The notes under the pieces were generated by a model. It saw only the letters and a program-made list of their open reading frames with translations. It did no database searches and was not told the DNA's origin. DNA of 64,000 nucleotides from Candidatus Palauibacter ramosifaciens (GTDB taxonomy: Bacteria > Gemmatimonadota > Gemmatimonadetes > Palauibacterales > Palauibacteraceae), in the NCBI GenBank assembly GCA_009845855.1, contig VXYT01000112.1, positions 8,472 to 72,471 of the forward strand, read 5' to 3'. Shown here piece after piece: positions 1 to 64,000 of this stretch. Position 1 is the first letter of the stretch. The number at the start of each line of letters is the position of its first letter. Made by a program: the position numbers and the translations under genes.

Positions 1-602
1 GCCGCTCCGGCCCCGTCGCCGAAGAGCACGGCCGTCCGCACGTCCGTGTAGTCCACGAGCCGCGTGAGGGCATCGCCCGAGACCACCAGGACCCGCTCCG
101 CCATGCCGCTGACGATCGCCGACCAGGCCGCCCCCACCCCGTACACAAAGCCGGCGCAGGCCGCGTTGATCGAGAATCCCCCCAACCGCGGATTCCCGAT
201 CTTCGTCGCCACGGTACAGGCACTGTTTGGAACCTCGTCGGACGGCGACACGGTCGCGACATAGAGCTGGTCGATTTCGTCCGGCTCGCGGCCGGCCGCC
301 TCGAGCGCGGCGAGCCCCGCCCGGGCGCACATGTCCTCGGTCGTCAGGTCGCTGCCCGGCGGGATTCGCCGGCGCGACCGGATGCCGGTCACCTGGTACG
401 CCCACCGATCGAAGACGTCGGGGGCCGACAGCCCGTTGACCCCCTCGACACCCCTGAGCGCGGATCGCGCCTGCCCGATGTCGAACGATTCGCGCAGCGT
501 ACCCATGCCGAGAAGCTGGAAGTTGTCGATGCTGTCAGGCGGCAGGTAGCTGCCGGTACCCGTGACCGCCGCGGTCACTCTGGCTGCCAAGGCCGTCTCC
601 AT
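1..602 (-). CDS. fabH: 3-oxoacyl-ACP synthase III (FabH/KAS III), 3'-truncated by window edge
   Basis: Reverse-strand ATG at 602. It translates to METALAARVTAAVTGTGSYLPPDSIDNFQLLGMGTLRESFDIGQ...LYVATVSPSDEVPNSACTVATKIGNPRLGGFSINAACAGFVYGV...VLFGDGAGA. The TGTGSYLP N-terminus and the AACAGF active-site Cys motif are typical of FabH. It is absent from the ORF track because no stop codon lies inside the window. Confidence 0.85.
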   Translation of the reverse strand, partial: METALAARVTAAVTGTGSYLPPDSIDNFQLLGMGTLRESFDIGQARSALRGVEGVNGLSAPDVFDRWAYQVTGIRSRRRIPPGSDLTTEDMCARAGLAALEAAGREPDEIDQLYVATVSPSDEVPNSACTVATKIGNPRLGGFSINAACAGFVYGVGAAWSAIVSGMAERVLVVSGDALTRLVDYTDVRTAVLFGDGAGA

Positions 603-711
603 CGTCCGTGGGCAATATCCGTGGGCCAGCAGCCCACGCAGGGTCTTGCCAAGGGCTGCTGGGCGTCCCGCCGGAAAGTCCGAGAGTATACGGCGGCGAC
701 CGGGATGGTTG

Positions 712-1440
712 CTAGCCTGCGGCCGCCTGGATGGCTGGAGGAGGTGAGTGGGCGAGCAGGAACTGCGCCGCGGCTGAGCGGGCCGCCTCCGCCAGCGTTC
801 GCGTCGGGCACGGCCGGGTCGGCATCACGCGGGCGCACTCCCGTACGCTCGCCTGCGACCAGCAGGAGTCGGGCTGGCCGTCGCCGCACTCCCGAATGAG
901 CAGCTTCACGCTGGCGGGCAGTCGGAGCACCGCCTCGCTGTCGAACTCCTCGGCCACCGCGTAACGCACGAGATCTTCGGCCAGGCGCAGTTCCACGCCG
1001 GCATCCAGCAACTCCTCGAGGGAGACGATCAAGAGAGCAAAATCGGCGCGGTCACGTCCCAACCGCACCAGAAGCTCCCGCCCCACGCCGCGGCGAAGGG
1101 CATCGGCGGCCTTCTCGAGCGCGACAGGCATCGCCCCCGGACCGACGACGGACGCCGCATCCCGCAACTCCGCGGCGAACGTGTCGACGGCGGCGAGGAC
1201 GACTTCCGGCGACATCCCCTTCGCCACGCCCTCCATGGCCTTGTCGATGAGCAGACCCCGGGGTAGACCATCCTGCACACCGGCCTCGATGACCGAAAGC
1301 GTGCGCGCCGCGTAGACCGCGCCCAGATGACGGCTGAAGCGCGCCCGCGCGTCCTGGCCCGCAAGCGGTGGCCCGAGCGCGAGGAGCACGGCGGCGAGGA
1401 GCACGACCGCGGGAGACGGGCGCAGCAGCGCTTTTGCCAC
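712..1440 (-). CDS. hypothetical secreted protein (signal peptide MAKALLRPSPAVVLLAAVLLALG), last gene of an ECF sigma/anti-sigma operon
   Basis: A 242 aa ORF that starts 10 bp downstream of the anti-sigma gene on the same strand. It has a clear N-terminal signal peptide. I recognise no family. Confidence 0.5.
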   Translation of the reverse strand: MAKALLRPSPAVVLLAAVLLALGPPLAGQDARARFSRHLGAVYAARTLSVIEAGVQDGLPRGLLIDKAMEGVAKGMSPEVVLAAVDTFAAELRDAASVVGPGAMPVALEKAADALRRGVGRELLVRLGRDRADFALLIVSLEELLDAGVELRLAEDLVRYAVAEEFDSEAVLRLPASVKLLIRECGDGQPDSCWSQASVRECARVMPTRPCPTRTLAEAARSAAAQFLLAHSPPPAIQAAAG

Positions 1441-1450
1441 AGGCTGCTGC

Positions 1451-2092
1451 CTAGGGGGCCAACGAGCGCGCGCCTGCGCCGCCCGTGATCGCGATCACGG
1501 CATTCTGGTTGCCGTAACCGTCCTCCACATACCGTTCCGCATGCGGATCCGTGATCCAGGTCTCGCCGTCCACGAGGAACATGTACTTGTGCACGCCGGG
1601 CGGGAGCTTCACCCGTCCGGTCCACACGCCGGTCCCGTACGGATCGGCCAGCGCGACCTCCGGCTGCCAGTCGTTGAAGTCGCCCGCCACGTGGACCGAC
1701 GCCGCGCCGGGTGCCTCGAGACGGAACTGCACGTAGTGGACTTCTTCGCCTACGAGCGCCGTCGCCGCCCCGGCCGGCTCGGAGACCACGTTCTCCCGCG
1801 GCAAGAGGAAGAAGACCCCTACGACCGCCGCCGCCGCGAGTCCCAGCCACGGCCGGATACGCACAGAGCGGGGATGCACCCACCAGTCCACGAGACCGGA
1901 CAAGGGCCGGCGCCTCTCCTGGCGAACCTCGGCCATGACCCGCGATTCGAGTCCGACCGGAGCTCCCTGCACCCCCGAATCCCGCACGTCCGAAAGGAGG
2001 GCATCCCACCGTTCGGACTCCCTGCGAAGCTCCCGCGAGAGTTCCGAATGGTCGATTTCTCCGTCGAGGTACAGCTTCAGATCGTCGTTCAT
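1451..2092 (-). CDS. anti-sigma factor with a single TM helix and a C-terminal CBM48/AMPK-beta glycogen-binding-like domain
   Basis: Its start overlaps the stop of the upstream ECF sigma by 4 nt (ATGA). TM segment: LGLAAAAVVGVFFLL. C-terminal motif: HVAGDFNDWQ...LPPGVHKYMFLVDGETWITDPHAE (AMPK1_CBM/CBM48-like). Confidence 0.7.
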   Translation of the reverse strand: MNDDLKLYLDGEIDHSELSRELRRESERWDALLSDVRDSGVQGAPVGLESRVMAEVRQERRRPLSGLVDWWVHPRSVRIRPWLGLAAAAVVGVFFLLPRENVVSEPAGAATALVGEEVHYVQFRLEAPGAASVHVAGDFNDWQPEVALADPYGTGVWTGRVKLPPGVHKYMFLVDGETWITDPHAERYVEDGYGNQNAVIAITGGAGARSLAP

Positions 2093-2661
2093 CGGTAGTT
2101 TTCTAACAGCACCTGTAACTGATCCCGAGCCCGATGGACGCGCATCTTCAACGCGGACACCGAAGCTCCAAGTCTCTCCGCCATCTCTTCGTAAGACCAG
2201 CCCTCGACATGCTTGAGGACGAAGGCTTCACGTTGCTCGTCGCTCAACGACTGCAGGGCCCGGTATATCTGCTCCCGTATCTCCGCTCGCTCGGCACGGG
2301 CTTCGGGAAGACCTCTCGTCGCCGCGAGGGGGCCGGCCGCCTCCAGCGACACCTCCCGCCGTGCCCGCCCCTTCAACTGATCCTTGCACAGGTTGACGGC
2401 GATCCGAAACAACCAGCCTCCCACCCGTTCCCGGTCACGGCAGCGGTCGAGGCTCCGAAAACCGCGGATGAACGTGCGCTGCACGATATCCGCTGCGTCG
2501 TCCGCGCGCCCGGTCATGCGCTCCGCGTAGCGGTACAGCACATCCTTGTACCGGCGCACGAGAACCCCGTACGCCTCGCGATCGCCCTCCAGTACGGCGG
2601 TCACGGCATCCGCGTCGCTCGGTTCATCGTCCGGAACCCGACCTTCCGGCCCGATCCGCAA
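2089..2661 (-). CDS. ECF RNA polymerase sigma factor (sigma-70 family, group IV)
   Basis: 190 aa. The region-2 and region-4 patterns are those of ECF sigma factors: AYGVLVRRYKDVLYRYA...IVQRTFIRGFRSL and SYEEMAERLGASVSALKMRVHRAR. Confidence 0.9.
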   Translation of the reverse strand: MRIGPEGRVPDDEPSDADAVTAVLEGDREAYGVLVRRYKDVLYRYAERMTGRADDAADIVQRTFIRGFRSLDRCRDRERVGGWLFRIAVNLCKDQLKGRARREVSLEAAGPLAATRGLPEARAERAEIREQIYRALQSLSDEQREAFVLKHVEGWSYEEMAERLGASVSALKMRVHRARDQLQVLLENYR

Positions 2662-2766
2662 GATCTTCTCTTCGTGAATAAGACGACCTCTACGGCTTTG
2701 CGGTCACTAGCGAAGTCCGGCGATTCCAACTTAGCGGAACCGCGATCCCCCAACTACCTTGAGCGC

Positions 2767-3882
2767 GTGAACGCCGGGAACGCTGTCCGAGACGCGCCGG
2801 ACCTGTTCGGTCTCCGCACTCCGGCGCTCGTCCTCGATCTCGATGTCCTGGAGAACAACCTCCGGGTCATGCAGGCACGCACGGACGCGCTCGGCGTTCG
2901 GCTTCGCCCCCACGTGAAGACGCACAAGTGCATCGAGATCGCCGAACTCCAGCGATCGCTCGGGGCGTCGGGCATCGCCGTTTCCACGCTCGCGGAGGCC
3001 CGGATCTTCGCCGAGGCGGGTTTCGATGACATCCTGTGGGCCTTTCCGCTCAATCTCTCCCGGATCGGTGAGGCGGCCGCGCTCTCCCGGCGCGTCAGAC
3101 TGGGCGTGACCGTGGACTCGCTCACCGCCGTCGAGGCCCTTGAGGCCGCGGACACCCCGTTCTCGGTATGGCTCGAAATCGACTGTGGCTACGGACGCTC
3201 CGGCGTCCCCTGCGACAGCGGCCGCGTCGTCGAGATCGCACGGCGGATCTCACGCGCGGGCCGGCTCGCGCTCGGCGGCTGCCTGACGCACGCGGGCCAC
3301 ACCTACGGCGCGGACTCGCCCGCCGCCGTCGCCGCGCTGGCGGAGGAGGAGCGACGGGCAATGGTCGAAGCAGGGGGCGCGCTCCGGGCGGCGGGACTCG
3401 AGCCGGGGGTGCTCTCGCTCGGTTCGACCCCGGGAATGAGCCGGGTCGAGACGCTGGACGGGATCGACGAGGCCCGGCCGGGGAACTATGCGCTCTACGA
3501 CTACACGCAGACGCGGCTGGGATCGTGCGCGGTGAGCGACTGCGCGGTCACGGTGCTCGCGACGGTCGTGTCCGCCCGCGACGGGTCCGGCGGGGCGATC
3601 GCGGACTGTGGCGCGCTCGCCCTGTCAAAGGATGTGGGGCCGGACGATCCGCCTCACTACGGCCGCCTCTTCCGCAACGCGGCCGGAGGGGCGCTGAGCG
3701 ATGATCGCGTGACCTCGGTGAGCCAGGAACACGGGCGGCTGTCCGGGCGGTTCGATGTCGGCGAGAAGGTCCGCGTCCTTCCGAATCACGCCTGCCTCAC
3801 GGTCGCGCACTTCGATCGTTTCGAGGTCGTGCGGGGGCAAAGCGTGGTCGACCGCTGGAAGATCCGGCGCACGCGCGACTGA
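2767..3882 (+). CDS. D-serine deaminase-like / alanine racemase N-terminal domain protein (DSD1 / D-threonine aldolase family, PLP-dependent)
   Basis: The PLP-lysine motif RPHVKTHKC is present, followed by a TIM-barrel-like stretch and a C-terminal beta domain. The 5' 630 nt of the 2134..3882 ORF is antisense to the sigma gene, so the true start is internal. I propose GTG at 2767; the first in-frame ATG is at 2869. Confidence 0.75.
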   Translation: MNAGNAVRDAPDLFGLRTPALVLDLDVLENNLRVMQARTDALGVRLRPHVKTHKCIEIAELQRSLGASGIAVSTLAEARIFAEAGFDDILWAFPLNLSRIGEAAALSRRVRLGVTVDSLTAVEALEAADTPFSVWLEIDCGYGRSGVPCDSGRVVEIARRISRAGRLALGGCLTHAGHTYGADSPAAVAALAEEERRAMVEAGGALRAAGLEPGVLSLGSTPGMSRVETLDGIDEARPGNYALYDYTQTRLGSCAVSDCAVTVLATVVSARDGSGGAIADCGALALSKDVGPDDPPHYGRLFRNAAGGALSDDRVTSVSQEHGRLSGRFDVGEKVRVLPNHACLTVAHFDRFEVVRGQSVVDRWKIRRTRD

Positions 3883-3889
3883 TCCGGCG

Positions 3890-3932
3890 CCTAGCAGCCC
3901 CGCGCCGGCGTTAGCCGTCCGTGGCTGCTAGG
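3890..3932. terminator. inverted repeat between convergent genes (stem CCTAGCAGCC / GGCTGCTAGG, 23-nt loop); putative bidirectional terminator
   Basis: A 10-bp perfect stem at 3890-3899 and 3923-3932, located between the DSD1-like stop (3882) and the xdhC stop (3928). Confidence 0.4.
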
Positions 3933-4998
3933 GAGCGCGGTCGAGGGCGATGAGTTGCGCGAGGATGGAGACGGCGATCTGCGCGGGCGAGCGGGCACCG
4001 ATCCGCAACCCCACCGGCCCGTGGATGCGGTCGCACGCCGCCTCGTCCAGCCCCCGCGCGTGGAGCGCCTCTCGGCGTTGCCGCTGCGTCCGGCGCCCGC
4101 CGAGGAGACCGACGTAGCCGCAACGGGAGGCGAGCGCGGTCTCGAGGGCGGGCTCGTCCAGCTTCTCATCGTGCGTGAGGATGACGACGCTCGTGCGAGG
4201 GTCGAGATCGAGGGCGGCCATCGCCTCGTCCGGCCAGCGGGAGTCGAGCGACGCGGCGTCCGGGAACCTGTCCGGCCGCAGGAAGGCCTCCCGCGGATCC
4301 ACGACGACGACCTCGAAGCCGGTCCGGTGCGCCATGGCGCACAACGCATGCCCGATCGGCGTCGCCCCCACGATGACGAGCCGCGGGGGCGGGGCGAAGG
4401 ACTCGACGAAGACGAGGCTGTCCGGATCGTCCCGCACGAGTTCGACGGCGCGGGCGTCCGACCGGCCGAGCCAGTCGTCGACGCGGGAGCGGGCCGCCCG
4501 GTCGAGCTCGGCGGACCCGAGCGTTCCGAGCGACCGGTCCGGTTCGAGGAGGAGTTGCCGCGAGCGCGTGGGCGGCGCCGCGCCGGTGAGGAGCACGCCC
4601 GGGGCGCCGGCCTCCTGGAGCTGCCAGAGGCGATGCCAGACGGGGTCGCCGGGGTCGTAGCGGTCGAGGAGGACATCGATCTCCCCGCCGCAGGAGAGGC
4701 CCACGCCCGCGGCCATCTCGTCGGTGATCCCGTACGTGACGGAGGCCGGCGCGCCGCCGCCCAGCAGCGCGGAGAGCCGTTCGTGCAGGTCGCCCTCCAC
4801 GCACCCGCTCGAGATCGAGCCGCTCAGCTCCCCGGCGGCCGAGATCGCGAACCGCGCGCCCGGTGGCAGCGGAGCCGAACGGCGCACGGCGATGAGCGTC
4901 GCCATGGCGATCGGATCGCCCCGCTCCGCCCAGCGCGCGATGTCCCCGCGCACGGCCCGCAGGCTCATGCCGGCCGACCCGGACCCGCGTAGCGCCAC
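3928..4998 (-). CDS. xdhC: XdhC/CoxI family molybdenum-cofactor insertion accessory protein
   Basis: It contains both XdhC domains. The N-terminal region reads IAMATLIAVRRSAPLPPGARFAISAAGELSGSISSGCVEGD and the Rossmann-like C-terminal region reads RLVIVGATPIGHALCAMAHRTGFEVVVVDPRE. Confidence 0.85.
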   Translation of the reverse strand: MALRGSGSAGMSLRAVRGDIARWAERGDPIAMATLIAVRRSAPLPPGARFAISAAGELSGSISSGCVEGDLHERLSALLGGGAPASVTYGITDEMAAGVGLSCGGEIDVLLDRYDPGDPVWHRLWQLQEAGAPGVLLTGAAPPTRSRQLLLEPDRSLGTLGSAELDRAARSRVDDWLGRSDARAVELVRDDPDSLVFVESFAPPPRLVIVGATPIGHALCAMAHRTGFEVVVVDPREAFLRPDRFPDAASLDSRWPDEAMAALDLDPRTSVVILTHDEKLDEPALETALASRCGYVGLLGGRRTQRQRREALHARGLDEAACDRIHGPVGLRIGARSPAQIAVSILAQLIALDRAP

Positions 4999-5004
4999 AC
5001 GGGG

Positions 5005-5988
5005 CTAATCGCCGCTGCGGGCTTCGCGCACCGCCTCGGTGAGCGCGGGCAGCACCTCGAACACGTCGCCCACGAGGCCGTAGTCCGCCACCCCGAAGAT
5101 CGGTGCATCCGCGTCGCGGTTGATCGCCACGATGACCTTCGCCGTGCGCATCCCGGCCAGGTGCTGGATCGCTCCGCTGATCCCGACCGCGAAGTACAGG
5201 TTGGGCGACACGGTCTTGCCGGTCTGGCCCACCTGCTCGCCGTGCGGCCGCCAGCCCGCATCCACCACCGCCCGGCTCGCGCCGAGCGCCGCCTCGTCGC
5301 CCAGCGCTTCGACGAGCGCCTCCAGCAGCGGCCAGTGCTCCGGCCCCTGCATTCCGCGGCCGCCGGAGACGATCGTCGTCGCCTCGCTCACGTCGAGGCG
5401 GTCGCGATCCCCCTGCTCAAGGGCGGCCGTCCGCACCCGGCCCTCCAGCCCATCGAGATCCAGATTCGAGATCTCCCCCGCCGCCCCCTCCCCGGCCGGC
5501 GCGAAGACGTTCGCCCGAATCGTCATCACGGCCGGGCCCGGGGTGAAACGCAGGGTCGCGATCGCCTTTCCGGCGTACATGGGCCGGCGCACGACGATGG
5601 CGCCGTCCTCGCGCCGGCACTCGATGACTTCCGAGGCCACGCTCCGCCCGAGCCGCGCCCCGACGCGAGGGGCGATGTCCCTCCCCTGTGCGGTAGCCGC
5701 GAAGATCACCGCGTCGTAGTCTCCCGCCTCGACGAGCCGGGCGATGGCGGCCGCGGCGATGTCCGGCTGGCACAGCGTGAGAACCTCCGACTCGCCCACG
5801 TAGGTGTGGTCGGCACCGAAGCCGGCGAGTGCTGCCGCCGCCTCGGCCGTGCCGGGAGGACCGAGCGCCACGACGTGGGTCTCGCCTCCGGCATCGGCGG
5901 CGATCCGCCGCGCGAGCCCGACCGCCTCCCTGGAGGCCCGGCTCACCGCCCCCTCCCGGATCTCGGCGTACGCCAGCGCGCCGGGCAT
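5005..5988 (-). CDS. etfA: electron transfer flavoprotein alpha subunit
   Basis: Carries the FAD-binding C-terminal signature [22 protein letters not shown]. It overlaps the etfB stop by 1 nt. Confidence 0.9.
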
Positions 5989-6737
5989 CAGAGCACCCCC
6001 GCTTCGTCGCGCAGCGCCCGCACCAGTTCCGGCACCGCGTCCACGCCCTCTCCGACGATCCGGCCCGCGGCCGGCGCCGGCGGTTCGTCGAGGCGGAGGA
6101 ATTCGATGGTCGGCGCGTCGAGCGTCACGTCCCGCTGCTCGAGCGGCTTCCGCTTCGCCGCCATGATCCCCTTGAGGCTCGGATACCGCGGCTCGTTGAG
6201 CCCCTTCTGCGTCGACACGACGGCGGGCAGCGGGAACTCGACCACCTCGTGACCGCCCTCGACCTCGCGGCGGGCCGTCGCTTCCCTTCCCGCGATCTCG
6301 AGGCCGACGACGACGGTCGCGCAGGGGAGGCCCAGAAACTCGGCCACCATCTGCGGGACCTGCATGTTGTCGTCGTCGATCGCCTGCTTCCCGAACAGCA
6401 CGAGGTCGACCTCCCGACCCCGAATCTCGTTGGCCAGCGCGCGCGCTACGGAGAGCGCGTCGTGCGAACCCGCGCAGGCGAGGAGGACGCCCTCATCCGC
6501 CCCCATCGCAAGCGCCTGGCGGATCGATTCGGCGGTCTCGGGGGGGCCGAGCGCGACGACCGTCACCTTCCCCTCCCCCGCCTCTTCCCTGCGGCGGATC
6601 GCATCCTCGAGCGCGAACTCGTCGTACGGGTTCACGACGTACTTGACGCCGGCCGGGTCCAGTCCCGCGCCGTCGGGCGTCACTCTCACCCGCGTGGCCG
6701 AGTCCGGCACGCGTTTCATGCAGACTATGGTATTCAT
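5988..6737 (-). CDS. etfB: electron transfer flavoprotein beta subunit
   Basis: Only the 3' 750 nt of the long 5988..7586 ORF is EtfB-like: MNTIVCMKRVPDSATRV...VKYVVNPYDEFALE. The ATG is at 6737. Confidence 0.9.
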   Translation of the reverse strand: MNTIVCMKRVPDSATRVRVTPDGAGLDPAGVKYVVNPYDEFALEDAIRRREEAGEGKVTVVALGPPETAESIRQALAMGADEGVLLACAGSHDALSVARALANEIRGREVDLVLFGKQAIDDDNMQVPQMVAEFLGLPCATVVVGLEIAGREATARREVEGGHEVVEFPLPAVVSTQKGLNEPRYPSLKGIMAAKRKPLEQRDVTLDAPTIEFLRLDEPPAPAAGRIVGEGVDAVPELVRALRDEAGVL

Positions 6738-6760
6738 CCGTCTTGTTCTTCTGAATGGAG

Positions 6761-7345
6761 TCAGGCGTTCTGGTAGGTCTCGATCTCGTCGGAAGTCAGC
6801 GCGCACACGCGAAACGCGATAAGGTCGATGAGGGAGTCCGTGACGTTCTTCTGGCGGAGGTTCCGCGCCCGCGCGTCCTCCGCGGAGGGTCGCGCCTCGC
6901 GCAGGGTCACGAGCCGGGCGGCCAGCCAGTCCAGGAAATCGTGTACGACGTCGCGGTGTTCGCGGTCGCGGTCCGGCTCGCCGTTGGGAGCCTTCGGGAG
7001 GAACGCATCGATGAGCGCGAGCAGCCCGGGGAAGATCATCTCCGTGAGTTCCTCGTCGCCGATGAGTTCCTCTTCGGTGATCTCCTCCCAGCTCATCTCG
7101 TTCCAGTACAACTCGCACGCCTCCTCGAACAGGTGGCGCCGCACTTCGGGAGACGCCTTCCTGAGGACGATGTCGCCGGGCGAGAGCCTGCGCCCCGCGA
7201 CCTTCTGCATGCCGCGAATGCGTTCCTGGATGAGGGTTCGGCCGGCCAGAGAGTGGGCTCGGTCGGGCGTTTCGGCGGCGGCGGGCCGGGGTTGCGTTTC
7301 GTTGTTCACGGAGCCGAAGATGCGACGGCCACGGTGAAGGAACAA
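6761..7345 (-). CDS. hypothetical protein upstream of etfBA (start uncertain; an internal ATG at 7210 is equally plausible)
   Basis: Acidic, Trp-containing composition looks protein-like: ...FEEACELYWNEMSWEEITEEELIGDEELTEMIFPGLLALIDAF.... It lies on the same strand 24 bp before etfB. I do not recognise the family. Confidence 0.4.
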   Translation of the reverse strand: MFLHRGRRIFGSVNNETQPRPAAAETPDRAHSLAGRTLIQERIRGMQKVAGRRLSPGDIVLRKASPEVRRHLFEEACELYWNEMSWEEITEEELIGDEELTEMIFPGLLALIDAFLPKAPNGEPDRDREHRDVVHDFLDWLAARLVTLREARPSAEDARARNLRQKNVTDSLIDLIAFRVCALTSDEIETYQNA

Positions 7346-7410
7346 GCGCCAGGCCGAACGCCGACGGGAGCCGGTGCAACGGCCGGCTTCGAGGGCGTGT
7401 TACCCAAGCG

Positions 7411-8076
7411 ATGGGGACGTCTTTGGCGGAGGAAACGCGAACGCGCAGCGGATCGCAGGGCGACGCGGCCGGTCCCGGTTCCGGACCTGTCGAGCCGCCG
7501 GATCCCGGCGCGGACGAACCCGGCCTCGTGGAAGCCGTGCAGGCCGGCGACTCGCAGGCGTTTTCCCTGTTCGTGACGAGATACACGGACCCGGCCTACG
7601 CCGTGGCGCTGTCGATTCTGCGGCACGAGCAGGACGCGGAAGATGCGGTGCAGGCCGCTTTCATTCGCGCGCTCGAGCGGATCGGGCAGTTGCGGCCGGG
7701 AAGCCGTTTCGGCCCGTGGTTCTATCGCGTGCTGAGGAGCACGTGCCTGAACCTCAGGCGACGCGAGTTGCTGCGGACCCATTCGGAGCTGAAGGACACT
7801 GCGGCGTCGCGGGACGACCCGCACCGGGAGTTCGAGCGGAAGTACGCCCGGCAGCGGGTGCTCGACGCGCTCGCGGAGCTTCCGGAACGACAGAGAACGG
7901 CGGTCATGATGTACGACCTCGAAGGGTACGACCACGCGGAGATCGCGGAGATCCTCGGGATCGCGGTCGGAACTTCCAGGGCCAACCTTCACCACGGCAG
8001 GCACGCGCTGCGCCGCCTGCTCGGCGAAGTGCCGGCGTCCGGCGCCGGAGGAACGGATGAGGATGGAGATGAATAG
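7411..8076 (+). CDS. ECF RNA polymerase sigma factor (second copy in the window)
   Basis: Shows ECF sigma region-2 and region-4 sequence: FSLFVTRYTDPAYAVALSILRHEQDAEDAVQAAFIRA and ...MMYDLEGYDHAEIAEILGIAVGTSRANLHHGRHALRR. Confidence 0.9.
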   Translation: MGTSLAEETRTRSGSQGDAAGPGSGPVEPPDPGADEPGLVEAVQAGDSQAFSLFVTRYTDPAYAVALSILRHEQDAEDAVQAAFIRALERIGQLRPGSRFGPWFYRVLRSTCLNLRRRELLRTHSELKDTAASRDDPHREFERKYARQRVLDALAELPERQRTAVMMYDLEGYDHAEIAEILGIAVGTSRANLHHGRHALRRLLGEVPASGAGGTDEDGDE

Positions 8077-8473
8077 AAGCGATCGGCATCGGCGTAGCGG
8101 GGGCGGGCCGGCGTGGGCGGCGTATCTCGAGCCCCTGCGGCCTGACGAACTCACGCGGCGGCGCCTGCGCCGGAACGTGATGGCGGCGGCGGAAGCGCTG
8201 CTCGAGCGGCGGCCGCTCTCGTGGCTCGACGTGACGGCAAGCTGGTCCGCGGCGCTTGCGCCGCTCGCAGCCGGGCTGCTCGTCGCAGCCGGGGTCCTGC
8301 TGTATCGCATCTCGGTGCCGGACGCGCCCGAGTTCGCCGCCGATCCGGACGTGGCGCCGGTCGGGCTTGTGCGCGCGTTGGCGCCGGACGCCGAAGCCCC
8401 GCCGGAGTTGCTCATCGACCTCGCCGAGCCCAGTCGCGACGCGGTGCTGACCGCCGCCCTCGTTAGTCCCTGA
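8057..8473 (+). CDS. putative membrane-anchored anti-sigma factor
   Basis: It overlaps the sigma gene's 3' end by 20 nt. It has a single TM segment (LAPLAAGLLVAAGVLLY) and a short periplasmic tail. Confidence 0.55.
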   Translation: MRMEMNRSDRHRRSGGGPAWAAYLEPLRPDELTRRRLRRNVMAAAEALLERRPLSWLDVTASWSAALAPLAAGLLVAAGVLLYRISVPDAPEFAADPDVAPVGLVRALAPDAEAPPELLIDLAEPSRDAVLTAALVSP

Positions 8474-8490
8474 AACGCGACACGAATCGG

Positions 8491-8955
8491 GTGCGTATGG
8501 ACACTTCGAGATTCCGGGCGATCCTTCTCCTGACGCTCGTGTTCGCGGCGGGCGCCGCGATCGGCGTAGCAGTGGACCGCCTCGATCTTCTTGCGGACGC
8601 GACCGCGGCCGACCCGCCTGTGGAGACCGTGTCGCCCGAAACGCCGGATCGCGATGGCGGGTCGCGGGGGGGACAGACCACGATCGAGCAGTTCGCCGAT
8701 GAACTGGGTCTGACGGCCGACCAGCGGTCGCAGATCGAGGGTTTCCTCGATCACTACCGCGACGGGATGCGGACGTTGCGCGGGGGCTACCGGACGTTGA
8801 TGGATTCGGTCCGGACCCGGATCGAGTCGGTGCTGACGGAGGAGCAGGGTGAGGATTATCGGGAGTTGCTGCGACAGCGCTACGGGGGCGGGCGGGAGCG
8901 CGGCGGCGAACGGGGATCATCCCAGGGGCGTGACGACGCGCAGCGAAACAACTGA
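8491..8955 (+). CDS. periplasmic LTXXQ-motif protein (CpxP/Spy/ZraP family, stress chaperone/sensor-like)
   Basis: Has a signal peptide/TM (ILLLTLVFAAGAAIGVAV). The LTXXQ motif occurs twice: LGLTADQRSQIEGFLDHYRD and VLTEEQGEDYRELL. Confidence 0.6.
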   Translation: MRMDTSRFRAILLLTLVFAAGAAIGVAVDRLDLLADATAADPPVETVSPETPDRDGGSRGGQTTIEQFADELGLTADQRSQIEGFLDHYRDGMRTLRGGYRTLMDSVRTRIESVLTEEQGEDYRELLRQRYGGGRERGGERGSSQGRDDAQRNN

Positions 8956-8999
8956 CAACCCAGAGACGTCAATCCGCCCCTCGGGGAGCAAGGAAAACG

Positions 9000-10358
9000 A
9001 TGACCATTCGACATAGATGTGGGTACGGAGACCGGCCGAGCGCCGGTCTTCGTCGATGGGGGTTCGTCCTGCTGCCGGCGCTTCTGCTCGCGGGAGCGTC
9101 GCCCCGGATGGCCGAGGCGCAGGTGCAGGCGAGCGGCAACGTCCGCCAAATCACGGTCGACGAAGCCGTCGAGATCGCGCTCCGCCGCAACCCCGGGTTG
9201 CTCCAGGCCTACTCCGCGATCGAGATGGCCGAGCACAACCGGCTGAGCGCGTACGGGACGCTCCTCCCGGGGGTGAACGCCTTCTTCAGCTACTCGAACT
9301 CGTCTACCGGTCGCCTCGACGCGCTCAGCCAGGGGATCGTCGCGACGAGTTACTCCACGCGGCTCCAGGCCAACTACACGCTGTTCGACGGATGGGGGCG
9401 TTTCACGAACCTGAAGAGCGCCCGGCTCGGGGTCGTCGAGCAGAACGCCCGCTATCGCGAGGCCGAGTTCCAGGTCATTCAGCAGGTGAAACAGGCCTAC
9501 GCGGAGAACGTCGCGGCGCTCGAACTCGTGGCGGTGGAGGAACGCCGCGTCCAGCGGCAGGCGGACCAGCTCGAGTTCGTCCGGCAGCAGTTGGAACTGG
9601 GACGGGCCACGCGCTCGGACTCGCTCCGCTCGCAGGTCGATCTCAACAATGCGCAACTCGCACTTCTGAACGCGCAGAACAACGCGCGTACGCGGACCTT
9701 CGAACTCACCGAGGTCATCGGCTCCGAGACCCTCGTGGGGCCGACCGCGGAGGCGGAACTCGCGATGGCCGCGATCCCCTTCTCCCGCGACGAGCTGTTC
9801 GCGATGGCCGATGTGACGGCTCCCGCCCTGGAGGCGGCCTCCCTGGCCGTCGAAGCCGCCGAGGCAGCGGTGTCCGGCGCACGCTCCAGTTACCTGCCCA
9901 CGATCTCGATCGGCGCCGGCTACGGGTGGGCGAATCAGGAGTTCCCGCCCTCCAACCGCTCCTGGTCGGTCGGGGTCTCCGGCAGCTATCCCCTCTTCAA
10001 CGGCTTCCAGCGCGAGACGCAGGTGTTCCGCGCCCGGGCCGCCGCCGATCAGGCCCGGCAAAACGAACGGGCGGCGCGACTCAACCTCAGTTCGCTGCTC
10101 GACGCACGATACGCGACAGCGCAGTCGGCGCTCGCGAGCGTCGACCTCGCGGAGAGGAACGTCGAACTCAGCGAGGAGAGCCTCCGGGTCGTACAGGAGC
10201 GCTACCAGCTCGGCCTCGCCACGATTCTTGAGCTCCAGGACGCGCAGATCACGCTCACGCAGGCGGAGGTCGATCTGGTCCGCAATCGGTTCCTGTACGA
10301 GGCATCGGTCGCGGGGATCGAGGCCCTCCTTGGCCGGAGGCTCGACCAGCAACCCTAG
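9000..10358 (+). CDS. TolC-family outer membrane efflux protein
   Basis: Has a signal peptide and two repeated alpha-helical/beta halves typical of the outer membrane factor family, e.g. QAYSAIEMAEHNRLSAYGTLLPGVNAFFSYSNSSTGRLD and FNGFQRETQVFRARAAADQARQ. Confidence 0.85.
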   Translation: MTIRHRCGYGDRPSAGLRRWGFVLLPALLLAGASPRMAEAQVQASGNVRQITVDEAVEIALRRNPGLLQAYSAIEMAEHNRLSAYGTLLPGVNAFFSYSNSSTGRLDALSQGIVATSYSTRLQANYTLFDGWGRFTNLKSARLGVVEQNARYREAEFQVIQQVKQAYAENVAALELVAVEERRVQRQADQLEFVRQQLELGRATRSDSLRSQVDLNNAQLALLNAQNNARTRTFELTEVIGSETLVGPTAEAELAMAAIPFSRDELFAMADVTAPALEAASLAVEAAEAAVSGARSSYLPTISIGAGYGWANQEFPPSNRSWSVGVSGSYPLFNGFQRETQVFRARAAADQARQNERAARLNLSSLLDARYATAQSALASVDLAERNVELSEESLRVVQERYQLGLATILELQDAQITLTQAEVDLVRNRFLYEASVAGIEALLGRRLDQQP

Positions 10359-10412
10359 CACCCGCATGTAGTATCTCTTCAACGTCGGCCCCGCGCGGAG
10401 TGTCCTCTGAGC

Positions 10413-11954
10413 GTGCCATGGTGGGCGCTGTTTCGGCGCCCCGATCGTCCGTTCAAGGACCCGACACGAGACGAGATGCCGATGTCCATATTCGAACGCT
10501 GCAGGCGTCGCTTCCCCCGGCGAGGCGGGGCCTTGGGCCCTGCCGCGATCTTCACGACGCTTGGACTCGCGGCCGCGGGCTGTGCGACCGGCGAGGCCAA
10601 CGAGCCCGAGCAGACCCTCCAGACGCTGACCGCGGGGCACCAGACCATCGTCTCCAGCGTGGAGGCGACCGGCACGGTCGAACCGATCCGCGTGATCGAG
10701 GTCAAGTCGCAGGCGGGCGGCGAGGTCCTCGAACTGCCCGTCGAACTCGGCGACAACGTCGAACAGGGGACGCTCCTCGTGCGGATCGACCCGCGCGATG
10801 TGAACAACGCTCACGCCCAGGCCCAGGCCGATCTCGACGTCGCGGAGGCGCAGAACGACGTTGCCGAACGCCAGCTCGAACGGGTCGAGGCGCTTCACGA
10901 GTCCGACATCGTGACCTCCGAGGAACTGGAGAGCGCGATCCTCTCCGCGGCGAACGCGAGGGCTTCCCTCGTCCGCGCCACGACCAACCTCGAACTTGCC
11001 GAGGACAAGCTGGACGACGTGACGCTCCGGGCCCCCATCACCGGAACCGTCGTGGAACGGACGGTGGAGCAGGGGCAGGTCGTCACGGGGACGCGCGACC
11101 TCACCGGCGGCACGGTGCTGATGCGAATGGCCGACCTCACCGAGGTCCAGGTGCGCATGCTCGTCGACGAGACGGACATCGGCCGGCTCCAGCCCGGACT
11201 CCCGGCGGATATCACCGTCGAAGCGTACCCCAACCGGACCTTCCGGGGGGCCGTTCTCAAGATCGAACCGCAGGCGGTCGTCGAGCAGAACGTGACCATG
11301 TTCGCCGTGCTCACGCGCATCTCCAACGAAGAGGATCTGCTGCGGCCGGGGATGAACGCGGACGTCGAGGTCGTGATCGGGCGCCAGGAGGATGTGCTGG
11401 CGGTGGCGAACAGCGGGATCAAGACGCAGCAGGAGGCCCTGCAGATCGTCCGGGCGCTCGAAATCGACGCCGATGTCAACGCGCTGCTGCGCGACTTCCA
11501 GAGCCAGGATCGGCCGGACGGTGCGGCGCAGGGGGATGGAGCGGCGGAGGGCGAGGAGGAGGCGATGATCGGCGGGGTTCCGATGTCGGAGTTCCAGTCG
11601 ATGTCGCAGGCGGAGCGGATGCGGGTCATCCAGAACCTGTCGGACGACGAGCGGCGGCAGATGATGCAGCAGTTCCGGAACCGCGGAGGAGGCGGACCCG
11701 GAGGCGGCCGAGACGCCGCCGCGCGGCGGCCCGACGAGCCCCGCCCGGCCTTCGTGTTCAGGTACGATGCGAGCGGCCTCCTCGACCTGAAGCCGGTCAT
11801 GATCGGCCTCAGCGACTTCGATCACACGCAGATCATCCGGGGGCTCGAGGAAGGCGAGGAGATCGTCGCCGTTCCCACCTCGCTCATCGCGCAGCAGGAG
11901 TTCCTGGACCGGATCCGCAGCCGCACGGCGCTGCCGGGCATCGGCGGAAGGTGA
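10413..11954 (+). CDS. efflux periplasmic adaptor (membrane fusion protein, HlyD/MacA-like lipoprotein) with a ~120 aa acidic/Gly-rich insertion
   Basis: Lipobox LGLAAAGCA. It contains the coiled-coil hairpin, lipoyl and beta-barrel segments, and the C-terminal MP domain (PAFVFRYDASGLLDLKPVMIGLSDFDHTQIIRGLEEGEEIVAV). The likely true start is an internal ATG near 10479-10485. Confidence 0.85.
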   Translation: MPWWALFRRPDRPFKDPTRDEMPMSIFERCRRRFPRRGGALGPAAIFTTLGLAAAGCATGEANEPEQTLQTLTAGHQTIVSSVEATGTVEPIRVIEVKSQAGGEVLELPVELGDNVEQGTLLVRIDPRDVNNAHAQAQADLDVAEAQNDVAERQLERVEALHESDIVTSEELESAILSAANARASLVRATTNLELAEDKLDDVTLRAPITGTVVERTVEQGQVVTGTRDLTGGTVLMRMADLTEVQVRMLVDETDIGRLQPGLPADITVEAYPNRTFRGAVLKIEPQAVVEQNVTMFAVLTRISNEEDLLRPGMNADVEVVIGRQEDVLAVANSGIKTQQEALQIVRALEIDADVNALLRDFQSQDRPDGAAQGDGAAEGEEEAMIGGVPMSEFQSMSQAERMRVIQNLSDDERRQMMQQFRNRGGGGPGGGRDAAARRPDEPRPAFVFRYDASGLLDLKPVMIGLSDFDHTQIIRGLEEGEEIVAVPTSLIAQQEFLDRIRSRTALPGIGGR

Positions 11955-11964
11955 TGATGGTTCG

Positions 11965-13176
11965 ATGATCTTCTTCGAGATTCTCCGGGTCGCCATGGAC
12001 GCGATCCGCGCCAACAAGCTGCGCTCGTTCCTGACCATGCTCGGGATCGTGATCGGGGTCGGGGCCGTGATCACGATGGTCGCGCTCGGGGAGGGGGCCC
12101 AGCAGCAGGTCGAGAACCAGATCGAGTCGCTCGGCACCAACGTGCTCACGGTTCGCGCCGGGCAGGGCATGTTCCGCGGCGTGCGCGGAGGGTCGAACGC
12201 CCGGTTGACGACGGAGGACGTCGAGGCGGTGCGGCGCGGGGCCCCGGCGCTGGTGGAGGTCGCGCCGGAGATGCAGGGGCAGTTGCAGGTCCAGTTCGGG
12301 CGCAACAACGCCAACGTTCGAATTCTCGGGACGACGCCGAACTACCTGGCGGTCGAGAACCACACCCTCGAGCTCGGCCGCTTCTTCGACGAGTCGGAGA
12401 ACCGCGGCCGGAGGCGGGTCGCCGTGCTCGGGGGCGCGGTCCCGGCCGTCCTGAACGCCGAAACCGCCGAACTCGTCGGCCGGACGATCTCGATCCGGAA
12501 CATCTCCTTCGAGGTCGTCGGAGTGCTGGAGGAAAAGGGCGGATCGGGCTGGTTCAACCAGGACGAGCAGATCTTCGTCCCCCTGGAGACGGCGCAGTTC
12601 CGGTTGCTCGGGACCGACCGCGTGAGCCAGTTCAAGGTCGTCGTCGAGAGCGAGGCGGCGATCCCGGTCGCGATGGTGCAGATCGAGGAAGTGCTCCGGC
12701 GCGAGCACCGCATTCCCCTGGGGCGGGAGAACGACTTCTGGATCTCGGACAGCGTGCAGTTCCTCGAAATGGCGCAGGAGACGACGCAGACGTTCACGAT
12801 GCTGCTCGCCGGCATCGCCGCGGTCAGCCTCCTCGTCGGCGGCATCGGGATCATGAACATCATGCTGGTGTCGGTCACGGAGCGAACGAAGGAGATCGGC
12901 GTGCGCAAGGCGCTCGGCGCCACGAGGAGCGCGATCCTGCTCCAGTTTCTGCTCGAAGCCACGACGCTCTGCATGACGGGCGGCATCCTCGGAGTCGCTT
13001 TCGCGTACGGCGCGGCCGAGATGCTCTCGCGGTCGGCGGGCTGGACGATGGCCATCGCGCCGCAGGCCATCGGCCTCGCGGTGGTCTTCGCTGCCGCGGT
13101 GGGCATGTTCTTCGGCCTCTGGCCCGCCCGGCGGGCGGCCCGGCTCGATCCGATCGTGGCGCTCCGGTACGAATAG
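11965..13176 (+). CDS. MacB/FtsX-type ABC transporter permease (stand-alone, no fused ATPase)
   Basis: Begins MIFFEILRVAMDAIRANKLRSFLTMLGIVIGVGAVITMVALGEG, as MacB-type permeases do. It has four TM helices and a large periplasmic domain. No Walker motifs are present. Confidence 0.85.
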   Translation: MIFFEILRVAMDAIRANKLRSFLTMLGIVIGVGAVITMVALGEGAQQQVENQIESLGTNVLTVRAGQGMFRGVRGGSNARLTTEDVEAVRRGAPALVEVAPEMQGQLQVQFGRNNANVRILGTTPNYLAVENHTLELGRFFDESENRGRRRVAVLGGAVPAVLNAETAELVGRTISIRNISFEVVGVLEEKGGSGWFNQDEQIFVPLETAQFRLLGTDRVSQFKVVVESEAAIPVAMVQIEEVLRREHRIPLGRENDFWISDSVQFLEMAQETTQTFTMLLAGIAAVSLLVGGIGIMNIMLVSVTERTKEIGVRKALGATRSAILLQFLLEATTLCMTGGILGVAFAYGAAEMLSRSAGWTMAIAPQAIGLAVVFAAAVGMFFGLWPARRAARLDPIVALRYE

Positions 13177-13183
13177 GCTGCGA

Positions 13184-13729
13184 ATGGCGGGACGTCGCGG
13201 GCCGATGTATGGTCCCGGCATGAGTGTTCCGCTGACATCCCTTCCGGATTCCGCCCGCGTCTGGATCTACGGGACGGATCGTCCGCTGACTCCCGAGGAG
13301 CGCGACGCGCTGATGGTCGACCTGCGCGCCTTCGTCGACATCTGGACCGCGCACGGGGCCGCGCTCCGGGCGGGCGTGGACTGGGTCGAAGACCGGTTCG
13401 CGGTCGTCGCCGTCGACGAAGCCTCGGCTCCTGCGTCCGGGTGCTCGATCGACGCGATGGCCCGGCGGCTGGGCGCGCTCGAGGAACGACTGGGTTGCTC
13501 GCTTCTCGACAGCACGCGCGTGTTCTACCGGGACGAGTCCGGCGCGATCGAGAGTTGCGCGCGGGCGGAGTTCCGGGCGCGGGCGACGACAGGAGCGATC
13601 AGCGACGCGACCCCCGTCTTCGATCCCACCATCGACACGCTGGCGGCACTGCGCGCGGGCGAACTCGAGCGGCCCGTCGCCCGTTCGTGGCACCGGCAAC
13701 TCCTGAGCCGCCCCGGCGGACGGTCCTGA
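13184..13729 (+). CDS. hypothetical protein (family not recognised), co-transcribed between the permease and patatin genes
   Basis: 181 aa ORF, 8 bp after the permease stop and 14 bp before the patatin start. The likely start is an internal ATG at 13220. Confidence 0.45.
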   Translation: MAGRRGPMYGPGMSVPLTSLPDSARVWIYGTDRPLTPEERDALMVDLRAFVDIWTAHGAALRAGVDWVEDRFAVVAVDEASAPASGCSIDAMARRLGALEERLGCSLLDSTRVFYRDESGAIESCARAEFRARATTGAISDATPVFDPTIDTLAALRAGELERPVARSWHRQLLSRPGGRS

Positions 13730-13742
13730 CGCGGGGACCGGC

Positions 13743-14903
13743 GTGACGGGGGGGCCGGGGAGCGGCGCTTCCGGCGCCGCGCGGGGGAAGCTGGCCTTCG
13801 CCCTCTCAGGCGGCGGCGCGCGGGCCGCCTACCAGACGGGCGTGCTGAGCCATATCGGCAAGCGGCTGCCCGGGCTTCGGGTCCCTCTCCTCACAGGCGT
13901 CTCGGCAGGCGCGATCAACGTGGGTTTTCTCGCCGCCTATGACGGAAATCTACGCGGCGCGACGCAGGCGCTGAAGCGCCGCTGGCTCTCGCTCACGACG
14001 GAGGAGGTGCTGCGCACCAACCCCGCTTCCCTGCTGAAGGTCGGCGTGCGACTCGGGGGATCCCTTCTAGGCGGCGGCACCGGGCTGAGCCCCCGTTTCC
14101 GAAGCCTCGTCGACACGTCACCGCTACGGGAGTTCATCGAACGCGACGTCGACCGCGGAGAGATCGGGAGCCGGATCGAGGCAGGGGACCTCGAGGCGGT
14201 CGGGCTCACCGCGATGTCCTACCAGACGGGGCGCACGGTCCTCTTCGTACAGGGAGACCCACAATCGGCGCCGAGGCCCGCGAGCTCGCACTACCGACTC
14301 GTGCGGACGGACATTTCGGTGGACCACATCCTGGCCTCCGCGTCGATTCCGCTCGTGTTCCCGGCCGTCAAGCTCGGGCAGCAGTATTACGGAGACGGGA
14401 GCTTCCGCACCGCCGCCCCGCTGGCGCCCGCGATTCACATGGGGGCGGACCGCATCTTCACGATCTCGGCCCGCTATCGGCGGTCCGAGCTGGAGGCGCG
14501 CGCGCCGGACACGACCGGATATCCGCCGCCGGCGAGAGTCCTGGGCCTGCTGCTAAATTCGGTGTTCCTCGACACGCTGGACTGGGATGCGGCCGCGCTG
14601 CGCAGGATCAACCTCCTCGTCGGCCGACTCCCCCCCGAAGTTTCCGAGCGCCAGGGGCTGCGTCACGTCGACCTGCTCATCCTGAGACCCTCCCGGGATA
14701 TCGGGAAGCTGGCGCGCGACTTCGAGATCGAACTTCCTCCGGCGCTGAGGTTCCTCGTGCGCGGCCTGGGCACGCCGGACATCAAGACGGCCGACTTCGT
14801 GAGTTATCTCCTGTTCGAGAGCGAGTACATCCGGACGCTCGTGGAACTGGGAGTCTCGGATGCCGAGGTGAACTGGGACCGCATCGAGGCGTTCCTCACC
14901 TGA
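13743..14903 (+). CDS. patatin-like phospholipase
   Basis: Carries the oxyanion motif ALSGGGARAAYQTGVL and the serine hydrolase motif GVSAGAIN (GxSxG). A catalytic Asp lies in the DGS/DGG region. Confidence 0.85.
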   Translation: MTGGPGSGASGAARGKLAFALSGGGARAAYQTGVLSHIGKRLPGLRVPLLTGVSAGAINVGFLAAYDGNLRGATQALKRRWLSLTTEEVLRTNPASLLKVGVRLGGSLLGGGTGLSPRFRSLVDTSPLREFIERDVDRGEIGSRIEAGDLEAVGLTAMSYQTGRTVLFVQGDPQSAPRPASSHYRLVRTDISVDHILASASIPLVFPAVKLGQQYYGDGSFRTAAPLAPAIHMGADRIFTISARYRRSELEARAPDTTGYPPPARVLGLLLNSVFLDTLDWDAAALRRINLLVGRLPPEVSERQGLRHVDLLILRPSRDIGKLARDFEIELPPALRFLVRGLGTPDIKTADFVSYLLFESEYIRTLVELGVSDAEVNWDRIEAFLT

Positions 14904-16021
14904 CTGAGCAACGGACGATCGTCCACTTCGCCGACCTCCACCTCGACTCCCCGTTCGCGTGGTGCGAGGCGACGGGCGACGTAGCGCGGAGGCGTCGCGA
15001 AGCGCTTCGCGACACCCTGCTCGCGATCGTGGACCTCGTGCGTTCGTCCGGCGCGGACGCGCTCTTCTGCGGAGGCGATCTGTACGAGCACGACCGCGTC
15101 ACGCTGGACACGGCGGACTTCCTGCGGCAGACCTTCGCCTCCCTCGACCCGGTGCCGGTCTACATCGCGCCCGGCAATCACGACTGGTACGGGCCGACGA
15201 GCGTCTACGCGACGGGGGGCTGGAGCGGGAACGTCCACATTTTTCGGGATGCGGCGCTGCGGGCGGTCTCCCTCGCGCCGGGCATCACGCTGTGGGGCGC
15301 CGCGCACTGCGCTCCCGCCAACACGGACAATTTCCTCGGCGACGGCTTCCGGATCTCCGGCGAGGGGGCGCACGTGGCGCTCTTTCACGGAGCGGAACGG
15401 TCGTGGCTCGCGGCACAGGGCGAAGGCAAGGCGCCGCACGCTCGCTTCGAGACCGCGGAAATCCCGGACAGCGGGCTGGATCACGCCTTTCTAGGCCACT
15501 ATCACCGGCCGGCGGACGGCGCGCATCACACGTATCCGGGCAATCCCGACCCGCTGCAGTTCGGAGAGGAAGGGGAGCGCGGGCCCGTCGTGGCGACGAT
15601 CGACGCGACGGGCGAGGTCACGCGGGAGCGCCACGTCGTCGCGGTCACGCCAGTGTACGACCTGCGGCTCGATGTCACGGGCCTCACGAGTCGCCAGCAG
15701 ATTCGGGACGCCCTGCGCGCGATGACGGAGAGCCTCGCGGGACTCGCGCGTCTCACGGTGTCCGGCGACCTGGAGCCGTCGCTCGACCTCCAGGAGAACG
15801 CGATCCGCGAGCAGTTGCTCGACACGTTCGACGCCGTGCAGATCCGGAAAACCGATTTGCACCTTGCCTACGACCTCGACGAGATCCGCGGCGAGCCCAC
15901 GGTGCGGGGGCGGTTCGTCGACGATGTGCTGGGAGCGGGGTTGCCGGACGATGAGGAGCGCCGTGTCCTGCGGATGGGACTCCGGGCTCTCGACGGACGC
16001 GACGATCTCGAGGTGCTGTAA
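14900..16021 (+). CDS. sbcD: SbcD/Mre11-like metallophosphoesterase nuclease (start non-canonical: CTG at 14900 overlapping the patatin TGA as CTGA; first in-frame GTG only at 15029)
   Basis: The in-frame translation upstream of 15029 reads LTEQRTIVHFADLHLDSPFAW...GGDLYEH.... This holds the conserved motif I (DxH) and motif II (GDL) of calcineurin-like phosphoesterases. GNHDW and GHYH come later. No ATG, GTG or TTG lies between the in-frame stop at 14870-14872 and motif I. Confidence 0.8.
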   Translation: MTEQRTIVHFADLHLDSPFAWCEATGDVARRRREALRDTLLAIVDLVRSSGADALFCGGDLYEHDRVTLDTADFLRQTFASLDPVPVYIAPGNHDWYGPTSVYATGGWSGNVHIFRDAALRAVSLAPGITLWGAAHCAPANTDNFLGDGFRISGEGAHVALFHGAERSWLAAQGEGKAPHARFETAEIPDSGLDHAFLGHYHRPADGAHHTYPGNPDPLQFGEEGERGPVVATIDATGEVTRERHVVAVTPVYDLRLDVTGLTSRQQIRDALRAMTESLAGLARLTVSGDLEPSLDLQENAIREQLLDTFDAVQIRKTDLHLAYDLDEIRGEPTVRGRFVDDVLGAGLPDDEERRVLRMGLRALDGRDDLEVL

Positions 16022-18912
16022 TGCGTTTCGAGTCGGTGACGGCCCACCGCTTCGGCCCCTTCCGCGACGAGACGCTGGAACTGGCGCCGGGCATGAACGT
16101 CGTCTTCGGCCGCAACGAGGCGGGCAAGTCGTCCTGGCACGCCGCGCTCTATGCCGGGCTCTGCGGCATTCGGCGCGGCAAGGGGGCGATCCGGAAGGAG
16201 GAAAGGCGGTTCGCGGAGCGCCACAGGCCGTGGGACGGCGACGAGTGGGAGATCGGGGCCATCGTCGCCCTCGAGGACGGACGGCGCGTGGAGTTGCGGC
16301 ACGACCTGGCGGGAAGGGTCGAGAGTTCGGCGGAGGACACGAGCGTCGCCAGACGGGACTATTCGGGCGAGATCCTGTTCGACGGGGCGCCGGACGGCTC
16401 GCGGTGGCTGGGTCTGAATCGCCGCTCGTTCCTCGCCACCGCCTGTGTGCGCCAGGCGGACATTCTCAAGGTCCGGGACGATCCCGAATCGCTGCAGGAA
16501 GACATGCAGCGCGCCGCGGCGACGGCCGGTGTGGACCAGACGGCGGCTGCCGCGCTGCAGCGGCTCGAGGAGGTGCTCCGGGAACGCGTTGGGTCGACCC
16601 GGGCTCCGACGAAGCCTCTCATGACGACCGCGCGGCGGGTAGCGGAGTCGCGAGAGGCGCTGGAGGCGGCCCGCGAGGCGCAGCGGGACTTCCAGGAGCG
16701 TCGCGCCGAGGTGGAAACTCTGGAACAGGCGGCGAGGGACGCCCGGCGGCGCGTGGAGGCAGCGGCGGCCGCGCTCGCGAGCGCGGAGGCGGAGGCGCTC
16801 GCGGAGCGGCTGCGGGAGGCGCGGGCCCTGCACGAGGAGTTCCCCGAGGGGGCGCCGCACCCGGTCCCCGAGGGCGGTGGGCTGACGAGAGCGGTCACCG
16901 AAGCGCTCACCACGTGGCGCAACCTCCCGGCTCCGGTGGAGCTGACCGGGCCCTCGGCGCGCGAGATCGGGGCGAGGATCGAGGGGGTCGATACGGAGCT
17001 GGCGGCCGCGCGGGCGGTCATCGCGGAGGCCGCCGCGGCGGACGCCGAGGCTCGCCTCGCCAGCGTGCATGAGCTGCATGCGCTCTTCCCGGACGGCGGC
17101 CCCCGGGTCTCCCCGGAGGAGGACGCACGCATGGGGGAGATCCGCGATGCACTGCGCGCCTGGGAGTCGCTTCCCGCAGTTGAAGCGCCGATCGGCCGGA
17201 GCGTGGAGGAGCTCGAGGAAGAGCTGGCCAACCTCGAAGAGAGACGGCGGGCGCCCCTCACGGAAGGTCCGGCCGCGCGACCCGCAATGTGGCTGGCTCT
17301 TTCGGCGGTCGTGGCGGCAGGGGGCCTCGTCCTCGCCCTGCTGGCGCCCGATTCGGGTTCCGCGGGGCTCATCCTGTTCGCCGTCGGGGCGGCGGGTGTC
17401 CTGTCCCACAGGTTCGCGAGGACACGCTCCGACCGCTCGGAGATCGCGCTCGCCCTGGACGTGCGCCACGACAGTCTCCGGCGCGAACTCGCGTCGGCGC
17501 GCGCGGAGCATGAGCGCTACGAGGACGGGCGCCGGCATCGGCGCGAGGCGATCGGCCGCATGCGCGAGCTTGCCGATCCGGAGACCGCGGCGACCGCCGA
17601 CCCGGAAACGCTCGCGGACGCCCTGCGCCGCGAGGTGGCGTCCCTGCAGGCCGGACGAGAAAAGGCCGGGCAGCTGGGCTCGCAGTGGGACGAGCTCAAG
17701 GGGTTGCTGGCCGGCTCGTCCTTCGACGCGCTTGTCGCCGAGACGGATCGGCGGCGCGAGGCGGCTGACGTCCTTGTCGCGGATGTGGCCGAGGCCGCGC
17801 TCGCGGACGCGAGGGCGCGGGGCATTACGCGGGGAGAGTTGGACGAACTCGAACGGCGGGCCGCGGAGCGACGTCGAACGTGGAGCGACGAGCGGGCCCG
17901 GCGCCTGGCGGCGGAGACGCGCGACGCACAGCGGTCGGAACGTGCCGCCGATGCCGCGAACAAGCTGCGCGAAGCCGGCGCGCAGGTCGGCGTGACCGCC
18001 GAAGATCCCGAGGATCTGGCTGCCGCACTGGAGCAATGGCGCGCCGGCCGGGAGCGGGTGCTCGACGAAGCCGGCGAGCGCAACGAGTCATGGGATCGCC
18101 TGCAACAGTTGCTTGGCGAGCGGACGCTGGAGGCGTTCGCGGACGATGTGGAGCGACTCCGCCTCCGGGCCGCCCGGCTCCTCGCCCGCAGCGGAGCGGA
18201 CGTTGACGAGGCTCGGGCGAGACGGGTCACCGAGGCGACGCTGGAGGATCTGAAGGGAGAAGCGGAGGCGGCCCGCGAGGAGGTGCTGCGCGCGGGCGGC
18301 CAGCTCACCGAGCGCGAACATCACCTCCCCAGCGTCGCGGACGCGGAGGACGCGCTGGCAGCGGCCGAACGTGAACAGGCGAGGATCGCACGTCTCAAGG
18401 ACACGCTGGACTGCACGATCGGGTTCCTCGAAGAGGCGCAGGAGCGCGTGCTGCGCGACATCGCGCCCATCCTCAGGCGGACCGTGCTCGAATGGCTGCC
18501 CGGGGTGACGGACGGCCGCTACACGGGATGCCGCATCGACCCGGAGAATCTGCTCGTGGAGGTCCGGGCGCCGGGCGGGCGCTGGCGGCCCGCCGAACTG
18601 CTCTCCCATGGCACGGCGGAGCAGATCTACCTGCTGCTCAGGTTCGCACTCTCACGGCACCTCACGCGCGAAGGCGAATCCTGTCCGCTCATCCTGGATG
18701 ATGTCGTCGCCGCTTCCGACGCGGCACGGAAACGGGCAGTACTGCAGACGCTGTACGCACTCTCGCGCTCGACGCAGATCATCCTCTTCACGCACGAGGA
18801 TGATGTGCGGGACTGGGCAACGGACCACCTCGCGGAACCCGACGGCCGCCTCATCGAACTCGGCGGACGGCGCGTCGAGAGTGAAGGAAACGGGCTGGCC
18901 GCCGCTACTTGA
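16021..18912 (+). CDS. sbcC: SbcC/Rad50-like SMC-type ATPase (YhaN-like: Walker A, long coiled coils, internal TM hairpin, no CxxC zinc hook)
   Basis: TAATG overlap with sbcD. Walker A is GRNEAGKSS. The ABC signature LSHGTAEQ, Walker B/D-loop LILDDVVAASD and H-loop FTHED sit at the C-terminus. The central ~800 aa are Ala/Glu/Arg-rich coiled coil. Two hydrophobic helices (PAMWLALSAVVAAGGLVLALLAP...LILFAVGAAGVLS) interrupt it. Confidence 0.8.
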   Translation: MRFESVTAHRFGPFRDETLELAPGMNVVFGRNEAGKSSWHAALYAGLCGIRRGKGAIRKEERRFAERHRPWDGDEWEIGAIVALEDGRRVELRHDLAGRVESSAEDTSVARRDYSGEILFDGAPDGSRWLGLNRRSFLATACVRQADILKVRDDPESLQEDMQRAAATAGVDQTAAAALQRLEEVLRERVGSTRAPTKPLMTTARRVAESREALEAAREAQRDFQERRAEVETLEQAARDARRRVEAAAAALASAEAEALAERLREARALHEEFPEGAPHPVPEGGGLTRAVTEALTTWRNLPAPVELTGPSAREIGARIEGVDTELAAARAVIAEAAAADAEARLASVHELHALFPDGGPRVSPEEDARMGEIRDALRAWESLPAVEAPIGRSVEELEEELANLEERRRAPLTEGPAARPAMWLALSAVVAAGGLVLALLAPDSGSAGLILFAVGAAGVLSHRFARTRSDRSEIALALDVRHDSLRRELASARAEHERYEDGRRHRREAIGRMRELADPETAATADPETLADALRREVASLQAGREKAGQLGSQWDELKGLLAGSSFDALVAETDRRREAADVLVADVAEAALADARARGITRGELDELERRAAERRRTWSDERARRLAAETRDAQRSERAADAANKLREAGAQVGVTAEDPEDLAAALEQWRAGRERVLDEAGERNESWDRLQQLLGERTLEAFADDVERLRLRAARLLARSGADVDEARARRVTEATLEDLKGEAEAAREEVLRAGGQLTEREHHLPSVADAEDALAAAEREQARIARLKDTLDCTIGFLEEAQERVLRDIAPILRRTVLEWLPGVTDGRYTGCRIDPENLLVEVRAPGGRWRPAELLSHGTAEQIYLLLRFALSRHLTREGESCPLILDDVVAASDAARKRAVLQTLYALSRSTQIILFTHEDDVRDWATDHLAEPDGRLIELGGRRVESEGNGLAAAT

Positions 18913-19912
18913 AGACCTTGTAGTCGGTCGAGTGGCCCGGGTTCACCTTCGCGGTCGGGTCGATGTGGTGGACCGCGTTGTTCACGGCGATCGCGGCCTC
19001 TCCGAAACCGGTCGAGATCAGTTCCAGCTTCCCGTCGTAGGTGGCGATGTCCCCTGCCGCATAGACGCCGGGGATGTTCGTGCGCATGCGCGAGTCCACC
19101 TCGATGCACCTCTTCCGCAGCTCGAGCCCCCATTCGGCGATCGGCCCGATGTTCGGAACGAAACCTATCAGAGCGATGATGCCGTCCACCTCGATTCGCT
19201 CCGTTTCCTTCGTCTTCGTGTGCCGGATCGTCGCGGCCTCCACCCGCTCGCCGCCGTGAATCTCCGTTACGGTGTGGAACGTTCGGAGCCGCAGTTCTCC
19301 GCGTTCATGCGCTCCCTCCACCTGGGCGACCGTGCTCTCGTGGGCCCGATAGCGGTCGGTCCGGTGAATATGTGTGAGCTCTCCGGCGATGTTCCGCAGC
19401 GCCCAACTCCAGTCGAAGGCGGAGTCGCCCCCGCCGACAAGAAGGACGCGTTTCCCGCGGAACACTTCCGGGTCCTTCACGTTCGTCGCGAGGCCCCGGT
19501 TCAGGAACTCATCCCAGCCCGGCACGCGCAGAGTGCGGCTCTTGAAGGCGCCCTTACCCCCCGCAATGACGACGGTGCGCGTGGGCCGCGGACCCTTGTC
19601 CGTGCGAAGATCGAAGCAGCCGTTTCCCGGATTGAGTTCGAGGACGCGCTCCTCTAGACAGACCTGCGCGTCGAACTGCAGACCCTGCGTGACGAGTTCC
19701 CGCGCCAGATCCTTGGCCAGCACCCGGGGGAAACCGGCGACGTCGAACACGTCCTTCTCCGGGTACAGCGCCGTAAGCTGACCCCCTAGTTCGGGAAGGA
19801 CATCGATGATGCGGGCCGACGCACCGCGCATACCGGCGTAGAAGGACCCGTAGAGGCCGGTCGGACCGCCTCCGATGATGGTAATGTCGACTGTTTCTTC
19901 TTTCACGCCCAA
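18905..19912 (-). CDS. ferredoxin--NADP+ reductase (thioredoxin-reductase-like, YumC type)
   Basis: N-terminus EETVDITIIGGGPTGLYGSFYAGMRGASARIIDVLPELGGQLTALYPEKDVFDVAGFP has the FAD-binding GGGPTG motif. A second NAD(P)-binding motif is VLLVGGGDSAFDW. It ends convergently, overlapping sbcC by 8 nt. Confidence 0.9.
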   Translation of the reverse strand: MGVKEETVDITIIGGGPTGLYGSFYAGMRGASARIIDVLPELGGQLTALYPEKDVFDVAGFPRVLAKDLARELVTQGLQFDAQVCLEERVLELNPGNGCFDLRTDKGPRPTRTVVIAGGKGAFKSRTLRVPGWDEFLNRGLATNVKDPEVFRGKRVLLVGGGDSAFDWSWALRNIAGELTHIHRTDRYRAHESTVAQVEGAHERGELRLRTFHTVTEIHGGERVEAATIRHTKTKETERIEVDGIIALIGFVPNIGPIAEWGLELRKRCIEVDSRMRTNIPGVYAAGDIATYDGKLELISTGFGEAAIAVNNAVHHIDPTAKVNPGHSTDYKVFK

Positions 19913-19936
19913 GCCGTTCAGGCCGTCCGGGGATCG

Positions 19937-20596
19937 TCAGGCCGCGCTCTTCCATTTCCGCCGGAGGCAATGCGTTCCGTAATCGATGATCGCCCAGGCC
20001 GACGTTACGCCGACGAGCAACACGAGTGCGGGAACATACCGAGGGTTGAAAATGAGGGCGAGGAGCGTAAGAAATTGCAGGCCGGTGGCGATTTTGCCCG
20101 GCCACCGGGGCTTGAAGGGGATGATGATGGAGACGAGCCGGGCCAGGAGGTAGCACCCGGCCGTATAGAGATCCCGGAGGATCAGGATCACGAACGACAC
20201 CCCGTCGAGGCTGCCCGCCGCCAGGAAGCCGGAGAGGGCGAGCAGGACGAAGAGCTTGTCGCAGAGCGGGTCGAGCAGGAGTCCGACCTGGGAGCGCGTC
20301 CCGCTTACGCGGGCGATGAACCCATCGAGGACGTCCGTTGCGCCCGCCGTGGCCACGAGAAGAGCCATCATGCCGGGGTCCGAGACCACTATGAAGGCGA
20401 GGCCGAGCGGTATGCGGCTGAGGGACAGTAGATTCGACAGGGTCAGAAACCCCGGATCGTGTGTCTGTATCGGATTCCTCCGCTTCGACCTGGTCGACGG
20501 ACCCGCCCCACGCACGGGAAGATGCACGTTCCTGGGGCGGGTCTCCAGTGCCCCGGCGAGCGTCGCCGAGGGTTCGCCGAATGCGGCGCGATGCAT
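19937..20596 (-). CDS. pgsA: CDP-alcohol phosphatidyltransferase (PgsA-like)
   Basis: Carries the CDP-OH phosphatidyltransferase motif DVLDGFIARVSGTRSQVGLLLDPLCDKL (D-G-x2-A-R...G...D-x3-D). The ORF track's long N-terminal extension (to 21064) runs across ssb and is not real. The ATG at 20596 is my proposed start; a shorter start is also possible. Confidence 0.75.
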   Translation of the reverse strand: MHRAAFGEPSATLAGALETRPRNVHLPVRGAGPSTRSKRRNPIQTHDPGFLTLSNLLSLSRIPLGLAFIVVSDPGMMALLVATAGATDVLDGFIARVSGTRSQVGLLLDPLCDKLFVLLALSGFLAAGSLDGVSFVILILRDLYTAGCYLLARLVSIIIPFKPRWPGKIATGLQFLTLLALIFNPRYVPALVLLVGVTSAWAIIDYGTHCLRRKWKSAA

Positions 20597-20601
20597 GCAG
20601 T

Positions 20602-20976
20602 CTACTGCGGCAGCTCGGCGCTGTCGGTTGCGAGGTCGCCGTCGTCCGGCCGCGGATCCAGCATCACCATGTCCTCCACGACCACGTCCACGGTGGGAAT
20701 CGCGATGCCGTCGCGCTCGAACGACCCGTACTCGAGGTGGCCCTCGACGTAGAGGCGCGAGCCCTTGCGCACGTACTCGCCGACCGTCTCCGCCTGACGC
20801 CGCCAGAAGGTGAGCCGGTGCCAATCCGTGCGGCGCTGGGTCTCCCCGTTCTTGCGGAACACGCGGTTGGTCGCGAGCGACAGGTGCGCGACGGCGGTGC
20901 CGGAGGCGGTCTCGCGCACATCGGGATCGCTGCCGGCGTTTCCGACGAGGATGACGCGGTTCACCGTTCTCGACAT
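20602..20976 (-). CDS. ssb: single-stranded DNA-binding protein
   Basis: MSRTVNRVILVGNAGSDPDVRETASGTAVAHLSLATNRVFRKNGETQRRTDWHRLTFWRRQAETVGEYVRKGSRLYVEGHLEY is an OB fold, with an acidic C-terminal tail (DDGDLATDSAELPQ). A strong SD (AAGGAGAG) precedes the ATG at 20976. Confidence 0.9.
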   Translation of the reverse strand: MSRTVNRVILVGNAGSDPDVRETASGTAVAHLSLATNRVFRKNGETQRRTDWHRLTFWRRQAETVGEYVRKGSRLYVEGHLEYGSFERDGIAIPTVDVVVEDMVMLDPRPDDGDLATDSAELPQ

Positions 20977-21121
20977 GATTCTCTCCTTTGCGATGCGTGA
21001 GCAGGTCAGCGAGGCACGCGAATCTCCGATCGGGGGGAGGGACTTCAAACCGCATCTCCGCCACGGCCGGAGCTGGCCGGTCCCACCTTGACGCCGCAGC
21101 CGGGAGAGGGTCTGCTCAGGG

Positions 21122-22105
21122 ATGATCCGGACGGACCTCTCTTCAGACGTCTCGCGGATCCGGGCCCGGCGGGGCCTGGTTCTGATCGCCGTCGCCATCG
21201 TCCTTTCGGCGACGATCTCCGTCATCGAGGTCATCGTCCGCGCGACGCTCGAAGGCCCCCGGATCACGGCGCTCGCCCAGTCGGTGGAAGGGCTTGGGCC
21301 GGGTTCCGCCGTCTGGGTGGCCGGGAGGTCGGTCGGGCGCGTGCTGTCGATTTCGTTCCAGGCTCCCGGAGCAAACGGACGCGATGCGTCGCTCGAGAGC
21401 CGGGTCGTGATCGAAGCCGTCATCGACCGGGCCGCCGAAACGATCCTGCGAGCGGATGCCACCGCCGACGTCCGACCGTCGGATCTCGTGGCGCCCGTCG
21501 TCCTCTCCGTGAACCCGGGCACGGGCTCCGCCCCCCCCTGGAACTACTCGGACACGCTGCGCGCTTCCGGTCCGCCGATCGAACCGGAGACGGTCATGGC
21601 GCTGGCGGACTCGCTGTTGGGGGCGGTACGCACGCTCGAAGTGGGCGCCTCCGAAGCGCAGGACGCGCTCGGCTCGGATCAGGGCTCGCTCGCCCGCTTT
21701 CGGGAGGATCCGGGCACGCTGGCCGGGCTGCGAAGCAGTCTCGAAGCGCTGGAGGAGCTGTTTCAGCAGGACTTTCGGCGCTCGTCGCTCGCGCGGCTCG
21801 CGACGGACACGCTCGTGAGCGCGGCCACGCGCCGCGTGCGGGAACGGTTCGCGACCTGGGAGGCGTCCCCGCGACTCGCGCACGGCGTCGGCAATCTCGA
21901 ATCGACAGTCGAGGCGCTGGACGCGGTGCTGTCTCGTGTCGCGGCGATGATCGCGCGGCTGGAGCGCGGCGAGGGGACCGCGGGCCGGGCTCTCGTGGAT
22001 GGGGAGGTCCGACGCCAAATCGCCGCCCTGCGCACCGCAGTCGCCGAGTTGGCGGAAGACCTCGGTTACAACCCGTCGCGCTGGCTCCGCATCCGCGTCT
22101 TCTAG
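21122..22105 (+). CDS. MCE/MlaD-family protein (single N-terminal TM plus MCE domain plus C-terminal helical region)
   Basis: TM segment LVLIAVAIVLSATISVIEVIV. MCE-like core: VWVAGRSVGRVLSISF. C-terminal stretch: LERGEGTAGRALVD. Confidence 0.7.
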   Translation: MIRTDLSSDVSRIRARRGLVLIAVAIVLSATISVIEVIVRATLEGPRITALAQSVEGLGPGSAVWVAGRSVGRVLSISFQAPGANGRDASLESRVVIEAVIDRAAETILRADATADVRPSDLVAPVVLSVNPGTGSAPPWNYSDTLRASGPPIEPETVMALADSLLGAVRTLEVGASEAQDALGSDQGSLARFREDPGTLAGLRSSLEALEELFQQDFRRSSLARLATDTLVSAATRRVRERFATWEASPRLAHGVGNLESTVEALDAVLSRVAAMIARLERGEGTAGRALVDGEVRRQIAALRTAVAELAEDLGYNPSRWLRIRVF

Positions 22106-22667
22106 CAGCCGGGCTGCCGGCTGGCCGCCGGCTCAGATCCTCCGCTTCGGAAGGCCGCCGTGGACGGCGAACCGGAGCAGTTCCGTCTTTCTGCCGCGCT
22201 TTCGCCGGACCCCGATGATGACGTGGTCGACCACCTGGTCGCGGTCTTCGATGGACACCGCCACATCGACGGACCCGTCCGCGGCCGAGATCCGCGTCCG
22301 CACCGACCGGCCCGGCTCCGCGTCCGCCGTACGTGCCGGATTGCGGCACAGCGTGCGGGACGAACGGCGCCCCCCCGGCACCGGCCGCGACAGCTTCAAC
22401 AGACGGAACCAGTCGGGCTGATAGCTTATCCGCCACAGGTTGCCGAGCTGGTCGAGTCCCCTTCCTTCGCGATTGTGTCTGGCCATCGGGCGCTCGCGGG
22501 TCGCAGTTACGGTTGCGGCGCGGTCGCCTTGACCGTGCCCGGCGGCACCATTATGGTCGGTGCGTCCACCTCGGACCACATCCCCCGGCCGCAAGCAGGA
22601 CACCTCACGAACCGACCATGCCGTACGCGGCGTGGCTGCAGCCCGGCTCACTCTCTTCCGGAGGCAG

Positions 22668-23921
22668 GCGATGGACATCGCCGAACTCAAGTCGAAGTCG
22701 ATCGGCGAGCTTCATGACATGGCCGAAGAACTCGACATTCACAACTTCTCGGGCCTTCGAAAACAGGACCTGATCTTTCGGATCGAACAGAATCTCCTCG
22801 ATTCCGACATCGTCCTCCGGGGCGAGGGCGTCCTCGAGATTCTGCCGGAGGGCTACGGCTTTCTGCGGAGCCAGGACTGGAACTACCTGTACGGCCCGGA
22901 CGACATCTACGTCTCCCCGTCGCAGATCAAGCGCTTCGACATGCGGACGGGCGACACCATCCAGGGCCGCGTGCGGCCGCCGAAGGAGGGAGAGCGGTAC
23001 CTCGCCCTGCTGAAGGTGGAGACGCTCAACGGCGTGGACCCGGACAAGGCGAAGCACCGGATCGCGTTCGACAATCTCCGACCGCGCTATCCCGAGGAGC
23101 GGCTCGTCCTCGAGCAGGAGGACGGCGATGTGTCGATGCGGATCCTCGACCTCATCGCGCCGATCGGTAAGGGGCAGCGGAGCCTCATCGTCTCCCCGCC
23201 CAAGGCCGGGAAGACGATCCTCCTGCAGAAGATCGCGAACGCGATCGTCGCGAACCAGCCGGATGCGAAGGTGATCGTACTCCTCATCGACGAGCGGCCC
23301 GAAGAGGTCACGGACATGGAGGAGAACGTTCCCGCCGAGATCATCTCATCCACGTTCGATGAGCCGGCCGACCGCCACACGCAGGTGGCGGAGATGGTGA
23401 TCGAGAAAGCCAAGCGGCTGGTCGAATACCAGCACGATGTCGTGATCCTCCTCGATTCGATCACGCGCCTCGCGCGGGCCTACAACACGACGGTCCCCCA
23501 CTCGGGCAAGATTCTCTCCGGCGGCGTGGATGCGAACGCGCTCCATCGGCCGAAGCGCTTCTTCGGCGCGGCGCGAAACATCGAGGAGGGGGGCAGCCTC
23601 ACGATCATCGCGACGGCCCTGATCGAGACGGGCAGCCGGATGGACGAGGTCATCTTCGAGGAGTTCAAGGGCACGGGGAACAGCGAGGTCCTGCTGGACC
23701 GCCAGATCTCCGACAAGCGGATCTACCCCGCGATCGATCTCAACCGTTCGAGCACGCGCAAGGAGGAACTCCTCCTGAACGAGGTCGAACTCAACCGGAT
23801 GTACCTGCTGCGGAACTTCCTCTCCGACATGCCGCCGGCCGAGGCGATTCAGTTCATGATCGAGCGGCTGCAGCGCACGGACACGAACCAGGAGTTCCTC
23901 GACTCGATGGCCGGCGGATAG
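22668..23921 (+). CDS. rho: transcription termination factor Rho
   Basis: [23 protein letters not shown]... is the N-terminal RNA-binding domain. Walker A is PPKAGKT. The Q-loop/R-loop region and C-terminal motifs ([27 protein letters not shown]) are conserved. The annotated ORF start at 22560 is too far upstream. Confidence 0.95.
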
Positions 23922-23948
23922 CCGGTTTCGCGGCTCGCGGGCGCCGGG

Positions 23949-26774
23949 TCACTGCGTCTCCAGCCAGCGGTCTTCCAGCACCTCCAGCAGCGCCGAATGC
24001 GTGGCCTCACCCACCTTCAGCGTCACGCGGTATGTGCCCGGGGTCACGGGCAACCCGGCCCCGCCCCGGCCCTGGAGGCCCGGGTTCGTGCGCAGATTCC
24101 AGGCCACCCGGTTCAGCCCCGTCCGGCCGGTGCCTTCGAGTCCGCGCACGACCCTGCCGGTCGCGAGGTCCGAGATCTCGATCGACACATCGGCCGGAGA
24201 GCCCAGGTAGTACTGGATCATCGTACCTGCCGGCGCGCTCTCGCCCGTCCAGTTCTTGTCGCCCGTGACGGAGCGGCTGCGCCGGATATCGTTCTTCCAG
24301 AGGACGGCCGGGCGGGGGTCGAACAGGTGGGCGTCGCTCGCGAGGATGCCATCGGTCAGCGCCTGAAGGGCCGTGACGTCGTCGAGGATGTAGACGCTGC
24401 GGCCGTGCGTCGCCAACACGAGATCGTTCTCGCGGGGGTGGACGACCACATCGTCGATCCGGACTACGGGCAGGCCCGGCATGAAGTCGTGCCACGTGTC
24501 GCCCTCGTCGAACGAGACGTGGAAGCCGAACTCGGTGCCGACGTAGAGCAGACGGGGGTTCCGCGGATCCTGCCGGACCGTGTTCACGTTTCCGAACGAG
24601 GGCAGATTCGATGTGATGTCTTCCCACGTGGCGCCGTAGTCGCGGGTCACGTACACGTAGGGACGCAGGTCGTCGTTCTTGTGCCCGTCGATCGATACGT
24701 ACGCGGTCGCCGCGTCCGCATGCGAGGCTTCCACGCGGGACACGTAGTGCCGCGTCGTACCCCCGGGGAGGTTGCGGCTGACCTCGGTCCAGATCGCACC
24801 CCCGTCGCGGCTCACCTGGATGTTGCCGTCGTCGGTTCCGGCCCAGAGAAGGCCCGGGACGATGGGCGACTCGGCGATGGACGTCATGCTGCCCCACATC
24901 GATACGCCATCGTTGCGCGACAGCGTGCACTCCGTCCCGCGCTCGAACTGCGAGCAGCGCGGGATGCCGTTGGCCACCCCCATCACGACCTCGGCGTCCC
25001 GGTCCACGTCTTTCGAGAGGTCCGGGCCCATCGTCCAGGTCTCTCCACGGTCGCGCGATGTGAAGAACCGGTTGCCGCCCGCGTGCAGGATGCGCGGGTT
25101 GTGGGGCGAGAGGAGGAACGGTGTGTTCCAGTTCCACCGGATCTCGCTGTCAACCGATGGAACCGGGGCGATGTTGGTGTCCATGGGGTCTTCTTCATCC
25201 GGGACCCGCGGTGTGATCGGACGCGAGACGCCCTCGCGCAGATCCACGCGCCGGAGACGCCCGTTCTGCGACTCGACGAACACGATCGCCGCGTCCGTCG
25301 GGTCGACCTGCGTGTAGAACCCGTCCCCGCCGCCGACCCGATACCAGTCCTGGGAGAGGATCGGCCCCGAGCGCACGGAGCTCGGCCCGCACCAGCTTCC
25401 GTTGTCCTGCAGGCCGGTGCAGACGTAGTAGGGGCGCCGCATGTCCACCGAGGCGTGATAGGGCTGCCCGACGGCCCAGGGGCGCAGCGATTCCCAGGTC
25501 TCGCCCTGGTCCCAACTCACGTCGACCCCCCCATCGTTGCCGATCACGAGGTGATCGTGGTCGGCCGGATCGATCCAGAACGCGTGCTGGTCTACGTGGC
25601 CGTACCCGCTCAGCACCTCCCAGGTGCGGCCGCCGTCGCGTGACTTCGACACCCGCTGGTCCACGGTATAGACGAGATCGGGATCCTCGGGGGAGACCCG
25701 GATCTGGCTGAAGTACATGGGGCGTCCGTTCTCGTTGCTCCGGAACTCCCATGTGCGGCCCTTGTCCGCCGATCGCCACACCCCGGACCACTGCGGGTCG
25801 GGGGGGAGCGAATCGAGCCTGGCAAGCCTGCGCCATTCGCCCTGCTCCTCTTCGGACAGCGGCGACTCGCGGTCCGCGGCCACTTCGATCTGGGCGTAGA
25901 CGATGTCGGGATCGGCGGGCGTCATTGCGAGCGCGATGCGGCCCAGGGTGCCGGCGGGCAGCCCGGCTCCCTCGACGGGCGACCAGCTCTCCCCGCCGTC
26001 CCCGGAACGCCAGATTCCGCTTCCCGGCCCGCCGCCGACAAAACAGCACACGGTGCGTCGACGCTGATAGGTAGAGGCGAACAGCACGTCGGGATTCGAC
26101 GGGTCCATGACGAGGTCCGTCGCGCCGGTGTCCTCATCGACCGCGAGTACGTGGCGCCAGCTCGCTCCTCCGTCGCTGGACTTGAACACGCCGCGCTCCG
26201 CGTTGGGGCCGAAGAGATGGCCGACCGCGGCCACCCATACGACATCCGGATTCGTCGGGTGGACGAGGACGCGCGCGATGCTCTGCGTCTCCCGGAGTCC
26301 CGCATGCGTGAACGTGGCGCCGCCGTCGGTGCTCTTGTAGACACCGTAACCGAACGACGAGCTTTGTCGGTTGTTCGCCTCGCCCGTACCCACGTAGAGG
26401 ACGTCGGGGTCGGAGGGCGCGAGGGCGAGGGCGCCGATGGAGTGCGTCTCGTAGCTGTCGAAGATCGGCTCGAACGTCGTCCCGCGGTTCGTCGTCTTCC
26501 ACAGACCGCCGGTCGCGAAGCCGACGTAGAAGATCCGGCTGTCTTCGGGGTGGACCGCGAGGTCGTCGACGCGACCGCCCTGCCCGGTCGGGCCGACGGG
26601 CCGCCACCGGAACCCCTGGAGCAGCGGGTGTCCGGGGGCGTTGAGGACGGCCTCCGCGTCTTCATCCCGCGCTCCGTCCTGGGCATGGGCGGGCGGCGGC
26701 GGCACGGTGAGTGCGGCCGCGAACAGGGCGAGCACGGTCATCGAGGGGGCGCATGTGCGCGATTCGTATCGCAT
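23949..26774 (-). CDS. secreted BNR/Asp-box repeat protein (sortilin/VPS10-like beta-propellers)
   Basis: Has a signal peptide. S/T-x-D-G-G-x-T/S-W Asp-box motifs recur: YKSTDGGATF, FKSSDGGASW, WRSGDGGESW, WRSADKGRTW, SKSRDGGRTW, VSRDGGAIW, VTRDYGATW. Confidence 0.8.
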   Translation of the reverse strand: MRYESRTCAPSMTVLALFAAALTVPPPPAHAQDGARDEDAEAVLNAPGHPLLQGFRWRPVGPTGQGGRVDDLAVHPEDSRIFYVGFATGGLWKTTNRGTTFEPIFDSYETHSIGALALAPSDPDVLYVGTGEANNRQSSSFGYGVYKSTDGGATFTHAGLRETQSIARVLVHPTNPDVVWVAAVGHLFGPNAERGVFKSSDGGASWRHVLAVDEDTGATDLVMDPSNPDVLFASTYQRRRTVCCFVGGGPGSGIWRSGDGGESWSPVEGAGLPAGTLGRIALAMTPADPDIVYAQIEVAADRESPLSEEEQGEWRRLARLDSLPPDPQWSGVWRSADKGRTWEFRSNENGRPMYFSQIRVSPEDPDLVYTVDQRVSKSRDGGRTWEVLSGYGHVDQHAFWIDPADHDHLVIGNDGGVDVSWDQGETWESLRPWAVGQPYHASVDMRRPYYVCTGLQDNGSWCGPSSVRSGPILSQDWYRVGGGDGFYTQVDPTDAAIVFVESQNGRLRRVDLREGVSRPITPRVPDEEDPMDTNIAPVPSVDSEIRWNWNTPFLLSPHNPRILHAGGNRFFTSRDRGETWTMGPDLSKDVDRDAEVVMGVANGIPRCSQFERGTECTLSRNDGVSMWGSMTSIAESPIVPGLLWAGTDDGNIQVSRDGGAIWTEVSRNLPGGTTRHYVSRVEASHADAATAYVSIDGHKNDDLRPYVYVTRDYGATWEDITSNLPSFGNVNTVRQDPRNPRLLYVGTEFGFHVSFDEGDTWHDFMPGLPVVRIDDVVVHPRENDLVLATHGRSVYILDDVTALQALTDGILASDAHLFDPRPAVLWKNDIRRSRSVTGDKNWTGESAPAGTMIQYYLGSPADVSIEISDLATGRVVRGLEGTGRTGLNRVAWNLRTNPGLQGRGGAGLPVTPGTYRVTLKVGEATHSALLEVLEDRWLETQ

Positions 26775-26902
26775 AAAGTTTTTTCTTTCGGTAAGGTCGG
26801 GGGTGACGACCCGGCATTATCCGACGGACGGTCGGAGTCTGTCAAAGCTCAACTCGGCGAAACGGACGGCGACTTGCCCGAGGGATCGCGGAAAAGCATG
26901 CT

Positions 26903-26916
26903 GCGGGGCGCCCCGC
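26903..26916. promoter_or_regulatory. perfect 14-nt GC palindrome GCGGGGCGCCCCGC immediately upstream of the fmdB Shine-Dalgarno
   Basis: The sequence is self-complementary, 7 nt before AGGAGGG-N5-ATG (26930). Confidence 0.3.
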
Positions 26917-26929
26917 GACAGGAGGGTCC

Positions 26930-27175
26930 ATGCCGATATACGAGTACCGGTGCCGCGAGTGTTCAGACGAGTTCGAACTCCTCGTGCGGGGTTCCATGAC
27001 GCCCGCGTGCGCCTCGTGCGGGAGCGCGGAGCTGGACCGACTCATCTCCCTTCCGCGCGTCCACTCCGGGGCGCGCAAGGAACGGTCGCTCGCCGCGGCG
27101 AAGAAACGCGACGTGAAGCTGGGGAGCGAACGCACGCGGGCGCAGCGGGAGTACGAACTGAGCCATAACGACTGA
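26930..27175 (+). CDS. FmdB-family zinc-ribbon regulatory protein
   Basis: MPIYEYRCRECSDEFELL...CASCGS has two CxxC pairs, typical of the FmdB/CxxC_CxxC_SSSS family. Confidence 0.8.
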   Translation: MPIYEYRCRECSDEFELLVRGSMTPACASCGSAELDRLISLPRVHSGARKERSLAAAKKRDVKLGSERTRAQREYELSHND

Positions 27176-27245
27176 CGCCCCGGAACAGGCGAGCGCGGCG
27201 GATCCGTGAGACGGACGGGCGGGCGAGGCGGATGGAGATGACGGG

Positions 27246-27641
27246 ATGACGGAGACCTACGCGCAGGCGCTGGCCGGGCACGGGATCGAGGACGTACAGC
27301 CCCTTTACCGTCGACTCCTCCTGCGGTTGAAGACGCGCGATGGCGGAGCCTACGAGCTCGCCGTCGCGCGCTACCGATCGAACGTGGAAGGCGTGACGGA
27401 GGGCGGCGAGGCGCTGGCGGCATGGCTTTCCTATGGGGCTTGGCTGGCGTGCAGCCTGGAGCCCGGGGGACTCTTCACAATTTCCGAGGAAGGTCTCGCG
27501 GCGCCCGCGCCGGACCCTTCCCCTATGGGCGCCATGCTGATCCATCTGCCCGATGCGGCGAACCGCAGGGGCTTCGTGATCGCCATGCCCGCGGCCCCGT
27601 CCGAAGCTCAGCGCGCAACGGCCGACCTGCTGTGTGAATAG
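27246..27641 (+). CDS. hypothetical protein
   Basis: 131 aa ORF between fmdB and gyrA. Codon usage is consistent with neighbours. I recognise no family. Confidence 0.35.
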   Translation: MTETYAQALAGHGIEDVQPLYRRLLLRLKTRDGGAYELAVARYRSNVEGVTEGGEALAAWLSYGAWLACSLEPGGLFTISEEGLAAPAPDPSPMGAMLIHLPDAANRRGFVIAMPAAPSEAQRATADLLCE

Positions 27642-27712
27642 GGTTCCCCCGGCCGCGACCGGTGCGGGCTGACGATGAGGAGGATGGTTGAGGTGGAAGA
27701 GGAGGCACGGCA

Positions 27713-30241
27713 GTGACGCAAGGCACCCTGCAGCACGAACGCATCGAACGCCGCGCACTCGAGCAGGAGATGCGCGAGTCGTTCATCGACTACTCGATGA
27801 GCGTCATCGTGCAGCGTGCGCTCCCCGATGCCCGCGACGGCCTGAAGCCGGTCCATCGCCGGATCCTTTACGCAATGCTGGAAGAGGGGATGCGCCCCTC
27901 GCGGCCCCACAAGAAGAGCGCGACGGTCGTGGGCGACGTCCTGGGCCGGTATCACCCGCACGGCGATGGGGCGGTGTACGACACCATCGTCCGCATGGTC
28001 CAGCACTTCTCGCTGCGCTATCCGCTCATCGACGGCCAGGGCAACTTCGGGTCGATCGACGGCGATTCCGCCGCCGCCTACCGGTACACGGAAGTGCGGA
28101 TGACGCCGGTCGCCATGGACCTCCTCGCCGACATCGAGCGCGACACCGTCGACAAGCGACCCAACTTCGACGGGCGCCTCAGCGAGCCGGTGGTTCTGCC
28201 CTGCCGGCTGCCGCACCTCCTGCTGAACGGCAGCGACGGGATCGCGGTCGGCATGGCGACGAAGATCCCGCCGCATAACGCCGGGGAACTCCTCGCCGCG
28301 GTCGACCACCTTGTCGCGAACCCGCATTGCGACATCGAAGATCTGCTCGCACGCCTGCCCGGGCCCGACTTCCCGACAGGCGGATACATCCAGGGCCGGT
28401 CCGGCATCGAGTCCGCCTACCGGACCGGTCGGGGACGCCTCGACATGCGCGCCAGGATCCACATTGAGGAGGGCAGGTTCGGGAAGAGCTCGCTGATCGT
28501 TACGGAACTCCCCTATCAGGTGAACAAGACGCGCGTGATCGAGCAGATCACGAAGCTCGTGCGCGCCGGGCGGGCTGACGCGATCACCGACCTGCGCGAC
28601 GAGTCCGACCGCGACGGGATCCGGCTCGTGATCGAGCTCAAGCGCGACGCGAAGCCGAAGAAGGTGCTCGCGACCCTGTTCAAGAAAACGCAGCTCCGCT
28701 ACACATTCGGCGTGATCATGCTCGCCCTCGTAGATGGCAAGCCCGAGGAGCTGGATCTGAGGAGAGTCCTCGGCACCTGGATCGATCATCGCCTCTCCGT
28801 GATCCGCCGCGGCGCCGCGCACGACCTCGCCCGGGCCGGGGACCGCGCGCACGTCGTCGAAGGACTGCGGACGGCGCTCGACGAAATCGATCGCGTCATC
28901 GACATCATCCGCGGCTCGAAGACGCCGGCCGCCGCGCAGAAGGCACTCCTCGCGGCGTTCGACCTCACGGAGCGGCAGGCGGACGCGATCCTCGCCATGC
29001 GGCTCGTGCGGCTGACGGGCCTGGAACGGGACAAGCTGGCTGAGGAACTCAGGGCGCTGCGGGAGGAGATCACGCGCCTGACCGCCCTGGTGGAGGACGA
29101 GGCGGCCCGGCGGGGATTCCTGCGAGAGGAGATTCGGGAGCTGGCGGGACGCTACGACGACCCCAGGCGGACGGAGATCCTCGATGACGACGCGGAGTTC
29201 CGGCTGTCGAAGGGGGGCGGCGGCGAGGCGCAGCTGGTGCTCGTGAGTCGGGGCGGCTACGTGAAGGCGCAGCCTGCCGCAACCGGCGGGGGGATGGCGG
29301 GCGCCGAAGTGCTGTCCGCCCGTGAAGGCGACTTCGCGCGCCACGCGTTCCTGGCGCGGGGGACGCATACGCTCCTCGCGTTCACGGCCCGCGGCAACGC
29401 GCATGCGCTACCCGTGTCGGCGCTGCCGAGGGGCACGCGGAGCTCCCGGGGCCGCCACCTCGAGGAGTTCATCGAGCTGGAGCCGGCCGACGAGATCGTC
29501 GCGCTGCTCGCGGCCGAGACGTTCGCCGATGACCGGTTCCTCGTGGTGGCCACGCGACGGGGTCACGCGAAGCGTTCGGCGCTGTCGGAGTACGCGAACG
29601 CCCGGAGCGCGGGCATCATCGGAGCCGGGATCGCGCGCGGCGACGAGGCCGTGGCCGCGTTCGTCACCGAGGGGAGCAGCGACCTCCTGTTCGCGACGCG
29701 ATCCGGCCAGGCGATCCGCTTCCCGGAGTCCGCCATCCGAGCCATGGGGCGCACGGCCCGCGGCGTCAAGGCCATCGACCTGGCGCCCGGCGACGTGGTG
29801 GTCGCCGCGACGGCTCCACGCGCGGACTCCGATCTGCTCGTGGCTACCGCCGCCGGGTACGGCAAGCGCATCCCGTTCACCGAATTCAAGGTCCAGGGCC
29901 GAGCAGGCAAGGGTTTCACCGTCCTTCCCGAGCGGGCGCGTACCGGCGGTCTCGTGGGGTTCACCGAAGCGCACGACGCGGACGAGGTGGCCTGGGAACT
30001 GTCCGATGGGTCCGTGGAGGCGATGTCGGCGGCCAGCGTGATCCGCCGGGCGCCCCGCGACGCCGGGCGCCCCGCCGTGCGGCTGCCGGCCGGCGTTGCG
30101 GTGGAGGCGGTACACCCGATGTACTCGGGACGCCGCGCGCGCACCGGATCTCCTGCCGGCGAGGAGACCGGTGAGCATGCATTCCCGGAAACGCCCCCGG
30201 GCGGCGGGGATCCGCAGGCCGAGTTGGAGTTCGAAGCATGA
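27713..30241 (+). CDS. gyrA: DNA gyrase subunit A
   Basis: N-terminus [32 protein letters not shown] has the catalytic Tyr region. The [13 protein letters not shown] pattern fits GyrA better than ParC. A C-terminal beta-pinwheel is present. A canonical QRRGGKG GyrA-box is not obvious. Confidence 0.85.
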
Positions 30242-31089
30242 GAAACATAGGAGAGTCCATGCAAAGACTCTGTGCGATGTTGGCGGTGTCGACGTTGGCG
30301 GCGTCCACGTTCGTCGCGTGCGGCGGCGGGACGCCGGAAGACGGCGGCGGGACCGCGGCGGCCGCCGCGGCGCCGAACGACACCGCGGCCATGCACGTCG
30401 CGCGTCTGGCCGAGAGTCTCGGTGGACGCGAGGCATGGGACCGAACGCGATACCTGTCGTTCCGCTGGATCGTGGAACGCGACGGCGAGATCGTGGCGAA
30501 CCGCGAACATTCGTGGGACCGGTACGACGGACGGTATCGCGTCGCCTTTGCAGTGGACGGAACGCCCCACCTGCTGCTCTTCAACGTGAACGAAGTAGAG
30601 CCGCACCCCGAACTCGAGAAGGTTCCGGCCGGACGCGCATGGGTCGGGGGCGAGGAACTGGCCGGCGCGGCGCGGGACTCTGCGCTCCGGCGCGGCTACG
30701 GCGCTTTCATCAACGATACGTACTGGGCGATCATGCCGTTCAAGTGGGACGACCCGGGCGTGCACGTCGCCTACGAGGGGACGCGTACGCTCTCCGATGG
30801 CAGGACGTACGAGGTCATCCACCTCAGCTTCGACGAGGGGCTGGGTACGACCGAAGACCAGTACTGGGGCTTCCTCGACGAGTCGGGACGCATGATGGCC
30901 TGGCAGTACCACCTGGGGCGTGCGGAAGCTCCCGGAGAGGTCATCTGGTGGGCCGACTGGCAACCGGTCGGCGACATCCAGTTTGCGATGACGCGGCTCC
31001 GGGATGGGGGCAGCCGTTTCATCTACTTCGAGGATGTGGCCGCGGGTGAGACGGTGCCCGACGGACGCTTCGATCCTCCGACGCCTTGA
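30238..31089 (+). CDS. hypothetical lipoprotein
   Basis: Signal plus lipobox: [24 protein letters not shown]. It overlaps the gyrA stop. The likely start is the ATG at 30259. Confidence 0.55.
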
Positions 31090-32819
31090 GCGAGCAAGGA
31101 TCCGGCCCGACGGCGCCGGACTCGATCTCCTCAAGCACCGAGGAGGGGCGGCAGTACCGCGGGGGCGTGTACCAACCGCTCGACGAGACCGCCCTCCCCG
31201 ACGCGCCCGACACCGAGGCGTTCCCCGACCGCGGTCACGGCCGACCGTTCAAGTTCGTCCGCCGCATGTCGCGGGTACCGCGCCTCAGGCACATCATCGG
31301 TCCGTCGGTCATCGCGCTCGGCATGGGTCTGGGAAGCGGCGAGTTCCTCCTCTGGCCCAACCTCGTGGCGGCCAACGGGTTCTCGATCTGGTGGCTGTTC
31401 TGGATCGGCGTCGTGACCCAGTTCGTCGTCATCGGCGAGATCGAACGCTGGACCATCGCCACCGGCGAGTCGACATTCGCCGGCATGGCGCGGCTCGACC
31501 GGCTGGGGTTCTGGCCCTGGCTCTTCCTGGTCGCGACGCTGGCCAGCTTCTTTTGGCCCGGGTGGGCGTCTCAGTCCGCCGAATTGGTGGGTCAGATCGT
31601 GGTCCTCGTCGGAGGGCCGCAGATCCAGTGGCAACCGATGGCGCTGCTCATGCTCGCCTGCATCTGGTTCGGGCTCGCGGTCTCCCGGATCGTCTACAAT
31701 GTCCTGGAGCGCTGCGAGATCGCGCTGGTGGCCGGGTTCTTCCCTCTTCTCGCGATTACGCTTCTCGTGGTCGGTCTCGTTCCGTCCCATCTCCTCGAAC
31801 TGGCGATCGGCGCCGTCTCGTTCGGGAGCGCCCCGGCCGAACTGTTCACCGGGGATCAGTTTCCGACGCTGATCCTCGCGGTCGCGTATGCCGGCACCGG
31901 GGGTACGCTGCTCCTCGCACAGTCGCTGTGGCTGCGCGACAAGGGCTTCGGGATGGCGCGGTTCCAGGGGCGGATCGCCGGCATCCGCGGACGCAATGAG
32001 GACATCAGCACGACGGGGTTCGTCTTCGACACGAACGACCCGACCCAGCTCGGGCGTTTCCGGGGATGGATGCGGGTTGTCCACCAGGAGCTGCTCGTCA
32101 CCTTCGTTGTCCTGACTCTCCTGAGCGTCGTCATCACGTGCATGCTCGTCGCGGCGACGCTTGGGACGGACAGCCCGGAGATCGCGGGCGATCTGACTGC
32201 CATGGTGACGCTGCAGGGCGAGGCGATCGAACGTGTCGGCGGGCTATGGCTGCGCGTCGCGTTCCTGCTCGGGGGATCGTTCGTCATCTTTTCGACCCAG
32301 CTTGCGATCCTCGACACCGTCACTCGCATCACGGGCTGCATCTTCTTCGAACGTTTCGGATACCGGACCCGCTTCTTCACGCAGAAACGCACGTTTCTGG
32401 TGTTTCTCACGATCTTCGTGCTGGCGGCGATGGGGATCATCACCGCGTCGTGGATCGGCGGGGAGGCGCTGGATGTGCTTCAGCCCGATTTCCTGCTCCT
32501 CATCGCCGGCCCGTTCACGATGTCCAGCATGTTCCTGTTCACGCTCGTCATCGGCTACATGAACGTGCGCCGGCTGCCGGCCGAGCTGGGGCCTCCGACC
32601 TGGAAGCGGTGGAGTCTGCTCTGGGCTGCGGTGCTGTGGGGATGGTTCACGGCCGAACAGCTCTCGCGAACCACGATGCTCGTCACCGGAGTGGCGCCGC
32701 AGTTCCAGGAGTCCCTGGCGCTCCACCCGATCCGCATCGTGCTCTACGCGCTGTGGCTGGGGTCGCTCGTGTGGTTCGCCGCGCGCACCCTTCCGGGACG
32801 GGCGCCGCGCGGGGTGTAG
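31086..32819 (+). CDS. polytopic membrane protein, putative transporter (distant Nramp-like; family uncertain)
   Basis: About 11-12 predicted TM helices after a 60-aa cytoplasmic N-terminus. The TTG start at 31086 overlaps the lipoprotein stop (TTGA). An alternative start is the ATG at 31266. Confidence 0.55.
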   Translation: MSEQGSGPTAPDSISSSTEEGRQYRGGVYQPLDETALPDAPDTEAFPDRGHGRPFKFVRRMSRVPRLRHIIGPSVIALGMGLGSGEFLLWPNLVAANGFSIWWLFWIGVVTQFVVIGEIERWTIATGESTFAGMARLDRLGFWPWLFLVATLASFFWPGWASQSAELVGQIVVLVGGPQIQWQPMALLMLACIWFGLAVSRIVYNVLERCEIALVAGFFPLLAITLLVVGLVPSHLLELAIGAVSFGSAPAELFTGDQFPTLILAVAYAGTGGTLLLAQSLWLRDKGFGMARFQGRIAGIRGRNEDISTTGFVFDTNDPTQLGRFRGWMRVVHQELLVTFVVLTLLSVVITCMLVAATLGTDSPEIAGDLTAMVTLQGEAIERVGGLWLRVAFLLGGSFVIFSTQLAILDTVTRITGCIFFERFGYRTRFFTQKRTFLVFLTIFVLAAMGIITASWIGGEALDVLQPDFLLLIAGPFTMSSMFLFTLVIGYMNVRRLPAELGPPTWKRWSLLWAAVLWGWFTAEQLSRTTMLVTGVAPQFQESLALHPIRIVLYALWLGSLVWFAARTLPGRAPRGV

Positions 32820-32868
32820 TGAGGGGTGCAGTAACGGGAAGGGACGGATCGACGCCGCGGGTCGCCCG

Positions 32869-33852
32869 CTACGCCGTGGGTGCCGGCACCGCCTCCGCCA
32901 TCTTTCCGGACATCTCCTCCGCGCTCTTCATCTGCGAGAGATCGAGCGTGAAGTCCGGCCGTTCCACCGGAGACAGCTTGTTCAGCAGTTCCCGGATCTC
33001 TCGGGGCGCCAGACCGGCCGCCCCGAGATCCTCCTTCGTCGCGATCCCTTCGGCGCAGATCGATTCCGACTCGGCGTCCACCCGCAGCAGGCTTCGCAGC
33101 ACCTCGAGTTCCCCCGCGCTCAGCCGCGCCCCCAGCACCTCGTAGTCGACCCAGGCCTCGTAGCTGAGCGGGGCGACCCGCTGGAGCATCCCGGCCATCA
33201 CCCGGCCATACTCCTGGATTTCCCACTGAGCGTGCGAGTCCACCCGCAGCCGCAGGAAGTGGAGGAGGTTGTGCAGGTCGATCTTCCAGTACCACTGCGT
33301 ATAGGTGGAGAGGGGAAGGTCGATCCGCGCGAGTTCCCGGGCGACATCCTCGGACAGCAGCCAGCCGTAGGAATCGGCCGCTTCCGCGCGCAGCTGATCC
33401 CAGCGGTCGATCGCGTTGCGGTAGAGGTCGTCCGGGGCGGGATCCGTCTCCCGGCCCTGGTTGTTCAGGCGACTCTGATAGGCGAACTGCTCGTGGTTCG
33501 GCCGGTAGAACAGCAGCGGCAGGAGGCTGTAGCGGGCGCTGAGTTCGTTGACGGAAGCCGTGCGGTGCCGGATCCACTGTCGCGCCACGAACATCGGCAT
33601 GGAGCAGTGGAACTTGAACTCGACCATCTCGCTCGGCGTCGTGTGGGCGTGGCGCCGCAGATACCGCACGAGGCCGCGCGTCTGGCTCACGCGGCGCGTG
33701 CCGGCCCCGTAGCTGACGCGAGCCGCTGCCTCCACATCGGCGTCTGAGCCCATGTAGTCGACGAGCGCGACGAATCCGTGGTCGAGGACGGGAAAATACC
33801 CGCCGAGAATCTCCTCGGCCGCGGGGACGGTCGGCCTCCTGGTCGTCTCCAT
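32869..33852 (-). CDS. thyX: FAD-dependent thymidylate synthase
   Basis: Carries the ThyX signature RHRTASVNELSARY (RHRxxSxNExSxRY) and the N-terminal YFPVLDHGFVALVDYMGSD. Confidence 0.9.
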   Translation of the reverse strand: METTRRPTVPAAEEILGGYFPVLDHGFVALVDYMGSDADVEAAARVSYGAGTRRVSQTRGLVRYLRRHAHTTPSEMVEFKFHCSMPMFVARQWIRHRTASVNELSARYSLLPLLFYRPNHEQFAYQSRLNNQGRETDPAPDDLYRNAIDRWDQLRAEAADSYGWLLSEDVARELARIDLPLSTYTQWYWKIDLHNLLHFLRLRVDSHAQWEIQEYGRVMAGMLQRVAPLSYEAWVDYEVLGARLSAGELEVLRSLLRVDAESESICAEGIATKEDLGAAGLAPREIRELLNKLSPVERPDFTLDLSQMKSAEEMSGKMAEAVPAPTA

Positions 33853-33893
33853 GGGCTACCCGTGCGCTACAGGGGGTGGTGTCGGGCAGAATA

Positions 33894-35381
33894 TCAGTTC
33901 GTGAGCACGCGGGCGACCGCCCGCCGCCACCCGCAATAGAGTGTTTCGCGCTCCTGCGCGTCCATGGCGGGCCGCCACGCGCGGTCATGTCGCCACAGTG
34001 CCGCGACTTCCCGCAGATCGGCGAACACGCCGGCGCCGAGGCCCGCCAGCATCGCCGCCCCCAGCGCGGTGGTCTCGGTCACGACGGGGCGCCCGATCTC
34101 GAGGTCGAGGATGTCGGCGAGAAACTGCATCGCCCAGTCGTTGCGCGTGAACCCGCCGTCCACGCGCAACGTGCCGGGGCGCGGCGCGCCGTCCCCCTGC
34201 ATCGCGTCGATCAGTTCGCGTGACTGGTAGGCGACCGCCTCCAGCGCCGCCCGGGCGATCTCGGCTCGACCTGTGTCGCGCGTCATTCCCAGCAGGGCGG
34301 CACGGGCGTCCGGATCCCAGTGGATGCCGCCCAGCCCGACGAAGGCGGGAACCAGCACGACCCCGCCCGTCGAATCCACGGAACGGGCCAGAGCCTCCGT
34401 CTCGGCGGCATCGGAGATGATGCCCAGCCCATCGCGCAGCCACTGAACCGAGGCGCCCGCGACGAAGATGCTGCCCTCGAGCGCGTACGTGCGTTCTCCG
34501 CCCAGTTGCCAGGCCACCGTCGTGAGCAGGCCTTGCCGGGATGCGAGTCGCTCCGCGCCGGTGTTCAGCAGCGCAAACGCGCCCGTACCGTAGGTGAACT
34601 TCATCCCGCCCGGCTCGAACGCCGCCTGCCCGAAGGTCGCCGCCTGCTGGTCGCCGGCCACGCCCCGCACCGGGATCGCACGGCCGAAGAGCCCGGCGGA
34701 CGTTTCCCCGAAGTCGCCGGCGGAATCGCGAACCTCGGGCAACAGGGAGGCGGGCACGCGCAGAATTTCGAGCAGTTCCGGGTGCCACCGGCCCTCATCG
34801 ATGTCGTAGAGGAGGGTCCGCGACGCGTTCGACGCATCCGTCGCGTGCACGCGTCCTCCGGTCAGACACCAGAGCAGCCAGGTGTCGATCGTCCCGAAGG
34901 CGAGGTCGCCCTTACCCGCCGCCTCGCGCGCTCCAGACACATGGTCGAGGATCCACGCGAGCTTCGTTCCGGAAAAGTACGGGTCGAGCCGCAAACCGGT
35001 GCGGCGCTCGATCGGCCCCTCGTGTCCCGCCCCGCGAAGCCGGGCGCACTCCTTCGCCGTCCGCCGGTCCTGCCACACGATCGCCGGGTGAATCGGCCTG
35101 CCGCTCGCGCGTTCCCAGACCACGGTCGTCTCGCGCTGGTTCGTGATGCCGATCGCCGCCACATGGGCCCCGAGCGTCTCGGCGGCCTCGATGACCTCCC
35201 GCGCCGCCCGGATCGCATCGTCCCGAATTCGCTCGGCATCATGCTCCACCCGGCCCGGCATCGGATAGCTCTGAGGCAGCTCGCGCTGCGCCGTGGCCAG
35301 CGCCACCGCCGCGCGATCGAACGCGATGGCGCGCGTGGAGGTCGTTCCCTGGTCGATCGCGATCACCGCCGGGTCGGTCAT
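33894..35381 (-). CDS. glpK: glycerol kinase
   Basis: [15 protein letters not shown]... WQDRRT... [14 protein letters not shown]... FTYGTGAF... [18 protein letters not shown] are the FGGY kinase motifs, conserved throughout. Confidence 0.95.
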
Positions 35382-35452
35382 GGTCCCAGGCTACGGGCTG
35401 GATCGGCGCGGTTTCAAGTCCCGCGATCCCGCAGCGTCCTGAACATCAACCA

Positions 35453-35487
35453 TCCCCGGCCACCGAGCGGAACTCGGTGGCCGGGGA
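35453..35487 (-). terminator. 15-bp-stem hairpin (TCCCCGGCCACCGAG-cggaa-CTCGGTGGCCGGGGA), 3' of small secreted gene copy 1 and 5' of glpK
   Basis: It is a perfect inverted repeat. The same palindrome recurs at 37022-37066 in the same relative position after paralog copy 2. Confidence 0.5.
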
Positions 35488-35552
35488 CGGCTCTCGGCGA
35501 AGACCCAACCCCCGCGGACGGAGCTTCGAACCGGTCACGCCTTGCGCGCGGC

Positions 35553-35843
35553 TCATGGACACGGGAGGCCGGCGAGGCCGCCGTTATCCAGGTGGTACCA
35601 CCCGACGGTCATGTTCACGGGAATCCTCCAGATGAACAAACGCACGTAGAACGTCACCTCCTGAGAGCCTACCAGGCGCCCGATTGCGAGATTGTCCGGA
35701 CCTCCGGACACCCACTCCGCACACTCGTCCTGTGCCGCGGCTTCGGACGGTTGGGCCAGCGAAAGCGCCAGGGCTCCCGCAAGAAGCCATGCCACCCCGA
35801 GCAGCCACGCTCCTCCGCGATTTCTCCTCGTCCTCATCATCAT
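35553..35843 (-). CDS. small secreted cysteine-containing protein, paralog copy 1 (start at one of three tandem ATGs 35837/35840/35843)
   Basis: MMMRTRRNRGGAWLLGVAWLLAGALALSLAQPSEAAAQDECAEW... is a signal peptide with an AXA cleavage site. There are 2 Cys in the mature part. Its 5' UTR, signal peptide and first mature residues match the ORF at 37129-37476. Confidence 0.6.
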   Translation of the reverse strand: MMMRTRRNRGGAWLLGVAWLLAGALALSLAQPSEAAAQDECAEWVSGGPDNLAIGRLVGSQEVTFYVRLFIWRIPVNMTVGWYHLDNGGLAGLPCP

Positions 35844-35865
35844 CCACCTCCCCTGATCGGTCAGC

Positions 35866-35888
35866 GAGGGCGACACCCTGCCGCCCTT
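35866..35888 (-). promoter_or_regulatory. conserved 5'-leader hairpin (mRNA AGGGCG-GCAGGGUGU-CGCCCU) just upstream of the SD of secreted-protein copy 1
   Basis: The same stem, with a 2-nt-different loop, occurs at 37502-37524 ahead of copy 2. About 60 nt of leader are conserved between the copies. Confidence 0.4.
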
Positions 35889-35950
35889 CCGATACCAGGA
35901 TCCTGAGAAGCTTCAACGGGGCATCAACGGGAGTCGCGGCGGGGGGAAGA

Positions 35951-37144
35951 TCATCGGTCCCGGTCTACAAGCCGGACCGGCGCGGCTTCGAGGCTCGCAG
36001 TCCACATGGGATTGAGGACCGCCCGATCCAGTCGGTCGATATCGACGCGAACCGCCCGTGCCCATGGTCGATCGACGTCGGCGCCGAAGACCAGGGGGAT
36101 CGCCTCGAGACGCTCCAGGTCCAGTACCCGACCCCTCGTGACCAGACCGTCGGCGGTCACCGCGGAGGTTGTTCCGGCGAGCAGGCGACCATCGTCGAGA
36201 GGCGTAAGGGACATCACCACCGGTGAGGAGAGGACTCGGTCGCGTCCGCCGAGCGCTTCGATCATCTCCTCGTTCTGCTTCACTTCGCGAGCCTGCATCT
36301 CCTTGGGCAGGAAGACGATGCCCACGAGCTCGCCGTCGGGGCGATAACTCACGAGCGCAAGCCGATCCCCGTCGAGGACGTGTACGAGACCGTCGGGCGT
36401 CACCGCGACCCGATCCTCGGGGAGCTGTACTTTGTCTGCGGAGTCGTCGGAGTCTTCGGGGTCGACGATCCACTCGGCCGGGATCGGTCCGAAAGCGGTA
36501 TGCGCCTGCTCCGAAACTCGCGTCAGGTAATGGTCGGGGAACGCATCGCCCGCGACGAGCAGCCCGAGTTCCGGATGTCCCGCGATACCGCTTGCGAGAC
36601 CGGGAAACCGCCGGCTCGCCACGAAATCGCCCTCCAGCGTCAGGTAGGTGACCCGGCCGTTCCCGCTATCGTGGACCAGAACCCGATCATCCGCCCGGGA
36701 CAGATGCCACGGGAGCCTGTACTCTCCAGGTCCTTCCCCCTCCCTGCCCATGGTTCGCACCGGGTTGAGACCCTCATCGAGCAGGACGATACGCGGGTCG
36801 AGCCCGTCGGCGACGAAATAGCCGCCGGGTACGGCCACTACGTCGATGATGGAACCGAAGCTGACGCGTTCGTCCAGTTGATCCAGGTGGGTATCGGACG
36901 GCCCGATTTCGTAAACGTGGCTGGTGCTCTCGCTGAAATAGACACGCCCGTCGTCGGCGTCCGGGCCTCCGCAGCCCGCCGAACCGAGGGCGCCCGCCAG
37001 ACCCAGAGCGATGGTGCGCGAAACCGTCCCCGGCCACCGAGTTCCGCTCGGTGGCCGGGGACGGTTCGCAGCTGCAGCCTCAACTCGCGCGGGACGCGAC
37101 CTCGAACCGATGACTCCGCGCGCTCGACTCACTGGAGGTCCCAT
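35951..37144 (-). CDS. NHL-repeat beta-propeller lipoprotein (start uncertain)
   Basis: Lipobox LGLAGALGSAGCGG. NHL-like repeats recur, e.g. GREGEGPGEYRLPWHL and VYFSESTSHVYEIG. The annotated N-terminal 40 aa include the translated 37022-37066 palindrome (RPRPPSGTRWPGTV) and give an implausibly long n-region. No canonical start lies between the palindrome and the lipobox. Confidence 0.6.
   Translation of the reverse strand: MGPPVSRARGVIGSRSRPARVEAAAANRPRPPSGTRWPGTVSRTIALGLAGALGSAGCGGPDADDGRVYFSESTSHVYEIGPSDTHLDQLDERVSFGSIIDVVAVPGGYFVADGLDPRIVLLDEGLNPVRTMGREGEGPGEYRLPWHLSRADDRVLVHDSGNGRVTYLTLEGDFVASRRFPGLASGIAGHPELGLLVAGDAFPDHYLTRVSEQAHTAFGPIPAEWIVDPEDSDDSADKVQLPEDRVAVTPDGLVHVLDGDRLALVSYRPDGELVGIVFLPKEMQAREVKQNEEMIEALGGRDRVLSSPVVMSLTPLDDGRLLAGTTSAVTADGLVTRGRVLDLERLEAIPLVFGADVDRPWARAVRVDIDRLDRAVLNPMWTASLEAAPVRLVDRDR
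37022..37066 (-). terminator. 20-bp-stem hairpin (AACCGTCCCCGGCCACCGAG-ttccg-CTCGGTGGCCGGGGACGGTT), 3' of secreted gene copy 2
   Basis: Second copy of the CCCCGGCCACCGAG palindrome, with the loop inverted relative to copy 1. Confidence 0.5.
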
Positions 37145-37476
37145 TCCGTGTAGTCATCGCACCGGAGGCTCAGGTGGCTTCCATCGTGCATCCGGTAGAC
37201 GCCGACGTTGAAGCTCACCGCGATGCTGCCGTTGAGCCCGCCGCTCAGGCCGGCGCCCTCGACGCCGGCGCTGCCGCCGAAGGTGGCGGTAACCCGCTGC
37301 CAGCCTATCAGCGTTCCACTCGCCGGAAAGTCCCGACCTCCCGAGATGTAGTCCCCACACTCGCTCTGCGCCGCGGCCTCGGACGGCTGCGCCAGCGAGA
37401 CCGCCAATGCCCCCGCGAAGGCCCACGCCACGGCGAGCGGCCACGCCGTTTTCCTGCCTCTCCTCGTCCTCATCAT
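37129..37476 (-). CDS. small secreted cysteine-containing protein, paralog copy 2
   Basis: MMRTRRGRKTAWPLAVAWAFAGALAVSLAQPSEAAAQSECGDY...RCDDYTEWDLQ. SD GGAGGTGGACG sits 6 nt before the first ATG. Confidence 0.6.
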   Translation of the reverse strand: MMRTRRGRKTAWPLAVAWAFAGALAVSLAQPSEAAAQSECGDYISGGRDFPASGTLIGWQRVTATFGGSAGVEGAGLSGGLNGSIAVSFNVGVYRMHDGSHLSLRCDDYTEWDLQ

Positions 37477-37501
37477 CGTCCACCTCCCCTGATTGATACC
37501 G

Positions 37502-37524
37502 GAGGGCGACGCCGTGCCGCCCTC
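37502..37524 (-). promoter_or_regulatory. conserved 5'-leader hairpin (mRNA GAGGGCG-GCACGGCGU-CGCCCUC) upstream of secreted-protein copy 2
   Basis: See 35866-35888. The stem is identical and the loop differs at two positions. Confidence 0.4.
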
Positions 37525-37626
37525 TCCAGCACAAGGATCGGGGCGGACATCAACGAACTATCAACCCGCGCGCCCCGGCCATGAGCCGCGCGAGCCGCCA
37601 ACGAACGGTGGATCGGGGAGGGCGAC

Positions 37627-39994
<2,368 letters not shown>

Positions 39995-39998
<4 letters not shown>

Positions 39999-41167
39999 GC
40001 GATCAGCCGTCCATTGCGCAGGCGCCAGCGCGCGAGCTTCCCACCTAACAGCCCTACGTCACCGGGCTTGGGCGCCGTGAGAATCACCTGACCGCCCCGC
40101 TCGGACTCGAAGAGGCGAAACAGCCGGTCGGAACGTCCCTCGTCGAGTTCCGCAAACACGTCGTCGAGGACGTACAGCGGCTCGCGGCCGAGCCGTTCCC
40201 TGAGCCGATCCGCTTCGAGCAGGCGCAGGGCGAGCGCTGCCGTGCGCTGCTGTCCGCTCGACCCGTAGCTCCGGAGGTCGCGGGGGCCCTCCGGCGCCTC
40301 GACTTCGAACCGGATCTCGTCACGGTGCGGGCCCACCACGGTCATGCCCTGCCGACGCTCACGTTCTCCGGCCCTCTCGAGCGCGTGTCGAAAGCGGTCC
40401 TCCCACGACACCGCGCCCTCCGCACCGTCCGTTCCGCCATTCGAAGCGATCGAAGCCGAATACCGAAGCCCCGCCCGGTCTCCTCCCGAGATCCGTGCGT
40501 AGAAATCGGCGTATCGCTCCGCCCCCTCCGACACCCACTCCGCCCGCCTTTCCGTGAGGACTCCGCCCGCCTCGATCAACCCTTCCGTCCACGCTTCGAT
40601 CTCGTCGTTCGACCCGCCGCGCCGCAGCGCCTCGTTCCGCTGCGACAGAAGACCCCGGTAGCGCTGCAGCGCCGGCAGGTAGCCCACCACGCCCACCGAG
40701 AGCGCGACGTCGAGGAAGCGACGCCGCAGCGTCGGCCCTCCGCGCACGATCTCGGCGTCGTCGAGGCGGAACGCCGCGACCCCCACCGAGCCGATCCCCG
40801 CCGAAACCCGCTCCACCTCGAGCGCGTCGATCTCGACCTTCTTGATCCGTTGAGACCGGTCGTAGGCCGCAGCCACGGACATCCCCCCCTCCACCTCACC
40901 TTCCACCCGAAACACGGTCTGTCCGAACCGCACAAGGTCGCGGTCCCGCACGCCTCGAAAGGACCGAAAAACCTCGAGGTAGCAGATCGCCTCGAGGAGG
41001 TTCGTCTTGCCCGATCCGTTGGGCCCGATGATCGCGACGCCGGCTTCGGGAAACTCGCATTCGAGTCGTTCGAAGTTGCGGTAGTCGCGCAGGATCAAGC
41101 GCCTGAGAAAAGGCGCGGAGGACGCCTCGGGCTGGCGGATGGGCGGTGCCTCCGGTGTCTTCGTCAC
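39995..41167 (-). CDS. recF: DNA replication and repair protein RecF
   Basis: LRRLILRDYRNFERLE...IIGPNGSGKTNLLEAICYLE is Walker A. A C-terminal signature LSSGQQRTAALALRL and a Walker B LYVLDDVFAELD are also present. Confidence 0.9.
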
Positions 41168-41292
41168 AGGCTTGTGAAAATACGGCGAAAAGCCTTATAC
41201 CGCAAGGAAATTTGTCCGTTGGAGGCCTTCTCCGGAAAGCACCGCCGAGCGGTTGCCCGAGAGGCTCCCCGCAGGCAGCTTCGAAGACGTCC

Positions 41293-42135
41293 ATGACACG
41301 CCTCGACCGCCGCGGCGCACGCCGCCCGATCACGCGAAACAGAGCCCTGCGAGGGGCGGTCTCCTCCCTCGGGTTGGCGTGGCTCCTGTTACCGGTCCAC
41401 CTCGCCGCGCAGACCGTTGAAGCGCCTCCGGATTCGCGGACGCCGGGCGCGAGCCGGATCGGGCGGGATATCGCCCTCGCGGCAGGCGTGCTCGGCGGCA
41501 CCTTCCTCCTCGACGAGCACGTCCGCAGCCTGGCGCTGGACCATCAGGGCACGTTGGGACGTGATCTGGCCGAGGCGGGCCACACGTACGGCGACTGGCA
41601 GCGGACCGCGCCATTTCTCGCCGGGGGCGGGATTCTGCTCGGCGTCGCGTTGGACGGGGAACGGGGCGTCCGGCGGGCGACCTCGGCCTTCTTCGGCGTC
41701 TTCGCCGGCTCGATGTCGAACACCGTCCTCAACTGGACGCTGGGACGAAGCCGCCCGAGAGACGAGCGGGGCGTCCTGCACTTCGACCCCTTCCGGGGCA
41801 ACGCATCGCTGGGTTCCGGCCATACGGCCTATGCCTTCGCCATTGCCGCCGCCGTCGATGAGGTGACCGACGGCGGGTGGGCGATCCCCTTCTACGCGGC
41901 CGCCGCGGGCACGGGAATCGCCCGCATCTACGGAGACCGCCACTGGCTTTCCGACGTGGTCGTCGGCGGCTTCATCGGCTGGTGGGTGGGCGGCCGGGCG
42001 ACGGCCGCCGCCGCGGGCTGGCTCGGGATCGAACCCTCGTCCGCCGCCCCCGGAGTCTCTCCTTCCGCCCGCGCCCGGATCCGTCCGCTGATCGCCGGGG
42101 ACGCGCTGGGCGTTCAGGTCCGCTTCCGGGAGTAG
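41293..42135 (+). CDS. PAP2-family membrane phosphatase
   Basis: Shows the three PAP2 motifs: GRSRPRDE (KxxxxxxRP), PSGHTAY and GDRHWLSDVVVG (SRxxxxxHxxxD). The ATG at 41293 sits before the signal/TM region. Confidence 0.8.
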   Translation: MTRLDRRGARRPITRNRALRGAVSSLGLAWLLLPVHLAAQTVEAPPDSRTPGASRIGRDIALAAGVLGGTFLLDEHVRSLALDHQGTLGRDLAEAGHTYGDWQRTAPFLAGGGILLGVALDGERGVRRATSAFFGVFAGSMSNTVLNWTLGRSRPRDERGVLHFDPFRGNASLGSGHTAYAFAIAAAVDEVTDGGWAIPFYAAAAGTGIARIYGDRHWLSDVVVGGFIGWWVGGRATAAAAGWLGIEPSSAAPGVSPSARARIRPLIAGDALGVQVRFRE

Positions 42136-42187
42136 CTCCCGAGGCGCCTTCGAGTGGCTCGGGCGGACCGGAGCGGGTGATGCCGCC

Positions 42188-42727
42188 TCAGGGCCCAGCG
42201 TCCGGGAGCAGCGATGTCCTCCAGGCCTCCAGCTGCCTGATGGTATACTGTCGCCTGAGCGGTCGGCGCGGACGTACGCCGACACTCGTCGCCAGGGCCT
42301 CAAGCGAAACAACTCGATCGAGCCATCCGAGTGCGTGAGCCGCCGTTACTGCCGCCTTGTCGCAACTACACAGGATGAAGCCATCTGCCAGCATGTATGC
42401 CAACGCCAACAAGTCGCGCTCACCGGCGTCGAGGCGGTGGGCATCGGGGTACTGCAAACGAAAGGTGACGTCCGCTGCGCTGGACAGCGTTCTCACGGTG
42501 GCGCGGGCGATGTCCTGTTCGCGCACTGGGACGTACCCGCGCATGGAAGGATCGCCGCGCCGCAGTTCTTCCGCACACTCCTCGACTGTGACGATCTGTC
42601 TGCCACCGGCCACGGCGTTCCAGCAACCGGTATCCACCGCCTCGATGACGATCATGGTGTCCACGAGTACGATGTCGTTCGGGGCGAAACCTACGGGTTC
42701 ACGCCTCGAAATACGTCTCGTGGCCAT
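42188..42727 (-). CDS. PIN-like small protein (DUF4411-like) coupled to the upstream XRE/ImmA gene; candidate toxin/nuclease partner
   Basis: Its first 29 nt overlap the upstream gene's 3' end. N-terminus NDIVLVDTMIVIEAVDTGCWNAVAGG resembles the PIN/DUF4411 start, with acidic residues positioned as in PIN folds. Confidence 0.45.
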   Translation of the reverse strand: MATRRISRREPVGFAPNDIVLVDTMIVIEAVDTGCWNAVAGGRQIVTVEECAEELRRGDPSMRGYVPVREQDIARATVRTLSSAADVTFRLQYPDAHRLDAGERDLLALAYMLADGFILCSCDKAAVTAAHALGWLDRVVSLEALATSVGVRPRRPLRRQYTIRQLEAWRTSLLPDAGP

Positions 42728-43823
42728 AACCTCGGATGAGGGAAACGAGATCCGCCAACGACAGGCCGAGCAGAGTAGCCGCCCGCCTTACGGAGAGGCG
42801 ACCAGCATCCAGGGCTACAACGACGCGATCGATGAACGGCTTGCTGAATGCCGGCACTTCGGGGGGGGGATCGGTTGTGTGCCCGTTGGCCACGAAGCGC
42901 CGGTCATCGATCTCCGCGAGATCCGACCCTGCGAGCAGTCCGGCGTTGTGAAGACGCCACTTGCAGGCCGTTCCGGAGACGCGGAAATCGTCCGCGATCT
43001 CATTGATCCGCTGGTGGATGCCGGTTTCCCCCGCCGACCGCTCCCACCGCTGCCGCAGCATCTTCTCGGGCATGAGGATCGCGGCGGCGAAGTTCTCGGC
43101 AAGTCGCTCGACACGCCACCCCTTTCCGGTTCTTGGAACGCTAACGTCTTCGGTCCGCTCGGGTGGCATTGCGTCCCACGTCAGCAGATGAAACAGCTCG
43201 TGGGCCAGGTCGAAGTTCCGACGTCGTTCAGGATCGTTACGATTAACCAACACACAACTCAGCCCGGGAACCCTCGAGGCTGCACCGGAAACGCCAGGTG
43301 GTGTGTCGACATCGAGCACCAGGATTGAGGCGCGGCTCTCCATGGCCGAACGCAGCTTCGCCGCGGGGCACGAGCCCAGTTGCCAGCGATCAGCTACCGA
43401 CTCCCCGGAGGCTTGGGCGTCCTCGAAGGATGATCCGGCCGTGAGGGCCAGCTTGGACTCCAGCCACCGCGGCTCAAAACCCTGCTCCAGGGAGAGCTCA
43501 CGGTACATGGCAATCCAGCGTCCCGCGCAATCTTCGAAGTCGTCGAGCACCGCACCCGCGACGCCCGTACTCGTCCTGAACGAGAACTGGCCCTCGCCCA
43601 CGAGTCGAAAGGGGTCGGTGAAGTAGTCAAGATCGACCCCGAGCACGTCCATGGCGCTGACCAGTTCCCTCGCGCTCAGAGGTCGTTCCCCGGATTCGAT
43701 GCTGGCAATCGTCTGCCGATGCCGGAGGCCTAAGGCGCCGGCAAGTTCCTCTTGCGTCAGGCGAGCGCGTTTTCGGGCCGCCCTGAAACGGAGGCCAACG
43801 CGAGGATCGGATGCCAACGACAT
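42699..43823 (-). CDS. XRE-family HTH fused to ImmA/IrrE (COG2856) zinc metallopeptidase domain
   Basis: N-terminal HTH: RLTQEELAGALGLRHRQTIASIESGERPLSARELVSAMDVLGV. Central HExxH: FDLAHELFHLL. The 374-aa architecture matches ImmA/IrrE-like anti-repressor proteases. Confidence 0.8.
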   Translation of the reverse strand: MSLASDPRVGLRFRAARKRARLTQEELAGALGLRHRQTIASIESGERPLSARELVSAMDVLGVDLDYFTDPFRLVGEGQFSFRTSTGVAGAVLDDFEDCAGRWIAMYRELSLEQGFEPRWLESKLALTAGSSFEDAQASGESVADRWQLGSCPAAKLRSAMESRASILVLDVDTPPGVSGAASRVPGLSCVLVNRNDPERRRNFDLAHELFHLLTWDAMPPERTEDVSVPRTGKGWRVERLAENFAAAILMPEKMLRQRWERSAGETGIHQRINEIADDFRVSGTACKWRLHNAGLLAGSDLAEIDDRRFVANGHTTDPPPEVPAFSKPFIDRVVVALDAGRLSVRRAATLLGLSLADLVSLIRGYGHETYFEA

Positions 43824-43826
43824 AAA

Positions 43827-43861
43827 TGCAATCTATTCTTGCATCAAACGATTTGCAATCT
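43827..43861 (-). promoter_or_regulatory. putative autoregulatory operator: palindrome ATGCAA-N6-TTGCAT plus a direct repeat TGCAATCT x2 in an AT-rich patch immediately upstream of the XRE/ImmA start
   Basis: Palindrome arms at 43827-43832 and 43839-43844. TGCAATCT occurs at 43828-43835 and 43854-43861. The local GC is far below the ~70% background. No SD is present, so a leaderless mRNA is possible. Confidence 0.4.
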
Positions 43862-43930
43862 CACACGCCATGGAGACGGTAGGTGGACCGGAAGACGCCA
43901 CGCCGTCCTCCGGTCCGTTTGGGGCGCACA

Positions 43931-44817
43931 CTACAGCACGAAGCTGGACACTACCGGTTCGTCGCCGCTGTAGTCGTAGAAGCCCTTCCCCGTCTTCCGG
44001 CCGTGGTATCCGGCCAGGTACATGCGGCGCAGGAGAGGCGGAGAGGCGAAGCGCGCCTCCTTGTACTCGTCGTACATGATCCCCGTGATGTGGTACAGCG
44101 TGTCGAGCCCCACGAAATCGCCCAGCGTGAACGGGCCCATCGGGTAGCCGCAGCCCAGCCGCAGCCCCTTGTCGATGTCGGGGATCGATGCGACCCCGGC
44201 TTCGTACGCGCGAATCGCGTCGAGCATGTACGGCACGAGCAGCCGGTTCACCACGAAGCCGGTATTGTCGCCACAGGCGATCGGGCTCTTCCCGAGCGAT
44301 CCGGCGAAGGCGAAGGCCGCCTCGAACGTTTCATCCGCAGTCTGCCCGCAGCGGACGACCTCCACCAGCGGCATGACCGGAACGGGGCTGAAGAAGTGGA
44401 GCCCGACGAAACGCTCCGGCCGATCCGTCTCCGCGGCGAGTTCGGTGATGGACAGGCTCGATGTGTTGGAGGCGAAGATCGTCTCTCCGGCGCACAGTCC
44501 GCCAAGCTCGGCGAAGAGCGCGTGTTTCGCTCCGAGGTTCTCGGTGATCGCCTCGATGATGAGGTCGCACTCCGCCAGGTCGCCCGGCTCGAGGGTCGGG
44601 TGGAGGCGAGCCATCGTCTCGTCCCGGTCCGCCGCACCAAGCTTCTCCTTATGCACGGCGCGGTCGAGGTTCTTTCGGATCCCGGCCAGCCCGCGGTCGA
44701 GGAGGCCCTGCTCCACCTCCCGCACGATCGTCTCATAGCCGGCCGCCGCGCTGACCTGCGCGATCCCGCCTCCCATCAATCCCGCTCCGACCACCCCGAC
44801 CTTCCGAATTTCAGCCA
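43931..44817 (-). CDS. 3-hydroxyacyl-CoA / 3-hydroxybutyryl-CoA dehydrogenase
   Basis: TTG start at 44817, with SD GGAGGGAG 7 nt upstream. (M)AEIRKVGVVGAGLMGGGIAQV is the NAD Rossmann motif. The C-terminal dimerisation domain is conserved. The ORF-track N-terminal extension (to 45157) has no start codon in frame before this and crosses the repeat region. Confidence 0.85.
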
Positions 44818-44832
44818 ATGTCCACTCCCTCC

Positions 44833-44896
44833 ATGTCTGTTGGTGCGATTGTCTGTTGGTGCGATTGTCTGCTGGTGCGATTGTCTGCTGGTGCGG
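44833..44896. repeat. 4 tandem copies of a 16-bp unit TGTCTG(T/C)TGGTGCG(A/G)T in the hbd promoter region
   Basis: Copies at 44833-48, 44849-64, 44865-80 and 44881-96. Copies 1 and 2 are identical. Copy 3 has 1 substitution and copy 4 has 2. The array starts 16 bp upstream of the hbd start codon. Confidence 0.9.
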
Positions 44897-44918
44897 TGGC
44901 GCGCGGAACCACACGCCC

Positions 44919-45791
44919 TCAGCGGAGGAGCTTCCGGTGCCACGGTTCCTCGGCGCTGCGAAGATTCTCGCCGCGTTCGAGTCGGTCCAGAAGACCCTGA
45001 AGCGCGAGTTCCATCCGCTGCCTGACCTTCCGCATGTCGGCCCGCGCGGACACCGCCGCGATGGCCGTGAAACCCGAGAAGATCGCCAGTCCTCCCATGA
45101 GCGGCAGGATGCCGCCCCCCGTCGCCATGAACAGGCCGAAACCACCGGCCGCTCCACCCAGTCCCATCCCGGCGAACCAGCCGCCGAGCCGCTCCGCCCT
45201 CATGTTGCCGACGTCTGCCGTCAGCGTGACGAGCGACCACCCACTCTCCAGGGCTTCCACGCTGACCTGGAGGTTCCGCGACTTCGCGAGCGTGTACCGT
45301 CGGCCGCCGACATCCATCGCGCGGCGCATCTGGCTGACGAGGCCGGTCCCCGGCTCCCAGAGCGATCCGCCCGGTCGCGACCGTACCTGCCGGAGAAGCT
45401 CCTCTTCGCGCAGGTACGATTCGAGATTCGCTTCCACATCCGCGGGACTCCCGGGCACCACGCGGCTCGTGCTCACGATCGCGGGACCCACGATCCGGCG
45501 CGCGAGCCCCTCATCGGCAGGCGCATCCGGGATGAGGGAGGCGGCTTCCACCTCGGCCAGCGCCTGCCGGACGTAGCGCTCCTCGATCCCGACTTCCGCT
45601 CCGATCTGGACGACTTCGCCCGCCCCGAGTTCCCCGCCGACCGAGGTGGAACTGCGGAACTGGAGATCGGACGCGCGCCGGATCACACGTTCGAGTTGCT
45701 CCTGCGTGACCGTGCGGGGCAGCGACGAGCGGCGTGCCGGGGGACCGGACTCGCCTGAACCCTCGCGATCCTCGTCAGCCGGCGGCATCGC
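44919..45791 (-). CDS. hypothetical membrane protein co-transcribed downstream of the SPFH gene
   Basis: A soluble N-terminal region is followed by a Gly-rich TM region: [43 protein letters not shown]. The likely start ATG at 45791 overlaps the SPFH stop by 17 nt. It is not a canonical NfeD. Confidence 0.45.
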
Positions 45792-46695
45792 GCTCCCTTG
45801 CGACCGCCTCCGGCTCGTCCGCCGCCTCCGGTACGTCCTCCGCGGCCTCCGCGCCGGGCAACCGCGGCGCGCCGCCCTCCGAGCCTTCGAGCACGCGTTC
45901 GTCGACCGGAGCCGGAGCCTCGGACGCATCGTCGGCCGCGGTCGCGATTCCCTTGAACAGACCCACCATCGGGCCGAGTTCCACGGGAAGCGGGAAGAGC
46001 GTCGTCGAGTTGTTCTCCGCCGCGATCTCCGTCGCCGTCTGCAGGAAACGAAGCTGCAGCGAGGCCGGGTATTCGCTCAGCTGGCGCGCCGCGTCCCGCA
46101 GGTTCGACGCCGCCTGCAGCTCGCCCTGCGCGTTGATCACCTTGGCGCGCCGCTCGCGTTCCGCCTCCGCCTGCCGGGCGATCGCCCGCTTCATCTCGTT
46201 CGGCAGGTCTACGTCCTTCACTTCGACGCCCGTGACGTCGATCCCCCAGGCGTCCGTCCCCTGGTCGATGATGTCGCGCAGAATCTGGTTGAACTTCTCG
46301 CGCTCGGCGAGGACCTCATCCAGTTCCGCCTGCCCGATGACCGAGCGCAGTGTCGTCTGGGCAAGCTGCGAGGTGGCGAACAGGTAGTCCTCGATCTCGA
46401 GGATGGCCCGCCGGGGGGTCGCGACCCGGAAATAGAGGACCGCGTTGACCTTCACCGACACGTTGTCTCGCGTGATGACGTCCTGCGGCGGGATGTCCAT
46501 CGCGATGATCCGCAGGCTCACCCGCTCCATGCGTTCGACCCCGAACGGGACGAGGAAGATGAGCCCGGGCCCTCGGGTCGGACGCGCACGGCCAAGGCGG
46601 AAGACGACGGCCCGTTCGTATTCCTTGAGGATGCGGAGACTCGTCGCCAGCGCCAGCGCGCCCGCCCCGGCGAGGATGAAGAATAGAGGATCCAT
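45775..46695 (-). CDS. SPFH/band-7 (stomatin/prohibitin-like) membrane protein
   Basis: [36 protein letters not shown]... is the SPFH domain. A coiled-coil tail follows: [29 protein letters not shown]. The ATG at 46695 has SD GGAGGGAG. Confidence 0.85.
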
Positions 46696-46783
46696 GTTCA
46701 CTCCCTCCGACTGATCGCGGAGCGCGGCCCGGCTGATCGCGGCACCCGGCCGGGGGCTGCTCGCGTCGCCGGGCCGCGGTCCG

Positions 46784-47983
46784 CTAAGCGTCGACCTCCA
46801 CGATGACGGCCGCGCCCTGCCCACCCCCGATGCACGCCGCGCCCAGACCCAGGCCACCGCCCCGCCGCCGCAGTTCGTGCAGAAGATGGCCCGTGATCCG
46901 TGCCCCCGTCATGCCGAGCGGGTGGCTCAGCGCGATGGCTCCGCCGTTCACGTTCACCTTGTCGCGGTCGAGGCCGAGTTCGCGCTCGACCGCCAGATAC
47001 TGCGGAGCGAAGGCTTCGTTCACCTCGACGAGATCGATGTCGTCGAAGGTGAGGCCGGCCTTCTCGAGGGCGGCGCGCGAGGCGGGCGCGGGTCCGATGC
47101 CCATGATGTGGGGTGGCACACCCGCCACGGCGTACGACACGAGACGGCCGGCCGGCTCCAGGCCGTGCGCGGCGGCGTAGTCCCCGCCCGCCAGCACGAG
47201 CGCCGCCGCCCCATCCCCGATGCCGCTCGCGTTGCCGGCGGTGACGAGGCCATCCTGCTTGAAATACGGCCGAAGCTTCGCGAGCCCATCGACCGTCGTG
47301 TCGGGACGGAGATGTTCATCCCGCTCGAAGGACGTTTCCCTCCCCTTTCTTCCCACCATCATCGGCACCACCTCGTCCTCGTAGCGGCCGCCGTCCCAGG
47401 CCTCCGCCGCCAGCCGCTGGCTGCGCACGGCCGTCTCGTCGGCCTCCGAGCGCGAGATCCCGTATTCCTCCGCAAGATTCTCCGCCGTCTGGGCCATCGA
47501 GAAGCCGCAATAGGGATCCGTGAGAGCCTCCCACAGCGAATCCTCGAACTTCGGCGCGGGGCCCAGCCGCAGACCCCAGCGGGCCCCGCGAACGATATGC
47601 GGCGCCTGACTCATGGACTCGGCTCCACCCACCAGACAGACATCGCTTTCCCCGAGTTCAATCTCCTGCGAGCCATCGATCACGGCCTGGAAGCCCGAGC
47701 CGCACAGGCGGTTCACGGTGACGGCCGGCGTCTCGATCGGCAGCCCGGCCCGCAGCCCCACGTGCCGCGCGAGATAGATCGCGTCCGCCGACGTCTGCAT
47801 CACGTTCCCCATCACCACGTGCCCGAAATCGCCGGGCTCGGCGCCCGAGCGCTCGATCGCGGCTTCCGAGGCGACGACGCCCAGGTCCACCGCCGAGTAG
47901 TCCTTCAGGCTGCCGCCGAACGCGCCCATGGCGGTTCGGGCCGCGGAGAGAAACACCGTCCCGTTACCGTTGCTTTCGCTCAT
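46784..47983 (-). CDS. acetyl-CoA C-acetyltransferase (thiolase II)
   Basis: [24 protein letters not shown]... contains an active-site Cys ([11 protein letters not shown]). The C-terminal motifs [19 protein letters not shown] and [15 protein letters not shown] are present. Confidence 0.9.
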
Positions 47984-48121
47984 TTCGCAGAGTCCTTCCA
48001 TACCCTTGCCGGTCGCGCGACCGGTGTCGTGTGATGTCAGAGGTGACTTCGCCGGCACAGTCCGGCCGGCGGCGCGCGCGGATCAGGCTGCAGAGCCGCA
48101 CCGGGAACGTAGCGCGACGGA

Positions 48122-49192
48122 TCAGGCTGCGCCCGAGGCCACCCGGTCCGCGAGCCAGCCGCCGACCTCCGAGGTCGTCGCGCTCCCCCCCAGGTCCGGT
48201 GTCCGGATCCGCGAGTCGAGTGCCGCATTCACGGCGGCCTCGATGGCCGAGGCCGCTTCGTTCGAACCGTGATCCCGCAGGAGGAGCGCGGCGCTGAGCA
48301 CCGCGGCCATCGGATTGGCCCGACCCGTGCCGACGATGTCGGGGGCGCTGCCGTGCACGGGCTCGTACAGTCCATGCACACCCGGGTTCACGTTGGCGGA
48401 GGGCGCGAGGCCGGGCCCACCCACGATCTCGGCGCCGAGGTCGGAGAGAATGTCGCCGAGCAGGTTCGACGTGACGATGACCCCGAACCGTTCCGGCACC
48501 CGGATCATCTCCATGGCGAGCGCGTCCACGTAGCGCATCTCCGACTCCACCGCCGGATATCCGGCGGCGACCTCCGCGAACACGCGGCGCCAGAGCCCGA
48601 ACATGTGCGGCACCGCGTTGGCCTTGTCCGCGAGCGTCACCCGCAGCCCCCGTGGAGCCGCGTGCTCGAACGCCCGCCGCACGATCCGCTCCACGCCGAA
48701 CCGGGTCGCGACCGACTCCGACACTGCGACCTCATCGGGCGTGCCCTCGTGTTCGACCCGGCCGATGCCCACGTATAGGCCCTCCGTGTTCTCCCGGAAG
48801 ATCTCGAAGTCGATGGGCGCCGAGTCCGCCAACCGCAGCGGCGACAGCTCCGGCGCGCGCAACCGCAGCGGCCGGCGGTTCAGGAACAGGTCCAGCCGCA
48901 CCCGCAGGCCGAGAAGGAGGTCGCGCGCGTGGCGGCCATCGGGCACGCGCGGGTCGCCCACGGCGCCGAAGAGAATCGCGTCGAAGTCATCCCTCAGAGA
49001 CTCGAACGTTTGCTGCGACAGCGTTTCCCCGGTGGCGAGATAGTGGTCGGCGCCGTGCGGGAAGTGCGTCAGTTCGAGTTCTGACAGGCCTCTGGCGACC
49101 GCGGCCCCGAGCACGCGACACGCCTCGTGGGTGACCTCGGGGCCGATCCCGTCGCCGCCGATGACGGCGATGCGCAGCGGAGCCCTCGACAC
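48122..49192 (-). CDS. isopropylmalate/isocitrate/tartrate dehydrogenase family (LeuB-like) oxidative decarboxylase
   Basis: N-terminus RIAVIGGDGIGPEVT and the signature NLLGDILSDLGAEIVGGPGLAPSANVN. Confidence 0.85.
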   Translation of the reverse strand: MSRAPLRIAVIGGDGIGPEVTHEACRVLGAAVARGLSELELTHFPHGADHYLATGETLSQQTFESLRDDFDAILFGAVGDPRVPDGRHARDLLLGLRVRLDLFLNRRPLRLRAPELSPLRLADSAPIDFEIFRENTEGLYVGIGRVEHEGTPDEVAVSESVATRFGVERIVRRAFEHAAPRGLRVTLADKANAVPHMFGLWRRVFAEVAAGYPAVESEMRYVDALAMEMIRVPERFGVIVTSNLLGDILSDLGAEIVGGPGLAPSANVNPGVHGLYEPVHGSAPDIVGTGRANPMAAVLSAALLLRDHGSNEAASAIEAAVNAALDSRIRTPDLGGSATTSEVGGWLADRVASGAA

Positions 49193-49202
49193 CGGAGTAC
49201 GG

Positions 49203-50300
49203 CTAGCGTTCGATCTCGAGCGCGCCGACCCGGGCCGAGTCCTCGAGGAAGGCGCGCGCCGTCTGCCAGGAGACGGCGATGCCCGTCAGAGCCTGGAGCC
49301 GCATCGCCTCGTTTCGCATGAAGTCGGCCAGCGAAACGCCCGGCTCCTCGGACCCGTTGCGCATGGCTCGCACGATCCCATCCCAGTCTCCCTCGTACAC
49401 CACGCCGTTCGGGGCCCGCACGCGGTGCACCTCCACCGCCGACGCGTCGGGCGGACGACCGAACAGATCAAGCTGGCCCGTGCCGGGCCCCGCCGTCAAG
49501 CCGTTGGCACGGGCCTCGACCTCGGCAAGCACGCGTTCCTCCGCACTCGGTTCCGGCGCCAGTTCCTCCAGCGCCAGCAGGTAGGGCCGCAACTCCTCGG
49601 CGTCCGCCGGAAGATCTTCGAGTCGCCGCTTGAGGTCGACGACCCGCCACGCAACGATCGGGTCCGCAAGATCCGTTACCGGGATCGTCGCAAGCTGTCT
49701 GAGCGCTCCCCTGAAATCGCCGCGTTCGTAGAGCACGTTGCCGTAGAGCGCGCGGGCCTCCGCGAAGCGAGGATCCAGGCGCACCGCCTCGTGGCTCCAG
49801 AACAGGGCCGCCTCGGTATCGCCATCCCGGTAGAAGGTGAAGGCGAGATCCAGTGCGGCATCGGGGCTCTCGCGATCGGCGGCGAGGGCGAGCCGGAAGA
49901 ATCGCTCAGCCCGGCGCAGGAGACCCTCGCGCAACAAGCTGCGCCCGACGCAGAGCATGAGTTCAACATCCCGATCGTACCCCAGCGCGACGAGGCCTTC
50001 GAAGATCTGGAAGGCCGCCGCGCGTTCCCCAAGTTTCAGCAGGACGTCTCCCAGGCCGGCCAGCGCTTCCTCGTGCTCCGGGTCGATCCCGAGGACCCCG
50101 TCGAAGGCCGCGCGGGCCCAGGCGTATTCCTCACGGGCCAGCCGCGTATATCCTAGCGATACGAGGAGTTCGACCGAATCGGGATAACGGGTGAGGGCCT
50201 CCTTGAGGAGGCCAAGCGCCTGGTCGAAGTCGCCGGCTTCGTACAGCCGTTGCGCCTCGGCGTCGAACTGCTCGTAGTTCCAGGAGTCGGAGAGGTTCAA
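49203..50300 (-). CDS. TPR-repeat protein
   Basis: 34-aa TPR-like units recur, e.g. AQRLYEAGDFDQALGLLKEAL, FQIFEGLVALGY and YGNVLYERGDFRGALRQL. Confidence 0.7.
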   Translation of the reverse strand: MNLSDSWNYEQFDAEAQRLYEAGDFDQALGLLKEALTRYPDSVELLVSLGYTRLAREEYAWARAAFDGVLGIDPEHEEALAGLGDVLLKLGERAAAFQIFEGLVALGYDRDVELMLCVGRSLLREGLLRRAERFFRLALAADRESPDAALDLAFTFYRDGDTEAALFWSHEAVRLDPRFAEARALYGNVLYERGDFRGALRQLATIPVTDLADPIVAWRVVDLKRRLEDLPADAEELRPYLLALEELAPEPSAEERVLAEVEARANGLTAGPGTGQLDLFGRPPDASAVEVHRVRAPNGVVYEGDWDGIVRAMRNGSEEPGVSLADFMRNEAMRLQALTGIAVSWQTARAFLEDSARVGALEIER

Positions 50301-50428
50301 GTCCGGAACCTCAAGTCAGGAACCCTTCCGACCGTATTCGGCGAGCCAGAGCGGAGCCTTTCGTTGAAGGAGGCTCTTTCAACTTCGGACGCGATGCCCA
50401 CGCCAGCAAGTTCGAGGCTCGAATGCGT

Positions 50429-51787
50429 TCACGACTCGAGGGCTTCCAACAACCTCCCCACCCTCTCCTCGTCCACCCCGAGCAGGGTGAGCCGGGTGAT
50501 CCGCCGTTCGACCAGCTCCGTGACCTCCAGCCGCGCATCTCCCAGCGGGACACGGTCGCCCGGCGCCGGAATGCGGCCCAGCGTGCCGATCACATAGCCG
50601 GCCACGGTGTCGTACTCCTCGTCCTCCTCAAGATCGTCCAGGCCCAGACCCTCGAGGAGATCCGTGAACGAGACGCCCCCATCGAGTCCGACCGACCCGT
50701 CCGGCCCGACCTCGAGTCCCGCCTCCGCCTCGTCGTGCTCGTCGTAGATCTCGCCGACGATCTCCTCGAGAAGATCCTCCAGGGTGGCGATGCCGTCCGT
50801 GCCGCCGAACTCGTCGACGACGACCGCCATATGCGTCTTCCGGGTCCGCATTTCCGCCAGCAGGTCGTCGACCGCCTTCGACTCGGGGACGAAGAGCGCC
50901 TCGCGCATCACGTCCCGCGCCACGAGCCCCGTAGGGCGCGCCGCGAGGAGTTCCGCGAGCAGGTCCTTCACGACGACGATGCCGACGATGTCGTCCAGCG
51001 AATCGTCCGTGACGGGAAGACGCGAATGTCCGGACTCCGCCGCGACCTCCAGGATGACCTTGGCCGGATCCCCGGCCCCGACGGCGACGATGTCCGGCCG
51101 GGGCGTCATCACCTCCCGAACCACGGTATGCGTGAGATCGAACACGCCTTCGATCATCGCCTGTTCGTCCTTCTCGACCATTCCTCGTCGCCGACTCTGC
51201 CGGATGAGCACCTCGATCTCGTCCGGACTGTGCGCGTGTTCGACGCCGTGCGCGTCGCCCGCGGGGGCGCGGATCGTCCTCAGGAACAGCCGGGCCGAGC
51301 CGTCGAGCAGCCAGATCGCCGGCGTCGCGACGCGGTTGAAGGCGAGAAGAGGGCCGGCGAGGTAGCGGCTCACCGTCTCGGGACGAAGGAGCGCAACGGT
51401 CTTCGGCGCGAGTTCGCCGAGGACGATGTGAAGATAGGTGATGAGGATGAAGGCGACGACGACGGCCGTCGTGTGGAGCGCCGCCGGTCCCGCGGCGAGA
51501 CCCAGCGTGCCGAACATGGGCTCGATCGACCGCGCGAGCGCCGGCTCACCGATCCAGCCCAGGCCGAGCGACGCGATCGTGATCCCGAGCTGCGTACCCG
51601 AGATGGCGCGGTCGAGATTGTCCTGCGCCCGGCGCACGACGCCCGCCAGGCGATCACCGGCTTCGGCCAGTTCGTCGATGCGGGTGCGTCGCGCGCTGAC
51701 GAGCGCGAACTCCGCCGCAACGAAGAAGGCGTTCGCCGCTACGAGCGCGAGGACCGCGCCGAGCCTCAGAGCGAGTCCGAGGTCCAT
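50429..51787 (-). CDS. CorC/HlyC (TlyC) family transporter: DUF21 membrane domain + CBS pair + CorC_HlyC domain
   Basis: The N-terminal 4-TM DUF21 starts LALVAANAFFVAAEFALVSARRTR. CBS motifs include VREVMTPRPDIVAV. The C-terminal transporter-associated domain has YDTVAGYVIGTLGRIP. Confidence 0.9.
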   Translation of the reverse strand: MDLGLALRLGAVLALVAANAFFVAAEFALVSARRTRIDELAEAGDRLAGVVRRAQDNLDRAISGTQLGITIASLGLGWIGEPALARSIEPMFGTLGLAAGPAALHTTAVVVAFILITYLHIVLGELAPKTVALLRPETVSRYLAGPLLAFNRVATPAIWLLDGSARLFLRTIRAPAGDAHGVEHAHSPDEIEVLIRQSRRRGMVEKDEQAMIEGVFDLTHTVVREVMTPRPDIVAVGAGDPAKVILEVAAESGHSRLPVTDDSLDDIVGIVVVKDLLAELLAARPTGLVARDVMREALFVPESKAVDDLLAEMRTRKTHMAVVVDEFGGTDGIATLEDLLEEIVGEIYDEHDEAEAGLEVGPDGSVGLDGGVSFTDLLEGLGLDDLEEDEEYDTVAGYVIGTLGRIPAPGDRVPLGDARLEVTELVERRITRLTLLGVDEERVGRLLEALES

Positions 51788-51880
51788 TCGGCAATCCGAC
51801 TAGCGGGTGGTGTGGCTCCCGGTCTGTCCGGGGGCGGGGGTTCGTTCAGGCTACGTTACCTCGTTACCTCGCCGGTGGCG

Positions 51881-52147
51881 CTAGATCTGGGCTTCCTGCT
51901 CCGACTGCCGGGCGGCGCCGCCGTGCGGAATCGCCGGGGCACAGTACCGCTCGCCGATGGTGCGCAGGACAGACAGGTCACCGGGCGTCAACTCCGGATA
52001 TCGCTCTCCGAGGTACTGGATCGTATCGTCGAACCACTCCTGCCGCTGCTCTTCTTCCGCGTCGAGCACGCCACAGCGGCGGATGTGGCTGAACAGCTCG
52101 TCGCGGGCCCGGTCGCTCGAATTCGGCACATGATTTCCTTTGCTCAA
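51881..52147 (-). CDS. hypothetical small protein (88 aa, TTG start)
   Basis: ORF with SD GGAGGTG before the TTG. I recognise no family. Low support. Confidence 0.3.
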   Translation of the reverse strand: MSKGNHVPNSSDRARDELFSHIRRCGVLDAEEEQRQEWFDDTIQYLGERYPELTPGDLSVLRTIGERYCAPAIPHGGAARQSEQEAQI

Positions 52148-52291
52148 GGCACCTCCTTGCTGGTCGTCGTCGCCTTATGGGCTCCAAGACTAACCTAGGA
52201 CGTACCATGGCAGAAAGGGAGTGCCGCGCGGCCCCGGCGGCGGCCCCGGGCGACGCCGGCGCCCGCTCCGCCGATGGGCCCGGTTCGAACG

Positions 52292-53128
52292 TCAGCGATC
52301 GGCGTCCGCCGCATTCTGTTCGAAGTCGCGAAGATACATGTTCACGCTGCCTCTCCTCATGCGGCTCTTGATCTGCACGATGAGCCGACGATCGTCGTCC
52401 GAGATGAAGACCTCGGCCTGCCCCTCTTCCCCGAAGAGGCCATCGGTCTGGATGATGGGACGCACGACGAACGTCTCGAACGTCCCCGCGGGGACCCGAA
52501 CGCGCTCGCGGCGGAGAACCTCGACGATGACGGGATTGCCATCCTCTTCGAAGTAGCGGTCGAATTCATAGTTCTGTCCGACTGCAAAGGGGAGGGTCCG
52601 GATCAGGAAGAGATACGAGATCTCGTCCAGGGCGCCCTGCGGTATGGGAAGGTCCCGTTGCCGGCGGTGCGGACGGTAGGCTTGAATCTCCTCATCCCAG
52701 TCTTCCCGGGTCGCCGTCAGCGCGTCGTGATCCAACTCCCAGCGCTGGTGTCTCCGGTAATCGCCCTGATGCAGAATCTCCTCGAACCGGAGCGTTCGGT
52801 ACGGTTCCGTGGCGAGCCAGCTCACCGAGCGGTCGTCCATCCTGTAGAAGGGTATGCTCCCCTTCATCTCCATCGCGATCCGGTACGCGGGCGTGCTGCG
52901 GATCGTGTCCTGCGCTTCCACGCGCAGATGCATCCGCCCGAACCGCACGGGCCCGAACGTCACCGCGTATTCGGCTTCCTGACCGATCGCAAAGGGCCAC
53001 GCCCCGGGGAACGGACCACCGTCCGCCGCTTCCGATCCGGCCTGGCCCGCGAGGGGACCGACGCCGGCAAGGGAGGCGGAGAGAACCGACGCGAAAACCG
53101 TGGCGAGCCCGGGGCGACGCTTCGGCAT
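52292..53128 (-). CDS. secreted protein, DUF3108-like (tentative)
   Basis: Signal peptide MPKRRPGLATVFASVLSASLAGVG. Aromatic-rich beta-type sequence follows. The ATG at 53128 lies 1 nt after the upstream GT2 stop. The ORF-track N-terminal extension is Cys-rich junk. Confidence 0.45.
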   Translation of the reverse strand: MPKRRPGLATVFASVLSASLAGVGPLAGQAGSEAADGGPFPGAWPFAIGQEAEYAVTFGPVRFGRMHLRVEAQDTIRSTPAYRIAMEMKGSIPFYRMDDRSVSWLATEPYRTLRFEEILHQGDYRRHQRWELDHDALTATREDWDEEIQAYRPHRRQRDLPIPQGALDEISYLFLIRTLPFAVGQNYEFDRYFEEDGNPVIVEVLRRERVRVPAGTFETFVVRPIIQTDGLFGEEGQAEVFISDDDRRLIVQIKSRMRRGSVNMYLRDFEQNAADADR

Positions 53129-53129
53129 C

Positions 53130-53879
53130 TCAGGCGACATCCATGACCTGCCGGCCGATCTCGCGCAGGGCGCGGTCCCGGCCGACCGCGAACAGCTGCC
53201 GGAGCTGCTCGCCGGCCCGGAAGCGGGCCTCGCGGTATCGCCGGAGGGGATGCGGACCATGCGGAATCTCCTCGAATCTTCGTACAAACGGCCACACCTG
53301 CAGCAGCAGCGCGGCGTCGGCGGCCCAACCTTCGTACTGCAACAGCGGCCCATCGCCGGCGGCGACGGCGCCTTCCAGTGCGAACAACCTATATAACCGA
53401 AGAGAAGCATAAGGGTCCGTTACGGCTGGAGCCGCCAGCAGATGACGGGCGCAGAGCCGGCCGGCCGCCCGGGTCAGGCGTCGGGGCAGAGGTTCGGGTT
53501 CGGCGCGCGCGACCGTGACGAGGTCGGCGCCGCCCTCGAAGTGGCGAAGCATCTCCGGCAGGCGCTCGGGCGGATCGGAAAAATCTCCCTGCATGGAGAC
53601 GAACGCATCGCGCCGGGGATAGCCCGAGCGGCGGAGCGTCGCCCGGATCAGCCGGTCGAGGCTCGCGGCGTATCCCCGGCGTTCCTCGTTGCGGAGCACG
53701 GTCAGCGGGAGCACCCGCGGATACCGCTCAAGCGCTTCGGCCGTCCCGTCGTCCGAGGCATCGTCGCAGACGAGCACGTGAAACCGTCGCCGCTCGCCGT
53801 AGAGCAATTCGCGGATGCGCCACAGCAGCGGACCGATGGTCTCGCGCTCGTTATGTACTGGAATCCCGATGTGGATCAC
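53130..53879 (-). CDS. family 2 glycosyltransferase (DPM1-like)
   Basis: VIHIGIPVHNERETIGPL...FHVLVCDDASDDGT holds the DxD region. The GTG start at 53879 forms a GTGA overlap with the lpxL-like stop. Confidence 0.75.
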   Translation of the reverse strand: MIHIGIPVHNERETIGPLLWRIRELLYGERRRFHVLVCDDASDDGTAEALERYPRVLPLTVLRNEERRGYAASLDRLIRATLRRSGYPRRDAFVSMQGDFSDPPERLPEMLRHFEGGADLVTVARAEPEPLPRRLTRAAGRLCARHLLAAPAVTDPYASLRLYRLFALEGAVAAGDGPLLQYEGWAADAALLLQVWPFVRRFEEIPHGPHPLRRYREARFRAGEQLRQLFAVGRDRALREIGRQVMDVA

Positions 53880-54820
53880 GCCTGCTCCCCGCTTTGCGCC
53901 ACCGGCTTCCAGCGCCGGTGGAACCAGAAGTACTGCTCCGGCCGCCGTTCGATCTCCCTCTCCAGCGCCCGAACCCATCGCTTCGTGACCTCGGCCGGGT
54001 CGCCGGGGCGGGATCCGGCGCCGTCGATCTCTTCATGGACGATCCTGTACCCCGTCGGGTCTCGAACGAGAGCCGCGAAGAAGAGAGGGACATCGGCCGC
54101 GAGACACAAACGCGCGGGGGCGAGCGATGTCCACGCGGGGCGGCCCAGGAAGTCGATCGGGACGCTGCCGCGCCGGGCGTGCTGATCGGCCACGAGGGCC
54201 AGGATCCGGCCGGAGCGCAGGGCGTCGAGCGCGGGCCGCGCCGCCGCGTCGCGGTCGAGCACGTCCAGTCCCAGCCGCGCGCGCAGGTCGCGCAGCCGAC
54301 GGCCGAAGGCGCCCCGCTGACGCTGCACGACCGCCGTCACACGCACTCCGAGCGCCCGCACGGCGGCGCCGCCGAGCTCCCAGTTGCCGAGGTGCCCGGC
54401 GACGACCGCGGCGCCGCCCCGCTCCGCGATCGCGGCGTGCAGACGCGGACCCAGCCCGGCCTCGTCGGTGACGCGGGACAGCGTCCGCTCGATCCGGGGC
54501 GGGCCGCCCATGAGGAGCGCCGCCTCCCGGCCGAAGTGGCGGTAGCAGGCGCGAGCCGTGTCGCGCACCCAGTGCGGCGTCGCGGCCGGGAAGCTCGCGG
54601 CGAGCTGCGCGTCAACCACGCGACGACGCACGCGGAGAGGATCGCGACACAGCGCCCCGAGCGTCCGGCCGGCCGCGAGCGCCACCGGTTCCGGCGCCGC
54701 GCGCAGTCCCAGGTGCAGACCGGTCACACCGCCGTCCACCAACGCATCCGCGAGCCGTCGGCCGGCGCCCCGGCCGCCGTCCCCGCCACGCCGGCCGGCC
54801 CGGCCCGCCCGGCCCTTCAT
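53876..54820 (-). CDS. lysophospholipid/lipid A biosynthesis acyltransferase (LpxL/HtrB family)
   Basis: Carries the HX4D-type motif AGHLGNWELGG and a C-terminal EQYFWFHRRWK. ATGA overlap with the msbA stop. Confidence 0.8.
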   Translation of the reverse strand: MKGRAGRAGRRGGDGGRGAGRRLADALVDGGVTGLHLGLRAAPEPVALAAGRTLGALCRDPLRVRRRVVDAQLAASFPAATPHWVRDTARACYRHFGREAALLMGGPPRIERTLSRVTDEAGLGPRLHAAIAERGGAAVVAGHLGNWELGGAAVRALGVRVTAVVQRQRGAFGRRLRDLRARLGLDVLDRDAAARPALDALRSGRILALVADQHARRGSVPIDFLGRPAWTSLAPARLCLAADVPLFFAALVRDPTGYRIVHEEIDGAGSRPGDPAEVTKRWVRALEREIERRPEQYFWFHRRWKPVAQSGEQA

Positions 54821-56652
54821 GGTTGCGAGGCGTGTTCGAGCTGCCGGCCGAAGAGCCGGCGATACGTCCCGCCGCGAGAGACGAGCGCGTCATGGCGGCC
54901 GGCGTCCACGAGTCGCCCGCGCTCGAGGACGAAGATCCGGTGGGCCTCGCGCACCGTGGAAAGCCGGTGGGCGACGACGATCACCGTGCGGCCGCGAAGG
55001 CCTTCCGCCGCCGCCCTCAGCGCCGTCTCCGTTTCGGCGTCGACGGCCGACGTGGCTTCGTCCAGGATGAGGATGGGCGGGTCGTGGAAGAGTGCCCGCG
55101 CGATCCCGATGCGCTGGCGCTGTCCCGTCGACAGGCGCACCCCGCGATCGCCGAGCACGGTGTCGTAACCGTCGGGCAGTCCCGCGATGAATCCATGCGC
55201 CCCGGCCGTCCGCGCGGCCGCCTCGACCGCCGCCGGGTCCGGCGCGTCCTCCCCGTAGGCGATGTTCGCCGCCACCGTGTCGTGGAAGAGCACCGCCTCC
55301 TGCCCCACGAGACCGGTGAGGCGGCGCAGGGAATCCACCGAGAACTCCCGGATGTCCGTCCCGTCGATCGTGACCCTCCCCGCCTGCGGGTCCGCAAACC
55401 TGGGCAGCAGGTCGACCAGCGTGGATTTTCCGCTCCCCGACGCCCCGACGATGGCGACGACGGCCCCGTGCGGGATGACGAGGTCGACGTCTCGAAGCGC
55501 CGCCCGGCCTCGCTCGTAGGCGAAGCTGACCCCTTCGTAGCGGATCTCCCGTTCGGGGCCCTTCGCGATCCGCGGCCCTCCGGCCGGCTCCGGGTTCCGG
55601 TCGAGAATCTCGAAGAAACGGTCGGCCGCGGCGAGGCCCTGAGCGGCGATGGCCGGGTACTGCGCAACCCCCTTCACCGGTGAGATGGCGCGCAGCGCGA
55701 TGGTCACGAATGCGACAAACTGTTCAGGCGCGATGGACCCGCCGTTCTCCACGAACGACGCCCCGACCCAGACGAGCCCGAGCGCCACGACGGACGCGAG
55801 CGTTTCGGAGATGGGCGATGCGAGGTGCCGGGTCGTGGCCGCCGCGATCCGCTTGCGGCTGAACGCGTCCGAACGATGTCGAAAACGCTTCTTCTCGAAG
55901 TCCTCGGCAACCCTCGACTTCACGAGCCGCACCGCGCCCAGCGATTCCTGCAGCGCCGCGACGAGTTCGCCGTGGTCATCCCACGTGCGGCGGAACCTCT
56001 CGCGCAACCGGCCGAGCAGCGGCCGCAGGCCGAGCCACACGAGCGGCACCAGGATGGCGGCGACCAGCGCCAGCCTCCACGAGAGCGCGAACAGCGCCAC
56101 GGCGTACGCCGCGAGGGTCGCCGCCTGGCGCACCGCCTGCGCGAGCGCGTCGGTCACGACGGGCTTCGCCTCCCCGGCATCCGCGATCACGCGCGCGATC
56201 AACTGTCCCGCCTTGCCGCGCTCGAAGAAGGCGAGCGGCAGGTGCTGCAGGTGCGCATGCACGGCGTTGCGCACATCGCGGACGAGGAACTCCTGGGTGC
56301 GGATGGAGAGCACTCGCCCCCCGACGACGCAGAGGTTCTTGAGGAGGAGCGCGGCCAGCACCAGTACGCACACGGCCCGCAACCCGTCCAGCCCCGCTTC
56401 CGGGCCGAGCCACCCCCCCGCGATCCCGTCGATGAAGCGCTCCGCCGCATTCCGTCCGCCGCCGGGCAGCGGAGGCCCCATGCCGAAGAGCGAGCGGAGG
56501 AACGGGATCAGAAGGAGGAGGCTGAACGCTTCGAGTCCTGCCGCGAGCACGCCCAGCGCCAGGCTCGCGAGGAAGGTCCAGCGATAGGGGTGCAGGAACC
56601 GGAGCAGCCGCCGATACGACGAGGCGCCCCCCCCGTTCCGCCCCGCGTTCAT
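54817..56652 (-). CDS. msbA: ABC transporter ATP-binding/permease protein (MsbA-like lipid A/lipid exporter)
   Basis: A 6-TM N-terminal domain precedes the NBD with Walker A GASGSGKST, signature LSTGQRQRIGIARAL, Walker B ILILDEATSAVD and H-loop VVAHRLST. Confidence 0.85.
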   Translation of the reverse strand: MNAGRNGGGASSYRRLLRFLHPYRWTFLASLALGVLAAGLEAFSLLLLIPFLRSLFGMGPPLPGGGRNAAERFIDGIAGGWLGPEAGLDGLRAVCVLVLAALLLKNLCVVGGRVLSIRTQEFLVRDVRNAVHAHLQHLPLAFFERGKAGQLIARVIADAGEAKPVVTDALAQAVRQAATLAAYAVALFALSWRLALVAAILVPLVWLGLRPLLGRLRERFRRTWDDHGELVAALQESLGAVRLVKSRVAEDFEKKRFRHRSDAFSRKRIAAATTRHLASPISETLASVVALGLVWVGASFVENGGSIAPEQFVAFVTIALRAISPVKGVAQYPAIAAQGLAAADRFFEILDRNPEPAGGPRIAKGPEREIRYEGVSFAYERGRAALRDVDLVIPHGAVVAIVGASGSGKSTLVDLLPRFADPQAGRVTIDGTDIREFSVDSLRRLTGLVGQEAVLFHDTVAANIAYGEDAPDPAAVEAAARTAGAHGFIAGLPDGYDTVLGDRGVRLSTGQRQRIGIARALFHDPPILILDEATSAVDAETETALRAAAEGLRGRTVIVVAHRLSTVREAHRIFVLERGRLVDAGRHDALVSRGGTYRRLFGRQLEHASQP

Positions 56653-56656
56653 CGAG

Positions 56657-58231
56657 TCACCGCGGCGTGAGCAGCGCGGCCGGAAGCACCATCTCGTCGG
56701 GGCTCACTCCGCCGTGCAGGAAACTGTCCCGGTATCGATTCTGGTATTCCCGCAGCCTGGTCGGATAAACGAAGAAGTAGTCTTCGCGGCAAAGGGCGAA
56801 GGTCTTGTTGATCCCGCCGGGAGGCAGCCGCCATTCGTCGGAGTCCGAAGTCGACATGACCGCGGCCGGGTTCTCCACCTTCATGTCGTCGCCGATCTTG
56901 TAGCGCAGACTCGTTGACGCGTCGCGCCCGGCGTAGATCGTGGCGGGCCGCCGGCAGTGAATCGAACCGTGGTCTGTCGTGAGAAGGACACGGACGCCCC
57001 GCTGCGCGGCCAGTCGGAGCGCCTTCAGCGCCGGCGAACGCTCGAACCAGGTCACCGTCAACGAGCGTAGCGCGCTGCTGTCCTGCGCCATCTCCCAGAT
57101 GAGGCGCGACCGCGCCCTCCCGTGCGTGAGCATGTCCACGAAGCCGAACACAAGCGCCGTGGCCGAAGGGGAGGACAGGTAGCCGCCGAGCCGCGCCAGC
57201 ATGGGCTCGCTCTCCTGGGCCGAGAAGATCTTCTCGTAGTGCACGGGGATCCGCGACGCAGTCAGTTCGTGGATATGCCGTTCGAAGAGTTCATCTTCGA
57301 ACGAGTTGTAGCCGATCTCGCTCCCTCTCTCCCACCAATCGGGATAACTCTCGGCGAGTTCGTCCGCGAAGGTGCCTCCGAAGATTGCGTTGCGCGCAAA
57401 CGGAGTCGCGGTGGGTAGCAGGCCCGCGTAGAGCGCCTCCTCGATCTCGAAGTATTCGCTCACGATGGGGAGGACAGCCCGCCACTGGTCCAGCCGCATG
57501 CAGTCCATCACGACGAGGAGCGCCGCCGGATCCTCGTCCAGGATCGGGCGGAAGAAGCGAGGCAGCACGTCCACGGAGAGGGTCGGCCCCGGCTCGCCTC
57601 CCTCATGCACCCACTCTCCGTACCGATCCGCCACGAGATCGCAGAAACCGCGGCTCAGGTCGGTGTGCAGCCCTTTGAGGATCTCGCGCAGGCCCGACTC
57701 GCCGGCCTCCTCGAGCTTCAGGTCCCAGTCGACGAACTCGGAATACAGGTCGGCCCAATCCCGCCACGAAGCCGCCGTGGAGACCCGCTCCCGCAACTCG
57801 CCGAAGCGGCGCGAGAAATCGCGCGTGATGTGCTCGTGGCGCAGGGCCGGGCCGGCGAGGAGCCGCGTCACGACCGACAGCACCTGTCGGGGGCTCGTCG
57901 GCTTGACGATGTAATCGTCCGCCCGCCGTCCGATCGCCTCGTGCATGGTCGATTCTTCTTCGCTCTTCGTGACCATCACCACGGGAAGGCGCGGGGCGGA
58001 ACTCCGGATGCGGTCGAGCACCTCGATCCCGCGCAGCCCGGGCATCCGCTCATCCAGCAACACGAGATCGTAGGAAGCCGCCGTCAGGAGTTCCATCGCG
58101 TCCTGGCCGTTCATCACGGCATCCACGTGATATCCCGACGATCGCAGCAGCATGAGATGCGGACGCAGCAGGTCGACTTCGTCGTCCACCCACAGGATCC
58201 GGCCCGCCGCGGTCTTCGTCCCTTCGGTCAT
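56657..58231 (-). CDS. response regulator: CheY-like receiver + PglZ (alkaline-phosphatase-like) domain; PorX-like
   Basis: N-terminal REC: ILWVDDEVDLL...YDLVLLDERMPGLRGIEV...VVMVTKSEEE (phospho-acceptor Asp in LLDERMPG). C-terminal ~350 aa resemble the PglZ/AP superfamily (VVMDCMRLDQW..., LLTTDHGS). The 524 aa length matches PorX-type regulators. Confidence 0.7.
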   Translation of the reverse strand: MTEGTKTAAGRILWVDDEVDLLRPHLMLLRSSGYHVDAVMNGQDAMELLTAASYDLVLLDERMPGLRGIEVLDRIRSSAPRLPVVMVTKSEEESTMHEAIGRRADDYIVKPTSPRQVLSVVTRLLAGPALRHEHITRDFSRRFGELRERVSTAASWRDWADLYSEFVDWDLKLEEAGESGLREILKGLHTDLSRGFCDLVADRYGEWVHEGGEPGPTLSVDVLPRFFRPILDEDPAALLVVMDCMRLDQWRAVLPIVSEYFEIEEALYAGLLPTATPFARNAIFGGTFADELAESYPDWWERGSEIGYNSFEDELFERHIHELTASRIPVHYEKIFSAQESEPMLARLGGYLSSPSATALVFGFVDMLTHGRARSRLIWEMAQDSSALRSLTVTWFERSPALKALRLAAQRGVRVLLTTDHGSIHCRRPATIYAGRDASTSLRYKIGDDMKVENPAAVMSTSDSDEWRLPPGGINKTFALCREDYFFVYPTRLREYQNRYRDSFLHGGVSPDEMVLPAALLTPR

Positions 58232-58241
58232 GTGCCGCCTT

Positions 58242-59303
58242 TCAGGTGTTCAGATATGAGCGCATGGCCCGCTCCAGCTTAAGCATGACATCCTCGACGC
58301 GGATCCTCGACATGCGTCGGCGCCGGGTGTCGCGCGACGGCTTTCGCTCGACGTCGGCGCCGGCCCGGCCGCGAAACCGGTCCACCGTGAGGTCCGTGAA
58401 CCGGCCGTAGGGACCGCTGCGTTCGGGGTCCGTGTACCCGTACAGTCCGATGGTCGGCGTCCCCAGCGCCACCGCCATGTGCAGAGGACCCGTGTCCGGC
58501 GCCAGCACGAGGTCGCTCGCGTAGAGCCGACCCGCCAACTCCCGCAGCGTGCCGCCCAGCGCGACGCGCGGCGGAGCCCCGCACAATTCCCCGAGGCGGC
58601 GGGCATCCCGCAGCTCCTCTTCGGAGTCTCCTCCCAGGAGGACGGGCTGAAGACCCAGATCGCCGGCCGCCGCATCGATTACCCGCGCCGTGCCCTCGAG
58701 GGTCCAGTTTCTGCGGGCGTTGGAACTCCGGGGCACGACGGCAAGCACCGGGCGCGAGAATCGCTCCCGCCACCGCGCCGAAACCTCCCGTTCCGCCTCC
58801 GTGAAATGAAAACGCCACTCCAGGCGTCGCGGGACGCCGAGATGGTCGAGGAACTCGAACAGTTCGTCCTGAATGTGGGCTACGGGGGCCGACGGGATGC
58901 GGCGGTTGGTGGCCAGCCAGCTCAGGTCGCGGGCGCGCGTGCGGTCATGGCCCAGGCGCTTCGGGGCGCGCAGGAGACGCGTGACCACCCCTCCCTTGAA
59001 GTTCGGCTGCAGACAGATGACGAGATCGAACGTCTCTGCCGCCACCTCGCGCCGAAAGCGGGAATAGGCACGGGCGCCGAGCCGTCGGTGAAAGAGCTGG
59101 ATCCGGTCCACGTCCGGCCGGCCGGCCATCAGCGTCGCGGGGCCCGGTTGCAGCACCCAGGTGATGTGGGCGGCGGGCCACGCCCGTCGGAGGGACGCGA
59201 CGATGGGCATCCCCTGGACGGTGCTTCCCACCGCGCTCATGAGCACGATGGCGACCCGGCGCGGCGGAGCGTCGGCGCTCCGCGGGGATCTATCCGGCCG
59301 CAT
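58242..59303 (-). CDS. family 9 glycosyltransferase (LPS heptosyltransferase-like)
   Basis: VAIVLMSAVGSTVQGMPIVASLRRAWPAAHITWV... and the C-terminal LGGTLRELAGRLYASDLVLAPDTGPLHMAVALGTPTIGLYG are GT9 motifs. Start uncertain: ATG 59303, or the ORF-track 59423. Confidence 0.8.
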   Translation of the reverse strand: MRPDRSPRSADAPPRRVAIVLMSAVGSTVQGMPIVASLRRAWPAAHITWVLQPGPATLMAGRPDVDRIQLFHRRLGARAYSRFRREVAAETFDLVICLQPNFKGGVVTRLLRAPKRLGHDRTRARDLSWLATNRRIPSAPVAHIQDELFEFLDHLGVPRRLEWRFHFTEAEREVSARWRERFSRPVLAVVPRSSNARRNWTLEGTARVIDAAAGDLGLQPVLLGGDSEEELRDARRLGELCGAPPRVALGGTLRELAGRLYASDLVLAPDTGPLHMAVALGTPTIGLYGYTDPERSGPYGRFTDLTVDRFRGRAGADVERKPSRDTRRRRMSRIRVEDVMLKLERAMRSYLNT

Positions 59304-59409
59304 CCCGGTACAGAAGTTGGCGGACCGTGCCAAACCCGCGGGGCGGAACCGGCGCGGGAAAGACCCGCCCGGGCTGACAACGGCCCGAAAACACAGTAAT
59401 CTCGGGGCG

Positions 59410-60888
59410 ATGCGAACTCTCACCCGCTACATCCTGAGTCGTCACGCCGGGCCGTTCATCTTCGCCGTCATCGGCACCACGGTGCTGCTCCTCCTCGACC
59501 AGGTGAGCAAGCGCTTCGAGCGGCTCATCGGCAAGGACCTCGAGTGGACGGTGATCGCCGAGGTCTTCGCCTACTCGATCCCCTTCATCCTCGCCCAGAC
59601 CCTGCCGATGGCCGTGCTCATCGCCGTCCTGTACGTCTTCAGCCGGATGGAGGGCGACTTCGAGATCACAGCCGTCAAGGCGAGCGGCATCCCCCTGTCG
59701 CGGGCGATGGCCCCGCTTCTCGTCTGTGCCGTCATTCTCGCCGGCGGAATGACCTGGTTCAACAACACGGTCCTGCCGCAGTCGAATCATCACCTGCAGG
59801 TGCTGCTCACGGGAATCGGCCGCAAGAAGCCGACCTTCAACCTCCGGGAACATACGATCAACGAGGTGCTCCCGTCCCATGTCTACGTACACCCCGGCAT
59901 GATCGACCGGGAAGAAAGCGTGGTTCACGATGTCGCGATCTACGATGAGCGGAACGGCCAGGAGAGCCGCTCCATCTATGCGACCCGCGGAAAGATGGGC
60001 TTTTCGGAGGAGGGAGAGGACCTCTACTTCGACCTCGAGGACGGCGTCGTCCAGGTACGCATGAACGAACGTCCGCACGCCTTCCGGCGCATCGCCTTCG
60101 AGCGGATGCTGCTCAAGATCCCGGATGTAGCGAACGGACTCGAGCGGGATACCGCGGCCATTCGCGGCGATCGCGAGATGAACATCGCCGACATGCGCGT
60201 GGAGGCGGATCGCGGCGCGCAGATGGCGGACGCGGCGCGTTCGGAGAGTCTCGCGTACGCGCGGGCGATCACCGGCATGCTGCTGGATTTCGAGCAACCT
60301 CTCGCGGACGCGCCGGTGCCGGGGCCCGGGCCGGCGGACGGCGCCTGGACCCCGGAGGGCGAGACCCGCGACTGGGAAGATGACATCTCCGACCTGGAAC
60401 GCGGGAGAGATCGCCTCCCCGCGACACCCGGAACGCCCGCGGGGCGCGAGATCGAGCCGGGACCCGCGCAGGAAGCCGCCGCGCCGGACTCCACGACGCA
60501 GGTCGCCGAGAGCGCGGCCCGCCGCTTCTACTCCGCCTCCGATGCCGCGAACCAGTTCCAGTCATACGCCGAGCGGGAGGTCACGGGCCTTCGCCGCATC
60601 AACCAGTACTGGGTCGAGATTCACAAGAAGGGGACGATCCCGGCTGCGTGCATCGTCTTCGTCCTCCTCGGCGCCCCGATCGCCGTGCGGTTCCCGCGTG
60701 GGGGGGTCGCGCTCGTCGTCGGCGTCAGTCTGGGCATCTTCGGAGCGTATTACGTCTCGCTCATCGGGGGGGAGCGACTTGCCGACCGCCTCTGGATCTC
60801 GCCGCTCTGGGCCATGTGGGCCCCGAACGTCATCTTCGGCGCGGCGGGGCTCGTGGCCCTGGCGCGCTCCACCAAGGTGATGCGCTGA
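59410..60888 (+). CDS. lptF: LPS export ABC permease LptF/LptG family (first of a pair) with a ~130-aa low-complexity periplasmic insertion
   Basis: MRTLTRYILSRHAGPFIFAVIGTTVLLLL... is a YjgP/YjgQ-type N-terminus. The C-terminal TM helices are IPAACIVFVLLGAPIAV.... The ATG at 59410 is internal to the ORF-track ORF that starts at 59161. Confidence 0.8.
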   Translation: MRTLTRYILSRHAGPFIFAVIGTTVLLLLDQVSKRFERLIGKDLEWTVIAEVFAYSIPFILAQTLPMAVLIAVLYVFSRMEGDFEITAVKASGIPLSRAMAPLLVCAVILAGGMTWFNNTVLPQSNHHLQVLLTGIGRKKPTFNLREHTINEVLPSHVYVHPGMIDREESVVHDVAIYDERNGQESRSIYATRGKMGFSEEGEDLYFDLEDGVVQVRMNERPHAFRRIAFERMLLKIPDVANGLERDTAAIRGDREMNIADMRVEADRGAQMADAARSESLAYARAITGMLLDFEQPLADAPVPGPGPADGAWTPEGETRDWEDDISDLERGRDRLPATPGTPAGREIEPGPAQEAAAPDSTTQVAESAARRFYSASDAANQFQSYAEREVTGLRRINQYWVEIHKKGTIPAACIVFVLLGAPIAVRFPRGGVALVVGVSLGIFGAYYVSLIGGERLADRLWISPLWAMWAPNVIFGAAGLVALARSTKVMR

Positions 60889-60892
60889 CCCC

Positions 60893-61969
60893 GTGAAGCT
60901 GCTCGACCGCTACGTCCTTTCCCAGTTCCTGAGGATATTCGCGGCCTGCGCGCTCGGCGTGCCGTTCCTCTTCATGGTCATCGACATCGCCGACAACCTC
61001 GACAGGTTCCTCGACCAGGGGTCGACCTGGTCGCAGATCGTCCTCCACTACCTGTACGGGTTCCCATACCATTCGCTGCTCGGGTTCCCGATTGCCGCCC
61101 TGCTCGGGTCCGTGTTCACGGTGGCCTCCATGTCCCGGCACTTCGAGGTCGCGGCCGTCAAGGCCGGCGGCGTTTCGTTCTATCGGCTCGCCCTCCCGAT
61201 CCTTTGCGGCGCTACGCTGCTCAGTTTCGTCGCGCTCGGCCTCACGGAACTCGTCGCCGTGACGACGCGGGAATCGGCCGAAGTCCTCGAGCAGGAGGAG
61301 GCCCGCAGCCAGACGATCCGCAACTCCTTCGTCTACCGGGGAGACGAAGGCCTGGTATACAAGGCGCGACTGCTCGACGCGCGCGAAGGCCGGATGGACG
61401 ACGTGCAGATCGAGCGGAGGGGGTCGGGGCCCGACTTTCCGACCATACACATCACGGCCAACGTCGCGCGGTACGACTCGGCGTCCTCGCGCTGGGTGCT
61501 CGAGCGGGGATGGATGCGCGAGTTCCGCGGCCCGGAGGAGGAGACCGCCTACGAGTTCGGCGAGTTGTTCGTGCGGCAACTGGATGAGACGCCCGAGGAG
61601 CTTCAGGCCAGGCCCAAGGAACCGGACGAGATGCGCTACGCGGAACTGGGGCGCCTCATCGAGGCCGTCGAACGGTCGGGCGGCACGACGAACGGGCTCA
61701 GGACCTCCCGCGCGCAGCGCATCGCCTTCCCCTTCACATGCCTGGTGATCGCCGTGTTCGGCATACCGCTTGCGCAGAGCAACAAACGCGGCGGCGCGCC
61801 GACCTCGATCGGAATCGCGCTCGGGACGACGATCCTCTTCCTGACTCTGATCCGCATCGCCGAGGCGATGGGCGCGGGAGGGGCGCTGTTGCCGGCGGCG
61901 GCGGCCTGGCTGCCCAACGTCATCTTCTTCGGCGCCGGCCTCCTGCTATTCGCAAAACTGCGTACGTAG
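60893..61969 (+). CDS. lptG: LPS export ABC permease LptF/LptG family (second of the pair)
   Basis: GTG start. (M)KLLDRYVLSQFLRIFAACALGVPFLFMVIDIADNLDRF... is the YjgP/YjgQ architecture. Confidence 0.8.
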   Translation: MKLLDRYVLSQFLRIFAACALGVPFLFMVIDIADNLDRFLDQGSTWSQIVLHYLYGFPYHSLLGFPIAALLGSVFTVASMSRHFEVAAVKAGGVSFYRLALPILCGATLLSFVALGLTELVAVTTRESAEVLEQEEARSQTIRNSFVYRGDEGLVYKARLLDAREGRMDDVQIERRGSGPDFPTIHITANVARYDSASSRWVLERGWMREFRGPEEETAYEFGELFVRQLDETPEELQARPKEPDEMRYAELGRLIEAVERSGGTTNGLRTSRAQRIAFPFTCLVIAVFGIPLAQSNKRGGAPTSIGIALGTTILFLTLIRIAEAMGAGGALLPAAAAWLPNVIFFGAGLLLFAKLRT

Positions 61970-61993
61970 GAGACCCGGCCCGGTCAGCCGTGG

Positions 61994-62959
<966 letters not shown>

Positions 62960-63144
62960 GGCGGCCGAATATGCGCGGCCGGCGGGCCGCGGCCAAACGG
63001 CGGCGGGCGGCGGGGGGCCGGCGTCTCTCCACCGCTTGACCGAAGACAACCCGAAGCCGACATTCCCGGTCCCGCCGCCGACCGGGCCGCGGGAAACCGA
63101 AGGCCGAAGACAGAGGAGGTCTCGCGATCCCGCGCGCGACACCG

Positions 63145-64000
63145 GTGCCGGAATGGGTGCCCGATCTTCCCGCGACCCCGGGCGTCTACGTTTTCGGGGA
63201 TGCGCACGGGCATCCCCTCTACGTGGGGAAGAGCGTCAACCTGCGGCGGCGCGTGCGGGGCTACTTCTACGCGGGCGGGCCAACGAACGAGCGCCTGGCC
63301 GAGATGCTGCGGATCGCCCGGGGCGTCGAGGCATACCCGACCGGGAGCGACCTCGAGGCGCGGCTGGTGGAGGCGGAGCGCATCCTCGGCCAGCGTCCGC
63401 CCTACAACCGGGCCCTCAAGCGGCGCGGCGCCGGCTGGTATCTGGAACTGCGCCGGAACGAACCCTTCCCGCGGCTGCGCGTCGTGCGCCGCCCGCGCCG
63501 GGCCGGGGCCCGCTACGTCGGTCCCTTCTGGAGTCGCCGGTTGCCCGAGCGCATCCGTCGCCTCGTCGAGAAGATCGTCCGGTTGCGGAGTTGCGCCGAA
63601 GCCGTGCATCCGAACCCCGCGCGGAGCCCGTGCATGCAGTTCGACATGGACCTCTGCACCGCGCCCTGCGCGCGCCGCGTGGGACTCAACGCCTATCGGC
63701 GACAGGCGGAAGCGGCCGGGCGCCTGCTCGCAGACCCGGGCTACGCATGGGAGCTCATGGACCGTTTCGCCGAGGCACGCGACGCCGCCTCTGAAAGACT
63801 CGAGTTCGAGCGGGCCGCGGCGGCGCAACTTCGGCTCGACTGGATCGAGGAACTCGAGGAACTTCGGTTCCTGCTGGAGCCGGGAGCGGAGCCGCACTCC
63901 TGGCTCATCGTGCTCCCCGGGCTCGACGAGGCGCACCGGATGTTCCAGCCCGTGGCGCGGGGCCAGGTGCTCCGGCGGCGCCGCGTGTCGTGGGCTGAGG
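63145..64000 (+). CDS. GIY-YIG nuclease domain protein (UvrC/Cho-like excinuclease N-terminus), 3'-truncated at window end
   Basis: Frame +1 from GTG 63145 (or GTG 63157) reads [41 protein letters not shown]...[14 protein letters not shown]...VGPF.... The GIY-YIG core is followed by a Cys cluster ([26 protein letters not shown]) like the UvrC N-domain. The frame stays open to 64000. It is not in the ORF track because no stop falls inside the window. Confidence 0.65.

Follow-up and report, generated by a model that had tools for sequence, protein, structure and literature searches.

The gene on the minus strand at 56657..58231 of the 64-kb window (the whole stretch of DNA analysed here, to whose positions all coordinates refer) is, as judged from its sequence, an ordinary PorX orthologue and not a member of another enzyme family with a receiver (REC) domain. 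In Gemmatimonadota, the phylum of the host, porX is followed by a gene for an MsbA-like ABC exporter, and this porX/msbA-like junction is a phylum-wide trait that replaces the porX-tsaE junction of other phyla. The reading that we prefer, with a probability of roughly 80%, is that of a PorX orthologue which was vertically inherited within the FCB group, would act by a mechanism homologous to that of the known proteins and, by its placement, would be co-expressed with envelope biogenesis. The distribution of PorX across the FCB group, including phyla other than Bacteroidota, and its orphan status have already been published (PMC9757075); the phylum-wide porX/msbA-like junction in Gemmatimonadota and, in other phyla, the porX-tsaE junction, often with a preceding kinase, appear to be new. 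The position of porX hints at a link to outer-membrane assembly without proving one.

The 524-aa ORF of porX codes for a receiver, a helical bundle and a PglZ phosphodiesterase domain of the alkaline-phosphatase superfamily, and its GC content at the three codon positions (0.66/0.46/0.85) is typical for real genes of this window of ~68% GC. The REC domain (57869..58198, minus strand; residues 12-121) was identified by Pfam PF00072 Response_reg with an E value of 1.2e-25. By Pfam bounds, the PglZ core covers 56945..57520 of the same strand (residues 238-429; PF08665, E 3.5e-12, 47 bits at a cutoff of 25), and according to the PorX model and the alignment with the crystal structure the PglZ region reaches residue 524. 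Pfam detects no domain beyond REC and PglZ, and a DNA-binding domain is absent. The NCBIfam equivalog NF052313 T9SS_RR_PorX is matched with 527 bits at a cutoff of 300, residues 11-524 corresponding to model positions 2-513 of 513. Porphyromonas gingivalis PorX (PDB 7PV7) aligns over the full length (E 2e-111, 36% identity) and is colinear over residues 11-523; full-length PDB matches to 7PV7 and 7PVK (P. gingivalis) and to 8TED and 8P6F have E values of about 1e-102 to 1e-111. The length of 524 aa falls inside the range of 500-530 aa given for PorX (PMC9757075). Close relatives are labelled 'T9SS response regulator signal transducer PorX' in public databases, the closest named ones come from Candidatus Palauibacter and Gemmatimonadota MAGs, and eight independent public contigs carry the same protein in the same context. 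In a tree of 83 sequences, built by neighbour joining without bootstrap, the branching follows phylum boundaries, and Gemmatimonadota PorX forms a monophyletic group among the FCB PorX clades. These results are in agreement with an earlier note on this DNA, which had described a PorX-like REC-PglZ regulator from outside Bacteroidota; the note had named the lack of a C-terminal PglZ match and orthology to a different REC enzyme family as findings that would speak against it, and neither was observed.

P. gingivalis PorX (PGN_1019; PDB 7PV7, 7PVA and 7PVK) has the same three-part architecture at a length of ~518 aa. Besides an identity that extends end to end, it shares with the protein described here the phospho-acceptor aspartate, seven metal or nucleophile residues, the phosphate-contact residue R276 (R280 here) and 11 residues of the fold core. 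By alignment mapping, the receiver residues D60, D16/D17, T88 and K110 correspond to D58, D14/D15, T86 and K108 of the P. gingivalis protein, and they are invariant in 83 PorX sequences, save for gaps at D16/D17/D60 in one or two N-terminally incomplete sequences. With the list of PorX catalytic residues from PMC9757075 as a reference, D243, T276, D366, H370, D420, H421 and H506, which constitute the two-zinc site and the threonine nucleophile (D239, T272, D361, H365, D415, H416 and H500 in P. gingivalis), were all found to be present. Comparison of 34 sequences from Gemmatimonadota with 49 from elsewhere showed no variation at these positions, nor at those of the phospho-acceptor, R280 and the fold core, other than a serine in place of the threonine nucleophile in one sequence. 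Apart from the phylum, the two proteins differ in the phosphate-platform residue N358, which is a glycine here (G363), in the base-contacting residues K305, L307 and Y332 and in the dimer-interface residues I129 and S389. Glycine at the position of G363 was found in 2 and asparagine in 31 of the 34 Gemmatimonadota sequences. The substrate preference may differ from that of P. gingivalis PorX because the three base-contacting residues vary between phyla; the catalytic site is unchanged and thus gives no hint of a new substrate.

The earlier note had placed the regulator within an lptFG/lpxL/msbA/gmd cluster of LPS genes, and the Pfam and NCBIfam matches of the neighbouring genes support this placement. 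Upstream of porX, a GT9 (heptosyltransferase-family) glycosyltransferase is encoded at 58242..59303 on the minus strand (Pfam PF01075, 114 bits; 101 bits against TIGR02193, below the cutoff of 185). The start of this gene is uncertain: position 59129 is given by the public gene call, and a start near 59303 fits a 354-aa homologue on locus L005 and the family model. Among the loci listed, a GT9 gene stands upstream of porX only in the close relatives L005 and L009. Four genes follow porX on the minus strand. They code for the MsbA-like ABC exporter half-transporter (54817..56652; 611 aa; Pfam ABC_membrane and ABC_tran), an LpxL-family (late lipid A) acyltransferase (53876..54820; 314 aa; PF03279 Lip_A_acyltrans, 112 bits), a GT2 glycosyltransferase resembling polyprenyl-phosphate sugar transferases (53130..53879; PF00535; 249 aa in the call on the public contig L001) and a DUF3108 protein (52292..53140; PF11306, 121 bits; 282 aa as called), with which the co-directional run ends. 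The LpxL-family gene overlaps the stop codon of the msbA-like gene by 4 nt, and every NCBIfam equivalog match of its product lies below the respective cutoff; the GT2 protein has a weak ArnC-like match in NCBIfam, and the DUF3108 protein has no match in NCBIfam or among PDB sequences. Divergent from this run are the genes for two LPS export permeases on the plus strand, one lptF-like (59203..60888; Pfam PF03739, 242 bits; start uncertain, family domain from near 59425) and one lptG-like (60893..61969; Pfam PF03739, 235 bits). Further on, GDP-mannose 4,6-dehydratase (gmd) is encoded on the minus strand at 61994..62959 (Pfam PF16363, 435 bits; gene call of 321 aa).

As read from the sequence, the TGA stop of the GT9 gene is separated from the ATG of porX by the 10 nt AAGGCGGCAC, and the TGA stop of porX from the ATG of the msbA-like gene by 4 nt, which confirms the gaps of 4-10 bp that had been noted for porX between msbA and the GT9 gene, with the former gene now labelled msbA-like. 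Gaps or overlaps throughout the run, from GT9 over porX, msbA-like, lpxL-like and GT2 to DUF3108, amount to 4-11 nt, and no terminator-like site above chance was detected in the porX gene run. Given this tight packing and the shared direction, porX is, to judge by the spacing, almost certainly co-transcribed with the genes of LPS biogenesis and export. The label MsbA is not secure from sequence comparison: the best NCBIfam match, TIGR02203 MsbA_lipidA, reaches 447 bits and so remains below the cutoff of 602, and comparison with single-chain PDB entries gave 308 bits for MsbA and 304 bits for Sav1866. We hence use the term MsbA-like; the assignment to MsbA is suggested because the lpxL-like, GT9 and lptFG genes adjoin.

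An MsbA-like gene downstream of porX and on the same strand is present in all 28 scan-derived Gemmatimonadota loci that are listed with downstream DNA, and also in loci L005 and L007 and in the window. The spacing between the two genes in the 28 loci is within 81 nt in 24 cases and 153-373 nt in three, and in one case it contains a 2.3-kb insertion. None of the 49 loci listed from other phyla has an msbA-like gene after porX. PorX identity across the Gemmatimonadota loci listed drops to 45%, and of the genes next to porX in these loci only the MsbA-like one stays constant, all other neighbours having changed in some lineage. In several lineages lpxL, an ArnC-like GT2 gene and DUF3108 come next (DUF3108 after GT2 in 13 of the Gemmatimonadota loci listed); in Gemmatimonadaceae this place is taken by a GT4 glycosyltransferase gene. 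In one locus the porX/msbA-like pair is split by a gene on the opposite strand that was identified by eye from its translation as penicillin-binding-protein-like. The downstream gene in other phyla, as determined by ORF clustering, is tsaE in 39 of the 48 loci listed, at a median distance of 12 nt, and the recurrent order there is serS, kinase, porX, tsaE, tsaB-like, GNAT, accD; most of the Bacteroidota loci listed, which do not include that of P. gingivalis, have tsaE in this place. TsaE is encoded by a tRNA-modification gene. To our knowledge tsaE has no known tie to secretion, and tsaB-like, GNAT and accD have none to PorX function. A second, tsaE-linked PorX paralogue was found in none of the 31 Gemmatimonadota loci listed.

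No histidine kinase accompanies porX in the window, as had been noted earlier. None of the scanned ORFs contains a HisKA/HATPase_c kinase domain, the sole HATPase_c match being GyrB, and a tblastn search of the window, for which 22 kinases encoded at the porX loci of other phyla were the queries, matched only the receiver domain of PorX itself; a kinase hidden in unscanned ORFs of the window was rejected on the basis of the ORF scans and this search. Neither a kinase nor tsaE lies within 7-10 kb of porX in the Gemmatimonadota loci listed. Such an orphan status is normal in the family: PorX and PorY are both described as orphans in P. gingivalis, where the kinase is likewise not encoded near porX (PMC9757075).

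We infer the biochemistry of PorX, its kinase partner and its output partners by homology with the crystallised proteins of P. gingivalis and Flavobacterium johnsoniae. D60 of the receiver would be phosphorylated by a histidine kinase whose gene lies in another part of the genome, and PorX would thereupon dimerise. Dimerisation is assumed to turn on the two-zinc phosphodiesterase site of PglZ, formed by the seven residues from D243 to H506 given above, at which linear and cyclic oligonucleotides would be cleaved; an oligonucleotide phosphodiesterase activity that depends on phosphorylation and dimerisation has been defined for the P. gingivalis and F. johnsoniae proteins (PMC9757075, PMC10951265). 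Since PorX lacks a DNA-binding domain, its output is expected to proceed via protein partners, a part played in Bacteroidota by an ECF sigma factor and by the PorL/GldL secretion motor. F. johnsoniae PorX (Fjoh_2906; PDB 8TED, 8P6F) has the same domain order and gives a full-length match with an E value of about 1e-102. Its phosphodiesterase activity and its receiver-domain-dependent binding of GldL are published (PMC10951265), and it therefore serves as a working model for Gemmatimonadota PorX. The two hosts differ in that a type IX/gliding apparatus has been demonstrated for F. johnsoniae, whereas a counterpart in Gemmatimonadota is putative. The placement of porX in the LPS run presumably ensures its co-expression with envelope biogenesis.

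Whether the linkage to the msbA-like gene has a functional meaning can be answered in different ways. At about even odds, a canonical type IX regulator has come to reside in a constitutive housekeeping operon, one of LPS genes here and one of tRNA modification elsewhere, and is functionally unrelated to its neighbours. The porX-tsaE junction in most of the loci listed from outside Gemmatimonadota, in an order of unrelated housekeeping genes from serS to accD, is in favour of such hitch-hiking, and so are the published finding that every species with genes for type IX components also has PorX (PMC10951265, PMC9757075) and a review that counts Gemmatimonadetes among the phyla in which a type IX system may be present (PMC11285876). 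An older systematic survey, however, reported the system in Bacteroidetes only (PMC4793230), and our literature search yielded for Gemmatimonadota no demonstration beyond the 'may be present' of the review. Pfam and NCBIfam searches of essentially all ORFs of the window also revealed no type IX component and no sorting-domain cargo, nor were PorL/GldL, a SigP-type sigma factor or a PorY kinase found there, and the Gemmatimonadota loci scanned gave the same result for components and cargo. A C-terminal [YF]PNP sorting-tail motif occurred 4 times in ~800 kb of DNA from other phyla, which served as positive control, and not once in ~630 kb of Gemmatimonadota DNA, a weak piece of negative evidence because the Gemmatimonadota loci are largely one syntenic region. 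The fact that the porX/msbA-like junction has outlasted all nearby junctions also speaks against pure hitch-hiking and argues for some selective constraint. An ECF sigma factor is encoded at 7234..8076 of the window; nothing ties this gene to porX.

More tentatively, Gemmatimonadota PorX may have been recruited to control or sense the export of lipid A/LPS. Phosphorylated PorX, or the cleavage of oligonucleotides, would then modulate either the MsbA-like flippase or LPS operon expression and so coordinate outer-membrane growth with surface-protein secretion. This assumption can draw on the one junction of the neighbourhood that is kept phylum-wide, in every one of the 28 loci and down to 45% PorX identity, while flanking genes were exchanged, on its absence from all 49 listed loci of other phyla and on the genes that come next, lpxL, ArnC-like GT2 and DUF3108 in several lineages and GT4 in Gemmatimonadaceae. 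Secretion and LPS are, in addition, already linked in P. gingivalis (PMC8545088, PMC12704123): A-LPS serves as the anchor of the cargo, and lipid A 1-phosphatase is active only if the type IX system functions. On the other side, a single ancestral rearrangement held by inertia yields the same pattern of 28 out of 28, since the loci do not represent independent events; the catalytic site has also stayed the same, and in one locus the opposite-strand penicillin-binding-protein-like gene has come between the pair. In other phyla the bond of porX to tsaE, with tsaB-like, GNAT and accD after it, is equally tight, and as porX adjoins an unrelated housekeeping gene there, close linkage by itself is a poor guide to the function of this gene. 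The earlier note had suspected an undescribed link of the regulator to LPS assembly. Its positional part stands (28 of 28 versus none of 49 loci listed, and no mention of a porX/msbA-like positional link in Gemmatimonadota in our literature search), but its functional part is weakened by the porX-tsaE junction. A true regulatory coupling of PorX signalling and lipid A/LPS export is possible at clearly less than even odds.

We regard it as unlikely that PorX in Gemmatimonadota has a role other than, or beyond, that of a secretion regulator and forms a two-gene module with the MsbA-like exporter, in which a signal that depends on phosphorylation and oligonucleotides would gate LPS export or outer-membrane growth, perhaps without a canonical type IX system. 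If a PorX/MsbA-like module exists, this would suggest that the PorX family as a whole ancestrally had a role related to the envelope. Were the linkage positional only, a known regulator would simply have been annotated, as a matter of routine, in a phylum that is little studied. From the phylum-wide location of porX within a lipid A export operon one can derive the hypothesis, which is open to test, of a coordination between PorX signalling and the biogenesis of the outer membrane.

That the protein is a BREX PglZ, with which PorX shares the catalytic fold and metal-binding residues (PMC9757075), or another defence-related enzyme of the alkaline-phosphatase fold can practically be dismissed: the matches to NCBIfam BREX_PglZ_3 (70 bits) and PADLOC PglZ (58 bits) are weak, both being far below the BREX cutoff of 250 and the PorX score of 527, the protein has 524 aa and an N-terminal receiver whereas BREX PglZ lacks a receiver, has at least 600 aa (PMC9757075) and is encoded among BREX partner genes, and the neighbourhood consists of LPS genes, with none of four scanned neighbours matching a BREX model and the MsbA-like ABC protein giving only generic ATPase matches to mad3/mad8.

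Members of the PorX family with 37-41% identity and the same invariant residues are encoded in MAGs of Eisenbacteria, Zixibacteria, Latescibacterota, Fibrobacteraceae and Ignavibacteriales. In these MAGs a HisKA/HATPase_c kinase is encoded on the same strand directly upstream of porX and tsaE directly downstream, an arrangement that suggests candidates for the cognate kinase, which the model systems lack at this place. In the flavobacterial porX loci listed, the upstream gene is divergent and codes for an HD-domain protein, and tsaE and alanine dehydrogenase lie downstream.

The porX open reading frame, at the coordinates given in the earlier note, runs on the minus strand from position 58231 down to 56657 of the window and encodes 524 amino acids. 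Its GC content by codon position (0.66/0.46/0.85) agrees with that of other real genes in the window (GC ≈68%). Pfam assigns residues 12–121 to a receiver domain (E 1.2e-25) and residues 238–429 to a PglZ domain (47 bits versus a cutoff of 25); a DNA-binding domain is absent from the domain architecture. With a PglZ match present in the C-terminal region, the proposed receiver-PglZ architecture holds. The NCBIfam equivalog T9SS_RR_PorX (NF052313) matches the product from end to end with 527 bits (cutoff 300), and the runner-up family, BREX-3 PglZ, reaches 70 bits (cutoff 250). Identity as the PglZ protein of a BREX system was rejected, as PADLOC returned weak PglZ-domain matches only and none of the four scanned neighbours matched a BREX model. 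The top match among solved structures is PorX of Porphyromonas gingivalis (7PV7; E 2e-111, 36% identity to the 7PV7 chain), followed by the full-length response-regulator entries 8TED and 8P6F (E about 1e-102), residues 11–523 being aligned in each case.

In P. gingivalis PorX, the phospho-acceptor is D58, the metal and nucleophile residues are D239, T272, D361, H365, D415, H416 and H500, and phosphate is contacted by R276 and N358; eleven fold-core residues have also been defined (Schmitz et al., PMC9757075). The window protein keeps D60, D243, T276, D366, H370, D420, H421, H506, R280 and the eleven fold-core residues, all identical to their P. gingivalis counterparts, and both the phospho-acceptor and the two-metal catalytic site are intact. 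The sole listed residue that is changed is N358, replaced by G363; glycine occupies this position in 2 of 34 Gemmatimonadota PorX sequences. Across 83 aligned PorX sequences, no catalytic or receiver residue varies except for gaps in one or two N-terminally incomplete sequences and one serine in place of the threonine nucleophile; the base-contacting K305, L307 and Y332 vary from phylum to phylum. Judged by its sequence, the product is a PorX orthologue, in agreement with the PorX-like identity that had been suggested. Note that the dimer-interface positions S385 and S389 of the P. gingivalis protein correspond to S390 and T394 of the window protein. Serine or threonine is found here in the window lineage and bulky glutamine, arginine or aspartate in most Gemmatimonadota PorX; the exchanges S385E/S389E abolish PglZ dimerisation and activity in P. 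gingivalis PorX (PMC9757075). Many members of the phylum may have a different PglZ dimer interface; alternatively, this stretch may be inaccurately aligned.

The closest homologues share 58–97% identity with the window protein and belong to Gemmatimonadota wherever they are named, among them a Candidatus Palauibacter homologue with 90% identity, the cluster of which is labelled 'T9SS response regulator signal transducer PorX' in one source. In a neighbour-joining tree, calculated without support values, the 34 Gemmatimonadota PorX sequences form a single clade among the other PorX clades of the FCB group, and the topology roughly tracks the phyla. The tree therefore indicates that porX of the window is vertically inherited and not a divergent paralogue. 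A kinase-porX pair was also found on a 6.15-Mb long-read chromosome of Candidatus Poribacteria (L057, OZ241983.1), a phylum usually left out of the FCB group. PorX of a contig labelled Limnocylindria (L077) groups tightly with Eisenbacteria, and this contig may be mis-binned. According to the literature, PorX is confined to the FCB group, yet spread across it (PMC9757075).

In the window, the stop codon of the GT9 gene is separated by 10 nt from the ATG of porX, and the stop codon of porX by 4 nt from the ATG of an ABC exporter gene (msbA-like, 54817–56652, minus strand); the placement in an LPS cluster between msbA and GT9 genes was thus described correctly. The co-directional run comprises GT9, porX, msbA-like, lpxL-like (53876–54820, minus strand), GT2 and DUF3108 genes; on identical public contigs, the genes called further downstream overlap one another by 4, 4 and 11 nt, and a terminator scan revealed no terminator-like sites above chance. 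The lptF and lptG genes are divergent from this run, with a GDP-mannose dehydratase gene beyond them. The exporter scores 447 bits with TIGR02203, below the cutoff of 602, and its scores against MsbA and Sav1866 in the PDB are almost equal; the MsbA label rests on gene context, and we call the protein MsbA-like. The claimed lack of a histidine kinase was borne out: among essentially every plausible open reading frame of the 64 kb, GyrB is the sole HATPase_c match, and 22 kinases encoded at porX loci outside Gemmatimonadota, used as tblastn queries against the window, aligned with the receiver domain of PorX alone. The DUF3108 gene (52292–53140, minus strand) ends the msbA-like/lpxL-like/GT2 run in many Gemmatimonadota, including the loci L005, L007, L008, L011–L013 and L015–L020. 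No NCBIfam or PDB sequence match was found for its product, and its position suggests an unrecognised LPS-related role of the family.

Scanning genomes with an alignment of PorX from several phyla as seed yielded at least 80 porX loci, of which at least 31 belong to Gemmatimonadota and at least 49 to other lineages (Bacteroidota, Ignavibacteriales, Calditrichota, Balneolaceae, Eisenbacteria, Latescibacterota, Zixibacteria, KSB1, Fibrobacteraceae, one Poribacteria and the contig labelled Limnocylindria). These loci were searched by tblastn with the neighbour proteins of the window. Among the matches listed, an MsbA-like gene follows porX on the same strand in each of the 28 Gemmatimonadota loci whose sequence extends downstream of porX and in none of the 49 loci of other phyla. 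The distance from porX is at most 81 nt in 24 loci, 153–373 nt in three and 2.3 kb in one, and the MsbA-like proteins share 40–50% identity with the window copy. An exact-protein look-up gave the same order for two Gemmatimonadota loci, L005 and L007. Palauibacter-like and Longimicrobiales-like lineages continue with lpxL-like, GT2 and DUF3108 genes; in Gemmatimonadaceae a GT4 glycosyltransferase gene follows and lpxL lies 3–6 kb off. Upstream neighbours are not conserved: GT9 is found in the window, L005 and the Gemmatimonadota locus L009, ruvA, ruvC and yebC in Gemmatimonadaceae, and about 10 loci (e.g. L007:5890–10000) feature a GWxTD-domain TPR protein (TIGR04514), a 400-residue frame without family and a 225-residue frame with a weak TonB C-terminal match, the last base of this frame directly preceding the porX start. 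Since the other neighbours vary between lineages, the porX/msbA-like junction is the only one kept phylum-wide among the matches listed. Its sole break there is the 2.3-kb locus of one metagenome-assembled genome, where an 808-residue frame on the opposite strand (L015:11571–13997, minus strand), resembling a class A penicillin-binding protein as judged from its translation, lies between the two genes.

All open reading frames within 7 kb of porX were clustered without prior assumptions. A gene of about 140 codons follows porX on the same strand in 39 of 48 non-Gemmatimonadota loci among the matches listed (median gap 12 nt; e.g. L039:11578–11994). This gene is tsaE (PF02367, E 9e-43), a tRNA-modification gene, often followed by a tsaB-like gene, a GNAT acetyltransferase gene and accD. 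tsaE has no known relation to PorX function, and we know of no publication discussing the pairing. A HisKA/HATPase_c histidine kinase gene, often preceded by serS, lies directly upstream of porX on the same strand in 13 listed loci (Eisenbacteria, Zixibacteria, Latescibacterota, Fibrobacteraceae, Ignavibacteriales, Poribacteria and unclassified genomes; e.g. L043:4265–5698), and its product is a candidate for the cognate PorY-type partner of PorX. Among the matches listed, Bacteroidota keep porX-tsaE and lack the adjacent kinase, and in Gemmatimonadota both tsaE and kinase are absent within 7–10 kb of porX. The order serS, kinase, porX, tsaE, tsaB-like, GNAT, accD is likely ancestral, porX having been moved before msbA in Gemmatimonadota, a direction that we infer.

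PorX and PorY are known as an orphan regulator and an orphan kinase (PMC9757075). By homology with characterised PorX proteins (PMC9757075, PMC10951265), an unlinked kinase would phosphorylate D60, PorX would dimerise, the PglZ site would hydrolyse linear or cyclic oligonucleotides, and output would proceed via protein partners, an ECF sigma factor and the PorL/GldL motor. The earlier note had hinted at an undescribed link between such a regulator and LPS assembly. This idea is partly supported: the positional link extends across the phylum, but for a functional tie close packing in an operon says little with this gene, because porX is equally tightly coupled to tsaE elsewhere. That porX stands beside the msbA-like gene by pure positional hitch-hiking has about an even chance of being true. 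A PorX signal functionally tied to lipid A export is speculative, and we give it a probability of roughly 0.3; the rest is assigned to neither reading.

Every species encoding type IX components has PorX homologues (PMC10951265). An earlier survey placed the type IX system in Bacteroidetes only (PMC4793230); a review counts Gemmatimonadetes among the phyla where it may occur (PMC11285876). Sorting-domain motifs numbered none in ≈630 kb of Gemmatimonadota DNA, largely of the same region, versus four in ≈800 kb of other phyla, a weak hint. In P. gingivalis, secretion is reported to be connected with LPS through the anchoring of cargo by A-LPS (PMC8545088) and through a lipid A 1-phosphatase activity that requires the secretion system (PMC12704123). 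Our literature search found no paper linking porX with msbA or an LPS operon. The window gene is already automatically annotated as PorX; new are the Gemmatimonadota-wide porX/msbA-like junction, the porX-tsaE junction of other phyla and, in several candidate phyla, the pairing of a kinase gene with porX, all from comparative genomics, and the operon context of porX is apparently lineage-specific and undescribed. The significance would rise considerably with complete Gemmatimonadota genomes devoid of a type IX system or with a porX mutant showing an LPS phenotype.

PorX of P. gingivalis acts with an ECF sigma factor. An ECF-type sigma factor gene (Sigma70_r2/r4; 7234–8076, plus strand) is present in the window, 49 kb from porX, and nothing ties it to porX; it is followed by two small frames without family matches (7910–8473 and 8467–8955) and an outer-membrane factor/HlyD/MacB-type efflux system (8934–13176). 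The window also contains gyrA (27692–30241), gyrB (37627–39852), recF (39995–41194), ssb (20602–21543) and rho (22533–23921), which may place it close to the origin of replication. Positions 42699–43832 encode a fusion of an XRE-HTH with an IrrE-like metallopeptidase.
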